Below are positions 1 through 64,000 of a stretch of DNA of 64,000 nt, in pieces (positions within the stretch are counted from its first letter, which is position 1; each line of letters opens with the position of its first letter). Location of the stretch: the NCBI RefSeq assembly GCF_009914755.1, contig NC_060938.1, one strand, 5' to 3'. The stretch comes from the human T2T-CHM13v2.0 reference genome, Homo sapiens. Made by a program: the position numbers and the translations under genes. A model generated the notes under the pieces. That model did not search any database. It was given only the letters and a program-made list of their open reading frames with translations, and had not been told where the DNA came from.

Positions 1-2022
1 TTCACAAACTCCTACACATTTATCCTCATTCACCATCTGTGACCATTTACTCTTCCTCCTTTTACAATGGATAAACTATTAATTCCCCTTGCTAAAACCC
101 AGATTTTGCTCATTCCTTTATCACTTATTCAAAAATTTTCTGTATCCTTTATTCTCTCATTTCCTTCTTAAAGATCATTCACATCAGCATGCAAATAAGC
201 TGTTATTTTTCTCATTTAAAAAACAACCCTCTTGATTCTACTTCCTCCAGCTATTCCCCATTTCTCTGCTCTATTTTACAAAGAAAACGTCTAGAAATAT
301 TAGTGTAAACTTGATGCCTCCAATTTAACTCTTTTCCTAGTCTCCTCAACCACACCAATCAGGTTTTTGCCTTTAACACTCCACTGCAAATAATCTTGTC
401 AATGTCCTAGCTGACCTCCATGATATGGGTGAATTCTTAGTTTCTGTTTTTATTTGATTAATTAGCAGCATTAGACTTGAAACACATTTTTCACTTGGCT
501 TCCAAGAACCCACACTTTCTTGGTTTTCTTCCTATGACACTAGCTACTCCTTTTGTCTCACCTTTTCTGGTTCTGCCTCATTTCTGACTCTTAACATTAC
601 TCAGTACCTTGGTGATCTTATCCAGTCTCATGGCTTTAAATATGCTGCTGACACCCAAATTCGTATCTCCAGCTCCTGCCTCTCTCCTCTGAACACCAAA
701 TGCCTATACCGATGCTCTTCAATTTATGATAGGGTTATGTCCCAATAAGCCCATCATAATTTAAAATATTCTAAGTGGAAAAAGCATTGAAACTATCTTA
801 AGTTGTTACATCTAGCCCATGGAACATCATAGCTTAGCCTAGCCTACCTTAAACATGCTCAGAACACTTACATTTGCCCACAGTTGGGAAAAAAAAATCT
901 ACTGAATTCAGTGTCTATCTTATAATAAAGCACTGAATATCTCAAATAATTTCTTGAGTACTGTACTGAAAGCGAAAAACAAAATGATTATATGAGTACT
1001 TGAAGTATGGTCCCTACTGAATGTGTAGCACTTTCACACTGTTGTTGAGTTGAAAAATTCTAAGTTGAACCATAAGTAAGTCAGGGACCATCTGTGTACA
1101 ATTCCTACTGACATCTAAATTTGTCTAATAAACATCACAAAACAACCTGTCCAACATAATTTATGATTCTCCCTCTAACCAAAACTACACAACCTGCAGC
1201 CTTTTCCATGTCATGCAACAGAGACCGTTTTTTCCAATTTCTCTGGCACAAGATGTTGAAATAATTCCAACTCTTCTCTTTTTGTCATATTGTGTTTCCA
1301 ATTTGTCAGCAAATTCTGTCAACTATGCCTTCAAAACATATCCAGAAAATGACCACTTTTTGCTATCTCCCCTCCTACCACTGTGGTCCAAAGAGCCATA
1401 ATGATGGATTGCTTGGATTATGGAAATAGCCTCCTAACTATTCTTTCTGCTGCCATTCATTCTCTTCTTCAGAAAATTTTCAGCACAGCAGCCAAAATGA
1501 TTCTTTAAAATGTTGTGGCTTCCGATGTCCCGGAATGAACGCCACAGCTGTTATAATGGCCTACAGGGCTCTATACCATCTACTCCATTTCTTACCCCTA
1601 ATAGACCTCATATGCTACCTTCTTTCATGTTCACATCACTCCAGCCACAGTAACCTCCGTGCTCTTCCTAGGACACAACAGACTTTTCTGTCTCAGGACC
1701 TGCACTCGTGGAGTTCCTACTTCTAAGAATTTTCTTCTCCATGTAGCTCTGCACAGCTTAGTCTTTCATTCCTTTCAGGTCTTCTTCTCATTGAGATCTT
1801 ACCTGGCTTCCTTAGATGAATTGCAATCTCCATTCTCTCTACTCCTCTTCCCTGTATATTATTTATCACCATCTAGTAAATATTTCACATAATTTTCTTA
1901 TTCATTTTGTTTTTGTCTCTTCTATCCTAAAATATAAGCTTCATGAGGGCAAGAGATTGTGTGTCTTTAACAGTGACAGGCTTCTAGTAGGTGATTAGCA
2001 GATATCTGTTGCAAAAAAATGA
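1..2022 (+). mobile_element. LINE-2 (L2) fragment, ORF2/3' part, interrupted by a DNA transposon
   Basis: Degenerate L2-like pyrimidine-rich sequence ending in a decayed L2 3' terminus (tagtaggtgattagcagatatctgttgcaaaaaaatgaa); boundaries approximate. Confidence 0.7.
709..1094 (+). mobile_element. MER47A/Tigger5-like non-autonomous DNA transposon
   Basis: Starts TA|c(c)gatgctcttcaatttatgatagggttatgtccc and ends gtaagtcagggaccatctg|TG; imperfect terminal inverted repeats, TA target site. Confidence 0.75.
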
Positions 2023-2441
2023 AAAAGATGGCAAGCAACAGCAATGACAGAGAAAAACTGACTGATTTTCTAAATACTGAAAAATATAATAACAGGGTGA
2101 AAAGGAAAAAAAACTTGCAGATAATTAATTTTAACCAGCAGGAAGTTCATTCTGGTTGGAGAAGTAAAAAGCACGCAGTGTATAATTTTGCCCCTTAGAG
2201 GAAAAGTTTCAGTAAATGTCGTTAATATAAGAGAACCTAGAACTGTCCCCATAGGGCAGATCCTCATCTCTTTTACCAGTCTTTATAACTGACTTAAAGA
2301 AAGCAAAGTGACCCATATCTAGCTCATTTAGTAGATCCTCAATAGATGTTCATAGACTGAGCAAAAAGTAATGACTTATCAGTGAAAGAGTTTATTTGAT
2401 ATTACTTCCTGGATTCAGGGAGAAATACAGTGAGTAACTAA

Positions 2442-2867
<426 letters not shown>

Positions 2868-4756
2868 TAGGGGTGTCCTCTTCTCTCCCATAGTCCTACC
2901 CTCAGACTTCATAAGAGAAATCTTTCTTTTATTCGTATTTCAACTCTCAGCCTGGAACAAAGCTATGACAAAAACAAAAACGTATTCTGAAAGCATCCAT
3001 TATAAGGTTTATAAAAGTAAAATTTCAACAAAACTCAAATATTCACTGTAATGTTTCACACTAGATCAATGGACATGTTATCAAGGCCTCAATATCCTCT
3101 GATTACATAAAAGCAGAATGACTTCACAACTCATCTCAGTTCAACAACTAATATGTATGTATTAGTGAAAGATTTTCCCCTGGGTCTCCTCCTTTATGAA
3201 CAAAACTTTCCCTTTAAGCATGATCTATTCATCGAAGTATTCTAGCTTTAGCAATTTTCATGAGGCCTGTGTAAAATTGTTGCTATATATGAATAAAAGG
3301 TGATATATTAGATATTGGGTATTTGGGGCATTGGGCAGACTTTTATTTAAACAATTAAATTTTTATGTTTTATCCATAAATGGTGATAATATAAAAACTT
3401 AGCCTAAGAACTCTTGAAATGGTGGTGAGGTTTCACTTTTAATTGAATCCTATATGATATTTATTCTCTTGAGATCAATGCATGTTAACCCCGATATCAT
3501 ACTCTATATCTAGCAAGGGAGAATAGAGGTTTTTAGAGAGCTTAGCAATAGAAAATTCAGTCCTATCAAAGAACTTCAGTTCAATTTAATATAATATATT
3601 CTATTTATATTCACTGAGCAATGATCATATGTTGAATATGTTACCAACACTCTATGGCATGGTCTCCAATATTTTGGAACTTACAGTCTTTCTTGACCTA
3701 TGTCTGCATGCATAAAAGAAAATCAGAATTCTGCCTCAGATCATGATAAGTGAATGGTACCAAATTTGCCTCCTGCCGAAAGAAACTGTAAAACTGGACA
3801 TAAATATATGAGACAACTGTTTTCTGGTATTAGGCACAGACAGCTCAGAACCGCAATCATTGAGGGGAAAAAAAAAGCACAAGGTGGTCACCATTTTTGA
3901 CTAGCTTCCTGTTTGGGGGCATTTTTCAGACTACTTCTAAGGGAAGTGAAGCCCAAGGAGAGGCCAGTGGTATCACTAAGCAAAGGAGAGAAATACAAGA
4001 GTTTGGAACTACAAAAGCAGCAAGAAATTCTGGGATAGAGAACTGGAGATGAGGAAGATGTGCAGAAATGGAGCCCAAAAACTCTACCCAGGAGGTTCTT
4101 GGCTGAAAGATTGGCAGCAGATATGTAGAAAGAGATACCACAAGGCCTAACAGAGGGTGGAGTTTGCGGGGCTCAGAGCTGTCCCACAAGAGAGACGCAA
4201 TGGGTCTTCCAATGCTGAGAGATGTTTGGCCACTCTTCCACCCTCACTGTGTACTTCAGTCATTTAGTTTGGACTCCAGAAAGGACATGTCTAAGGAATA
4301 AGAACCACTTTAAAGTAGGAATATGCCGTAAGACTAAGGAAAAAATAGAGCAGCTCTAAAATAACAACAACAACAACAACAAAACCAAGCGTGAAATAAA
4401 AGGATTTACTACTAACAACCTAACAAAACAAAATTAAATATCTTTTTTAGTAAAAAATAGACAACATAATGAAGACAAAATAATTACCACAATGTCCAGC
4501 ATAAGATTTGAAAAAATACTAAATTTGCGAGCCGCAGGAAAATGTGTACTAAAATTGAGAAAAATGCTGCCAATAGAAACAGAATTCCAAATGATTTGCA
4601 GTTTGGAATTAGCAGACAAGAACTTTGAAGGGCTATAAAAATGTACAAAGACACATAAAAAAATGTGGGCCTCAAGAACAAACAGATAAGAAATGTCTCC
4701 AGAGAAATGGAAACTCTAAAGTATTCAATTTCTAGAACGTGTTAAGCATATATCTC

Positions 4757-5110
4757 TGATATGGTTTGCCTGTGTCCCCACCCAAATCTCAACTTCAATT
4801 ATATCTCCCAGAATTCCCATGTGTTGTGGGAGGGACCCACGGGGAGGTAATTGAATCATAGAGGCTGGTCTTTCCCGTGCTATTCTCATGATAGTGAATA
4901 AGTCTCATGAGATTTGATGGGTTTATCAGGGGTTTCCGCTTTTGTTTCTTCCCCATTTTTCTCTTGCCACCACCATGTAAGAAGTGCCTTTTGCCTCTCG
5001 CCATGATTCTGAGGCCTCCCCAGCCATGTGGAACTATAAGTCCAATTAAACCTCTTTTATTCCCAGTTTCAGGTATGTCTTTATCAACAGCAAGAAAATG
5101 AACTAATACA
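4757..5110 (+). mobile_element. THE1 (THE1A/B-like) MaLR solo LTR
   Basis: TGATATGGTTTG..TGTGTCCCCACCCAAATCTC start, ...AACTAATACA end, 5-bp TSD ATCTC. Confidence 0.92.
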
Positions 5111-5592
5111 ATCTCAAATAAAAAATGTATTGATTGGCTTAATAGCAGATTGGAGACTGTAACAAATAGGCCAATGAACTTGATGACAGATCAATAAAAA
5201 ATTATCCAGTCTGAAAAACAGCAAAAGATAATAATAATAAATAAAATAAAAATCTTACTAGAGTCTTAGGGACTTGTAGGAGCAATAGCAAGCTATCTGA
5301 CCAATTTGCAACAGGAGGTCCATAAGAAAAGGATAAAGTTAATGAAGCAGAAAAAAAAAAAGAACAACAACCATCTGTTTCTAAAATCTAGTGAAAACAT
5401 TAAGCTATAGATCCAAAAAATACAGGAAACTTCAAGCAGGATAAACACAAGGCTAACTACACCTAGGAACAACATAATCAAATTGCAGATAACCAAAGAT
5501 AAAGAGAAAACATACATAAGTAGTCATTAAAAATACACATTATACACAAAGATACAAGTAACGGCTGAATTCTCATCAGAAAAATGCAGGCC

Positions 5593-5882
5593 AATATAGT
5601 TAGATAGAAAGCATAAGTTCTAGTGTTTGGCAGTATAGTAGAGAAATTATAGTTAACAATGATTTATTGTATATTTCAAAATAACTAGAAGAGAAAAATT
5701 ATAATGTTCCCAACAAAAAGAAAAGATAAATGTTTGAGGTGATGGATATCCCAATTACCCTGATTTAATCATTGCACAATGTATACAGGTATTGGAATAT
5801 CACATGTACCCCAAAATATGTATAGCATATATACCAATTAAAAAATCTAAAAAATAAATTCAGAATCTAATTCAAAAATAGA
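5593..5882 (+). mobile_element. 5'-truncated L1 (L1MA-like) 3' end
   Basis: L1MA-type 3' UTR and A-rich tail; 15-bp TSD AGAAAAATGCAGGCC at 5578-5592 and 5883-5897. Confidence 0.85.
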
Positions 5883-6963
5883 AGAAAAATGCAGGCCCGA
5901 AGAATATGAAATGATGTCTTCAAAGAGCTAAAAGGAAAGAGAAAGCATTTTCCAAAATTTTATACACAGTGAAAAATATCCTCCACAATGAAGGTAAATT
6001 AAAGACATCTGCAGATTAGAGAAAACAGAAAATCCATCTCCAGCACACCTGCACAACAAGAAATACTAAGGCTAATGGAAATGATTCCATGTGGAACCAT
6101 GAATCAACAAGAAGAAATGAAAAGCACCAAAAATGGTAAATATGTGGATGAATATAAATGATTATCTCTTTCCTCTTAATTTAAAAGATTACTAACTGCT
6201 TAAACTAAAAATGAAACCTTTTATTTGGTCAGATTTATAATGTATGAAGTAGCAAAACCAATGGTAACAACTGCATTAGGAATCGTGGAGTAAATAGAAT
6301 TGCACCCTTGTAAGAGTCTCACATATTACACCAGGTGGGACAATAGTAGTTCTAGGAACACAATAATGAATTAAGAATGCATAGCTCCTAGAGAAATGAC
6401 TAAAAGTCAATAATACTAGTGCTTCAGTAAGGATCACATCTCAGACCTAACAAAACCACCTCAAGATTGTCTTGAAGACACACTCTGGCAGGTTAAGTGA
6501 GATGGCTTCACTGAATGATCAAGTTGAAACAAGTGCCATCATTGTAGTACTTTTTCAAGAAATAGTTGATGTGGGTTTCTGGCCACAAATTGTGTGGCCT
6601 ACTCCCATTAAAAAAAAAGAATGTTGCAGTATTCTTAATTATCTCCACTAATTGCCCTTCTATTTGCTTCCTGAGAGTTAAAACCATGTCCAAAACAAGT
6701 TAGAATGAGAGCCAAATGAGCCTTTTCTTTGGAGAAAAAAAAAAACATTGACAAACTATTTGTTTAATCTTTATACCAAGGTCTCAGGGACGAAGACTAA
6801 AACAATGACTTTATATAGACTGAGTAATAGACTGAATAGTATGTTGTAGGTGGCCATATAGATTTAACACTATTTTTAGAGGAATTAGGGTAATGGTGAG
6901 CATTTCTCCTTCAATAATGTTTTTTTCTAAAAGCTTGAAATATTGCATACTTTGATTGCATAA

Positions 6964-7286
<323 letters not shown>

Positions 7287-7706
7287 CTATTCTTTAGCTA
7301 TTTTTAATAACAGCAAGATTCACCTTCTGAAGTGCTGTGCTTATTGACATAATTCAAGCCTGGGGACTTGTAACATCAAAAGAAGTTCTGATATTTCTAT
7401 TTAATTCTGGCCTTTTATTCACATTCTTTCATTTTTCCATTTTCAGCTAGTCTCTCATTTTTGCAGTGGTAATGAGAGAGATGAGTAGTTAGAATAAGTC
7501 TGTTCGTCAGACAAATAAGATGGCATTTGTCTTTGAGAGCACTTTTAATTTTCCTTTGTGCTGAGGTAAATCAGAAGCCTGTTAAGCCATGAAATGTTTT
7601 ACAGTTCAATATATATAACAATATACATTGTTTTAGGCAAGAAGCCCTAGCTTTAGAGACCTGTGTCTTTCTGCAGTCTAATAAACCCTCAAATGCATTT
7701 GTCACC

Positions 7707-8128
7707 TGTGTGAGTCCATTTTGCATTGCTATAAAGGAATGCCCGAGACTGGGTAATTTATAAAGAAATGAAGTTTATTTGGCTTGCAGTTCTGCAGGCT
7801 GTACAAGCACAGCAGCAACATCTGCTCAGCTTTTGGAGATGCCTCAGGAAGCTTACAGTCGTTGTAGAAGGTGATGGCAGAGCAGGCATGTCACATGTTG
7901 AGAAAGGAAGCAAGAGAGAGAGGAGGAGGTGCCAGGCTGCTCTAAACAACCAGCTCTTTCATAAATTAACAGAGCAAGAGCTCACTCATTACCATTGGGA
8001 AGACATCAAGCCATTCTTGAGGGATCTGCCCCCATGACCCAAACACATCCCACCAACCTGCACCTCCAACACTGAGCATCACATTTCAACATGAGATTTG
8101 GAGGGGACAAAACATCCAAACTATATCA
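7707..8128 (-). mobile_element. MST (MSTA/B-like) MaLR solo LTR
   Basis: Reverse-strand MST motifs: cattgctataaaggaatgcccgagactgggtaatttataaagaaa ... ccaaactatatca. Confidence 0.85.
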
Positions 8129-8481
8129 TTACAGAAGGCATCGAAGAGGAATTCTTCAGAGCAATATTTTTCTAGTAACTTTCCCACTGATAAAATAAAA
8201 ACCTTTGCTTATTGTAGAAACAATAGAAGTTGAGAGACTCGTTTATGTTCCTCAAGAAAGAACAAGTAAAACCCCATTTCCCAGACCAAGGCTTTTGAAG
8301 CTACTATATTGTGCAAAACCACACCAAGCAGATTCATTTACCATTTTGCCCATCCAGTATGCAGACATTGCATGTTGCATGGACTCTGACCTCAAGGATC
8401 TCACCATCACTGTAGGAGATGCACACATGAACAGATACTTACAATGCAATGTGAAAAGTCAATCATCATTACAATCCCCTA

Positions 8482-9115
8482 TGTACTAAAAAATGTAGCC
8501 TTGCCTAAGGAAAGAGAGAGCTGGCTTCTGCCCTTGGCTTCTGGAGGCAGTCTGTAAACCCTTGGAATGTCATGCCTGATAGGGTTGTCTTTGTTTGCCT
8601 GCTGGCCTTGGATAAGACAGATAAATAACCATGTGATTTAGAGAGGGGGTTTTGGGTCACATAGTGTAAGCTAGATCTCTTGAGGGGCTGGAAATGGAGA
8701 TCTAACATGTGGGCAATCAATTGTGCTTACGTGATGGAACTCCAACGAAAACTCTGAACACCAAGACACCCATGAGTTTCCTGGCTGGCAATACTCAGCA
8801 TATCACCAGACATCAATCCTGGGAAAGTAATGCCATTCATGATTCAATAGGTGAAGGACAACTAGAAGCTCTGGGTTTGGCACTTTCCTAGACTTTGCCC
8901 TGGGTACTTCTTTTCTTGGCTAATTTTAATCTGTATTCTTTTGCTAGAATACAAACTAGAGTAACAAACAATGACTGTGATTATACAGCTTTTAGTAAGT
9001 TCTATGTACACTTCTAGTGAATTATTGAAACTGAGTGTGTTTGGGGGAACTCCCCAAACTTGCATTTGGTTTCAGAAGTGAGAATGGTCTTGTGGACTGT
9101 GCTCCCTCATACATC
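8482..9115 (+). mobile_element. ERVL-type solo LTR (MER21/MER77-like)
   Basis: TG start and LTR-like body resembling the MER21 group; subfamily uncertain. Confidence 0.5.
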
Positions 9116-11053
9116 ACATCACCTGTATCTTCAATGTCTTCTAACTATGACTTAATCCTGGCTTTTTCCTAAAAACACTTCTTCCCTGGGAGCCCTCTCA
9201 AATAGTGACTGTTTCTTTCCCACATTCCTCAGGCCTCTGGATGCAGAGGTGGGTTAAGTGTTCTCCATTTTCCTCATTTCCATTCTGGACCATTCTCTTA
9301 GCTGTTTTAAGAAAATCTTCCATTTCTAATCTCATGCTATCACTTTCCACCACCCACTACCTTTCATTGTTGCAATCATCTGCGTCCCCAAGCTTTAGAT
9401 CACCTTCACTCCTCAAAGTTACCACCTGGCCTGGTAACTAATTGCCTTACCTGTCTCATGGATATGTAACTTTTGTTAGAAAAGTGCCATCCTGAAGAAA
9501 AGCCCAGAACTCAATCTGTACCAATCTAGACCCCTATCCAATCCAGGATCCCTCTGTCCTGAGCTGATCCTTCTATAGCCCTAAAGCCTATTTTCTCTAA
9601 TAATATTTTTATGGAATTCTTTAAGGTTACTTGACTGCATAACACACCAAAGTTTCAGTTTTATTCCCTGCATTATTTTTGGCTTCTTAATCAGTTTGTG
9701 GGATATACCAGGGTCATAGGACCTCTCCTGGGAAAACTTTTGTGATCCATTCATTTTGATGGTTATATTTTAACATAGTTTCAAATTAAACCCTGCTATG
9801 TGCACAGAGAGGTGCTTGTTGCTTGGAATTCAAAGATAGAAAGACATCATTCCTATCCTCAGTTAGATCACTGTCCAATTGGGGGGATGGAACAGAAACT
9901 TAAGTATGTGTTGGAGCACAATATGATACAAACTAGACGAAGGCTTTGAAGGCACAAAGGACGAAGTATTGATGGAACCTTTCATTGATGTCTGGCAGTG
10001 GAACAGACAAAATCCTGCAAGAAGTCACTAAGAAAAATGGAGGAAAGATAAGTGTGTGACCTTCAGCTTTAACACAATATTTAGTCCCACTAATTGGAGC
10101 ACAGCCAGAGGAGAGGAACCTGAAAGTGAAGGAAATAAATGAAATCATGTTAGCCAAAGGAAATGGAGCCTTAAGTCTGAGAAGAAGAAGACATGGATGG
10201 ACATGATAGCTGGATTCAAGTGTGAGAATTGGTATCATTCAAGAAGACAAATGTAGTTCTTAGTAGCCTCAGATTGCAGCATTCAGAAGTTATCAAAAGT
10301 ACTGGATTCAAGTCAGCTGTAGAATTTTCCTCTCAAGTAGAGTACCTAAAATGCAATGTCTGCTTCAGGAGGTAATGAGTCCTTTGTCACTAGAGAGGCT
10401 CAGGGAGAGTTTGGACACATATTTCCAGGGATGTTGTAGAGAAGATAAAATAATCATTTGGTGACAGGACTAAATGGTTTAAAACAGCTCTCTTTCTAAG
10501 GTTCTATACTTCTGTGCCTCTCCTGGTTCCCTGTCATCTGGCAAAGCCTAGAAAATAAATGAGCGTGAGAAATACTGCCTTTCCAGAGGTGACACACTTG
10601 GTTTGTTTGGCCTTTCCTGTTTATCTTTCCTCTGTGACATTTCTTCTCTAATCTACACAGAGCATATGCAATCAGTGAATTTAAGATGTAGAGTTATTTT
10701 AGTACAGTGGAAGAAAATGTCAGCATAAGTAAGATAGAGTAGGTAGATTTTAAGCTCATAGTCTAACATTATTTAATTAGCATGGCAAGAATTTAAAGAA
10801 TTAAACAGCCTCTTGCAGACTCTCCCTTCTCACCCTCCCCTATTCACTTGGTACATTTTCTGTATTGCCAGTTCTGAGTGTGGACAACAGAATACACTCT
10901 GGCTAGTCTAAGGAGAAAGTGGATTTTTAAAAAATGGCATAAGCAGGTATTTTATATAAAATAGAGAAAAATGCAATTTTTTTAAAAAACAAACAAAACA
11001 AAAAACCTCACCCTCATCACAAGGATGCAATATGTTTCCATAATGTTCTTACT

Positions 11054-11490
11054 TGTATTAGTTTTCTATGACTGCTATAAAAAAAAAAATACCACAAGCA
11101 ACATGGTTAAAAACCACAGAAATTTCTTCGTTCACAGTCTGGAAGCCAGAAGTCTGAGCTCAAGGTGTTTCAGGGCCATTCTCTTTCTGAAGGCTTCTTT
11201 GCCTCTTCCAGCCTCTGCTGGGTGGCTCCTGGTAGCCCTTGATTTGTGACAGTGTAATTCCAATCTCTGCCCCTATCTTCACATGGTCTTCTGGGCTGCA
11301 TGTCTCCCTGTGTCCTCTCCTTTTCCTCTGAGTATACTAGTCATTGGACTTAGAGTCCTCCCTAAATTCTGGTGGATTTTGTCTTGAGATCCTTAGCTAA
11401 TTAAATCTCCAACGACCATATTTTCAAATAAGGTCACATTCTGAGGTTCTGGATATACATGAATTTCTGGGGGACAGTGTTCATCCCATT
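11054..11490 (-). mobile_element. MLT1 MaLR solo LTR
   Basis: tgtattagttttctatgactgctataa...cacagtctggaagccagaagtctgag...aaataaggtcacattctgaggttctgg motifs. Confidence 0.8.
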
Positions 11491-11749
11491 CCCCTTGTCA
11501 TAACTGAAATGTGGCTCCATGCTGAGGACCCTGCATCTCTCTCAAGCACATCTCATTCTTTCAGGGCTCCTCCAGCTGCTACTCTTACCTCTTTATTCCT
11601 CCATCTTTATGGGAAAACACATCCTCTTTTAAGATTTTTATCCTCGATATCTCATCTTCTCCTCTTCCTCATATGATAAAAGACAAAGACTTCCAGACTA
11701 GATTTAAAATACCAATGACAAAATTCACTACATGTTATTTATGACAGGG

Positions 11750-12118
11750 TGGTGGTTTCATACTGTGTCAATTTAATAAGCCGGGACACTTTCTGTATGT
11801 TCTCAGGCTAAAGTGTGTGGAAGTGAAGTAGCAGCCATTATTTTCTGAAGATTCTGGAGGCTAGACACAGGGAGAAATGAGGCAAGAGCTGTCCCTACAC
11901 ATTTCTACCAGCTCCCCTTACATTCCCACTCTGGCAGCTGGATAGGCTATTTTAGGAGGCCTGCTTTTTAACTTTTCTCTGAACCTCCAGCTTCCTCTTT
12001 CTGACCTGGATATTCTCAGCTTCTCCCACAATTGTGTAAGGTATTATTCCTGCAATAAATTTTTTGTCCATTGTATTTATAAAGGTTCTATTTCTCTAAC
12101 TAAACCCTGACTAATAGA
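11750..12118 (+). mobile_element. Decayed MLT2-like LTR
   Basis: gtggtggtttcatactgtgtcaattt start, AATAAA, and ...aaccctgactaataga end. Confidence 0.45.
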
Positions 12119-13148
12119 AATAGACAACATTTCCCACTAGAATGTAAATTCCATAAGGCAGATTTTTTTTTTTGGGTCTTTTTCATTCACTGCTTTGATC
12201 CTAGAACACTGTCTGATATATACTAAATAATCAATATTAATTGAATAAATTAATAGTTAATAAGAAGCAGATTTGAGAAGAATATGGTGATGCCGTCTTC
12301 AAAATGTTGAACTGGGGTTAATTTACATCATCTAAGTGTAGGCATCCTGTATGCAGCTGGTACTCAGGAGAGGCCTGGGACAGGAACATGAGTCATCAGC
12401 CTAAAGGTAGAGCCGCACCTATGATAATGCATGAGATTTCACCTGGAGAGGGGCCAAAGTGAGGGTTGACCTCTGGGGCATTAACACTGAGGGGTAAGAG
12501 GAAAATTAGGTAAGAGAATGTCAAGGAAACAACAGTAGATAAGATCATTAAGAAGGAGAGAGAGAGTGTATCAACATTTAAAATGATAATTAAAAGTAGA
12601 TAATATAAGTTCTGAAATGCTTTCACTGTATGTGGCAACAAAGGGAACAGAATGCCCTTAGCAGGAGTAGTTTTATGATTAAAAACTGAGATAGTAAGTG
12701 TTAACCGATCTTTCCAGACAATTGGCCCTGAATGGCAAGAAGGAAATATGGTGGTAAATAAAGAACACATAGGATCAATAAAGAGTTTTTTAAAAAGATG
12801 AAAAGGAAAACATTGAAAAAGTCATACACACACACACACTTGTGTGTGTTAGTATGTAATTGTACATTGCACCTAATGAAACCTAGACAAGTGAACTGAA
12901 ATCTGGCATTTACTAGCTGTGAGATCTTGGTCAAGTTAACAACAACAACAACAACAATAAATCTTTCTATAATCGTTTCTTTGTCTGCCAAATGGGTATA
13001 GTAGTGGTTCTGCATCATATTCTTTTAAAAAGTAAAGAAGATGATATAAAGTTCTCACTATTGTGCCAAATAGATAAGATCAGTAACTGAAAACTCATGA
13101 GTTACTTGCTGTTGCTAAGAAGAGAGAATGAGTGGAAAGGGAAAGTCA

Positions 13149-13489
<341 letters not shown>

Positions 13490-14630
13490 TCAATTGCAGA
13501 GAAAGTAAAAGGAAGGGCCTTTGGGAACAAAGTCCCCTGAGAAGTTTGGAAGTTAACAGATTCAAGGCAAAGTATGAGACAATTCACCTTAAAAAGGAAT
13601 AGTTTTCTATAAAGATGAGAGGGAAGATGGGAAAGAGTTAGGATCCTAAAAAATTTAAGGAGTACAGGGAATCAAAATGAGGAAATTTCTGCTTCATCAA
13701 TGAACTCTATTTTTTCTGCGAAGCAAGATCAGATGCCTGACCACTGTGAGTTAAGGAAAGAGCTGGAATGAAGTAGGGTACTTGAAAAGAGTAGCACTCA
13801 TTTGAAGGAGCAGTTGTGGGGAATAAAGATAACTGTGTAGGGACAGATCAAAGGCTGGTCAGACAAGGTCGTGGACCCAATTTAAGATGAGGAACAATGA
13901 CTTGCAGGAGCAGCAATCCCATGCAGTTGTGGACTTTCTCTAGCTGCCATTCAGCAGCTTGGGTTTACAAATGGAGAATGTGGTGGTGGATTGGTTTGTT
14001 ATGGGGATTTTGCTGTACAAGGAAGTGAGGAAGCTGAGGGCACTAGCAAGAAAGTATCCGAAGCCATGAATCCTAGGCATAGTCAGCAGAGGGAATGCTG
14101 AAGTCATGAAGGGGCTGAGGTTTGAGAATCCTGGGGCCAGAAGAACAAGTGTGGTAGAATATGGAGCTATTTGGAAGAACTGATGCTTGCATTGAAGGTA
14201 TGAATTTTCTGAAGTTAGGGAGAAATTCTCTCCTAGGGCTCCATTTTCTCCAGAGTTGTTTTCTCCAATCTTCAAGGGTATTTATTTCTTGCCCAGTACT
14301 AAAGTGTCTAGAGACTCTTCTGGACATTGGTTATTTGTCTGCATTTATTACAGCTGTATCATCTATATGACAGCTGTCATGGACCGCCTCTCTGCTGGTT
14401 TCCACCAAGAGACTGGGTACTCTCAGCCTAAAATCAAGGCTACCTGGCCATTAATTTCAATATTCTTCCATATTCTAAGAGTTCTGGCAGGGAAAAAATG
14501 CACAGATGCCCTCTCTCCTTGGGACCCCCAACTTCTCCCTTGCCCCAATCCCATAATATCTCCAGGGATTTCTTTTCATTCTGAGTTAAATATTTCTTTT
14601 CAAACCATACTCTCTCAGTGGGCTTAGGCT

Positions 14631-15228
14631 TATAACCCAAAAATAAAATTCTAAGGTCCCCCAATCATCTGAATGGACCCCTTCTCTCAGCCAAGAGCAT
14701 TCCAAAGTTAACCTGAAAAACTAGTTCAGGACATAATGGGAAGTGGAGAGTTGAACATGCCTCATTATACCTTTCTCCCTTTTGGAATTCTGGAAAAACC
14801 AACCAGCATTAACATAAATACAGGCCTTAAGTCTGATAAGAAACATTTACAATCCATTCTCTTGGAAGCCTGCTACCTGGGGGTTTCATCTACATAATAA
14901 AACCATGGTATCAACAGCCCCTTTATTGTAACTCAGACATTCCTTTCTATTGATAACAACCCTTTCAACCAATTGCCAATCAGAAATTTTTTAAATCTAC
15001 CTATGACCTGGGAGCCCCCTGCTTCAAATTGTCCCACTCTTCCAGATTGAACCAATGTAAATGTTACATGTATTGATTGATGTATTATGTCTTCCTAAAA
15101 TGTATAAAAGAAAGCTGTACCCTGACTACAACCTTGGACATATGTTGCCAGGACCTCCTGAGGCTGTCTTGGGCAAAATAAACTTTGTAAGTTAACTGAG
15201 ATCTGTCTCAGATACTTTTGGGTTCACA
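14631..15228 (+). mobile_element. MER4-group (MER4D/E-like) ERV1 solo LTR
   Basis: aacccaaaataaaattctaaggtcccccaatcatctgaatggaccc start, TATAAAA, AATAAA, ...gggttcaCA end. Confidence 0.75.
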
Positions 15229-15365
15229 GCCTATACACAAAAAAAGCCAGGAAGTCAACCGCACACCTCACAGAGGCAAGGAATAATCAGTTGTCTACAT
15301 GAGCAAGGGAGGAAGAAAGGGGAAAACAAAAGAAGGAAAAATTAGTTTGAATCTCAAAAAAAAAC

Positions 15366-15813
15366 TGTCAGGCCTCTGAGCCCAAGCCAAGCCATCGCAT
15401 CCCCTGTGACTTGCACGTATACGCCCAGATGGCCTGAAGTAACTGAAGAATCACAAAAGAAGTGAATATGCCCTGCCCCACCTTAACTGATGACATTCCA
15501 CCACAAAAGAAGTGTAAATGGCCGGTCCTTGCCTTAACTGATGACATTACCTTGTGAAAGTCCTTTTCCTGGCCCATCCTGGCTCAAAAAGCACCCCCAC
15601 TGAGCACCTTGCGACCCCCACTCCTGCCTGCCAGAGAACAAACCCCTTTGACTGTAATTTTCCTTTACCTACCCAAATCCTATAAAACGGCCCCACCCTT
15701 ATCTCCCTTCACTGACACTTTTCGGACTCAGCCTGCCTGCACCCAGGTGATTAAAAGCTTTATTGCTCACACAAAGCCTGTTTGGTGGTCTCTTCACATG
15801 GATGCGCATGAAA
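15366..15813 (+). promoter_or_regulatory. 5' LTR7 (LTR7up-like); TATA at 15681-15687, ATTAAA at 15750-15755
   Basis: TGTCAGGCCTCTGAGCCCAAG...GCGCATGAAA; two ACAAAAGA copies at 15453 and 15503. Confidence 0.93.
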
Positions 15814-16658
15814 TTTGGTGCGGTGACTCGGATCGGGGGACCTCCCTTGGGAGATCAATCCCCTGTCCTCCTGTTCTTTGCTCCGTGAGAAAGAGCCACC
15901 TACGACCTCAGGTCCTCAGACCAACCAGGCCAAGAAACATCTCACCAATTTCAAATCCGGTAAGCGGCCTCTTTTTACTCTCTTCTCCAACCTCCCTCAC
16001 TATCCCTCAACCTCTTTCTCCTTTCAATCTTGGCGCCACACTTCAATCTCTCCCTTCTCTTAATTTCAATTCCTTTCATCTTCTGGTAGAGACAAAGGAG
16101 ACATGTTTTATCCGTGGACCCAAAACTCCCACGCCCGTCATGGACTGGGAAGGCAGCCTTCCCTTGGTGTTTAATCCTTGCAGGGATGCCTTTCTGATTA
16201 TTCACCCATGTTTCAAAGGTGTCAGACCACGCAGGGACGCCTGCCTTTGTCCTTCACCCTTAGCGGCAAGTCCCACTTTTCTGGGGAAGGCGCAAGTACC
16301 CCAACCCCTTCTCTCCCTGTCTCTACCCCTTCTCTGCTTTTCTGGGGAAGGGGCAAGTACCCCTCAACCCCTTCTCTTTCACCCTGAGTGGCAAGTCCCG
16401 CTTTTCTACGGGGCAAGAACCCCCAATCCCTTATTTCCACGCCCCAACCTCTTATCTCTGTGCCCCAATCCCTTATTTCCGTGTCCCAACCTCTTATCTC
16501 TGCACCCCAATCCCTTATTTCCACGCCCCAACCTTGTATCTCTGTGCCCCAATCCCTTATTTCCACGCCCCAACCTCTTATATCTCTGCACCCCAATCCC
16601 TTATTTCCATGCCCTGACCTCTTATTTCTGCGCCCCATCCCTTATTTCTGCACCCTGA
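15798..16658 (+). CDS. Candidate 286-aa ESRG-like ORF in the HERV-H leader; translation unproven
   Basis: ATG in frame with the 15609..16658 ORF; the peptide (DAHEIWC.DSDRGTSLGRSIPCPP...LVETKETCFI...DWEGSLPLVFN) matches my recollection of the ESRG protein. Confidence 0.3.
   Translation: MDAHEIWCGDSDRGTSLGRSIPCPPVLCSVRKSHLRPQVLRPTRPRNISPISNPVSGLFLLSSPTSLTIPQPLSPFNLGATLQSLPSLNFNSFHLLVETKETCFIRGPKTPTPVMDWEGSLPLVFNPCRDAFLIIHPCFKGVRPRRDACLCPSPLAASPTFLGKAQVPQPLLSLSLPLLCFSGEGASTPQPLLFHPEWQVPLFYGARTPNPLFPRPNLLSLCPNPLFPCPNLLSLHPNPLFPRPNLVSLCPNPLFPRPNLLYLCTPIPYFHALTSYFCAPSLISAP
15816..15833 (+). other. Primer-binding site for tRNA-His
   Basis: TGGTGCGGTGACTCGGAT, 17/18 match to TGGTGCCGTGACTCGGAT, 2 nt after the LTR. 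Confidence 0.92.
15957..15965 (+). promoter_or_regulatory. HERV-H major splice donor CCG|GTAAGC
   Basis: Consensus-like 5' splice site ~145 nt after the 5' LTR, at the usual HERV-H position. Confidence 0.8.
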
Positions 16659-16685
16659 CCTCTTATCTCTGCGCCCCAACCCCTT
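16420..16685 (+). repeat. ~40-bp tandem repeat (alternating ~20-mers) in the HERV-H pre-gag region
   Basis: About six copies of CCCAATCCCTTATTTCCACGCCCCAACCTCTTATCTCTGTG-like units. Confidence 0.9.
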
Positions 16686-16771
16686 TCCCACTTTTCTGGA
16701 AGGTAAGAACCCCTGAACCCCTTCCCTCCATTTCTCTACTCTTTCTTTTCTCTAGGCTTGCTTCCTTCACT

Positions 16772-18030
16772 ATGGGCAATCTTCCACCCTCCATTCCTCC
16801 TTCTACTCCCTTGGCCTGTGTTCTCAAAAACTTAAAACCTCTTCAATTCACACCTGACCTAAAACCTAAATGCCTTATTTTCTTCTGCAATGCCGCTTGA
16901 CCCCAATACAAACTCGACAGTAGTTCCAAATAGCCAGAAAATGGCACTTTGAATTTTTCCATCCTGCAAGATCTAAATAATTCTTGTCGTAAAATAGGCA
17001 AACAGTCTTAGGTGCCTGACGTCCAGGCATTCTTTTACATATCAGTCCCTTCCTAGTCTCTGTGCCCAGTGCAACTCGTCCCAAATCTTCCTTCTTTCCC
17101 TCCCACCTGTCCCCTCAGTACCAACGCCAAGCGTTGCTGAGTCTTTCTAATCTTCCTTTTCTATAGACCCATATGACCTCTCCCTTCCTCCCCAGGCTGC
17201 TCCTCGCCAGGCCGAGCTAGTTCCCAATTCTTCCTCAGCCTCTCCTCCTCCACCCTATAATCTTTTTATCACCTCCCCTCCTCACACCTGGTCCGGCTTA
17301 CAGTTTCGTTCCGTGACTAGCCCTCCCCCTCCTGCCCAGCAACTTACTCTTAAAAATGTGGCTGGAGCCAAAGGCATAGTCAAGGTTAATGCTCCTTTTT
17401 CTTTATCCCAAATCGGATAGCGTTTAGGCTCTTTTTCATCAAATATAAAAATCCAGCCCAGTTCATGACTTGTTTGGCAGCAACCCTGAGACGCTTTACA
17501 GCCCTAGACCCTAAAAGGTCAAAAGGCCGTCTTATTCTCAAAATACATTTTATTACCCAATCTGCTCCCGATATTAAATAAAACTCCAAAAATTAAATTC
17601 CGGCCCTCAAACCCTACAACAGGATTTAATTAACCTCGCCTTCAAGGTGTACAATAATAGAAAAAAGTTGCAATTCCTTGCCTTCACTGTGAGACAAACC
17701 CCAGCCATGTCTCCAGCACACAAGAACTTCCAAACGCCTGAACCGCAGCGGCCAGGCGTTCCTCCAGAACCTCCTCCCCCAGGAGCTTGCTACACTTGCC
17801 GGAAATCTGGCCACTGGGCCAAGGAATGCCCGCAGCCCGGGATTCCTCCTAAGCCACGTCCTATCTGTGTGGGACCCCACTGAAAATCAGACTGTTCAAC
17901 TCACCTGGCAGCCACTCCCAGAGCCCCTGGAACTCTGGCCCAAGGCTCTCTGACTGACTCCTTCCCAGATCTTCTCGGCTTAGCGGCTGAAGACTGACAC
18001 TGCTCAATCACCTTGGAAGCCCCCTAGACC
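16772..18030 (+). pseudogene. gag: HERV-H gag remnant with one intact CCHC zinc knuckle
   Basis: MGNLPPSIPPS start; CYTCRKSGHWAKEC at 17788-17829; many stops and deletions. Confidence 0.85.
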
Positions 18031-20220
18031 ATCACGGACGCCGAGCTTCAGGTAACTCTCACAGTGGAAAGTAAGCCCATCCCCTTCTTAATCAATACAG
18101 AGGCTCCCCACTCCACATTACCTTCTTTTCAAGGGCCTGTTTCCCTTGCCTCCATAACTGTTGTAGGTATTGACGACCAGGCTTCTAAACCTCTTAAAAC
18201 TCCCCAACTCTGGTGCCAACTTAGACAATACTCTTTTAAGCACTCCTTTTTAGTTATCCCCACCTGCCCAGTTCCCTTATTAGGCTGAGACACTTTAACT
18301 AAATTATCTGCTTCCCTGATTATTCCTGGACTACAGCTATATCTCATTGCCGCCCTTCTTCCCAATCCAAAGCCTCCTTTGCGTCCTCCTCTTGTATCCC
18401 CCCACCTTAACCCACAAGTATAAGATACCTCTACTCCCTCCTTGGCGACCCATCATGCACCCCTTACCATCTCATTAAAACCTAATCACCCTTACCCCAC
18501 TCAATGCCAATATCCCATCCCACAGCACACTTTAAAAAGATTAAAGCCTGTTATCACTCACCTGCTACAGCATGGCCTTTTAAAGCCTATAAACTCTCCT
18601 TACAATTCCCCCATTTTACCTGTCCTAAAACCAGACAAGCCTTACAAGTTAGTTCAGGATCTGCGCCTTATCAACCAAATTGTTTTGCCTATCCACCCCG
18701 TGGTGCCAAACCCATATACTCTCCTATCCTCAATACCTGCCTCTACAACCCATTATTCTGTTCTAGATCTCAAACATGCTTTCTTTACTATTCCTTTGCA
18801 CCCTTAATCCCAGCCTCTCTTCACTTTCACTTGGCCTGACCCTGACACCCATCAAGCTCAGCAAATTACCTAGGCTGTACTGCCGCAAAGCTTCACAGAC
18901 AGCCCCCATTACTTCAATCAAGCCCAAATTTCTTCCTCATCTGTTACCTATCTCGGCATAATTCTCATAAAAAAACACGTGCTCTCCCTGCCAATCGTGT
19001 CCGACTGATCTCTCAAACCCCAACACCTTCTACAAAACAACTCCTTTCCTTCCTAGGCATGGTTAGTGCGGTCAGAATTCTTACAGAAGAGCCAGGACCG
19101 CACCCTGTAGCCTTTCTGTCCAAACAACTTGACCTTACTGTTTTAGCCTAGCCCTCATGTCTGCGTGCAGCAGCTGCCGCTGCTTTAATACTTTTAGAGG
19201 CCCTCAAAATCACAAAGTATGCTCAACTCACTCTCTACAGTTCTCATAACTTCCAAAATCTATCTTCTTCCTCATACCTGACGCATATACTTTCTGCTTC
19301 CCGGCTCCTTCAGCTATACTCACTCTTTATTGAGTCTCCCACAATTACCGTTGTTCCTGGCCTGGACTTCAATCCGGCCTCCCACATTATTCCTGATACC
19401 ACACCTGACCCCCATGACTGTATCTCTCTGATCCACCTGACATTCACACCATTTCCCCAAATTTCCTTCTTTCCTGTTCCTCACCCTGATCACGCTGGAT
19501 TTATTGATGGCCTAATCGCCACAAACCAGCAAAGGCAGGTTATGCTATAGTACAAGCCACTAGCCCGCCTCTTAGAACCTCTCATTTCCTTTCCATCGTG
19601 GAATTCTATCCTCAAGGAAATAACTTCTCAGTGTTCCATCTGCTATTCTACTCCTCAGGGATTATTCAGGCCCCCTCCCTTCCCTACACATCAAGCTCGA
19701 GGATTTGCCCCACCCAGGACTGGCAAATTAGCTTTACTCAACATGCCCTGAGTCAGATAACTAAAATACCTCTTAGTCTAGGTAGATACTTTCACTGGAT
19801 AGGTAGAGGCCTTTCCTACAGGGTCTGAGAAGGCCACCGCAGTCATTTCTTCCCTTCTGTCAGACATAATTCCTCAGTTTAGCCTTCCCACCTCAATACA
19901 GTCTGATAACAGACGAGCCTTTATTAGTCAAATGAGCCAAGCAGTTTTTCAGGCTCTTGGTATTCAGTGAAACCTTTATATCCCTTACGGTCCTCCGTCT
20001 TCAAGAAAAGTAGAATGGACTAAAGGTCTTTTAAAAACACACCTCACCAAGCTCAGCCACCAACTTAAAAAGGACTGGACAATACTTTTACCACTTTCCC
20101 TTCTCAGAATCCAGGCCTGTCCTCGGAATGCTACAGGGTACAGCCCATTTAAGCTCCTGTATAGACACTCCTTTTTATTAGGCCCCAGTCTCATTCCAGA
20201 CACCAGACCAACTTAGACTG
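18031..20220 (+). pseudogene. pol: HERV-H pro-pol remnant (protease, partial RT, RNase H, integrase)
   Basis: LINTEA (degenerate DTGA), SPYNSPILPV, LVQDLRLIN, YSVLDLKHAFFTIPL, integrase IQSDN; no YxDD seen, multiple stops. Confidence 0.9.
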
Positions 20221-20792
20221 TGCCCCCAAAAAACTTGTCATCCCTGCTATCTTCTGTCTAGTCATACTCCTATTCACCGTTCTCAACTACTCATACATGC
20301 CCTGCTCTTGTTTACACTGCCGGTTTACACTGTTTTTCCAAGCCATCACAGCTGATATCTCCTGGTGTTATCCCCAAACTGCCACTCTTAACTCTTGAAA
20401 TAAATAAATAATCTTTGCTGGCAGGACTATGCCGAATCTCCTTAGGCACTCTCTAATCAGATATCCTGAGTCGTCCCAATTCTTAGACCTTTTATACCTG
20501 TTTTTCTCCTTCTGTTATTCCATTTAGTTTCCCAATTCATCCAAAACCGTATCCAGGCCATCACCAATCATTCTATATGACAAATGTTTCTTATAACATC
20601 CCCACAATATCACCCCTTACCACAATACCTCCCTTCACCTTAATCTCTCCCACTCTAGGTTCCCACGCCGCCCCTAATCCCGCTTGAAGCAGCCCTGAGA
20701 AACATCGCCCATTCTCTCTCCATACCACCCCCCAAAAATTTTTGCCACCCCAACACTTCAATGCTATTTTGTTTTATTTTTCTTATTAATAT

Positions 20793-20805
20793 AAGAAGGC
20801 AGGAA
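20793..20805 (+). other. HERV-H polypurine tract
   Basis: AAGAAGGCAGGAA immediately 5' of the 3' LTR. Confidence 0.85.
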
Positions 20806-21256
20806 TGTCAGGCCTCTGAGCCCAAGCCAAGCCATCGCATCCCCTGTGACTTGCACGTATACGTCCAGATGGCCTGAAGTAATTGAAGAATCACAAAAGA
20901 AGTGAATATGCCCTGCCCCACCTTAACTGATGACATTCCACCACAAAAGAAGTGTAAATGGCTGGTCCTTGCCTTAAGTGATGACATTACCTTGTGAAAG
21001 TCCTTTTCCTGGCTCATCCTGGCTCAAAAAGCACCCCCACTGAGCACCTTGCGACCGCCACTCCTGCCCGCCAGAGAACAAACCCCCATTGACTATAATT
21101 TTCCTTTACCTACCCAAATCCTATAAAATGGCCCCACCCTTATCTCCCTTCGCTGACTCTCTTTTCGGACTCAGCCTGCCTGCACCCAGGTGATTAACAG
21201 CTTTATTGCTCACACAAAGCCTGTTTGGTGGTCTCTTCACACGGACGCGCATTAAA
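20806..21256 (+). mobile_element. 3' LTR7
   Basis: Direct repeat of the 5' LTR; by eye ~16 substitutions and 2 small indels. Confidence 0.95.
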
Positions 21257-23299
21257 AAAACATCCTTACATAATATGTTAAAGGATGCTATACAATATGA
21301 GGAAAATGATATAAGTATATGACCCAAGAGGATGAAAAAATTCACTTATTGGCAGAAAGGACAACATCATTTGTATGTAGAAAATCACCTCTCAAAATAG
21401 TAAGTTGCTGAAAGGGGAGTGGTTGCGCTAGAATTAGCACCAATGACTCTTTTATCCTATTTCTCAGTTTTAGGGGAAAAGACTCTACAAAACTACAGGT
21501 GTTTTGCTGACAGTAGAAAAAAACCTTCCCTTGTTAACATGTTAGTCAAGCTTTGGAAAAGACATCACATGTCAAATCCTATCACAGGATGCTTTATAGA
21601 GATTATCTATTTTAAATTTTATTGGAATTTCGATGACATCAAGTTGTTATTGCTTGGACCACAGTGGTGGTGGTTATCTGAAGATTTCTGCAAAAGTGCC
21701 ATGCCTCCTCAAATAAGGCAAGTCATCTAAAAAATATCCCTTATATGTATTTTTCATTTCTTTCATCATGTTACAGAGAATTTCAGTGGTATTCTAAGAC
21801 TCAGCCTCCCCAAGGAACCAAATCAAGCTTTTATGCATCAGTGGAAACCAGAAATTACTAACAGTATACACAGTGGCAATGGCCAGAGATTACTCTTTCA
21901 TCTGGTTCAACCCCTAGAGACACAAGGTCTCATCCTGTTCACACCCAAATCCCCCTCCTTCCCCAAACACACAGCCTCCACATGCATTCTCTGACAAGCC
22001 TGAGTAATATTTCATCAGTTCTCCCTAGCCACTCAGTCCAGGTTTTAATATAGCTGGAATATCTTGGGTAGCTTTATCAAGATGTAAACCTTATAATCAA
22101 GGCTTAGTTCAAAATTTAAGTTTTTCCAGCTGTCAACTGACATACAACTGTATAAAATCTGAAACTTTCCCTATCAAAGTTCTCAATGTTAAAATCTCCC
22201 CCTAGTGGATTTTCAGAGCATGTGTTTTCACAAGTAAAACTGAATAGAATTTTCAAAAAAAAAAAAAAAATGCTAAAAATTTCATATGTGTGAAAAATAA
22301 GACCTATTAATCTCAAAGTTCAGAGGGGAAAAAATGCAATTTCATTTAAAAGCTTGCCATCAAAAAAATTCTAAAACTAAAGTAGAATAGTTTTGGTTTA
22401 CTCTAGTCTTATGTGCAAGTGTGAATATTGAGTTTTACAAGTTTTTCTTGTGTGTCATTATCCTCTATTAAGTTAAGGCATTTTAATGGACTAAACATGG
22501 TAATTTCTTACTTAATTGTTTAGTGAAGAGAGGCATAATGTTTCAATTAGGAAAGAATGATCCCCCACATGAGTGAATCTGCCATCTGTGTATTCTCATC
22601 TGTTAAAACTGTTAGTCAAATCAACAAAAGTCCAAGTGCAAAGTCCCTAAACCAGTTGAAATGGGCACACACTTGCTCTAGGGAAGGGGAAATTTTATTT
22701 TAATTGATTTTGTTCCAGCAGCAATCCCTCTTCCTTTCCTGGGAATACATTTTGGCTGGGATTTTGTGGCATCAATACAAATCACTTCAAAGCAGCTATT
22801 GCTCATTTATCCTCTACCTAGCGGCTCTGCTGACCCACCACTTGGATATCCATTTTCCTGAGGTGGGGCAAAGATGAGGCATGACAAGACCACAGGAATG
22901 GTGTAGGAAAAAACTACAGAGAAATACTCATACAGAAGACAGCACAAAGCTGCCTGCAGTACTGATCGTCACATGTTTAGAACTGGGAAATGGTGGTCAG
23001 TTGTTAACAGAAAATGCATTTTCTTTGGTACCAAAATACCAATGGCTCATCAATCTTAATACTTTTATAATAACATTTTTTAAGGTTAAATTCTTTCAAA
23101 ACATGTCACTCCAAATTTCTGATGAGGTCTAGTTACTTTTAAATAATTAGGCAACATGAATAGAGGAGAAGACTGAGGCAATTATTGGATTCATTGAGGA
23201 ATGCATAAAACATAAAAATGACTTAAATTTGCTATTTATGTAATTTCGTGGTCTCAAAACCACACTTTAATTGAATCGAGTTTAGTAAGAGATAAGACC

Positions 23300-23515
23300 A
23301 CAGCAGTGTGGCATGATGTTTAAGAACACAGGCCTTAGGGTAGATTGTTAGAGTCAAATTCGAGCTCTGACTGTGTGACTTTGAGCCAGTTATTTAACCT
23401 CTCTGTGCCTTGGTTTCTTCATCTGCAAAATGAGAGTAGTAAATAGAAGCTTCCTCATAGTGTAGTTGGAAGGGTTAAATATGCTGAAACCGTAAATGGA
23501 AAGTACTTAGTACAC
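23300..23515 (+). mobile_element. MIR
   Basis: Core gtgtgactttgagccagttatttaacctctctgtgccttggtttcttcatctgcaaaatg. Confidence 0.8.
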
Positions 23516-26500
23516 ACAGATCCCACAGCTTTTTTTGTTCACTTTCAGACATTAACAGTCTTATTTTCAGACATTATTTTAAAAATCCTTTTTAAATTGA
23601 AACTTTCATTTCTCATTGAACTTAAATCTCTTTGTCCCTATACCAGCTCCAGCATGACCTATGCTTGGATCCTGTAGTAGGGAAGAGGGAAGTGGTTAAT
23701 TCTTTATCATGTCTTTGCAGTATTTTTTTACTCTACCTCCCTCACCCCTTTCTCTGTCTTTGGTTCCTGCAGGGGAGAGGGAAAATCATTTGGGGACAGC
23801 CAACTTCTTCCTTGAGCGGTGCAGTTATAATCATGCATTGTGCCCTCTGTGAGTGCTTCTTTCTCCTTTGAAATTCTTCAGTGGGTTCTTCAGCATCGCC
23901 CACTCTGTTGCTGGAGACCACCCATTGTGCCCTTGGATGGCGTGCCCAATATCCTTGGCCAGCTGGCTGCATTCCCCACTCAGCTACTGATTGTTGTGCT
24001 TCACGAACTTCCCGCTGAGCGTCCTCTCATCCTGGGGTGGAGAGCAGGCCCATCACGGGGCTCCCACCTGCCTGCCTGCCATACTGTCCATGCCAGTGCC
24101 TGAGAAACACCGCCTCTGCTCCACTTTCAGTGGGAACCAGCGTTTTGCACCCCCCTCCATAGCCTTTTCTCTTCACTCTACCACCTGAAGCAATTCCCAC
24201 TGGGCCGCTTGTTCACCTTTAAGTTTTCCAGGTAAGAATCAGACATCAGTCTCTGTGTCTTGTCAAATGTTCAGGGATACTACCAAGCTCTTTAAGTGGT
24301 CTTATAGAAGCCTCCACAGTTTACAGATGGGGTAAGCACCCACTTTCCATCTTTTGTGGGAAGAAAAATGCACAGCACTCTGAGAACTGTCTCTAAGGAA
24401 TTAATCACTATCAACTTCCTTTCTACTCTCATATATGGAGGTAGGCAATGGGCTAAGGGGGTGGACTAGCACCTCTCTTTAGAAAGTGGATACATTTCCC
24501 AATTGCAATCATCAGGTTGGGAGCCTGGGGCCTCACTGGAAATTGAGACAAAATAAAAGTTAAGTTCAACTTAGACTGTGCATATGTAACATTCAAACAT
24601 TTGGGTTATTTGAGTCAGTGAGTTCAGTGATTAGTATGAATCCTTACCATGTGGTAGACTAGATTGACTTCAGTATGACGTAGATAGGTGTGATTAATAA
24701 CTTAGAGTTATTTTAGCTGAGGGTGTGTCATGTACCAAAAACTGGTGAATGGAACATAGTTCACAGTGTTGAAATTATGGGACTCAACTGGATAGGCAGG
24801 AGGAAAAAGAAAGGGTAAGTATCATACACATAGAAACTGTCAGTATTTTTTAGACTGCAGAAGTGAATGTCAGACCTACTGTATTAAGCTCTTAAGCAAG
24901 GGACAAAACTGGATTTTTCAAGTCTGGGGCTAATTCAAAAACAGTGTTACATTGTAACCCATACCTCAGAAATTATTTTATAATAGCTAAATATTTACAT
25001 AGTGCTTACTATATGCCAGACACTGTTTTAAACACTTTTAATGTATTTAATCCTTTTAACAATTTTACAAGATAGATGCACTGTTACTTCCTTTTACAAA
25101 TGAGGAAAATGAAGCACAGAGGGATCAAACAACCAGCACAAGGTTAAAGTCATGGAAAATATGAGATGTAAGCCCTGATGTTTGGTATTAGACTACACTT
25201 TGCTTTCACAAACATTATCTTGTGATTTATGTCACAAATAAATCACATTATATAGCAATGATAAAGCAATTCCAAAAGATAGGCATATCAGACTCAAGCA
25301 TACTCAATGAATCACTTAGCTATGGGATGATAGGGGCTGCCTAGAAAATAATAGACTGTTGTAGCTCCTGTTCCAGTTCCTTCTACCACCTTCTGACGGG
25401 TATGTTTTGTTTGCCATTTAACTTACATCACAACATGTTAATTTCAAGAATAAATTTATTAGTGTTTTTCTAAAAGTAAAAATAATTGAGGAGAAAATAA
25501 ATCAGCAAATGTTATATTAAATAGAACAGACACTTACGGCCTGGAGTCTTTTCATTTTTAAGGTATAAAAAGCTTTTATTGCTTTTATCTTACTTAAAAA
25601 GCAATGCGTGCTTATGACTGAAGAATTAGAAAATCTCTGCAAAAGGGAGAAGAAAGCATTCACAACCCAACTACCTGATGATAACCACTGTTAATATCTT
25701 AGTAACTGTCCTTTCAAGCCTATGCATATATATGTTCATTTAATGTGTGTGTGTGTATTTACATCATTATTTATATAACATTTTTATTTTTGACTGGGGG
25801 AAGAGCAAAATTTTATTTTGGAATGAAAAAGGCCAACGGGGTAGTCAGAAAAGAATAAAGTGAGTGGTGTGGCATCCTCTCTCCATCTTCTTGGTGGCTT
25901 GGGTTATACATCTGTGCTTCAAGTTCTTCCAAAGGCCCAACTGTTTTGTTTGGTGTGCATGTTTGCTTACCTTGAAAGTTATCAATCAAGCTCAGAGTCC
26001 GTTAAATAAAATATAGCCTATCATCTATCTTCATTATGACCTGGAAAGACAGAGTCCAATTTAGACTCCTAGCCCTCTTCACAAGCTCTACCCTGGAACT
26101 TGCCCCCACCAGTAGCCTGTCCTACTTCAACTTCCATTCCTGGCTTTGTCCTGCCCAGTGAATAGGCTCATGTACATTAGGACAGATACCTGAACCCCTA
26201 TGGCCAAGCTCATTACTCATCTGCCACATCCTCTCCTAGTCACCTCTGAGCCTCTTCTTGGCCATGTATTTGGCTCACACTTCCCTGGAAGTGGGTTTGG
26301 AGCCTCTGGGCAGGGAGTCATGGAGTCTAGAAGATTGTGATCTAGCGTATGGGCTAGATGTGGCTTGCGGGCTCAGACTGGGCACTTGTTGGCTGCAGGA
26401 ACTCCTTCCCTTGCCGGGAAGGATGTGGCTAGAAGCGGGAAAGAACAGGATCTTCATGTATTCTCTATATGAGGTGCTGATCAAAATAAATAATTATTTA

Positions 26501-27993
26501 CACCTAGAGATGTTCTCTAAATTATGACTGTAGAAAGTAGGTAAGTTAAAATTGGGAATGTGTAGCTTTAGCATGCCAACACCTACATCTGCAGAATCCC
26601 CATGGTTTATGTGCGCTGTTGCCTTTGACTGGAACAACCTTCATCAGACATGTGCCCTTTTACTTTCACCTTATTCATAACTGCTCAAACATCTTCTTTC
26701 CTTCCCTTTCCATCTAATCTATACCAAGTGCACCCACCCCTCCAGCACTCTGTATCCTCTCACCCCCACTTATCTTCTTAGAACTTATCACGAAATGAAA
26801 TTACAGTACCTGTACTTGTTTACTGTCTTTCTGCCCTACTAGAATTCCACAGAAAATTAATCTAATTTGTCATTATATCTATTGTGCCTAGAACAGTGCC
26901 TGCCACCCAGTGGGCATTCCCTAAGTATTTGCTAAATTACTAAGTTACAATTAAAAACACACATTACTCATACATAGTGGAATTCTGATATTAATTTCCA
27001 CTTCCTTTTAACTAAGAAATGGGGCAAATAACTGGAAATAAATCTTTTCTACTGCAGTCTGAATTTTACTTCCATAAAATAAAACACATACAAATAATTT
27101 TTTAAAATTAGGATATAATATCAGAAACCACTGCATTGGCTAATGGCATAAGCAGCGAAATCTTGGCTCAACCAAACAGTCAACAAAGAAGGAGTGTAGG
27201 CCAGGTGTCCCCACCTAGGCTATGCTATCTTCTTACTTCCTTCTTCTGGCAGGAAAGGAGATGTCAGGCTGTAGGAAAGTAGTAGCACGGGCTACTTCCT
27301 CAAGGACTAAGTAAAGTAGCATTCCATGCTGTGGGCAAAAGGAGACAGGGGCAGGGCCAGGTGCTGGTGAGGAGAGGCAGTCCACTCTCAAGAGGGGACA
27401 GTGAGGTGAGGATCCAGGACCTCTTTCCGGACCACTCCTGGTAGTTCTGAGTTCCAGTCTGACAGCTCACAGACACAGCCCCCCATTTTGCCTCCAGCAG
27501 GAGAAGACAAGGAGATGGAGAGACTGTCAACCTAGAACCAGTAATGACCAGTTCCAACTTAATTACAGAAAGGGAGAAAAGATCAATCATTTAAGTTGCT
27601 TCATCGTCTAAATAAAAGTGTTTTGGCTGTTGAAACATGAACCTAGACTCCTGCCTCAACATATTTAAAATGAGAACAAAGTGGCAGTATCATGGTGGTG
27701 GGCGTTTAGATGCTTACATTGTTTTCATCTACAAAACAGGCTTTCCTTTCACACCCTAGCTCTTTGCTGGGCTGGTGGAGCTGATTGACAGATATAGCCC
27801 GCTCCAAAGGAACAGCCCTTTCTCAAGGAATGAATGATTTGCTCTAAGTATTTAAATCCTCTGCTCAAAATCAAACATAAATTGAAGTATCAAAATAAAC
27901 AAAAATATGGTTTGTGGTTTTGAAAGCATTTCTTTGTGATTTTTGCTAAAAAGAGAAATGCCAAAAAAATTTTTTTAAAGATTTTGAGACAAT

Positions 27994-28296
27994 TATCTGG
28001 CGCAGTGGCTCACGCCTGTAATCCCAGCACTTTGGGAGGCTGAGGCAGGCAGATCATGAGGTCAGGAGATCAAGACCATCCTGGCCAACATGTTGAAACC
28101 CCATCTCTACTAAAAATATAAAAATTAGCTGGGCATGATGGGCGCCTGTAATCCCAGCTACTCAGGAGGCAGAGGCAAGATAATCACTTGAATCCAGGAG
28201 GTGGGGGTTGCAATGAGCCAAGATCATGCCACTGCACTCCAACCTGGGCAACAGAGTAAGATTCGTTCTCAAAAAAAAAAAAAAAAAGAAAAGAAA
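27994..28296 (+). mobile_element. AluS (Sc-like)
   Basis: Dimeric Alu; TSD AAAGATTT(T/C)GAGACAAT. Confidence 0.95.
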
Positions 28297-30225
28297 AAAG
28301 ATTTCGAGACAATAGTTTTAAACTAATGCATCCATCTTAAAATCCTTAACTAACAGACTTTATTACAGAAAAATGTATTACTGATAAGGACTATTCAAAA
28401 TAATACAGATAACATGAATGTGCTCCTGTTCTGCTTTTATGTTTCCATTATTTGTAATGAATACTTTCCTGTATGTGCTGAATTCTTGTTTTTAGAAATA
28501 TTATTTTGTAGTAGAGAAAACATAGGGAAGAATAGGAGTTGTTACACCATATGGGTCTTTGCTAAAAGCACAAAAAAAGACTCTGTCATGCTGTTCACAG
28601 AAGAGGCAATAGGAAAATCAGTGGGCCAGGGTGAGTTTGCTGAGGTTGGTGATGAACTAAACCACAGGCTACCAAGGCTGCTGTGATTGGGTATTCCTGA
28701 GAAATGAAGTCCAGGATTGTTTCTTAGCCCTATAGCCACATTTGTGCTCTGGTAACTTTCTCGTTAGACTGACATCATGTTAACTGCTTAGTGGCAGATA
28801 GTCCTTAAGTGACACAACCTTTGCTGTAGGCCATATTGCTGAGTGGTGTTAGCCCCTTATACTCAATTTGGTCCCATCTGTCCAGACAGGTGTTTGTAAA
28901 CCTGACACTGATTCTGCTGCTGCAGACAATGTTCCAGGAAGTGTACCCTTTAATCCCTGGCTCCAGCCAGCCCTTTATCATTGGTATGAATTAGAGATGC
29001 TCATTTAAGGATCAACACAGGCTCTGATTGGAAAAACCACATTAGTAATGATTTTGACATAAGCAGAAGTTGAGGTGCTGATAATTACTATTCCACCAAA
29101 CGAACTGAGGCTCAAAACTGCTATTAAAAGGAAATGATCTTCCATGTATGATGACTTTCACACTGCATGACACTATTAAATAACCATCATTAGCTACTAA
29201 TGCATGTACTACCCATTTTCCAGAGCCCTTTCTCTGCTGAGAAATTTAAGACCAAGAATGATCAATGAATGAGTCATCAGTATGACAATTGTTGATATAG
29301 GACATGCAAATTGAAATTATTTAGAATAATTTAAGTGTATAAGGAATTAATACACATGATGATATTCCTCAGCTAGTAAAGCTCTACTTGTAAGGAGCTC
29401 ACAGTTTATTTCTTTGCATCTACATTTTATAATCTAGAAAAGAGGAAAGTACTATCCATGGGATGCCTTGACAAAATAAAACAAGGTGATTTGGGGCAAT
29501 TTTGTAGGTACTGCACTAGATGCTGGGGATAGAAAAATAAATAAAATGCAAGCCCCTGGTCTCCACAAGCTTACAAATTTATAAGAGGGTACAGACAAGT
29601 ACACAAAAAGCCACAGTACAGTGTGATAAATATAATAATCAAAGTGTGCACCTGGTACATGATAGCACAGGAGAGTATAGCTTGTAGGAGAAAGTTACAG
29701 TGAGGGAAGAAAATCAGTCTGCTTAAGAATCTGCAACTTCCTAAATTGGAACATTTCATTTTCCCCTTTCTGGAAAACATCTCCTTCTTTTCTATCTATA
29801 AATGTTCATATCACAGAGGCATAGGAAAGATGGTAACCAAAGAGGGCTGGAGGACAGGTAACTTGTAGGGAGAAAACAAGCTCTTCCTAATCTTTTCAAG
29901 GTTTTAGACATGTGAACCTAAAAAGTTTTTAACAAGACAAGAAGATTGTTGAGTCCTGACTATTCACTGGCTGCGTTTTTTGCAAATTAAAGTGATCTCA
30001 TGCCCATATCAGTTTTCCTTTTTCTTTGGAAATATTTACATTAAATTGAGATCTGAGGGGAAGATAGCGCTCTAACTGGGATCCTGCTTTTAATATAATT
30101 TGAAAATAGCTGCAACCCCAATCCACCTTCCTGGTGGCCCAGAAATGCCACCCTTTTTGTTTGTTTGTTTGTTTTTGTTGTTCATAGATTAGTTCACAAA
30201 TACAATAATTAGAAATACATGACTG

Positions 30226-30536
<311 letters not shown>

Positions 30537-30623
30537 TTAAAAATAAACACATAACTGAAAAGATTTAATAATGCTGCATAGCTTATATCCATCTCAATCC
30601 CTCTCTTTGTCTTTCTCTCATGC

Positions 30624-31368
30624 TTTTTAAAATTGAAGTAAAACTCCCATAATATAAAATTTATAATTTTAGTCATTTTTGAAGTGTACAATTCAGGGAT
30701 TTTTAGCATATTCACAATGTTATGCAATCATCACCACTATCTAATTCCAGAACATTTTCACCACTCAAAAAAGAAAGCTCATACCCATTAAGCAGTCCTT
30801 CCTCTTTCCCCTCTGCCCCCAGCCCCTGGCAACCACTAACGTACCTTGTCTGTATGTATTGCCTGCCCTGGGCATGTCATATAAATGGAATCATGCCACA
30901 CGTGGCCTTTTGTGTCTGGCTTCTTTCCCTTTGCATAGTGTTTTCAAGCTTCGTCTACGCTGAAGCAGGTATTAGTACTTCATTTCTTTTTATGGTTGAA
31001 TACTATTCCATTGTATGGATATACCACAATTTATTAATTCAGCAATTGATGGATATTTGGATTGTTTCTAATTTTTGGCTATTATGAATAGTGCTGCTAT
31101 GAATGTTCATGCACAAGTTTTTGATTAAACACCTGTTTTCAATTTTGAGGAGTAAATAGAAGTGGAATTGCTGGCTCATATGGTCATTCTTTTAAACTTT
31201 TAAACTTTTTAAGCAATTGCCAAAATTTTTTTCTGAAGTTGCTGCATCATTTTTTATTCCCACCAGCAATGTATGAGTGTTCTAATTTCTCCACATTCTC
31301 ACTAACGTTTATTTTTTGTTTTTAAAAATGTTCTTATAGCCATCCTAGTGGGTGAAAAGTGGCATCTC
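30624..31368 (-). mobile_element. L1MB-like 3' end
   Basis: Reverse L1M 3' UTR/ORF2 end (tattccattgtatggatataccacaattt; cccaccagcaatgtatgag). Confidence 0.8.
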
Positions 31369-32697
31369 AAAAAAATAAAAATAAAAGGCATTCTCACGTC
31401 AGGTCTTAAGTTTTCTTCTTTTGTATATGAGGCCACAAAATTGAGAGAAATTTTCCCTAAGATGAGCTGAAAGTGAATTTAATGAAATTCTGAACAACAG
31501 AGCTGTTTTTCACTGACTCCCATCACACACTTCCCAAAGAGCAACCATGATCAAAGCCAAGGCATCTAAATAATGACTGTTGAAATCCAAGCTCCCAGAG
31601 GTACAGATAGTCAGGTGTCTTTAGTCAGTGATTGGCAGAGGCATCTAAGGCATTATATGAGGCTTGGCTAGTAAAATGCTCTTCTGGGATTCTGGGACAA
31701 TACCCACTCTCTTTTCTTTTAACTTAATGAACATTTATTTTCTCTCCATATGTGCTGTATTTGTAAAGGAAAAATAAATATAACTAAACACCAATTGTAC
31801 ATTCCACTTTAAAGAAGGCAATTTGTTCAGGTAAAATAATGGGTTAAAACAGTTTCAGCCGTATGAAATTTCAAATTCCATCCTAGCACATTCCTCATTA
31901 ATAATTGCACACATTCCTATGAAAGTCTGTCATTTATTTTAGTCTTTGATTGCTATCATCAACACACTACAGAAGTTATTCTTTCCTGTTCAAGACAATT
32001 AGTTTTGGGAACTAAAACACATGCAGTATATGTAAGTGATTACCTGGATAAAGCAACAGGGCATTAGGAAATATACTTTTTTGTTTTTAATTTCTGCATC
32101 CATTTCTTCATTCTGGACCGGTACAGATAGCCTCCATGAGGAGTTTAGCCTCTCCTTGGAGTAAACTCTACTGAGAGGAGGAAAACTGAGACTTACAGTA
32201 CAGCGGGCACAGCCTGGTTGAGGAGAAGGAGAAACTAAGGAAAAACTGGAGACAGCAAAGCTTGAAGGAGGCAGAGCACTAAGCTGCTGCGGGTCACTCT
32301 TCCTGTGAACAGGCTAGTTTCAAATAAAGGCTTGCAGGGATCTTACCGAGCAAAGCAACGTTTATGAAAAGGAACAGGGAAGTTGCATGGAGTGTGATTC
32401 TTCCTTCCACAGGAACAGTTGGAAAGCCAAAGAGACCCTAGAGTAAGAATGGTGGTAAGTCCCAGGGTTCGTTTAAAATCCTGATAACGGAACATACATT
32501 CTTTCTTACGGGAAAACCGTTTTGATTCTTAAATGAAGTCAGTGAGCTTCAGGCTTGCCTACATTGATATCTCCTAATGGTTTGGGCACGTGACCCAGAG
32601 CCAGCTCACAAATCAAGCCTCAGAAAGAGCTGACATCCTAGCTCTTCCCGGAAAAACTCGAATGTCGCCCTGCCGTTCCTGGGGTTGGTGACAGGTC

Positions 32698-32803
32698 TGG
32701 TCATCGCACGGCGGCAGCTCCTCACCTGGATTTAGAAGAGCTGGCGTCCCCGCCCGCCCAAGCCTTTAAACTCTCGTCTGCCAGAACCCGCCAACTCTCC
32801 AGG
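32698..32803 (+). other. SSTR1: SSTR1 non-coding exon 1 (TSS approximate)
   Basis: Donor AGG|GTACAA at 32803/32804; agrees with my recollection of the mRNA junction. Confidence 0.6.
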
Positions 32804-33141
32804 GTACAAAGTACAGCAGGGACGCGGGTGGAGCCCTTCCAAGCGGCGCAGCCTTATCTTTCCCGAGTGAACACCTAGGTGGATTCCCAACACCGCGCCT
32901 GGCACGTTTCTGGAGGGAGTCTCAAGCTCCTCCAGAGCTCCCAGCTGCGCGTCCTCGTTTCTGCAGTCGATATTCCTGTGGGAGACACGGGGGGCTCTGA
33001 GCGCTACGAGCTTTATTAAGAGATTTGCGAATGGTTCACTCAGGTCCCTGAACACTCCCAATAGCCTAAGCTGCCTGCTGTGTTATAGCGCAGAAGCCCC
33101 TAACGCACGGTGGTTGTCCTTTCTTCTCATAACGCTCGCAG

Positions 33142-33308
33142 CTTAGGGCCAGTTTCCGCGATTCTAAGAGTAATTGCGTGGGCACCTGTGCTGGGGCCAG
33201 GCGCAAAGAAGGGAGTTGGTCTGCGCGAAGATCGTCAACCTGCTAACAGACCGCACATGCACTTTGCACCGACCATCTACGTCTCAGTCTGGAGGTTGCG
33301 CACTTTGG
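33142..33308 (+). other. SSTR1: SSTR1 non-coding exon 2
   Basis: Pyrimidine tract plus CAG| acceptor at 33141; donor TGG|GTAAGG at 33308/33309; next acceptor CCCCTTTTTTCGTAG| at 33744. Confidence 0.7.
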
Positions 33309-34088
33309 GTAAGGAGGGCCCGGAACTTCCCTGGCGGGTCTGAGCTGCAAGGCAAGCGAGGGTGGGAAGAGGGAATTTAGGGTTCTGGACTGCGGGACGG
33401 GAGAGAAGCTGGGGTCTCCAGAGAAAAGGGCAGCAATGGAGGGAAACTGAGATGAACTCCAGACATCCATGTTCATGGATCCGTTTGAGTCTTTGCTTTG
33501 GGTAGGAGAGGAGTGGAATGAGACAGAATCTATACCTTTGGTTCCCACCCGCCCTCCAGTAAGGCCGAGGAACTCTCTTGGTTCCTCTGAGAGCAAGAGG
33601 CAGATGGTGCTGCGAGGGAACCCCGGAAGGAGCCACTAAAGTTGAGCAGAGTGCAGGACTGGGAAGGAAAAAAATGGGGGGCGGGGGGGACAAGCCACCT
33701 ATGTGCTCTCCTCCCTTTCTCCACCCCACCCCCTTTTTTCGTAGCTGCTGACGCGCTGGTGGTGCCTATTAATCATTTACCAGTCCAGAGCCGCGCCAGT
33801 TAATGGCTGTGCCGTGCGGTGCTCCCACATCCTGGCCTCTCCTCTCCACGGTCGCCTGTGCCCGGGCACCCCGGAGCTGCAAACTGCAGAGCCCAGGCAA
33901 CCGCTGGGCTGTGCGCCCCGCCGGCGCCGGTAGGAGCCGCGCTCCCCGCAGCGGTTGCGCTCTACCCGGAGGCGCTGGGCGGCTGTGGGCTGCAGGCAAG
34001 CGGTCGGGTGGGGAGGGAGGGCGCAGGCGGCGGGTGCGCGAGGAGAAAGCCCCAGCCCTGGCAGCCCCACTGGCCCCCCTCAGCTGGG

Positions 34089-35264
34089 ATGTTCCCCAAT
34101 GGCACCGCCTCCTCTCCTTCCTCCTCTCCTAGCCCCAGCCCGGGCAGCTGCGGCGAAGGCGGCGGCAGCAGGGGCCCCGGGGCCGGCGCTGCGGACGGCA
34201 TGGAGGAGCCAGGGCGAAATGCGTCCCAGAACGGGACCTTGAGCGAGGGCCAGGGCAGCGCCATCCTGATCTCTTTCATCTACTCCGTGGTGTGCCTGGT
34301 GGGGCTGTGTGGGAACTCTATGGTCATCTACGTGATCCTGCGCTATGCCAAGATGAAGACGGCCACCAACATCTACATCCTAAATCTGGCCATTGCTGAT
34401 GAGCTGCTCATGCTCAGCGTGCCCTTCCTAGTCACCTCCACGTTGTTGCGCCACTGGCCCTTCGGTGCGCTGCTCTGCCGCCTCGTGCTCAGCGTGGACG
34501 CGGTCAACATGTTCACCAGCATCTACTGTCTGACTGTGCTCAGCGTGGACCGCTACGTGGCCGTGGTGCATCCCATCAAGGCGGCCCGCTACCGCCGGCC
34601 CACCGTGGCCAAGGTAGTAAACCTGGGCGTGTGGGTGCTATCGCTGCTCGTCATCCTGCCCATCGTGGTCTTCTCTCGCACCGCGGCCAACAGCGACGGC
34701 ACGGTGGCTTGCAACATGCTCATGCCAGAGCCCGCTCAACGCTGGCTGGTGGGCTTCGTGTTGTACACATTTCTCATGGGCTTCCTGCTGCCCGTGGGGG
34801 CTATCTGCCTGTGCTACGTGCTCATCATTGCTAAGATGCGCATGGTGGCCCTCAAGGCCGGCTGGCAGCAGCGCAAGCGCTCGGAGCGCAAGATCACCTT
34901 AATGGTGATGATGGTGGTGATGGTGTTTGTCATCTGCTGGATGCCTTTCTACGTGGTGCAGCTGGTTAACGTGTTTGCTGAGCAGGACGACACCACGGTG
35001 AGTCAGCTGTCGGTCATCCTCGGCTATGCCAACAGCTGCGCCAACCCCATCCTCTATGGCTTTCTCTCAGACAACTTCAAGCGCTCTTTCCAACGCATCC
35101 TATGCCTCAGCTGGATGGACAACGCCGCGGAGGAGCCGGTTGACTATTACGCCACCGCGCTCAAGAGCCGTGCCTACAGTGTGGAAGACTTCCAACCTGA
35201 GAACCTGGAGTCCGGCGGCGTCTTCCGTAATGGCACCTGCACGTCCCGGATCACGACGCTCTGA
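34089..35264 (+). CDS. SSTR1: Somatostatin receptor type 1, 391-aa class A GPCR, intronless CDS
   Basis: [12 protein letters not shown]... N-terminus, seven hydrophobic segments, GN, LAIAD, DRY, CWMP, SSTR signature [12 protein letters not shown]-terminal ITTL PDZ ligand; real ATG is at 34089 (track start at 33819 is a GTG). Confidence 0.99.
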
Positions 35265-35315
35265 GCCCGGGCCACGCAGGGGCTCTGAGCCCGGGCCACG
35301 CAGGGGCCCTGAGCC
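35259..35315 (+). repeat. 24-bp tandem repeat across the SSTR1 stop codon
   Basis: CTCTGAGCCCGGGCCACGCAGGGG x2 plus a partial CCCTGAGCC. Confidence 0.95.
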
Positions 35316-37738
35316 AAAAGAGGGGGAGAATGAGAAGGGAAGGCCGGGTGCGAAAGGGACGGTATCCAGGGCGCCAGGGTGCTGTCGGGATAACGTGGGG
35401 CTAGGACACTGACAGCCTTTGATGGAGGAACCCAAGAAAGGCGCGCGACAATGGTAGAAGTGAGAGCTTTGCTTATAAACTGGGAAGGCTTTCAGGCTAC
35501 CTTTTTCTGGGTCTCCCACTTTCTGTTCCTTCCTCCACTGCGCTTACTCCTCTGACCCTCCTTCTATTTTCCCCACCCTGCAACTTCTATCCTTTCTTCC
35601 GCACCGTCCCGCCAGTGCAGATCACGAACTCATTAACAACTCATTCTGATCCTCAGCCCCTCCAGTCGTTATTTCTGTTTGTTTAAGCTGAGCCACGGAT
35701 ACCGCCACGGGTTTCCCTCGGCGTTAGTCCCTAGCCGCGCGGGGCCGCTGTCCAGGTTCTGTCTGGTGCCCCTACTGGAGTCCCGGGAATGACCGCTCTC
35801 CCTTTGCGCAGCCCTACCTTAAGGAAAGTTGGACTTGAGAAAGATCTAAGCAGCTGGTCTTTTCTCCTACTCTTGGGTGAAGGTGCATCTTTCCCTGCCC
35901 TCCCCTGTCCCCCTCTCGCCGCCCGCCCGCCACCACCACTCTCACTCCACCCAGAGTAGAGCCAGGTGCTTAGTAAAATAGGTCCCGCGCTTCGAACTCC
36001 AGGCTTTCTGGAGTTCCCACCCAAGCCCTCCTTTGGAGCAAAGAAGGAGCTGAGAACAAGCCGAATGAGGAGTTTTTATAAGATTGCGGGGTCGGAGTGT
36101 GGGCGCGTAATAGGAATCACCCTCCTACTGCGCGTTTTCAAAGACCAAGCGCTGGGCGCTCCCGGGCCGCGCGTCTGCGTTAGGCAGGGCAGGGTAGTGC
36201 AGGGCACACCTTCCCCGGGGTTCGGGGTTCGGGGTTCGGTTGCAGGGCTGCAGCCCGCCTTGGCTTTCTCCCTCACCCAAGTTTCCGGAGGAGCCGACCT
36301 AAAAGTAACAATAGATAAGGTTTCCTGCTCCAGTGTATCTCAAAAGACCGGGCGCCAGGGGCGGGGGACCTAGGGCGACGTCTTCAGAGTCCGCCAGTGT
36401 TGGCGGTGTCGCCGCAACCTGCAGGCTCCCGAGTGGGGCCTGCCTGGTCTCTAGAGGGTTGCTGCCTTTCAAGCGGTGCCTAAGAAGTTATTTTCTTGTT
36501 TAACATATATATTTATTAATTTATTTGTCGTGTTGGAAAATGTGTCTCTGCTTTCCTTTTCTCTGCTTGCCTAGCCCCAGGTCTTTTCTTTGGGACCCTG
36601 GGGGCGGGCATGGAAGTGGAAGTAGGGGCAAGCTCTTGCCCCACTCCCTGGCCATCTCAACGCCTCTCCTCAATGCTGGGCCCTCTTATCTCATCCTTTC
36701 CTCTAGCTTTTCTATTTTTCATTGTGTTGAGTGAAGTTTGGAGATTTTTCATACTTTTCTTACTATAGTCTCTTGTTTGTCTTATTAGGATAATACATAA
36801 ATGATAATGTGGGTTATCCTCCTCTCCATGCACAGTGGAAAGTCCTGAACTCCTGGCTTTCCAGGAGACATATATAGGGGAACATCACCCTATATATAAT
36901 TTGAGTGTATATATATTTATATATATGATGTGGACATATGTATACTTATCTTGCTCCATTGTCATGAGTCCATGAGTCTAAGTATAGCCACTGATGGTGA
37001 CAGGTGTGAGTCTGGCTGGAACACTTTCAGTTTCAGGAGTGCAAGCAGCACTCAAACCTGGAGCTGAGGAATCTAATTCAGACAGAGACTTTAATCACTG
37101 CTGAAGATGCCCCTGCTCCCTCTGGGTTCCAGCAGAGGTGATTCTTACATATGATCCAGTTAACATCATCACTTTTTTTGAGGACATTGAAAGTGAAATA
37201 ATTTGTGTCTGTGTTTAATATTACCAACTACATTGGAAGCCTGAGCAGGGCGAGGACCAATAATTTTAATTATTTATATTTCCTGTATTGCTTTAGTATG
37301 CTGGCTTGTACATAGTAGGCACTAAATACATGTTTGTTGGTTGATTGTTTAAGCCAGAGTGTATTACAACAATCTGGAGATACTAAATCTGGGGTTCTCA
37401 GGTTCACTCATTGACATGATATACAATGGTTAAAATCACTATTGAAAAATACGTTTTGTGTATATTTGCTTCAACAACTTTGTGCTTTCCTGAAAGCAGT
37501 AACCAAGAGTTAAGATATCCCTAATGTTTTGCTTAAACTAATGAACAAATATGCTTTGGGTCATAAATCAGAAAGTTTAGATCTGTCCCTTAATAAAAAT
37601 ATATATTACTACTCCTTTGGAAAATAGATTTTTAATGGTTAAGAACTGTGAAATTTACAAATCAAAATCTTAATCATTATCCTTCTAAGAGGATACAAAT
37701 TTAGTGCTCTTAACTTGTTACCATTGTAATATTAACTA

Positions 37739-37744
37739 AATAAA
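37739..37744 (+). terminator. SSTR1: Likely SSTR1 polyadenylation signal
   Basis: AATAAA followed ~25 nt later by GT/T-rich GTTGTTTTTG; a second AATAAA at 37592-37597. Confidence 0.7.
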
Positions 37745-37810
37745 CAGATGTATTATGCTGTTGCAAGTTGTTTTTGCTATTTGAATTTTATTGTTTCAAT
37801 GGATTACTTG

Positions 37811-37813
<3 letters not shown>

Positions 37814-37843
<30 letters not shown>
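37814..37843. repeat. (AC)n microsatellite
   Basis: ~15 perfect units. Confidence 0.97.
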
Positions 37844-37846
<3 letters not shown>

Positions 37847-40800
37847 CTTAGTTGACTTACTTGTCACTTAGGTTTTAAGAAGAATGTTTTCAGATTACTT
37901 TTGGGAATTTTACCAAGTTTGTGGTTATACCCTGAATTATTTTGTTAAAAAGAAAAGTCGGCTAGTTCAGAAAGGGAGAGAGAGGTAGACAGAGAGAAAG
38001 AAGAAAAAGTTGAGCCAGGATGAACAGGAAGCAATGCACTCAGTTGCACTCTGTTGTCACCAAACTAAGTGGATGATATCTTAATCTCTCGCAGATAAAA
38101 TTACTGTCTACCCCCATTTATAACCTCAGACTTTTTTTTGGGAACTAAGTAATTGCTGATTTACAACCTGAGGAAAGACAACGGAAGGGGAAAACTATCT
38201 CCTAAAGATGTCCCAGAAGACAGTGGCAAAATAAATAGAAAAATCAGATTTTGACATAGGAGATGGACGTATTTTCTGCCTTGTTCAGTGATGGCCATAT
38301 CAATCTCTGGAGAATGTAAGAAATCATTAGGGAAGTTTGTTTGTTTTTAACAGACTTGATCTTTTTAGAGCAGTTTTATTTTCATATCAAAATGAGCAAA
38401 AAGGACTATTTTCCAAGCAGGTAATAGCAGTGATTCCAGAAGCAGAGTTGGGGATGGAGAGTTCAAATGCTTTCAAATGCCCTGTGACTCTATGCTTTAT
38501 ATGGTTCTATACATCATCACAATATGATTAAGGATAACTGGACTTTCATCATTTCTATTATTTTTTTCTCTCACTATGCAAGTCTCTTTTATTATTTTTA
38601 AAAGCTGCAGCAAGGTGGCAAATTAAACTCATAACTTAGACGTGCAGAGAAAACCTATTTTGTCATTTGGTTTCAACTAATCTGAACAAAATTCCAAGCT
38701 CCTTCCAATGCATTAGCTGGGGAAAAAAATTAAACAAATAGTCAAACATCCAGTTGAGCTGATAATTTAAATAGCCATTAAAAAATTAAAAATTTCATTT
38801 GAATAAGTTTGGACAGCCTCTCAGCTAGCCTCCTCTTTCTCTTTTGACATCCCTAAAATGGCTTTAGAATGAATATGAGGAGGAGGTTTTATGCATGCTA
38901 CTGGAGGAAGGGATAAGGTCAAGTCCTTGGGATAGGGGCCCTCTCTTCCTTTTGCTCTCTGGGGCCAGGTCCTTTGTGTACCTTTCTGCTTCCTGGCTGA
39001 AGTTTGTTGAAGTCTGCAGCTGTCAGAGCCTGTGAATCAACCTCTCAGCTTGGGGAGGCCTGCACTTCAGTTCCTGTGGGCTGCAGCTTTCTCTGAGTCT
39101 TCTATGGCCCCAGTATAGTCCACTAGCCCAGTGGTCTCCCCCAGCCTCTGCTGAGAAGTTATCTCACCCTGCCACAGAGGCCACATGGTAAAATTCTTGG
39201 CTCAGTGAATACAGGGGACCTCAGTGGCTGTAGACTGGCAACCCTTAGAATCTACTCGACCTGACTATGCCTGTCTTCTTTTCTGTGGCTTTCAGGTCTT
39301 CTTTATCCCTCTTTACTTTTGTCAACATTACTTATTAAAACATTCCACTCTCCCCACCTCACCTTTACACTAGAGAAAAAAGATAGTAGTTGAGTCCTTC
39401 AGTCTTACCCCTTGATGTGCTGTAGCAGGAAAAGTATTTAGTAATCTCTCCTGCCCCTCCCCTAAACACACACCTACCTGATTTCCAAGCATGTTTGCAT
39501 TACCTATAAAGAAGGTGGAGTCAAGCCCTCTCCTTTCCTAATGTAATGAGCCTGTCCTCAGGGAGAGAGACTAAAATGAAACATGATTTATAGAAATTAA
39601 AACATATTAGTTTAATGTCTGTGAATTATTATCTTTTTTATAAGTGGCCTTTGTGTTCCCAGAGTAGCATTTCCCAGGTCATCTTCTTACATAGTACCCA
39701 CAGAAAAGGATCACACTTGAAAACCTTTGACTCCTCATCCATTTTAATTCCGACCATTGTACAAAAATGTTGAATGTGTAATTTTGGCCTGAGAAAAAAG
39801 ACAAGAATTTCACCTGGAGAATAGTAGGGATGATTCATTTTTAAAATGGCAATATATTTCCAGTCTATTTTAAACAAATAATAGAGATGTCATATTTGTA
39901 TTGATCTGAAAAAACACTTTAACAATGGGATTCTGTTTTGAAAATCTTGTTCATTCCCTTTTTTATTCCAACGTACAACATCAGAGTGAAGTATTAACTG
40001 AAATAATTAATAGATGTTCATATAACTTTGCCTGTAGCACACATAACTGTGGTGGGTACTTACAAAATACAGTATTGCAAAGTCTTTGTTTCTCTCTCGT
40101 TGCACCACACAACTTTGAGCTAAGGAGAACCTCTTACACATATGCAGATGGATATCTTGCTTTTTATTCAATAAATTTCAGTTTGTTGGCTTTAAAAGAA
40201 GACAGTTTCCACATTGTTGAAATGACATGGTTTCCCAAGGAGAAGGCAGGTACAGAGATAATGTTGTAAGTGATCACTTATTATTTTGCTAAATATCTGG
40301 AGACAAGGTATTAGAGTGAGCATACTTGTAAAATGACTGTGTTAGGAATGATCAATTACAGCCCAGCTTCTGATATCAACTAGAAAAGAAGGGGTTCTGC
40401 AAGTATGACAAAGTTGAGGAGGCCTATGAACTGAATAAGCCAGTTAAAAGTAAAATATCAAAATGCCTCCTTGTCATACTGTTGGGGAGAGAGGAGCATC
40501 ATCTAAAGAAAAAGATATAATTTTAAATAAAATTATTAAAACTTTGGTAGAATGTTCACTTTTATAATAAACATAATTATTGTCAAAACATACCTTAAAA
40601 TCGATTGGATTAGCCAAAAACTAGAAACATTATACCCATTTAAGACCTAGACTACAGGCATGTTACCAGAACTCTTAGGAGTAATGAGGAACTTAAAACT
40701 TTAAAAATAAATGCCTCTTTAAGCCAGGTTGATCTAAGTCTTCAATTTTGAGTGGACAAGAAGTAAGAAAGAAAATGAGAAGTGGGAAATGCTATCAGTT

Positions 40801-41397
40801 AGCATATTAACTTGTCACTGAATAACTCTAGCCCACCCTCAGTGCCTACATGCTTGGAAATGTTAACAACAAGACTTCAAGTATTCCCAGCTTTAAGAAT
40901 TTAAGAATACAAAAACTATATGCTAGATTCCACTTAAAGGAAGACATGTTATACAGAGGAGGTCACAGTAGAATATTATGTACAAAAACAGTTCTGACTT
41001 TCAACAAATAATACCTATCTCAAAAGGCAACTGATACTTCCCATAAATTTAAAGAGAGAGAGAGAAAAAAAACAAACCAAGACATGATAGGCAAGCAGGA
41101 CAATATTTTACAATAGCACACATGACTTCCATAACTATTCTGTGAAAGAATGTCCAAATATTGATGAATAATAACTCTCACTCTGTTCTTTCTGTCTCTA
41201 CAACACTTGAACAACTATTAATCTAGCTAATCTTATTAACAGTGGCAAAATGTCTATTCAAAGTCAATAATTAAGTTAAACATTCTCCTTTATGTCCAAT
41301 GAGCCACTGTAACTAGCAAACCAAAATGTCTGTATGTCTTTTTCAAAAGATTTTCAAGTCTTCCTATGTATAAACTCTGGCACCTGAAATTAACATA

Positions 41398-41403
41398 CAC
41401 ACA

Positions 41404-41445
<42 letters not shown>
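41398..41445. repeat. (CA)n microsatellite
   Basis: Visible run with one interruption. Confidence 0.97.
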
Positions 41446-41447
<2 letters not shown>

Positions 41448-42364
41448 TATTAATTAAACAAAAAGGAACTTCTTAGGCAATAATTGGTGAAATAGAACTT
41501 CAAGACTGTCTTTTTTCCCTTTTCCCTTTTTAGCTCCCATTTCTACCCCTCCTTCCCCCAGCTCAGGACCTCATGTTTTCTGATTTTCCCCACTTCTCCC
41601 AATAAAGTTCTTCTCAGAAAAGGATTTACATTGATTTATAATTTACATAACTGACAAAGCTTCAAGTATTATTCCTCCAGAAGCAGGACTTTTTAATAAG
41701 GGCACAGTATCAGAAAATCAGGCAGCAGAATCCCTAAAATCGCATGTTCCTGTAAGGCAAATGTTTCTCAACAAGTGATCCATAATTCCAGCATTAGAAT
41801 CACCTGAGAACTTATAAAAAATTCATGGCCTCTATGTCTTACCCACAGATATTTTGATTAATTAGTTCTGAGGTAGATTTCAATTCTCAATGATTCTAAA
41901 GTACAATAAAGTTTGAGTACTAATAATTTAAGTGTTAAGAGCATGGAGTTTGCCATCAGCAGATGTGGCTCTGCTTTCTTTGTTGTGTAATACTGGGCAA
42001 CTTAATCTTTGTGAATCACATTTCATTCGTCTATAAGGTCAAGATAATGACATCTCTTCCATAGGGCTGTTGTGGTGAGACAAGGCATGTCAAATGCTAA
42101 ATCAGTCAACTTTTTTAGTATGAAAACTCAATTAGCTCACATGTGTGAAAAGTCTTGAGAAGATCTGGCTTCAGGGTGCACTTGACCCAAAACTCACTAG
42201 AATCTTTTTTCAGTCTCCATTGCTCATCCCTGATTTGTGCCATGTTGGCTTCATACTCAGCCTGGCTATTCTTTTGTGGTAAGACAGATGCAGAAAGTAA
42301 AACATGTCTTCTTTCCAGGTTCAAATTTCAAACGAAAGAGAAAATGTTATTTTCTCTTTTGGGC

Positions 42365-42836
42365 TGTCTGAGAACATTTATCTGTTGGGAGGCACTCCTC
42401 TCTTGGTTTCTTATACATTTTGCTGAGTATGCCAAGAATGTGAGGCCCTGACTGCTGACTGTTCTGTACCTGGATTATTTCTCAAGGTTGTGTTTGCAGC
42501 AAGCAATCTTGAGCAATCAGTTAACGTCTCTTTCAAGGTCAGAAAGAAGGCTTGGTCCCTGCTTGCTATAAAGTGGTGGTTTATCCAAGATCAGTGTCCT
42601 TCAAATGTGACAAAAACCCACTGCTACACAGCATCCATCTGGGCTCATAGTGCATCACCCATATGAGAATGGGAGGCAAAGAGAACTAATGCAAATCATG
42701 CTTGCTGGCTGTGCCATAAGCAATAAAGTCCTCTGCCTGACCCAGGAATCTTGTATCTTCTGCCAACCTCTATGAAACAGCAACAGACTAACTTATTAGC
42801 TTGTAAGGAAGGTGAGTAAAATTCCAGAATGTGACA
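42365..42836 (+). mobile_element. Probable ERVL-class solo LTR
   Basis: TG..CA ends, TATAAAAG-like box, AATAAA followed by tctgcctgacccaggaatcttg; family not identified. Confidence 0.45.
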
Positions 42837-44120
42837 GCGTCTGCCACTGAATTCATTAGCAAAGTCTGAGGAATATGGCTGGCTGGCCTGGATGATATAA
42901 TCTACCCTTGGAGATAGCAGTGTCAACTTTACCCAGAAATGGGAGGGTAGCAGGGTCGATTTCAAGAGGAATAAATTGAGATAAAATTACCCAAAGTATG
43001 TAATGAATGGTAGTTGCATGGCAACAAACAAACAGCAACAACAACAAAATCAAGCACCATCTACAACTGCCAGGCATATTAAGAGCTCAGTAAATTGAAG
43101 ATACTATTATTATTATTATTAATCATTATTGGTGTTCTACAAGAGAAAGTGGAGAATTGAGGTGATTCAGGTTTTAAAATGCTTCTACATGATCTAGCCA
43201 TATAAAATTACTTAGACAGTGTTAGATTTACTTTAAACAAACAACACTTTGTTTCATTTCTTTGCATGTAAGTACCACTGAAAGCTGAGCGAAATATATT
43301 TGTATTTATGCATTTTTTTCTATGATAAAGGACACTAGTGATGTTATTTATTTGGGAAATTCAAAATATCTCATAAATGTTAAAAGGATTTTGATCTAGA
43401 AATTAACAGATTCCATATGGCCTCAAGAAAATTAATCAGTCTTTACATTAGATTCTACAGCTTTAAAATCAGATTAGATATTAATCCAGGTTAGTAACAT
43501 TTTGTTACATTTTCATAAGATTAATAATATTATTTAAATATGTTTAAAAATAACTTGATAAAATCATTTTAATGTTACACATAGCATAATGTTAAGCATA
43601 TTGAAGATGGCACTGAAGTTAGCAGCATATAGGAATAAAACACAAAGTGATATGCAAAGGTTTGGCAGGGCTAGATGTGAAACCACACTTTATCATCAAC
43701 AATTGTGGGAAAGTTTGCTTTAAACATAATTTTAAGTAACATAAATAAGGTAGCCCACCACAACCAGAGATGGGTACCAATGATTAGTAAAATAGTATCC
43801 AAATAAGCTTCCTTCATTTTTCCTGTGGCTTACACATATAGCTATGCCATACATTTGGGACCCTAAAACACCATTGTGAAGATAACCAGTTCCCATGAAT
43901 TAGACTGACAGTTCAGTTTCCTTCAGATTTCATAGCAGTTACATAAAACTGTCAGTAACCAGAGTTTAAAATACAGCAGCGGGGCAGGCAGAGAAGGAAC
44001 ATTTACTCAGTATCTACTTTGTAAGTGACACATTTTGCTAAGTGCTTTACATTTTATCCCATTTAGTTTTCCCCAAGATTCCTGTGAATTAGAAATCTTC
44101 ATTTCTTATACAAGGAAGGT

Positions 44121-44178
<58 letters not shown>
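44121..44178. repeat. Compound (TG)n(AG)n microsatellite inside a reverse MIR
   Basis: Visible directly. Confidence 0.95.
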
Positions 44179-44181
<3 letters not shown>

Positions 44182-46553
44182 TTGCCCAGCACATAAAAGC
44201 TGATAGGTGATAGAAACAGAACCAGGAGTACTGGAAACCAGATCAATTTGACTCCAAGAACAATGATCCTCTATCAATTGAAGTCCTTTTAAATGGCACA
44301 TAAATGTCATTCTGCAAACTATCTAAAATTGGGAAAATTTTGACTGTTGTTTCAGGATTCCCCCATTACAGTGACCAACAACAAAATGTACCACCCTACT
44401 CATGATCTCTACCTAAAGTATAATAAGCTAAATAATCGGTAAATACTAAAACAGCTATATTTCCCACAGAAATGAGTCAGATTGCTTAGGAGAAAAACTA
44501 GTTTCACTGCTAAGTCAAATGTGCCCATTTCAAGAACTCCATATGATACACATAAGGCCACACCATACATGCCCCTCCTTCTAATTAGGGAAGCAGTGCC
44601 ACAGTGCAGTGATTAAGTAGGTGGGATCAAGAATCAGAATGCATTGTTTAGAATCTTGGCTTTGGAAAATCACTGGTTATTGTTTACAGAAAAATCTTAG
44701 ACAAATTATGTTTAACAGAGTTTAATTGAGCACAGAATGATTCACAAATTGGGCAGCCCCCAAATGACAATAGGTTCAGAGAGATTCCAGTGTAGCCACA
44801 TGGTGAAAAATTTATGGACAGAGAAAGAAAGCAGGCTACAGAAAATGGAAGTGAGGTACAGATTGGCTACAGCCCAGTGTTTGCCTTATTTGAACATGGT
44901 TTGAATGGTTGACTACATTTGATTAGCCAAAACTCAGTGACTGGCACAACAGTAGGTTACAGTCTGTTTGCACATCCACTAAGGTTACAGTTCACTATGT
45001 ACAGAGAAACTTTGAGGCCAAACTTAGAATATATAAGGAGGCAGCTTTGGGCTAAACAATTCCTCCCTTTTGGTCATCACTCAATATTGAGAGATTGACC
45101 AAAACTTTAGGCTTCAATGTCACTCTGTCACCATTTAAAAGTGTACTTATTTGGTCTTAAATTTTACTGGAAAATAGTAGGAAATTAGGTTTGTAAGATG
45201 GAAACAAGGACTTCAGGTTATTTTTTCTTTAGCAATTTCCCTCTTTCAGTCAGTTTCTCACTTAGGTGAGAGTGTGACCAAAACATAGTACCTTCATGCC
45301 ACACTCAGTTACCATCCTTTTGAGTTTCCAGTCTCACCACATCATTCACAAGTTATGGTGCCCACATTTTTCTTCTGAGCTTTTATCACCACAGTTGAAG
45401 AGAGCATTTGACATCCTTGACATGGCTGCATGCAAACATTTAAAACTTTTGAGAGAATACAGTGCACCAGGGAGACTATTATGTCTATCAGGAGGATAAT
45501 ACCAAGAGTTTAGGGTGTGCTCCTTAGCCAGGTCCCAGTGAAACAAACCAGCTAAAATAAATAGATCAAAGAATGGGCTAGATAAAACATCTACCATTTT
45601 CAACCAAGCAGCCTGCTCATTAATCTCCTATTACTGAATCTCTGTAACACCCAATGTATGCCTCTATGTGCAACTACAAGTATCAGCAACAGCAAAGATA
45701 CTTCTCTGTTTAGCCAGTAAGTCATCTAGAGCAATTCTGTTATTTAGCATAACTTTAACAAGATAATTTTAAATCTGTTGTGAAACCATAGCCTTTGCAG
45801 TAGAATCTGTTAAAGAGCCCAGCGTGAGGGATAAATTTCTAACTATTGCCTCATTTACTCCAAACCATGGGAAAAGAGACCTAAAAAATGATGCCCATCC
45901 AGAAGAGCAAACGCCTCCTGGCAATGTACTCTTTAACTTATGCAGACAATGTTCTCTTTAATCTATGACGTAGTTTAAAGAGTGGACTGATGTTTTGTTT
46001 CTGATCAGTTATGAAGCAACAAAGGTGCCATTGATTCTGCCTTGTAGCCTCTGGTCTAGGTGTTGAGAACATATCTCTAGGCCTCACCATGACCATCTAT
46101 CCAGACCCCTGAATCTAGAGGCTCAAAACCAAAAACATACATAAACTCACAGTCACATCAAGCAATTATTGAATTATATTTCACCAACAATTTTGAAGCC
46201 ATTCCTATTTTACCAACAACTTAAAAACTAGCTTTATTTACCAAACATTATCATCAACAAATAACACATACAGACATAGAGACATAGAGACACATAGACA
46301 GAAGCAGATTTACAGCTTTCATAAAGTGTTCTCATTTGCTGGCTTTCAGATTTTTCCCCCCATTCAGACTATCACTCTTTCAATTGCCCCGTTTCATTGC
46401 CCTAAGCAATTGTTAGCTAGGCAACTCTAAATTTGCATTTCTAAAGGAACAGCTCAGGTGAAACAAGAAATTGTATATTTCAAAAACACATAGCTAAGAT
46501 TTTAGGCCTAAATATAATAGCATCATTTGTTCAAACAAAGGAAAACCTGATGA

Positions 46554-46839
<286 letters not shown>

Positions 46840-47092
46840 ATGAAAGTTCAATTAAGAGGAAATGGCCAGAAAAGCACCTTAAAGAAAGTATGACTTGTTA
46901 TGTAAATTTAAAACAATAGCAAGCGTTTCTAATGAACACAGACAGATACCCTTATATATGGAGGTTTCCTTTATAGATGTAAATTTCTTTTACCAAAAGG
47001 TTTCAAGATAGCCAGTTAAATACCAGAAAAGTGCATTTTGGAGATCAATTTAGTTCAATAGATAGCCTTTTAAGCTGCTATTTCTTAGATAA

Positions 47093-47460
<368 letters not shown>

Positions 47461-47537
47461 CATCATTTTCTGTACCTTGAGTTAGCATGAATAGATCTGA
47501 AAAAGAGAAGATAAGCCTACTTTGCCTGAAGGCCTAC

Positions 47538-48312
47538 TTTTTTTTTTTTTTTTTTGACATTTACATGGTGTGGGGAAGGCTGGTTGGCCCACCTTAATCT
47601 TTTTATTTTTTATTTATTTTTATACTTTAATTTCTGGGGTACATGTGCGGAACGTGCAGTTTTGTTACATAGGTATACACGTGCTGTGGTGGTTTGCTGC
47701 ACCTATCAACCTGTCACCTACATTAGGTATTTCTCCTAATGTTATCCCTCCCCTAGTCCCCGAGCCCCCAACAGGCCCCAGTGTGTGATGTTCCCCTCCC
47801 TATGTCCATGTGTTCTCATTGTTCAACTCCTACTTATGAGTGAGAACATGCGGTGTTTGGTTTTCTGTTCTTGTGTTAGTTTGCTGAGAATGATGGTTTC
47901 CTGCTTCATCCATGTCCCTGCAAAGGACATAAACTTATCCTTTTTTATAGCTGCATAGTATTTCATGGTGTATATGTGCCACATTTTCTTTATCTAGTCT
48001 ATTATTGATAGACATTTGGGTTGGTTCTAAGTCTTTGCTATTGTGAATAGTGCCACAATAAACATACGTGTGCATGTGTCTTTATGGTAGAATGATTTAT
48101 AATCCTTTGGGTATATACCCAGTAATGGGATTGCTGGGTCAAATGGTATTTCTAGTTCCAGATCCTTGAGGAATTGCCACACTGTCTTCCACAATAGTTG
48201 AACTAATTTGCACTCCCAACAGCCTAAAAGTGTTCCTATTTCTCCACATCCTCTCCAGCATCAAAACCACAATGAGATACAGTCTCACAACAGTTAGAAT
48301 GGCGAACATTAA
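47538..48312 (-). mobile_element. Truncated L1PA with 5' inversion and 3' transduction
   Basis: L1 3' UTR 47600-48262 (-), inverted piece 48263-48312, extra 44 bp plus a second poly(A), TSD AAGGCCTAC. Confidence 0.9.
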
Positions 48313-48731
48313 AAGGCCTACCTTTTATAAACACTTTATTCAAGATAGCTTTCTTTTCAACTTCGGGGTGGGATAGTAACTAAGCCAAAAGGTCAGCAGA
48401 CTTAATTTTTCTTATCAATTAGTTGCTTACATTTTTTATTGATCTTTTATAGAGTCTTTTTTTAAAAGCAATAAAAATACTGAAATCTTCTTAGAAGCTT
48501 TTGCACATCAAGAGGCATCCCTAAATGAGACTAGGAAGCCCTCATTTTCAAATGCACTCTTCAAGTGCAGTGTTGTTCATTTGGAACATTCCACTGTAAT
48601 TTTAAATTATCTTTAGTAAGATTTTGCCATTTCTATAAGCATTTGCTGCTTCTGGGGTCTAGTACTTATACCTAAAAATGTGGGCATAGCTGGAAGGTAG
48701 AGAACTCGGTTCTTTAGAAATTAAGGATCTC

Positions 48732-49081
<350 letters not shown>

Positions 49082-51629
49082 TTAGCCAATGATCTTTCCC
49101 TACCTAAGCACACAAGTAAAAGAAACAAGGGGGACAGACACAAAAGTCTCTGCAAATTTCTGAAAGCTGCAGTTTGCACACTCTGCATTATTACCATTTA
49201 CTATCAGTTTCTGTCTGACTCAGTCAGACATCTGAGGCCTCTAACTGGATCCAAACCAGTTAATTATTGGATCCAATTCAATTCTGGACTTGATTCAGTT
49301 TCTCTTGTGATTTCCAAACCCAATTTGGATCAGAAATGTGCTCAAACAAACTCAGATAGCTCAAAACACCAATTTGTGGAGCTTCAGAATCTGAGAGAGG
49401 GAATTTAACCATGATCCCAATCCCTAGTGGCAAAACAATAGACACAGTGGGCCTGATGGGTACCTGGCTTGGTCATTCAGCACTCCTGGGAGTTACTTGA
49501 AGTGCTACTTCAAATCCCATTTCTGATACCATATGTTAAAAGAAAACCCTTAGACAAATTAATTTAACTAAGTTTAATTGAGCAAAGAACAATTTGCAAA
49601 TTGGGAAGCCCTAAAACCAGAAAAGGTTCAGAGAGACTCCAGCATAGCCACATGGCAGAAGACTTATGAACAGCAAAAGAAGTGATGTACAGAAAAATGA
49701 AGTGATGTACAGAAAAATGAAGTGAGGTACAGAAGCAGCCAAATTGGTCACAGCCCACTGTTTGCCTGATTTGAACAGTTTGAACAGTTAGCCGCTACCT
49801 TTGATTAGCCAAAACTTGGTAATTGGCGCAAGAGTAGGTTACAATCTGTTTACACATCCAGTTAGGTTCATTAAGGACAGAGAAACCTTTAAGCCAAACT
49901 TAGAATATGTAAGGAGGCAGCTTTACGCTTAACTTAATTTAACACTATGTACCATGGGCAGGTTATTTGTTCACTCATGCCTCATACTGCTTAACTGAAA
50001 AATGAGAATAAAAATAATTTCTGTCCCACAATATTAGCAAAGTTATGTTTAAATTCTTTCAGCATTTTTACTTTAATAACCATTCTCATTTACATAACTG
50101 TCATAGAGATACCAATAGTTCAAGAACACCGAAAGCCCATAAACATTTTTGTTTTTACTTATAAAGATACAGTGAATATGTTCTAATTAATAGGAATTAA
50201 GTAATTAAGAAACATTAAAATAATTATTAAGCCTTTGTTGGCTATTAGAATAGGACAAATCCCTAGTGTTTAAAAAAGCTAAATTCTAGATGAGTAACAT
50301 TAGTTCAGTCCCATAAACTACTATAAACAGATTTTAGGACATTAGTAATGAGTAAGGATTTTTTCCCCTCTATTTAAACTAGTAAATTCTGCTATAGCAG
50401 TAATGTATGGTAATTGAAAAGCATTAAACAAAATCTTTTTATCAGGCACTTTTCCCAATTAAGAGGTCATACTATTTATCAGAATACCAATTAAATAGAA
50501 TTCACTGAATTATTCAAGTGAACAGAGTCTGGTTAAGGAAAGAGGAGAAACTCAGAAAAAAAAATACTTCTCAAATATTGAAAACTGATATTACGAAACT
50601 GTAAAACAACTTATTTTCTTGTAAATTTTTCTTATAAATTATCTCATTGAATCCACAAGCAGAAGAGTGAACATGCAAAACAAAGAGGTAAATAGGCAAA
50701 ATAAAATTTCAAACAGCTGTGGAGACTTTAAAGCTGGGGTCTACCAAACATTCCTCTCAAATGAGTGCTGTCTCACCTGCAGCTGCATCTTGTCTCATTT
50801 GCAAACCTAGGATGGATCCATAAGAATAAAATTGATGACTACATCAATTTCTCTGAGTTTTAATCCTTTCCTTATGATAGCATCTTCCCCAAAGTGAGAA
50901 TCTCTAGAATCATCACAACGAACATCTGGTTACATTCCTGTTCAAGATAAAATAAAACTGACTCCACTCTTAATTGAACATACATTTAAATTTTCCCTTC
51001 ATTTTTCTGACAAAAGCACGGGAAGGAACAAGGAGAAGAACATGGCAAACCAAGTGAAGGGTTCTTGCAAAAATAACCAGCCATGAGGAAGATGGAAGGT
51101 CAACCAGGATTTGCTTGGGCAAGACACAGTTTTTGTTCTCATTTTCAAAAACACAGATGGAAGAAACTTGATTATCTAGTTGTTTTCTATTGGCCTATAA
51201 ATTCCTCAGGGGACATTTCCTCAACGTTTAACCATCCACATACCACAACTAAAGGGCAACAGTACAGACTAGTTAGGAACAGCAACTGTGGCACTCAGCT
51301 GCTTAACAGCTGCGTGACCTCAGGTCAATAACTTCATTTCGTCATCTTAGATTTAGTTTTCTCATCTATAAAATGGAGCAAATCATGGTACTTACATCAT
51401 AGGATTGTTGTAAAGATTAAATAAGTTAATATTTGCAAAGTTCTTAGACAAAACTTGACACATGGTCAGTTTTTAAGCACTCAACAAAATATCCTTATAT
51501 TGAATTGGTGGGTTTATTAGGAAAAGGCAAAATTTTGAAGTCATTAATGCTGGTATTGGGAACAATTGCCTATTTCTTGAGAGTCTCTCTCCCTGCTTTT
51601 GGTCTTCTAGAGTCTTCCTCACGTAAGCA

Positions 51630-52060
51630 TGTTAAGGCAAACTAAATATGATCTGAGAAGGACTCTGTACTTGTATATTTGAGTCCTGGTGGATGAACTG
51701 TAACCTAGCTTAATAGTCAGACAAAATTGAAAACCTAACAGGAGTATGTGCCTGTAACAATAACTGAGTCTTGGCCAATCCCAGTGGCCACACTTCAACC
51801 ACTCATAGACTGCTAAGTGTTCAAACCATGTTCAAATAAGGTAAATGCCAACCTGTAACCCATCCAGCTGCTTCTCTACCTCACGGCCAATTTCTGAACA
51901 TCATTTCCCTTTTTTCGTCTATAAGTCTTCTTCTACCACGTGGCTGCACTGGAGTCTCTGTGAATCTGCTGTGATTCTGGGGGCTGCCCGATTCACAAAT
52001 TGTTCATTGCTCAATTAAATTCCTTTAAATTTAATTTGGCTGAAGTTTTTCTTTTATCCA
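51630..52060 (+). mobile_element. MER57A-like solo LTR
   Basis: TGTTAAGGCAAACTAAATATG...GAGAAGGACTC start; 3' half homologous to the LTRs of the neighbouring provirus. Confidence 0.8.
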
Positions 52061-54628
52061 ACACCTCACACTCACGTGCCAACTAATTTTTCTGAAGTAC
52101 AAGTTATTGATGACTTAAATTATTAATTCCTTTATTCTTAGTGTGTTGGCTTTTTAAGGGAAATAACAATGGTTTTCTAACTTTGCTGCACATCAAATAT
52201 ACCTGGGAATCTTTAAAAAGTTTGAAGTCCCAATGTCCAGCTTTAGAAACTTCTGAAAACTAGGCCCAGGCATTCATATTTAAACAAGGTTTCCTTGGGA
52301 CTCTGACACTGGCAGTGTCAGTAACTGGTATTTGGGAAACTTCAAGTATAGAAAATTTGAAAGGCTTCACAGAGGAAGGTACTGCATTTTAGTGAAGGAA
52401 TTTGGAGTGCTGTGGTTAGTCTATTGGTGGTAGAGGAAGTATTTTTTTTTGCAGTATGGAAACCTCTTTTGGCTGTTAAAATTGCATTATGCCATCATTA
52501 AAGTTGCTTGGTAACCCTAGTCGTTTTTCAGAAGCCTTCATGTAAACTTACCAAGTACAAGAGTGTTGCTGCCAACCCCTTTTTTACTGGTATCATTTTC
52601 AAGGGTAATAGAAAATATTTATTCTGATATTCCTCTTTAATATTCTTCCCACAAATACTTCTCTTCAAGGGAATCAGATTTATTAAATGAGTACATTTCC
52701 ATAGCTTTCCTTTCTACATCCTTCAATACTCCCTTGGGTCTTGGTTCATGTTCCATCAGTTACTTAAAATTAAATAATGAGTAAAAAAGTATGCTTAACC
52801 TTCTGCATCTTTTTCTAGTCATCTCATGTAATTATCATATGCAATATAAAAATCCAATTTACAAAGTACTTTGAGATCCCTGAGCAAAAAGGGGACTTTG
52901 TTTCTTGGGTGTTTTAGTTCATTAACTGCTGTAAGGAATAGAGAATATACTGAGGCCTGAGAAAGTTGTGGTTGTGACTACTGGGATTAATATGGTGATG
53001 ATGAGAATGGCTATTATTATCTCCATCATTCTTATTATGAACTCCTGGCTGGGCAACTGTAGTTAGCAGCTTCAAAGTAGTGGCTTATTAGCTTTTAGAT
53101 GAGAAACTGTAGGGTCTCCCTGAATATTTAAGGCCACGATAAAAAGAATGAAATAGAGAATTAATGACTTGGAAAAAAATCAAAACGACAGATATGGCTC
53201 TGAAAGAAGAATATAGGATCTATCTTTAATATATCAGGACAATATTTAGCCTAGGTATAAAAGTATAGTGGATCAAACATCAAAAAATAGCTCAAATAAA
53301 TGTAGTGTTTCATTTGTTTCCCATAAGCTACATAAAACTAGAAAAATAAACATTGACTGATAATGTGGAATAAAAGACACTTTGCAAAGAACTTTTCAGC
53401 AGTAGGAAAACCCTTTTTTTATTTGGTCAAAAGTGTTAGGGAAGGAAAACCAATGCTTATGAGACCAAATGCACTTAATGTATTTCTTACAGTCTTTAGT
53501 AATAAATAATAAAATATTTTTAGTACTGGGAACAACTTCTTCTTTACAAAAGTTACACCTCTTCATTACTATTTACTATCATGTTTTGTTATGACTTAAA
53601 GGTTACTTCCAAGTTAGAAAACGTGTATTTTAATATTTTATTCAGTAGTTTAAAAATTCATACAATATTCTTAGAAATCAAGAATTTGTGATAATATGAC
53701 TACGAATACCTTGACTTGGCATCCTTGTTTTAATTATTGCTCCCCAACAATGTTTTATTTCTTTCAGAAACATTGTAAATTTTAGATAGCAAATTTGCAA
53801 TTATAGATTCTTAAATTAGTATTCTTGTTGTATTTATTTTATTTCATTGCTGAAATAATATACTATTTGTGGATTAACATCCCTAGGCAAGTAATATTGG
53901 TTAAGGATACTTTTCACAACACAAGCATTATAACAAAAAGCTCCTTAAAAAATGTGCTTTTCTATTACCTTGGGATTTGCTTTTTTATGAATTCAGAATA
54001 CCCTTGTATGAGCCATCATTCATATTGGCCAAGAAAGTCCCATCTTGGTTGTTAGGAATTGAATATTATTTGTCTTTGTTTATAGTCTAAATAAACAATC
54101 TCAGAAATTTTTAGTATGAAAATGAGAAGACATTGAGAAATATTAATTTATTTCACATAGTTAGAGAGGTATTTGGTAGCACTGAGTGTTGATATATTTA
54201 TTAAACAAATTCCTTACAGAATTTGATTTTTGTTAGAGCACATGAGTCTTCAGGTTATCATGAAAATTACACTATATCTTATAAATTGGATAGCTAATGA
54301 TTGACAGATTTCTTAGTTGATTTATGTGTTGGTTGAAAAATAATTAAATTAAAAATCTACATAATGTTTCTAGATTCCCATTTCCAGAATTTATTTTATA
54401 CCTCAGTGTCCAAAGTTAAATAAAAAGATTCATCAAAGTTATAAATAAAAGGAAGTACTAGCATAAGTTAGTGGAGAATATAATTCTTTTTGCACTAAAC
54501 AGTGCTGTAAGGAAGTAATCTAGAATTGCATTTAAATAAGTCAACATATTTAAGTTTAAATCTTAACATCTTAGTGTAAATCTGAAGTAGACACAATTAT
54601 TCTTGCTGCATATTTATCAACAATGTAA

Positions 54629-54934
<306 letters not shown>

Positions 54935-55151
54935 TGAAACTCCCCCTTTTTAAAATTAACTATTGCCACTGCCTTTGAAAGAGGCTTTCTTTCTTTTAAG
55001 GGTAGTTTTGGACCCACAAAGGATAGATAAGTACTACAGTTTCTAGGTTAGTATTTGAAATAACAGATCAAAGTAAATGTAATGGTTTCTAAAACTTTGT
55101 TAAATTTTAGATCCTCTTTGAGTACAAAATCCTTTTTAAAAATTCCATTTT

Positions 55152-55465
55152 GGGTGGGCACGGTGGCTGACACCTGTAATCCCATCACTTTGGAAGGCTG
55201 AGGTGGTAGATCACCTGAGGTCAGTTCGAAACCAGCCTGGCAATATGGTGAAACCCTGTCTCTACTAAAAATACAAAAATTAGCTGGGCATGGTGGTATG
55301 CGCCTGTAATCTCAGCTACTTGGGAGGCTGAGGCAAGAGAATTGTTTGAACTCAGGAGGTGGAGGTTGCAGTGAGTCAAGATTGCACCATTGCACTCCAG
55401 CCTGGGCAACAGAGCTAGACACCATCTCAAAAACAAAAAACAAAAAACAAAAAACAAAAAAAAAA
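55152..55465 (+). mobile_element. AluS with (AAAAAAC)n tail
   Basis: Dimeric Alu; flanking CCATTTTG duplication. Confidence 0.95.
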
Positions 55466-55559
55466 CCTCCCATTTTGTAGAAAGGTGGAGAAATTTTTAT
55501 CCATATGGCATTAAATATTCTGACAAATATGGAAATGCAATAAAGATACAGTCGTTAGT

Positions 55560-57260
55560 GAACAAATAATGCTTGTCATAGTGTTCTCATTCACACAAGA
55601 AACACTTCAAATTACTTACAACCTAGAACAAGACAGACAAGTTCCTACTTTTATGGGATTTATATTTTAATGAGGCAAGACAGACAGTGAACAGATACAG
55701 TAAGTAGAAACATGTTAAGAGCTATGATAAAGATAAAACAAGGTGATATGAACTAGTGTTTCTGGGACACTAAGATTGAGTGGTCAGAAAATGCCCTTCT
55801 GAGTGGATGATATTTAAGGCAGGTATTGAATGACATGGAGGAGGTTGTCCTGGGAAGGTCAGAGGGACAGGACACTCCCAGCTGAGGACCTAATATGTGA
55901 AAGATATATTCCAGAGACAAACTGGAGATTGAGCAGAGGAGGGTGAGCCGGGAAAGGAGACATAGCCAGCAAGGAAGGAGGAAAATTAGCAGAGGAAACT
56001 GTTCCATAAAAAGGAGTGGTGAACAGTGTGAAATGCCTATGAGAAATTTAGTGAGATAAGGACGATCAAGTGACCATTAAATTTGACGGAATGTAGGTTG
56101 TTACTGATCTAATATTGCACAGTTTCAGAAGAATAGAGAGTGGTCCAAGGAAAGAATGTAAGGGAGAGAAAATGGTTGTAGCAACATAGTCAACACTTTT
56201 TGAAAGGTTTTTCTCCAAAAGGGAACGGAGAAATACAGTAGAAGCTGGAGGATAAAATCAAAGAAACCTGCTTATGCTAGTTGGAATAAATCAGTACAGA
56301 GGGATAAATTGATAAACAAAAGGATTTTTCAGAATGTGAGTCCTGAATTAGGAGAGGCATGTGTTCGAGAGCATGCATGCAGGGCCTGGTTTTGGGAGAA
56401 GCAGGGATGCATCACCTCTGGTAATGGAAAACATGAGAAAGTGGGTGCACAGAGGGTGATTTGCATCATAGGATGGAGGTTGGAAGACTGAGGAGATATG
56501 AAAATTGTGACACAATCTTACTTTGGAGAGTGGGAAGTGAGCTCTGATTAAAGTATAAGGATAACAAATCAGTATGGAATACCCAGTAAAGATCTGTGGT
56601 CCTGAGTTTAAATTGAAATCAGTCAGGAGAAATTCATGCTTTTCTCCAGGCCTGTTCAGCTGCCTGTATGGAATAAAAGATAACCAGAGTTAGAGGTTTT
56701 TTATGGAAAATAAAATGGTGGAAAAGAAGAGCAAGAGAGTTAAATGTATTTTTGAATGTTGCTATAATGATGTAGTATGAAATATCAGGTGAATAAAGAG
56801 GAAAAAATGAGAGATCACAAATAATAAGCAAGAATAAAGATCAGTGATTTGGAGAACTTGTTAAGATCAAAGCATAGCTGGAGTAGGAATGAGAGAGAAA
56901 GATGGGCAGGAAGTCTGAAGAATTAGATACAGAAAATTGAGGGAGCAGTACAATTATCAGTGATTTAAAAGGTCACGGGTACAACCATGGGAGTGGGTAG
57001 CTGCTGTATGATAGGGGAAAAGGACACTGAAAATGGAGTGGAGGCGGCCAAAGAACTGAGGCTAGGGTTTTGGAGGAGTTTTTCATGAGCATATTGAAGT
57101 CACCAATAAAAATGGCAGATATAGGAGTGGAGAACATGACAGATTCACATAATGAAATCTTCCGTGGATAAGAGGAAGGGGCCAGGAGGTTGGTAGATGC
57201 CAGCTGTAAGAAAGGTGGTCTAATACGAGCTTCAAAGAAGTCTTCATGTTTCAAGTGGGG
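55560..57260 (-). mobile_element. L2 fragments
   Basis: Purine-rich decayed L2 in reverse; the minus-strand translation includes an AIFIGDFNM endonuclease-like motif (56973..57281). Confidence 0.6.
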
Positions 57261-58136
57261 AGAAGTGACATGGCAGCACAAAGAAAACAGACACCAACTT
57301 CATTATTAAACCCCAAAGGTTATCTGCATTAGTGACCAAATTACTATATTTACATCCAAATAATCCACATTGTATGGACAACACAAAATCTATTCCATCA
57401 ATTGTCATAGCTAAAAAGGGATAGTATTTCACTTGAGTTTAACCCTCTTGTCTCTTTTTTATTCCACTGCATAAAGATTTTTGACCTTACTCACAGAGGT
57501 ACTCTAGAGAATAATTAGCTATCAGTATTTGAAATTATTATACATTCAACTCTATATTCATTTTAAGATTTGCCTTATATGAAATAAACGTTGAAATCTT
57601 AGGGTATTACACTGGCAGAATAGAGAATTGTGATATAATGACCAGAAAAGATAAGACTAGGAAGGCACTTCATTCTCATAGGTAATAAGAATGCATGCTC
57701 ATCCTTTCCTTTCCTCTTTGAAACTGCAAACATAACAATTTAACACTAAAGAGCTGATCTTCCCTTGGCTGAGTGAAGCTAATAATGCAAAATAATCAGC
57801 ATATCTGGGGTACAATGTACAGGAACAACTTATAATACACACGTCTTCCAGTTCTTTTGACAAATGCCTTTGCTCTGACACCCTATGATAGATCCATTTC
57901 TATCTGTCTTCTTTTATAGTGTATCTCAGAAGGAGGGTAAGCAGAATTCGTAGTCTACAACACCACAGTTTGTTTTTTCATTTCACATTCATGATTACTC
58001 AAGTCACAAATGACATATGATGCAAACCAGTAATATGTGTTTGCGCCTGACAGAGGACATTTTTCATCTTGCAAGTTTAGGCTACAGCTTTGGCAGCAGG
58101 TGTTGTGAATCTCAGTGAAGTGAAACGAGCTTCTAA

Positions 58137-58190
58137 AGGTCCGACACACTTCAGAGTGTTTCTCAGGTCCGACACACTTCAGAGTGTTTC
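58137..58190. repeat. Perfect 26-bp direct duplication (28-bp period)
   Basis: AGGTCCGACACACTTCAGAGTGTTTC twice. Confidence 0.95.
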
Positions 58191-58511
58191 ATGCTACCAG
58201 AAATAAAAGGAGCAGTCTGGCTTTTCTATTGTCTAAAATTTCTCTACATCATGAAAGTCTTCAGCTTCCTTCTAGGCTCTATAAACTAGACTAAATCATT
58301 TTGCTGTGGTGGTTTTTCTTTCTTCAGATTAGAGCCTAATTACCTAGAACCCACCTTTCCTGTCCTTTGCCATACCTCTTTCCTCTGCACACTTTGATAT
58401 TGTTGGATCACAGCAGTGTGGGAGCAATTCCTGTACACCAAATAATTATTCATACATCTAGAAAAAGTACTGACTGATAAGACCTGGGCCACAGGAGGCA
58501 CTTGATAAATA

Positions 58512-58848
58512 CAATCAATTCTCTATATCCGTGGGTTCTACATCTGTGACTTCCACCAAATGTAGATTGAATATTTTTTTAAATGGATGGTTACACTTGT
58601 ACTGAACATGTACAGACTTTTTTCTTGTCATTATTCCTAAACTGATACAGTATAACAACTATTTACATAGCATTTACATTGTATTAGTTATTATAAGTAA
58701 TCTAGAGATGATTTAAAGTCTACAGGAGGATGTACGTAGGTTATATGCAAATACTACATCATTTTATATCAGGATCTTGAGCATCCCAGGATTTTGGCAT
58801 CTGTAGGGGTCTTGGAACAAATCCCCGATGGTTACTGAGGGATGGCTT
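58512..58848 (+). mobile_element. MER2 (Tigger-family) DNA transposon
   Basis: TA|caatcaattctctatatccgtgggttc ... gttactgagggatggctt|TA. Confidence 0.8.
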
Positions 58849-60084
58849 TACTGGCTGAACAACTTGAGTGACTGCAGCAACAGGTTACTTGTGAGTGGAC
58901 TGTGAATAGCTGGGGGTAACTCTCCTACCTGCAGCCTTCTAGAGCCTGCCTCCATGTGATTTCCAGTCATTCAGGAGTGCTCTGCCCTAGCACTGCGGCT
59001 TTCCTTGCAGGAGAGCTACTTGAGCAGTCAGCACAAGTCCTCATTTCTGTTTGCTTCTTTGTTTTTTCTATTTTACAAGCACTTTTTGCCATTAATGACT
59101 TGGTAGTAACTTGGGGAGGTAAAAGGGAGTGTTATTTCCAGCTGATGCTTACAGAAGTAATGAATATGCGAAATATATAATCAGGATGAAAATCATCTCT
59201 CCAGCCACTTCCTTCTGCCTTCTTTTACCAACACAAAAGGACTTTGATTTTTTTAGAAGACTTTAACTGTCCAAGCACATCAACACTTCTGACTGCCAAT
59301 TTGGTCTAATTTGCCCAATAACCACAGCTCTCAGATTCCTTCTAATCTAAGCAGACTTGTATAAAAAGACAGGAAGAGAACATATTTTAGGGGCCTCAGA
59401 TACCAAGGCCTATGAAACACTTTTATGGTGGGGAGGACATGGATATTGTCATCATCATTATGTAACAGCCCCTGCCTGGGATAAAAACTCACCAAGAGAC
59501 TTCATGTGCTTACCATCATAGTGAACACAAATTAGGTCACTTATAGCCTATCAAGGCATTCTAGATTCTGAAGGGAATGAACTAGAGTAAAGCTGCCTGG
59601 CAAAATTTGACTTGAGAATCTAGACTTCAAACGTATTCTTTTGAGGGCTGGAAGAGGTTGGAACATAAAGAATGTAATTTTGATGAAACAAGTACAAATA
59701 TCCATTTGGAATAGTTGTATTTAGGGGATTGTTGGGCAAAAATTCGCTTCTTCTATTCCCCTGAACTAAGCAGAAATACTAATATTAATAAATAAAATGG
59801 CAGGTTAATGCCATCCCACTCAATCATCAGTTATTTAACCAACTTGTTTCTAATGACCCACTTAGGCATCAGAAGTTCTGGGGCCACATTCCAGAGGCCA
59901 AAGGACTCTTCCCCTCCTTCCTTTGCTTACATGGCTTACATTACCTCATGGAGGTATTTAATCCTCCATGCCCCAAACTCATTATCCATATAGCTGAGTA
60001 ATTTTTTAGCACCATAAATTTGATCACGTATTTCCCTAGCTTAAAACTCTTCACTGGACTTTCACTTAGAAAAAAATCCAAAAA

Positions 60085-60537
60085 TTAAAAATAAAAGTAT
60101 TACATGATCCAACAATCCTATTTCTTATCCAAATAAATTGTATTTATCCAAAAGAATTGAAATCAGGATCTCAGCCTTAAAAAGGAAATTCTGCAATATG
60201 TGAAAAAATGCATGAACCTTGAGGACATTACATTAAGTGAAATAAACCAGTTACTGAAGGACAAACATTGCATGAGACCACTTACACGAGGTATCTAAAA
60301 TAGTCACATTCATAGTATCAAAGAGTGAAATGGTGGTTGCCTGGGGCTGGGAGAGGGGAATATAAAGAGTTAATAATCAAATAAAGTTTCAGTAAGAAAG
60401 ATGAATGAGTTCTAGAGATCTGCTATATCACATTTCACCTATAATCAACAATAATGTATTGTACACTAAAAAATATGTCCAGAGGATAGATCTCATATTA
60501 TGTGTTCTTACCAGAGTAAAAAAATTAAAAAAAAAAT
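60085..60537 (+). mobile_element. L1M 3' end nested in an L2 3' fragment (~59990-60930)
   Basis: atgaaccttgaggacatta...ggttgcctggggctgg...agagatctgctata; L2 terminus cattaaatatttgttgaa near 60910. Confidence 0.7.
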
Positions 60538-62903
60538 CAAACTCCTCAGCACAGGCTATAATGTCCTGGCCCCTCTATAGTCAGCTCATATTACTCTTGC
60601 CCTCCTTTACTAAACCCTAGCCAGTCTTCTTTTGAAGCCTCAATTATTCCACGTTCATTTCCGCCTCAGGGCCTTTGCACATGCTGCCCCTCTGCCTGGA
60701 AGGCTGTTCCCTTTTCCCCCATGTAACTACCCTCCCCCTCCACAGACAGTTTATCTTGCTCTAAAGCTCTCATTGCAATTGGTAATTGCACATAGGTGTG
60801 CTTGCTTGTCAAATGTTTTTCCTCTCTGGAGTGCAAGTTCTAAAAAGAAAAGTGGGGATCTGATGTGTTTTGTTTACCACTCTTTTCCCTGGTACATAGA
60901 AGATACTCATTAAATATTTGTTGAAATATGATAGAATAAAATTATGAGGATGGCATAGATGGCCACTGGGCTCACACACCTTCCCCAATTCCCATTGAGT
61001 GTTAAGTGACCCCCAGGTAGCAACATCCCCTCTTCATCAGTCCTGGACACTGATCTGACCCAGAGAGCCTTTTGACAAATAATAAATATTAGGACTAAAT
61101 GGTACATTGGAGATATTAGTTTACAAATGGGAAAATCTGAGCCTTATAAAGCTGAAGTGACTTATCTTGGGAGGGATTGCTTCTTCTCCACTCCCTGAGG
61201 TTCCCTGATGAGGGATTTTTCATAAACACTCCAGGCCTCTTATTCTACTTCTACTCACCTCTTGGAGGTGGAGTGAATTAGATGTGTAATGGGTCTGGGA
61301 GAGAAACTTGGGATGTGGGTTCCACCTCTCAGCCCCACTTTCTCTTCGGGATGTATCACAGGACACAGACATTCTGCACTGCTCCTCCTTGCTTTAGGGT
61401 TAGGCTCTTCTCCAAGGCATGGTGTGCAGGTGTCTGATTCTGCATCTCTCTGGGGTGATGAGACAGACTTTGAAATTCTAGGTTCAGTATTTTCAGGGCC
61501 TGCATACATAAGCTGTGTTCTCAAACCTAGCTTTTATCAGTTTAAAAGGAAATAATTTTCTACTTCCTCTGTCTTAGTTCATTCATAACTGGGTGAATTT
61601 ATTCCCCTTACATCCCGACACCAAAGCCCAAAATTCATCACTGTCAGAGTAAGGGATTAGAATTCATCTTCCCAAGCTCCAGCTCTGATTTCCAATGTGT
61701 GATCCTCATAGCTCAGCCAGTTCCCTGACAACTACCTTCTTAGCCATGCCCTAAACTGTCACCACTACAGTCAACACCCCCACTGACCCAGCACACAGGG
61801 GCAAGACCATCCTCCAATCCATAATTTTCCCAATCATTATAAATACATTCCAAGACATATTTATAATGATTTCACATGAACATGTTTTCAGGCTAGTGAA
61901 ATAAATGAAGTAAATGAAAAAAATTGAGTAATGATTAGATTAATGAGATAAATACCTCATCATAAATTAGGTTGTTAATACATATTTTAACATCAACATG
62001 TTTATTTTTACTTTTTCATAATTATTTTGTTAATAATTTTCTCAAAAGACAATTTTGTTTTATTTTGAATTGTCTTATGTAGCCTCTTTAGAGCTGGACA
62101 TTTATCTGGACATGTAATCACAATATTAATCCTCTTCTGGTTGATGCATATTTCAGTTAGTAATTGGCTAAGTAAAGAATTGTATTCTGGTCTGTTATTG
62201 CTATAACTGAATGACTATAATATTGCTAATGGGCCAACAGGTGGGCCTTGTCTATGTCTATGCCTATGTTCAAGTAGAATATAAAAATTATTGGGTATGA
62301 TTATGACCTTTCTTGTTAAAACAAATACCTTCCATGGTCATTCTAGAAACAAGAGGAAGAGAAAAGTACTTGCAATGAAAAAGTAAAAGAAACACATCTC
62401 TTTATCAAAAATGTTAACCACTATTACCTCTTAGCCAAAAAGAAAAAGAACTATAATAAAAATATATAAATAAAATAAACTTTCAGAGCAAACAAATAAA
62501 AACATCTTCCATGTAGTCATGTTCTTTAGACTGAGGTAGCAGTGTTGAAAAGGGTAAAGCTATTTTAAGTCATGCATTTGGAGGAGCAATGAATCAATGG
62601 ATGTTTTAACATTTTCCATTAGGAGACTGACATTGTAAACTTTTTTCTGTGTCAAGGTGGTATATGTCCTCTTAGTTTGGAGGCTGTGTGTTATTTCAAA
62701 GATTCTTGTGTTTTGGGTATAGCTGGATATAGTTTTGATTTCTCATATTTTTGTTTTTTCTTAGCATTAGTCAGCCAACAACTATCTGCAAAGAACCCCC
62801 CTCTAGATGTAGAAATGTGCTAGATCTTGAAGAGATCAGAAAAAGATTATTTCTGTTTTAGCTCCTACTATCTTGAAGCTTATCATTGGTTGGAGACAAA
62901 CAG

Positions 62904-62939
<36 letters not shown>

Positions 62940-62941
<2 letters not shown>

Positions 62942-63228
62942 TTTTTTTTTTTTGAGACAGCATCTCACTCTGTCACCCAAGCTGGAGTGCAGGGGTGCAA
63001 TCTCTGCTCACTGCAACTTCTGTCCGGCACCACCCCCACCCCCACTTCAGCCTCCTAAGTAGCTGGGAATACAGATGCAGGCCACCACACCTGGCTATGT
63101 TTTGTATTCTTGGTAAAGATGGGGTTTCACCATGTTGCCCAGGGTCTCAAACTCCTGAGCTCAAATGATTTGCCTGTCTTGGCCTCCCAAAGCACTGGGA
63201 TTACAGGCATGAGTCACTGTGACTGGCC
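62940..63228 (-). mobile_element. AluJ with adjacent (TG)n at 62905-62936
   Basis: Reverse Alu with J-type ctcctgagctcaaatgat; TSD ACAGATGTGT. Confidence 0.92.
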
Positions 63229-64000
63229 ACAGATGTGTCTTGACATTCTGTTTGTGTATTGTATGCCTTAACACTACTCCCTTACACAAAAAATATCTCC
63301 AGTCAAGATAGTTGTCTCTCTTGATTTTTCTTCTCTTAGATGGGGTATAGGCTAAGCTACTGAAAGAAAGAGACCTGGAGACACAGGGGCTTGAACCTGA
63401 GAGAAGTGTATTTCCCTCACACACAACAGTCCAGAGGAAAGAGTTATAGGCTGCAGTAGTGGCTCTGTTCCACAAAATGATTTGGGGTTAGGTTCTTTTC
63501 ATCTTGTGCTTTTACTGTCCTCTTGAGTGTTTTTATTGTTATGACCAAAGACTGGTTGATGTTACATGTGTTCTTTCAGCCTTCAGAAAGTAGAGATTAA
63601 GCCTATGATATGTAATTTCATTTTATATAAGTGTGATTGACATAACAATATTTACCAATATCCAGTTATTTTCTATTTATGGCCACACAGAGGATTACAC
63701 TTATACATTCTTTGTAGTTAGGCATGGTCACATGGCTAATTTTGGGACAATGTGGCATGAGTCACTGCCTTGCTGAAGTTTTAATTGCTAGTGCTTCACT
63801 CTCCAGCCACAAAAACCTATGTTGATGTGGAGGTGATACAAGATAGAAACCTGCAGGAATCCTGAGTCAACACATGGAAGATGGCTGCCCAAGAGAGTCA
63901 TCTGGGCTTGCAACAAATTTCTGTAAGTAAGAAAAAAAACTTTTGTTGTTTATTCTGAAATATAACCTATCCTAATCTGGCTATTACAACAGACGATGTG

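What the first reader, a model, noticed from the sequence alone, without database searches (positions are those of the whole stretch)
15798..16658. A 5'-LTR-only point mutation creates an AUG that opens a 286-aa ESRG-like ORF
Seen: the 3' LTR reads CACACGGAC but the 5' LTR reads CACATGGAT. This CpG transition makes an ATG at 15798 with G at +4. There is no earlier ATG between the TATA box (15681) and this site, so it is the first AUG of an LTR7-initiated RNA. The frame stays open for 286 codons through the PBS, leader and tandem repeat. Knowledge (recalled): the peptide aligns with ESRG/HESRG, an ORF in a different HERV-H copy that starts at a different, more upstream ATG and has SLHTDAHEIW where this copy has SLHMDAHEIW. 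Inference: an independent birth of an ESRG-like protein in the same latent HERV-H leader frame, here with a Pro/Leu repeat tail (NPLFPRPNLLSLCP)n. This suggests a family of de novo HERV-H leader proteins.
Basis: partly seen in the sequence, partly recalled or inferred. Interest (0 to 1): 0.8.

Follow-up and report, generated by a model that had tools for sequence, protein, structure and literature searches.

The report
HERV-H leader ORF opened by CpG decay
The 286-codon reading frame is real and resembles the putative ESRG protein, but it is an ordinary by-product of mutational decay in a stem-cell-active endogenous retrovirus, shared in kind with about 150 other copies in the genome.

Summary
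ATG 15798 lies in U5 of the 5' LTR, where the 3' LTR has ACG. It is the first ATG after the TATA box and opens 286 codons to TGA 16656.

ESRG_HUMAN matches at 82% identity over 196 residues. The match arises because both are the same leader frame of HERV-H, inherited by descent, not two independent births.

The same ATG is present in 156 of 507 5'LTR-PBS junctions in this genome. In an unbiased sample of 27 such copies, 10 open at least 100 codons and 3 open at least 196.

Copies with the ATG do not keep longer frames than copies without it (median 84 vs 106 codons). Diversity among 38 copies shows no codon periodicity (p = 0.71). There is no Pfam match, and the AlphaFold2 mean pLDDT is 34.

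ESRG's own start reads CTG in this genome.

Verdict: a neutral decay product in a transcribed lncRNA locus. Translation is untested and a protein function is unlikely.

The parts
15366..15808 (+). 5' LTR (LTR7, labelled LTR7up2 in print), TG...CA
   Evidence: Direct repeat with 20806-21251, with 15 mismatches and 3 gap columns over 446 columns. Label from the supplement of PMC8912925.
15681..15687 (+). TATAAAA box of the LTR promoter
   Evidence: Read. No ATG lies between it and 15798.
15750..15755 (+). ATTAAA polyadenylation-signal-like hexamer in R
   Evidence: Read. The role is inferred from LTR anatomy.
15798..16658 (+). 286-codon ORF (ATG to TGA) through U5, PBS, leader and tandem repeat
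   Evidence: 82% identical to ESRG_HUMAN over residues 2-196. No Pfam family. Mean pLDDT 34.1.
15798..15800 (+). ATG made by a CpG transition (ACG in the 3' LTR and in most copies); C at -3, G at +4
   Evidence: Genome-wide, 156 of 507 junctions read ATG.
15802..15888 (+). Overlapping short ORF in another frame, with ATGs at 15802 and 15808 (28 and 26 codons)
   Evidence: The 15808 ATG spans the LTR/leader junction and is present in most copies.
15816..15833 (+). Primer-binding site, tRNA-His type, one mismatch to the recalled 18-mer
   Evidence: Read. The motif is recalled, and was found downstream of the U5 anchor in 78 fetched copies.
15903..15905 (+). CGA codon 36, intact here; reads TGA in 16 of 78 copies examined
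15959..15961 (+). Leader splice donor CCG|GTAAGC, exactly 54 codons after the ATG
   Evidence: Read. The same motif sits at the same distance in the ESRG locus. Its use at this locus is not known.
16386..16388 (+). GAG codon 197, where ESRG and nine other copies have the TAG that ends their frame
16421..16685 (+). Tandem repeat, period 42 (6.3 copies), giving the (NPLFPRPNLLSLCP)n tail
16772..16774 (+). gag ATG (MGNLPPSIP...), 974 nt after 15798, so not in the same frame
20806..21251 (+). 3' LTR, with ACG at the position of the 5' ATG

Best explanation
This is a typical, about 5.9-kb HERV-H provirus (LTR7up2-HERVH) that is transcribed in human ES cells. Its leader, between U5 and gag, is pyrimidine-rich and descended from a source sequence in which one frame had no stop for about 196 codons.

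After integration, methyl-CpG decay changed ACG to ATG in U5 of the 5' LTR only. A second substitution left GAG where most copies have the TAG that ends the frame. The CGA at codon 36 escaped the CGA-to-TGA decay seen in many copies.

Together these give a first-AUG ORF of 286 codons. It is one of a population of such ORFs generated by neutral decay, not a selected gene. If ribosomes reach the RNA, the AUG may be used at some level and give an unstructured Pro/Leu/Ser-rich polypeptide or a 54-codon N-terminal piece on spliced RNA. No protein function is expected.

Shown: the anatomy, the mutations, the family counts and the lack of constraint. Taken from print: transcription. Inferred: no selected function.
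For: - Structure and mutations.
- Direction of change: among the 30 closest copies the codon reads ACG 17, ACA 8, ATG 4, AAG 1.
- Genome-wide counts of 5'LTR-PBS junctions: ATG 156 and ACA 105, of 507 matching ACG/ACA/ATG/ATA. The 20-mer with ATG occurs in 550 LTR copies and the ACG version in 915.
- Unbiased ATG sample (first 7 on chr1 and first 20 on chr2-3): ORFs of 10-258 codons, 10 of 27 at >=100 and 3 of 27 at >=196.
- 20 non-ATG copies: median open length 106 vs 84 for ATG copies, Mann-Whitney p = 0.11; >=196 codons in 6 of 20 vs 3 of 27, Fisher p = 0.14.
- Mean diversity by codon position among 38 copies: 0.082, 0.086, 0.095, Kruskal-Wallis p = 0.71.
- Frame breakers are also decay products: 16 of 78 copies stop at codon 36 with TGA.
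- No Pfam family at E <= 1. Composition P 17.5%, L 16.4%, S 9.8%.
- AlphaFold2 mean pLDDT 34.1, with 0 of 286 residues >= 70.
- ESRG, the nearest named relative, shows no conservation and is dispensable (PMC8184003, passages).
Against: - The locus carries the labels transcribed, H3K4me3, TSS, KLF4, NANOG, SOX2, 'wanghigh' (fpkm > 2 in H1) and the top GRO-seq septile (PMC8912925 supplement and methods passages). The AUG therefore sits on an abundant RNA.
- ES-cell HERV-H RNA was reported as over 5 kb with no evidence of splicing (PMC3558390 abstract). That would keep the whole ORF on the transcript.
- ATG exceeds ACA at this CpG (156 vs 105, binomial p = 0.002). The next CpG is balanced (TG 89 vs CA 103; Fisher p = 0.006). 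I could not explain this excess.
- The Markov null makes a 286-codon frame unlikely by composition alone.
- The AlphaFold run used a single sequence, which often gives poor models.
- No translation data could be examined.
Confidence: 0.8

Rival explanations
1. The ORF is translated in pluripotent cells into a functional protein. It would be one member of a family of HERV-H leader proteins that includes ESRG.
For: - 82% identity to ESRG_HUMAN.
- A canonical first AUG.
- A highly expressed locus.
- Reviews call ESRG a human-specific de novo gene (PMC12051474 passage) and cite it as a protein-producing 'ncRNA' (PMC6735797 passage).
- Excess of ATG over ACA at the site.
Against: - No codon periodicity in diversity.
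- ATG copies keep no longer frames than non-ATG copies.
- The tail beyond codon 196 is a variable tandem repeat that other copies read in other frames.
- No domain and no confident fold.
- ESRG is studied as an RNA (PMC9909993 passages) and is not conserved.
- A review states it is unclear whether the ESRG ORF is functional (PMC12228294 passage).
Confidence: 0.04
2. [quoted passage not shown] On this view the ORF is a decayed viral gene piece given a new start.
For: - Jern et al. 2005, as quoted in PMC6995185 (passage), describe a Pro/Ser-rich ORF in the long HERV-H leader.
- The frame is depleted of stops: 2, against 8 and 5 in the other frames.
- It is open about 196 codons in many copies.
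Against: - The phase between the U5 codon and the gag ATG is spread evenly among 73 copies (24, 22, 27). In this copy it is out of frame (974 nt).
- No codon-position signal.
- Most long copies share a TAG at codon 197.
- I could not read Jern 2005, so identity of frame with their ORF is untested.
Confidence: 0.25
3. The AUG matters for the RNA, not for a protein. As a first AUG ahead of the ancestral short junction ORF, it changes ribosome engagement, export or decay of this HERV-H lncRNA.
For: Three AUGs lie within 13 nt in two frames. The ORF ends about 4.5 kb before the 3' LTR on unspliced RNA.
Against: No data on localisation or stability of this RNA were seen. 31% of junctions have the same AUG with no known expression difference.
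Confidence: 0.08

Closest known systems
ESRG / HESRG putative protein (UniProt ESRG_HUMAN, 222 aa; P0050)
   Same: Same HERV-H leader frame downstream of an LTR7 promoter. 160 of 196 aligned residues are identical, E = 7e-106. The splice donor sits at the same distance. Both loci are expressed in ES cells.
   Different: ESRG starts 31 codons upstream in R, at a codon that reads CTG in this genome; 221 of 222 residues otherwise equal the genomic frame. A reviewer's comment in PMC5644247 says ESRG uses a non-canonical start. ESRG ends at the TAG that is GAG here. The chr14 ORF has a canonical AUG in U5 and 90 further codons from the tandem repeat.
HERV-H 'pre-gag' leader ORF (Jern et al. 2005, known to me only through PMC6995185, PMC3253121 and PMC3036903)
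   Same: It lies between the PBS and gag and is rich in Pro and Ser. The variable part of pre-gag that differs greatly among elements (PMC3036903 passage) matches the tandem-repeat tail here.
   Different: Identity of frame was not tested. This ORF is not in frame with gag in this copy, and the phase is not consistent across copies.
MLV glyco-Gag (upstream-initiated N-terminal extension of Gag; recalled)
   Same: Translation would start in the leader upstream of gag in a gammaretrovirus-like element.
   Different: There is no continuity with gag here (stop at 16656, gag ATG at 16772 in another frame). No sequence comparison was made.
Other HERV-H copies with the same U5 AUG (e.g. database ORF P0001, 196 aa; L007, L014, L021, L040, L065, L071)
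   Same: Same start codon position and the same N-terminal sequence type (MDxHEIWC...). 23 of the 120 best database hits begin there.
   Different: Lengths differ (10-347 codons) according to where decay placed stops and indels.

Membership tests
HERV-H provirus (LTR7-HERVH) | Two LTR7 copies flanking an internal region | tested here: met
   15366-15808 and 20806-21251, 96.6% identical. The closest genomic relatives are HERV-H leaders. The published label is LTR7up2.
HERV-H provirus (LTR7-HERVH) | tRNA-His-type PBS just after the 5' LTR, and a gag start downstream of a long leader | tested here: met
   PBS at 15816-15833 (motif recalled). gag ATG at 16772, reading MGNLPPSIP.
ESRG-like HERV-H leader ORF | Significant protein similarity to ESRG_HUMAN in the same leader frame | tested here: met
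   E = 1.8e-91 in the database search. BLASTP 82% identity over 196 residues. Same genomic frame.
ESRG-like HERV-H leader ORF | Same start codon as ESRG | tested here: not met
   ESRG starts 31 codons upstream at a CTG. Here the start is an AUG in U5, and the upstream frame differs because of indels in R.
ESRG-like HERV-H leader ORF | Transcription from LTR7 in pluripotent cells | not testable with these tools
   Taken from print only: supplement labels of PMC8912925 and its methods passages.
De novo protein-coding gene | Enabling mutations identified against a non-coding ancestral state | tested here: met
   ACG to ATG against the 3' LTR and most copies. GAG where ESRG and nine other copies have TAG.
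De novo protein-coding gene | Signature of selection on the ORF | tested here: not met
   No codon periodicity. ATG copies are not longer than non-ATG copies. This is a between-copy test, not an orthologue test.
De novo protein-coding gene | Evidence of translation | not testable with these tools
   No Ribo-seq or MS data are at hand. Searches 'ESRG + Ribo-seq' and 'HERVH + Ribo-seq' gave 6 papers each, and by their titles and abstract starts none addresses leader ORFs (I read passages of three of them).

The most novel reading that the evidence does not exclude
The U5 AUG is used. This abundant, largely unspliced ES-cell RNA would then yield a 286-aa Pro/Leu-rich polypeptide. Together with the other roughly 150 loci that carry the same AUG, HERV-H RNAs would produce a pool of near-identical N-terminal leader peptides (MDxHEIWC...) specific to pluripotent and HERV-H-positive tumour cells. 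These peptides might be visible to the immune system or act like the proposed ESRG protein.
Probability: 0.12. Interest if true: 0.55.

Novelty: new member of a known kind. Interest (0 to 1): 0.22.

Why it matters
It shows how a much-cited 'human-specific de novo gene' type of ORF (ESRG) arises. One retroviral leader frame is open by descent, and recurrent CpG decay supplies an AUG in about a third of copies. That argues for caution in calling such ORFs genes. If translation were shown, the shared 54-codon N-terminus across many loci would be a candidate stem-cell and tumour antigen source.

Tried and rejected
- In frame with gag (glyco-Gag-like): my first reading of the gag ATG position was off by one. 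The distance is 974 nt, not in frame, and the phase is evenly spread in 73 copies.
- Pure composition artefact: rejected as the whole story, because the Markov null gives P = 0.0009-0.006.
- General strand bias as the reason for ATG > ACA: the neighbouring CpG is balanced, so this does not explain it. Four identical junction strings on chr8 show some non-independence.
- Pfam gave nothing.
- The window-wide ATG listing was useless and was replaced by a script.
- Jern 2005 and Takahashi 2020 are not held.
- Long-read hPSC paper PMC12361454: its passages gave no locus-level splicing data.
- A first supplement search with my estimated coordinates found nothing. A broader term found the locus 29 bp away.
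- Target-site duplication: the flanks were read, and no clear duplicate was seen. Not pursued.

Full report
**What is there.** The window holds a 5.9-kb HERV-H provirus on the + strand.
- The 5' LTR is 15366-15808 and the 3' LTR is 20806-21251. They differ by 15 mismatches and 3 gap columns over 446 columns, 96.6% identity.
- After the 5' LTR come a tRNA-His-type PBS (15816-15833), a leader with a GT donor at 15960, a 42-nt tandem repeat at 16421-16685, and the gag ATG at 16772.
- The ORF listing gives an ATG-to-stop ORF at 15798..16658 of 286 aa. It is the longest ORF in the provirus; the next are 138 aa (antisense) and 111 aa.

**The observation.**
- The 5' LTR reads CACATGGATGCGCA and the 3' LTR reads CACACGGACGCGCA. 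Both differences are C>T changes at CpG sites.
- No ATG lies on the + strand from 15600 to 15797, so 15798 is the first ATG after the TATA box at 15681. Its context is C at -3 and G at +4.
- The second transition made another ATG at 15802. Together with the ancestral junction ATG at 15808, it opens a short ORF in another frame that stops at 15886.
- The long frame has an upstream stop at 15555.
- The donor at 15959|15960 falls exactly 54 codons after the ATG.

**Direction of change and frequency.** I fetched the 30 closest leader copies in the same genome, own copy included.
- At the ATG position they read ACG 17, ACA 8, ATG 4 and AAG 1. ATG is therefore derived.
- It is far from unique. The exact 20-mer with ATG occurs in 550 LTR copies, and the ACG version in 915.
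- Restricting to 5' LTRs followed by the PBS, 507 junctions match with ACG, ACA, ATG or ATA. Of these, 156 read ATG and 105 read ACA.

**How long are the frames that this ATG opens?** I used an unbiased sample: the first 7 PBS-bearing hits on chr1 (out of the 30 ATG-bearing LTR copies fetched there) and the first 20 junction hits on chr2-3.
- The ORFs are 10, 29, 35 (x7), 62, 84 (x6), 96, 125 (x4), 132, 133, 135, 201, 247 and 258 codons. That is 10 of 27 at >=100 and 3 of 27 at >=196.
- Scaled to 156 copies, this suggests about 58 (95% CI 30-90) and about 17 (4-45) loci respectively.
- Among the closest copies, the three other ATG-bearing ones give 196, 196 and 347 codons. The chr14 ORF is thus in the long tail but is not the longest.

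**Why the frame is open.**
- The leader is 66% pyrimidine. The frame has 2 stops between 15798 and gag, against 8 and 5 in the other two frames.
- A first-order Markov null gives P = 0.006 for >=196 codons and P = 0.0009 for >=286 codons. Composition alone is not enough.
- The frame is inherited. It is open >=193 codons in 13 of the 30 closest copies and >=196 codons in 9 of the 47 unbiased copies.
- Nine of the 78 copies examined end at the same TAG, codon 197. The chr14 copy has GAG there (16386-16388) and reads on for 90 codons through the repeat.
- Sixteen of 78 copies stop at codon 36 with TGA, where this copy keeps CGA (15903-15905). The same decay process that makes the ATG also breaks the frame elsewhere.

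**Tests for selection.**
- Diversity among 38 aligned copies is 0.082, 0.086 and 0.095 at codon positions 1, 2 and 3 (Kruskal-Wallis p = 0.71; p = 0.83 without CpG columns).
- Twenty copies without the ATG (the first non-ATG junctions on chr1) have open lengths with median 106 codons, against 84 for the 27 ATG copies (Mann-Whitney p = 0.11). Frames of >=196 codons occur in 6 of 20 versus 3 of 27 (Fisher p = 0.14). Gaining the AUG has therefore not preserved the frame.
- One result points the other way. ATG exceeds ACA (156 vs 105, p = 0.002), while the next CpG 4 nt downstream is balanced (TG 89 vs CA 103). The 2x2 Fisher test gives p = 0.006.
- Part of that excess may be non-independence: four identical junction strings lie on chr8 at 7.5-12.8 Mb. 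I could not resolve it further.

**ESRG.**
- The database search returned ESRG_HUMAN (P0050, 222 aa) at E = 1.8e-91. In all, 459 hits had E <= 0.001 among the 8000 candidates scored, and 120 were listed.
- BLASTP gives 160 of 196 identities.
- I found the ESRG locus through the junction pattern (chr3) and fetched 1951 bases. Its genomic frame equals ESRG_HUMAN at 221 of 222 residues.
- The only difference is residue 1, which is CTG in this genome. [quoted passage not shown] 2013 (passage).
- The ESRG ORF is therefore the unspliced leader frame, with the same donor 54 codons after the ACG. It ends at the common TAG.
- The two ORFs are alike because the two leaders are copies of one retroviral sequence.
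- Twenty-three of the 120 listed database ORFs start at the same AUG as the chr14 ORF.

**What print says.**
- Takahashi et al. found no evidence of conservation and found ESRG dispensable (PMC8184003, passages).
- Li et al. 2023 study ESRG as an RNA binding MCM2 (PMC9909993, passages).
- A review lists ESRG as a de novo gene (PMC12051474, passage).
- The HERV-H leader is called pre-gag. Jern et al. 2005 reported in it an ORF placed like MLV glyco-Gag and rich in Pro and Ser (quoted in PMC6995185, passage). I could not read Jern 2005.
- In my data the phase between the U5 codon and the gag ATG is 24, 22 and 27 over 73 copies (5 of 78 had no gag motif in reach). I therefore cannot say that this frame is their ORF.

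**Expression.**
- The supplement of PMC8912925 (files supp5 and supp6) lists chr14_38190638_38196525. Its labels are LTR7up2, transcribed, k4me3, TSS, KLF4, MED1, NANOG, SOX2, FOXA1, wanghigh and GRO1of7.
- Its methods define 'highly transcribed' as fpkm > 2 in H1 and describe GRO-seq septiles (passages).
- The LTR sequence printed there matches the window and ends CACATGGATGCGCATG, so GRCh38 also has the ATG.
- Santoni et al. report ES-cell HERV-H RNA as over 5 kb with no evidence of splicing (PMC3558390, abstract). Other work describes spliced HERV-H RNAs (PMC3253121; ESRG exons, PMC6298018).
- The splicing state at this locus is unknown.

**The product, if any.**
- There is no Pfam family at E <= 1.
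- Composition is Pro 17.5%, Leu 16.4%, Ser 9.8%.
- AlphaFold2 on the single sequence gives mean pLDDT 34.1 and pTM 0.20, with no residue >= 70. This is weak evidence, since single-sequence models are often poor.

**Verdict.** The interpretation as an independent birth of an ESRG-like protein is not supported. The ORF is best read as a neutral decay product on a transcribed HERV-H lncRNA, one of many of its kind. Translation remains untested.

Noticed in passing
L061 (G000:C3:54672300-54674250, minus strand), ESRG locus: The annotated first residue of ESRG_HUMAN (M) corresponds to a CTG codon in this genome, close to the expected LTR7 transcription start. The other 221 residues are identical to the genomic frame, and the stop-to-stop frame holds no ATG.
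   Followed up: partly
Genome-wide 5'LTR-PBS junctions: ATG exceeds ACA at the AUG-making CpG (156 vs 105), while the next CpG is balanced (89 vs 103). The cause is unresolved.
   Followed up: partly
window 16222-16638 (-): A 138-aa antisense ORF (GWGVEIRDWGTEI... repeats) lies inside the same tandem repeat. It looks like a by-product of the repeat.
   Followed up: no
window 21124-21130 (3' LTR) and database protein P0010: The CpG next to the TATA box reads TATAAAATGG in the 3' LTR and TATAAAACGG in the 5' LTR. In another copy an ATG at that place starts a 383-aa database ORF in the same leader frame, although it lies upstream of the expected transcription start.
   Followed up: no
L065 (G000:C2:64260553-64261702): Another copy with the same AUG opens 201 codons. 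It probably corresponds to the entry LTR7up2_chr2_64252414_64257646, which is also labelled transcribed and wanghigh in the PMC8912925 supplement. The correspondence rests on position only.
   Followed up: partly
G000:C8 at 7.48, 11.57, 12.24 and 12.76 Mb: Four identical ATG-bearing junction strings look like segmental duplicates, so counts of copies are not counts of independent mutations.
   Followed up: no
window 15366-21251 relative to SSTR1 (32603): The ES-cell-active provirus lies about 17 kb upstream of SSTR1 in the same orientation. The hub table lists RefSeq enhancer features over both LTRs. No read-through or chimeric transcript was looked for.
   Followed up: no

What the first reader, a model, noticed from the sequence alone, without database searches (positions are those of the whole stretch)
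15366..34089. HERV-H positioned as a possible alternative promoter splicing into SSTR1
Seen: the provirus is on the same strand as SSTR1 and ends ~11.4 kb upstream of exon 1. It has an intact TATA and major donor CCG|GTAAGC (15959/60). SSTR1 has two acceptors (33142, 33745) upstream of an uninterrupted CDS, so a splice would keep the whole receptor ORF. Knowledge: LTR7/HERV-H copies are known to drive chimeric transcripts into neighbouring genes in pluripotent and cancer cells. Inference: a route to SSTR1 expression that bypasses the CpG-island promoter. Caveat: by my frame count the LTR AUG (54 codons to the donor) stops before the SSTR1 AUG at either acceptor, so it would act as a uORF, not a fusion.
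Basis: partly seen in the sequence, partly recalled or inferred. Interest (0 to 1): 0.7.

Follow-up and report, generated by a model that had tools for sequence, protein, structure and literature searches.

The report
Active HERV-H provirus upstream of SSTR1
A catalogued, stem-cell-active HERV-H retrovirus remnant lies 11 kb upstream of the somatostatin receptor 1 gene in the right orientation to splice into it, but the published data that scored this copy found no such splicing, so it is most likely an ordinary self-contained noncoding unit.

Summary
The provirus is a 5,891-bp, coding-dead HERV-H (15366-21256, + strand). It has two LTR7 LTRs, an AAAAC target-site duplication, a TATA box, a primer-binding site and the leader donor CCG|GTAAGC at 15959/60. 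It lies 11,346 bp upstream of SSTR1 exon 1 on the same strand. The acceptors at 33142 and 33745, the uninterrupted 391-codon CDS and the uORF frame count all check out.

The copy is already catalogued. Carter et al. 2022 list it (hg38 chr14:38190638-38196525) as LTR7up2. In H1 hESC they score it highly transcribed, top-septile GRO-seq, bound by NANOG, KLF4, SOX2, FOXA1 and MED1, and positive for H3K4me3 and H3K27ac. They also score it "Chimeric Transcript = 0".

Only 2 of 56 LTR7up2 loci are scored chimeric. The RefSeq table supplied with the finding has no LTR-initiated SSTR1 model. SSTR1 is about 1-2 TPM in HUES8 hESC. No paper in the library names SSTR1 together with HERVH, HERV-H or LTR7.

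The best reading is an autonomous HERVH noncoding transcription unit. A rare or context-specific LTR7-SSTR1 isoform is not excluded, because no raw reads could be examined. Interest is low.

The parts
15361..15365 (+). 5' copy of the target-site duplication, AAAAC
   Evidence: Identical to 21257-21261.
15366..15813 (+). 5' LTR (LTR7, subfamily 7up2 in Carter 2022). Contains a 50-bp U3 duplication with two AAAAGAAG motifs (15455, 15505), TATAAAA at 15681-15687 and ATTAAA at 15750-15755.
   Evidence: Subfamily and activity calls come from Carter 2022 supplementary files 1, 2 and 6.
15798..15959 (+). Copy-specific uATG plus 54 codons running in phase 0 to the donor. This would be the first uORF of any LTR-initiated spliced RNA.
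   Evidence: The ATG arose by CpG-to-TpG change relative to the 3' LTR.
15814..15833 (+). Primer-binding site TTTGGTGCGGTGACTCGGAT. That it is tRNA-His-like is recalled, not tested here.
15957..15965 (+). Leader (major) splice donor CCG|GTAAGC. The exon ends at 15959.
   Evidence: It matches 7 of 9 positions of the consensus CAG|GTRAGT.
16421..16685 (+). Array of 42-bp (21-bp half-unit) tandem repeats in the leader/pre-gag region.
17390..18807 (+). Broken gag-pro-pol remnants: Gag_p30 fragment 17390-17581, zinc knuckle 17578-17883, protease 18028-18288, start of RT 18424-18807. No env match.
   Evidence: Pfam scan of 16 stop-to-stop + strand frames. The longest stop-free + strand frame lying wholly inside the internal region is 170 aa.
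20806..21256 (+). 3' LTR. TATAAAA at 21122-21128. The R-region hexamer is changed to ATTAAC (21193-21198) and a new ATTAAA sits at 21251-21256.
21257..21261 (+). 3' copy of the target-site duplication, AAAAC
23773..23848 (+). Candidate 76-nt cassette exon downstream of the provirus (…TTCCTGCAG|G … TCT|GTGAGT). Use is unproven.
32603..32803 (+). SSTR1 exon 1, the native CpG-island promoter exon, with donor AGG|GTACAA.
   Evidence: Annotation given with the finding; sequence; donor matches 5 of 9.
33142..33308 (+). SSTR1 exon 2, non-coding. Its acceptor is the first candidate target of the LTR donor.
   Evidence: 15 of 20 pyrimidines in positions -23 to -4.
33745..35264 (+). SSTR1 exon 3 from its acceptor to the end of the CDS. 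ATG at 34089, 391 codons uninterrupted.
   Evidence: 17 of 20 pyrimidines at the acceptor.

Best explanation
This is an already catalogued LTR7up2-HERVH provirus of the common deleted form, about 5.9 kb, with gag-pro-pol fragments and no env. In primed human pluripotent cells its 5' LTR works as a pluripotency-factor-driven promoter. It produces a self-contained noncoding HERVH RNA that starts about 25-30 nt downstream of the TATA box (near 15710). That RNA is either left unspliced or spliced from the 15959 donor to acceptors in or near the provirus, and it ends in or soon after the 3' LTR. SSTR1 is transcribed from its own CpG-island promoter and receives no appreciable input from the LTR.

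Shown: the structure, and the published activity and non-chimeric calls for this exact copy. Inferred: where the HERVH RNA ends and how it is spliced.
For: Identity of the copy:
- Carter 2022 (PMC8912925) supplementary files 1 and 2 list chr14:38190638-38196525 (+), full length, 5,813 bp by their count, as 7up2.
- The sequence printed under that header in supplementary file 6 reads like window 15367 onward. The match includes four positions where the two LTRs of this provirus differ (15424, 15443, 15523, 15538).

Activity in H1, from the same row:
- Scored 1: RNA, top-septile GRO-seq, NANOG, KLF4, SOX2, FOXA1, MED1, ZNF534, H3K4me3, H3K27ac.
- Scored 0: KAP1, H3K9me3.
- 'RNA' means fpkm >2 in the Wang 2014 H1 data.
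- A second table lists the locus as HERVH-int_374, hg19 chr14:38659843-38665730, with expression 48.2 in control hPSC and 'No change' in TRIM28 knockout (Mob DNA 2025 review PMC12228294, supplementary file 1, row 61).
- Both LTRs carry two copies of AAAAGAAG, the 8-bp motif that Carter 2022 showed to be required for 7up promoter activity.

Against chimerism:
- 'Chimeric Transcript' is 0 for this row.
- Among all 56 7up2 rows, 20 have RNA = 1, 12 have top GRO, 10 have both (this locus included), and only 2 are chimeric, of which 1 is among the 20 with RNA = 1.
- SSTR1 is 1.06-2.23 TPM in 10 HUES8 hESC samples and 0.47-0.89 in 4 ffEPSC samples (PMC9122532 Table S6).
- SSTR1 does not occur in the readable supplements of three transcript studies.

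Sequence obstacles:
- A crude scan finds 30 acceptor-like sites between the donor and the SSTR1 ATG. Sixteen are inside the provirus and 12 lie between it and exon 1. The exon 2 acceptor falls below the cut-off used.
- 19 AATAAA and 7 ATTAAA hexamers lie between the 3' LTR and exon 1.

From the Zhang et al. preprint (10.1101/485961, passages): around boundary-forming HERV-Hs, only genes 5' of the element are up in hESC. SSTR1 lies 3' of this one.
Against: - No raw RNA-seq junctions, CAGE or long reads could be examined, so absence rests on other people's calls. The 'chimeric' flag comes from one short-read H1 data set with an unknown detection limit.
- The low but non-zero SSTR1 signal in hESC could itself be partly LTR-derived.
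- HUES8 activity of this particular HERVH copy was not seen in any table.
- The 3' LTR has lost its R-region ATTAAA (now ATTAAC), which could favour read-through beyond the provirus. A new ATTAAA sits 55 nt further on, however.
- The review PMC12228294 states that HERVH chimeras typically join the HERVH 5' part to exon 2 of a same-strand neighbour. That is exactly this geometry.
- Supplements that might list this locus could not be read: Babarinde 2021, file 5 of Carter 2022, file 1 of Attig 2019, the extended data tables of the Zhang preprint, and the Wang 2014 tables.
Confidence: 0.7

Rival explanations
1. In some cell state (naive or primed epiblast, germ-cell or HERVH-high tumours) the 5' LTR acts as an alternative SSTR1 promoter. 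Transcripts start near 15710 and splice from 15959 to 33142 (17,182-nt intron) or to 33745 (17,785-nt intron). They encode the full 391-aa receptor behind a longer 5' UTR richer in uORFs.
For: - The promoter is active in hESC.
- Donor, acceptors, strand and intact CDS are all in place.
- Intron lengths are ordinary.
- Splicing would bypass the 26 poly(A) hexamers in between.
- The review PMC12228294 describes just this HERVH-to-exon-2 pattern.
- Precedents keep the whole CDS: THE1B-CSF1R from 6 kb upstream and LOR1a-IRF5 into exon 2 (PMC5134097).
- HERV-H precedents are PLA2L and CALB (PMC9343867 table).
- SSTR1 is detectable at 1-2 TPM in hESC.
Against: - This locus is scored non-chimeric in H1. 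The base rate is 2 of 56 7up2 loci.
- The supplied RefSeq table has no such model.
- There were 0 papers for SSTR1 with HERVH, LTR7 or HERV-H, and none relevant among 6 for 'endogenous retrovirus' or 3 for 'LTR' plus 'transposable'.
- Many competing acceptors lie upstream of a weakish exon 2 acceptor.
- The chimeric leader would carry 5 uATGs (via exon 2) or 4 (direct to exon 3), against 3 in the native leader. Even if made, it should translate poorly.
Confidence: 0.13
2. The provirus influences SSTR1 without splicing into it. It could act as a pluripotent-cell enhancer. Alternatively, it could act as a transcription-dependent domain boundary whose 3' side insulates SSTR1 from upstream activity. 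A third route is read-through transcription interfering with the CpG-island promoter.
For: - The locus carries H3K27ac, MED1 and pluripotency factors and lies in the top GRO-seq septile.
- The hub's annotation places RefSeq 'enhancer' features over both LTRs (14454-16433, 20392-21379).
- The Zhang preprint reports that highly transcribed HERV-Hs form hPSC-specific boundaries and that only 5'-side genes are up in hESC.
- The 3' LTR hexamer change to ATTAAC might allow some read-through.
Against: - Whether this copy is one of the roughly 50 boundary HERV-Hs is unknown. The journal paper is not held and preprint supplements are closed.
- No perturbation of LTR7 with an SSTR1 read-out was found. 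The CRISPRi in PMC9122532 targets LTR5_Hs and MER57E3, not LTR7.
- SSTR1 is low in hESC either way.
Confidence: 0.2

Closest known systems
LTR7up-driven HERVH noncoding RNA loci of human pluripotent cells (for example linc-ROR, initiated in the 5' LTR7 of a full-length HERVH)
   Same: It is a full-length element with two LTR7s and has been assigned to subfamily 7up2. It has the AAAAGAAG (SOX2/3) motif, NANOG, KLF4 and SOX2 occupancy, H3K4me3 and H3K27ac, and RNA and GRO-seq signal in H1.
   Different: The annotation supplied has no named lncRNA here. No function for its RNA is reported in anything I could read.
LTR alternative promoters that preserve the host CDS: THE1B-CSF1R and LOR1a-IRF5 (Babaian and Mager 2016, PMC5134097, passages)
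   Same: An upstream same-strand LTR with its own donor sits several kb 5' of a gene whose start codon lies behind an acceptor. A splice would give the full protein with a new 5' UTR.
   Different: Those chimeras were observed as transcripts. Here none is recorded, and the one data set that scored this locus says non-chimeric.
HERV-H/RTVL-H chimeras with neighbouring genes: PLA2L in teratocarcinoma and CALB in prostate carcinoma (listed in a table of PMC9343867), and SCGB3A2 and LINC00458 in hESC (Zhang preprint)
   Same: Same retroviral family, and the same idea of an LTR promoter plus splicing to downstream exons.
   Different: Membership needs an observed junction, which is lacking. That the family leader donor is the one used in the PLA2L case is recalled, not checked here.
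Transcriptionally active HERV-H elements as hPSC-specific TAD boundaries (Zhang et al., preprint 10.1101/485961, passages)
   Same: It is highly transcribed in hESC and lies in the top GRO-seq septile. The gene of interest lies on the 3' side.
   Different: Boundary status of this copy is unknown, because no Hi-C data or locus list was accessible.

Membership tests
HERV-H (LTR7-HERVH) provirus | Two near-identical direct LTRs bounding an internal region, flanked by a short target-site duplication | tested here: met
   LTRs at 15366-15813 and 20806-21256 differ at 16 of 448 aligned positions plus 3 gap columns. AAAAC flanks both sides.
HERV-H (LTR7-HERVH) provirus | Primer-binding site immediately after the 5' LTR, and a leader splice donor | tested here: met
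   TTTGGTGCGGTGACTCGGAT at 15814 and CCG|GTAAGC at 15959/60. That the site matches tRNA-His is recalled, not computed.
HERV-H (LTR7-HERVH) provirus | Gammaretrovirus-like gag-pro-pol remnants in the sense orientation | tested here: met
   Gag_p30 (E 6e-4, below the Pfam cut-off), zf-CCHC (E 3e-7), RVP (E 9e-5) and RVT_1 (E 1.4e-3, below the cut-off), in that order on the + strand. Five of the 16 frames scanned had these hits and no env was found.
LTR7up subfamily (Carter et al. 2022) | 8-bp AAAAGAAG insertion giving a SOX2/3 motif in block 2b | tested here: met
   Two copies in each LTR (15455, 15505; 20895, 20945) within a 50-bp duplication. The motif is as printed in the paper. [quoted passage not shown]
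LTR7up subfamily (Carter et al. 2022) | Phylogenetic placement in the 7up1/7up2 clade | not tested
   Taken from the authors' tables (7up2 / LTR7up2 for this coordinate). I built no tree.
LTR-initiated chimeric gene transcript (alternative promoter) | LTR promoter active in some cell type | tested here: met
   Published binary calls for this copy in H1: RNA 1, GRO top septile 1, H3K4me3 1. Expression is 48.2 in a second hPSC table.
LTR-initiated chimeric gene transcript (alternative promoter) | Same-strand donor in the element and a gene acceptor upstream of an intact CDS | tested here: met
LTR-initiated chimeric gene transcript (alternative promoter) | An observed transcript or junction joining LTR and gene | tested here: inconclusive
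   The published H1 flag is 0. The supplied RefSeq table has no such model. SSTR1 is absent from the readable supplements of three studies.
HERV-H TAD boundary | Hi-C insulation at the element in hPSC that depends on its transcription | not testable with these tools
   No Hi-C data or locus list was available.

The most novel reading that the evidence does not exclude
In a cell state not covered by the H1 call (naive epiblast-like cells, germ-cell tumours or HERVH-high carcinomas), the LTR7up2 promoter splices 15959 to SSTR1 exon 2 or 3. It may pass through the candidate 76-nt exon 23773-23848. This would put a full-length somatostatin receptor under pluripotency-factor control, independent of its CpG-island promoter. 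The copy-specific uATG at 15798 would act as a translational brake.
Probability: 0.12. Interest if true: 0.45.

Novelty: already known. Interest (0 to 1): 0.2.

Why it matters
If the LTR did feed SSTR1, a drug-targetable and imaging-targetable peptide receptor would have a hominoid-specific, pluripotency-linked promoter. That could explain expression in cells where the CpG island is silent. It would add one more protein-coding case to a short list of HERVH exaptations.

As the evidence stands, the locus is one of a few dozen catalogued, highly transcribed LTR7up-HERVH units. Its proximity to SSTR1 is a permissive geometry, not a demonstrated link. The useful outcome here is that a well-made sequence-only hypothesis can be set against existing locus-level tables and given a low prior, about 1 in 20 by the 7up2 base rate.

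Tried and rejected
Literature searches:
- SSTR1 with HERVH, with LTR7 and with HERV-H: 0 papers each.
- 'HERVH_14q21.1', a guessed locus name: 0 papers.
- SSTR1 with 'endogenous retrovirus': 6 papers hold both terms and 5 were listed. None concerned this locus judging by titles and abstract starts. I opened only PMC9568515, where the two terms are unrelated.
- SSTR1 with LTR and transposable: 3 papers, 2 on a fish genome and 1 a psychiatry review.

Supplements searched for SSTR1, all without a hit:
- Torre 2023: 8 files, 158,904 characters.
- NSMB 2026 TE-chimera atlas: 4 files, about 4.03 million characters.
- Attig 2019: 7 files, 55,363 characters, file 1 not searched.
These files may not hold full transcript lists, so the blanks are weak evidence.

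Not readable or not available:
- The Babarinde 2021 supplement was too large to read.
- Zhang 2019 in Nature Genetics and one further DOI were not held. Only the Zhang preprint text was read.

Other checks:
- The CRISPRi data in PMC9122532 turned out to target LTR5_Hs and MER57E3, not LTR7. Only its SSTR1 TPM values were used.
- An Rfam scan of 14000-38000 gave 0 matches at gathering score.
- A fusion protein of LTR and SSTR1 is rejected.
- My splice-site scoring is a crude consensus and pyrimidine count of my own, not MaxEnt. It ranks nothing reliably.
- My first LTR comparison took the 3' LTR two bases too long. One search is the corrected count.


Full report
**1. What is in the sequence**

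Window 15366-21256 (+) is a complete provirus of 5,891 bp.
- The 5' LTR (15366-15813, 448 nt) and the 3' LTR (20806-21256, 451 nt) begin with TGTCAGG. They differ by 16 substitutions (10 transitions, 6 transversions) and 3 gap columns over 448 aligned positions. That is 3.6% raw and 0.037 by Kimura 2-parameter.
- The 5-bp AAAAC flanks both ends (15361-65 and 21257-61). The two LTRs therefore belong to a single integration.
- With assumed substitution rates of 1.0-2.2e-9 per site per year, the divergence corresponds to about 8-18 My. The rates are my assumption.
- The 5' LTR has TATAAAA at 15681-87 and ATTAAA at 15750-55. It is followed by a primer-binding site at 15814 and by the donor CCG|GTAAGC, with the exon ending at 15959.
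- The inside is coding-dead. Of 16 stop-to-stop + strand frames scanned against Pfam, five had retroviral matches, in the order Gag_p30 fragment, zinc knuckle (two models on one frame), protease, start of reverse transcriptase. No env was found.
- The longest stop-free + strand frame lying wholly inside the internal region is 170 aa.
- This is the common deleted HERV-H form.

**2.

All of them hold.
- The provirus ends 11,346 bp before SSTR1 exon 1, on the same strand.
- The acceptors read ...CGCAG|C at 33142 and ...TTTTTTCGTAG|C at 33745.
- The CDS 34089-35264 is 391 codons without interruption.
- From ATG 15798 there are 54 codons to the donor. Joined to 33142 the frame stops after 88 codons in all, and joined to 33745 after 116. 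Both stops fall before the SSTR1 ATG.
- That AUG is private to this 5' LTR. The 3' LTR reads CACGGACG where the 5' LTR reads CATGGATG.
- A chimeric leader would carry 5 upstream ATGs (via exon 2) or 4 (direct to exon 3). The native SSTR1 leader already has 3, one of them opening a 109-codon frame that overlaps the start of the CDS.
- Windows from 32500 to 36249 have G+C 0.54-0.72 and CpG observed/expected 0.41-0.78.

**3. This copy is already catalogued**

Carter et al. 2022 (eLife, PMC8912925) was read as passages plus rows of supplementary files 1, 2 and 6. File 5 could not be searched.
- The paper lists hg38 chr14:38190638-38196525 (+) as a full-length LTR7up2 element.
- The sequence printed under that header matches window 15367 onward. 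The match includes four positions at which this provirus's own two LTRs differ, so the identification is by sequence and not only by coordinate.
- The row reads: RNA 1, top-septile GRO-seq 1, Chimeric Transcript 0, KAP1 0, NANOG 1, OCT4 0, MED1 1, KLF4 1, FOXA1 1, FOXP1 0, SOX2 1, ZNF534 1, H3K4me3 1, H3K9me3 0, H3K27ac 1.
- According to the methods, 'RNA' means fpkm >2. 'Chimeric' is the set of chimeric HERVH from H1 RNA-seq of Wang et al. 2014, intersected with LTR7.
- The paper also shows by reporter assay that an 8-bp motif, AAAAGAAG, is needed for 7up promoter activity in iPSC. Each LTR here has two copies inside a 50-bp duplication.
- A second table lists the locus as HERVH-int_374, hg19 chr14:38659843-38665730, with expression 48.2 in control and 27.9 in TRIM28-knockout hPSC, classed 'No change' (supplementary file 1 of the Mob DNA 2025 review PMC12228294; one row and passages seen).

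**4. The splice into SSTR1**

This is where support ends.
- The only data set that scored the question gives 0 for this locus.
- I counted all 56 rows labelled 7up2. Twenty have RNA = 1, 12 are in the top GRO septile, and 10 have both (this locus among them). Two are chimeric, one of which is among the 20 transcribed. For this subfamily, chimerism is the exception.
- The RefSeq table supplied with the finding has two SSTR1 transcripts. Neither starts upstream of 32603. It has no gene at the provirus.
- Gene-level SSTR1 expression would include any chimera, because exon 3 holds the whole CDS and 3' UTR. It is 1.06-2.23 TPM in 10 HUES8 hESC samples and 0.47-0.89 TPM in 4 ffEPSC samples (Table S6 of PMC9122532; one row and passages seen). 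Whatever the LTR contributes in that line is therefore small. I did not see whether this HERVH copy is active in HUES8.
- Searches of the paper library for SSTR1 with HERVH, LTR7 or HERV-H gave 0 papers each. Wider term pairs gave nothing pertinent.
- SSTR1 does not occur in the readable supplements of an embryo long-read study, a TE-chimera atlas and a cancer LTR-transcript assembly. Those files may be incomplete lists.

**5. What the sequence says about likelihood**

- By a crude count of my own, the donor matches 7 of 9 consensus positions. Eleven other sites between 15700 and 33142 match 8 of 9.
- Between the donor and the SSTR1 ATG, 30 sites pass a simple acceptor filter (YAG, at least 16 of 20 pyrimidines, no nearby AG). 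Sixteen are inside the provirus, 12 are between it and exon 1, and 2 are in SSTR1.
- The exon 2 acceptor has 15 of 20 pyrimidines and fails the filter. The exon 3 acceptor has 17 of 20 and passes.
- Unspliced read-through would meet 19 AATAAA and 7 ATTAAA hexamers before exon 1. Only a 17.2-17.8 kb splice could connect the two. That length is ordinary, so the route is open but faces much competition.
- One feature leans the other way. The 3' LTR's R-region hexamer is ATTAAC instead of ATTAAA, although a G-to-T change has made a new ATTAAA at the very end of that LTR.
A GTGAGT follows it 76 nt later, so 23773-23848 has the form of a cassette exon. Whether it is ever used is unknown.

**6. Most likely mechanism and rivals**

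- Best reading (0.7): the element is a self-contained pluripotent-cell transcription unit driven by its 5' LTR and makes noncoding HERVH RNA. SSTR1 runs from its own promoter.
- Rival 2 (0.2; not exclusive of the best reading): action at a distance as enhancer, boundary or by interference.
- For rival 2, the Zhang et al. preprint (passages) reports that highly transcribed HERV-Hs form hPSC-specific domain boundaries and that only genes on the 5' side are up in hESC. That would place SSTR1 on the insulated side. Whether this copy is one of those boundaries could not be learned.

**7. Comparison with known systems**

- In structure and published activity this is a member of the LTR7up-HERVH class (linc-ROR is the textbook full-length example; PMC5134097).
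It also resembles the HERV-H chimeras PLA2L and CALB (table in PMC9343867) and SCGB3A2.
- Membership in that class needs an observed junction, which is missing.
- The review PMC12228294 (passages) says HERVH chimeras typically join to exon 2 of a same-strand neighbour. The hypothesis is therefore orthodox rather than novel.

**8. Verdict**

- Observation: confirmed.
- Interpretation: partly supported. The geometry and the promoter hold, but the link to SSTR1 does not.
- Novelty: already known as an element. At most it would be a new member of a known kind if the chimera were found.
- Interest: 0.2.

Recalled and not checked by any search: the tRNA-His assignment of the primer-binding site, the 5-bp duplication being typical of HERV-H, ATTAAA being the family's poly(A) signal, and the TSS lying 25-30 nt after the TATA box.

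Noticed in passing
window 21193-21198 and 21251-21256: The 3' LTR has ATTAAC where the 5' LTR has the R-region hexamer ATTAAA. A G-to-T change at the last bases of the same LTR creates a new ATTAAA 55 nt downstream. This might shift or weaken 3' end formation of the proviral RNA.
   Followed up: partly
window 23773-23848: An exon-shaped 76-nt segment 2.5 kb downstream of the provirus, with a pyrimidine-rich CAG acceptor and a TCT|GTGAGT donor. It lies inside RefSeq 'enhancer' features (23554-24548) and may be an exon of an unannotated HERVH-driven RNA.
   Followed up: partly
window 15798-16658: In unspliced RNA the copy-specific ATG 15798 opens a 286-codon stop-free frame. It runs through the donor and the CT-rich 42-bp repeat array. 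The product is proline/leucine/serine-rich and of low complexity, so it is probably a compositional accident.
   Followed up: partly
window 15744-15752 and 21187-21195: Both LTRs hold a donor-like CAG|GTGATT (8 of 9 consensus positions) in the R region, overlapping the poly(A) hexamer. In the 3' LTR it could give a very short first exon for transcripts heading downstream.
   Followed up: no
window 33745-34415 (SSTR1 exon 3 leader): The native SSTR1 5' UTR carries three uATGs. The one at about 33804 opens a 109-codon frame that overlaps the start of the receptor CDS in another frame, so SSTR1 translation may already be uORF-limited.
   Followed up: no
window 16421-16685: A tandem array of 6.3 copies of a 42-bp unit (two 21-bp half-units) in the proviral leader/pre-gag region.
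   Followed up: partly
whole window: AAAAGAAG occurs 18 times against 8.0 expected (0 of 100 shuffles reach 18). Four of the 18 are in the two LTRs and one lies just upstream of the 5' LTR at 15328.
   Followed up: no
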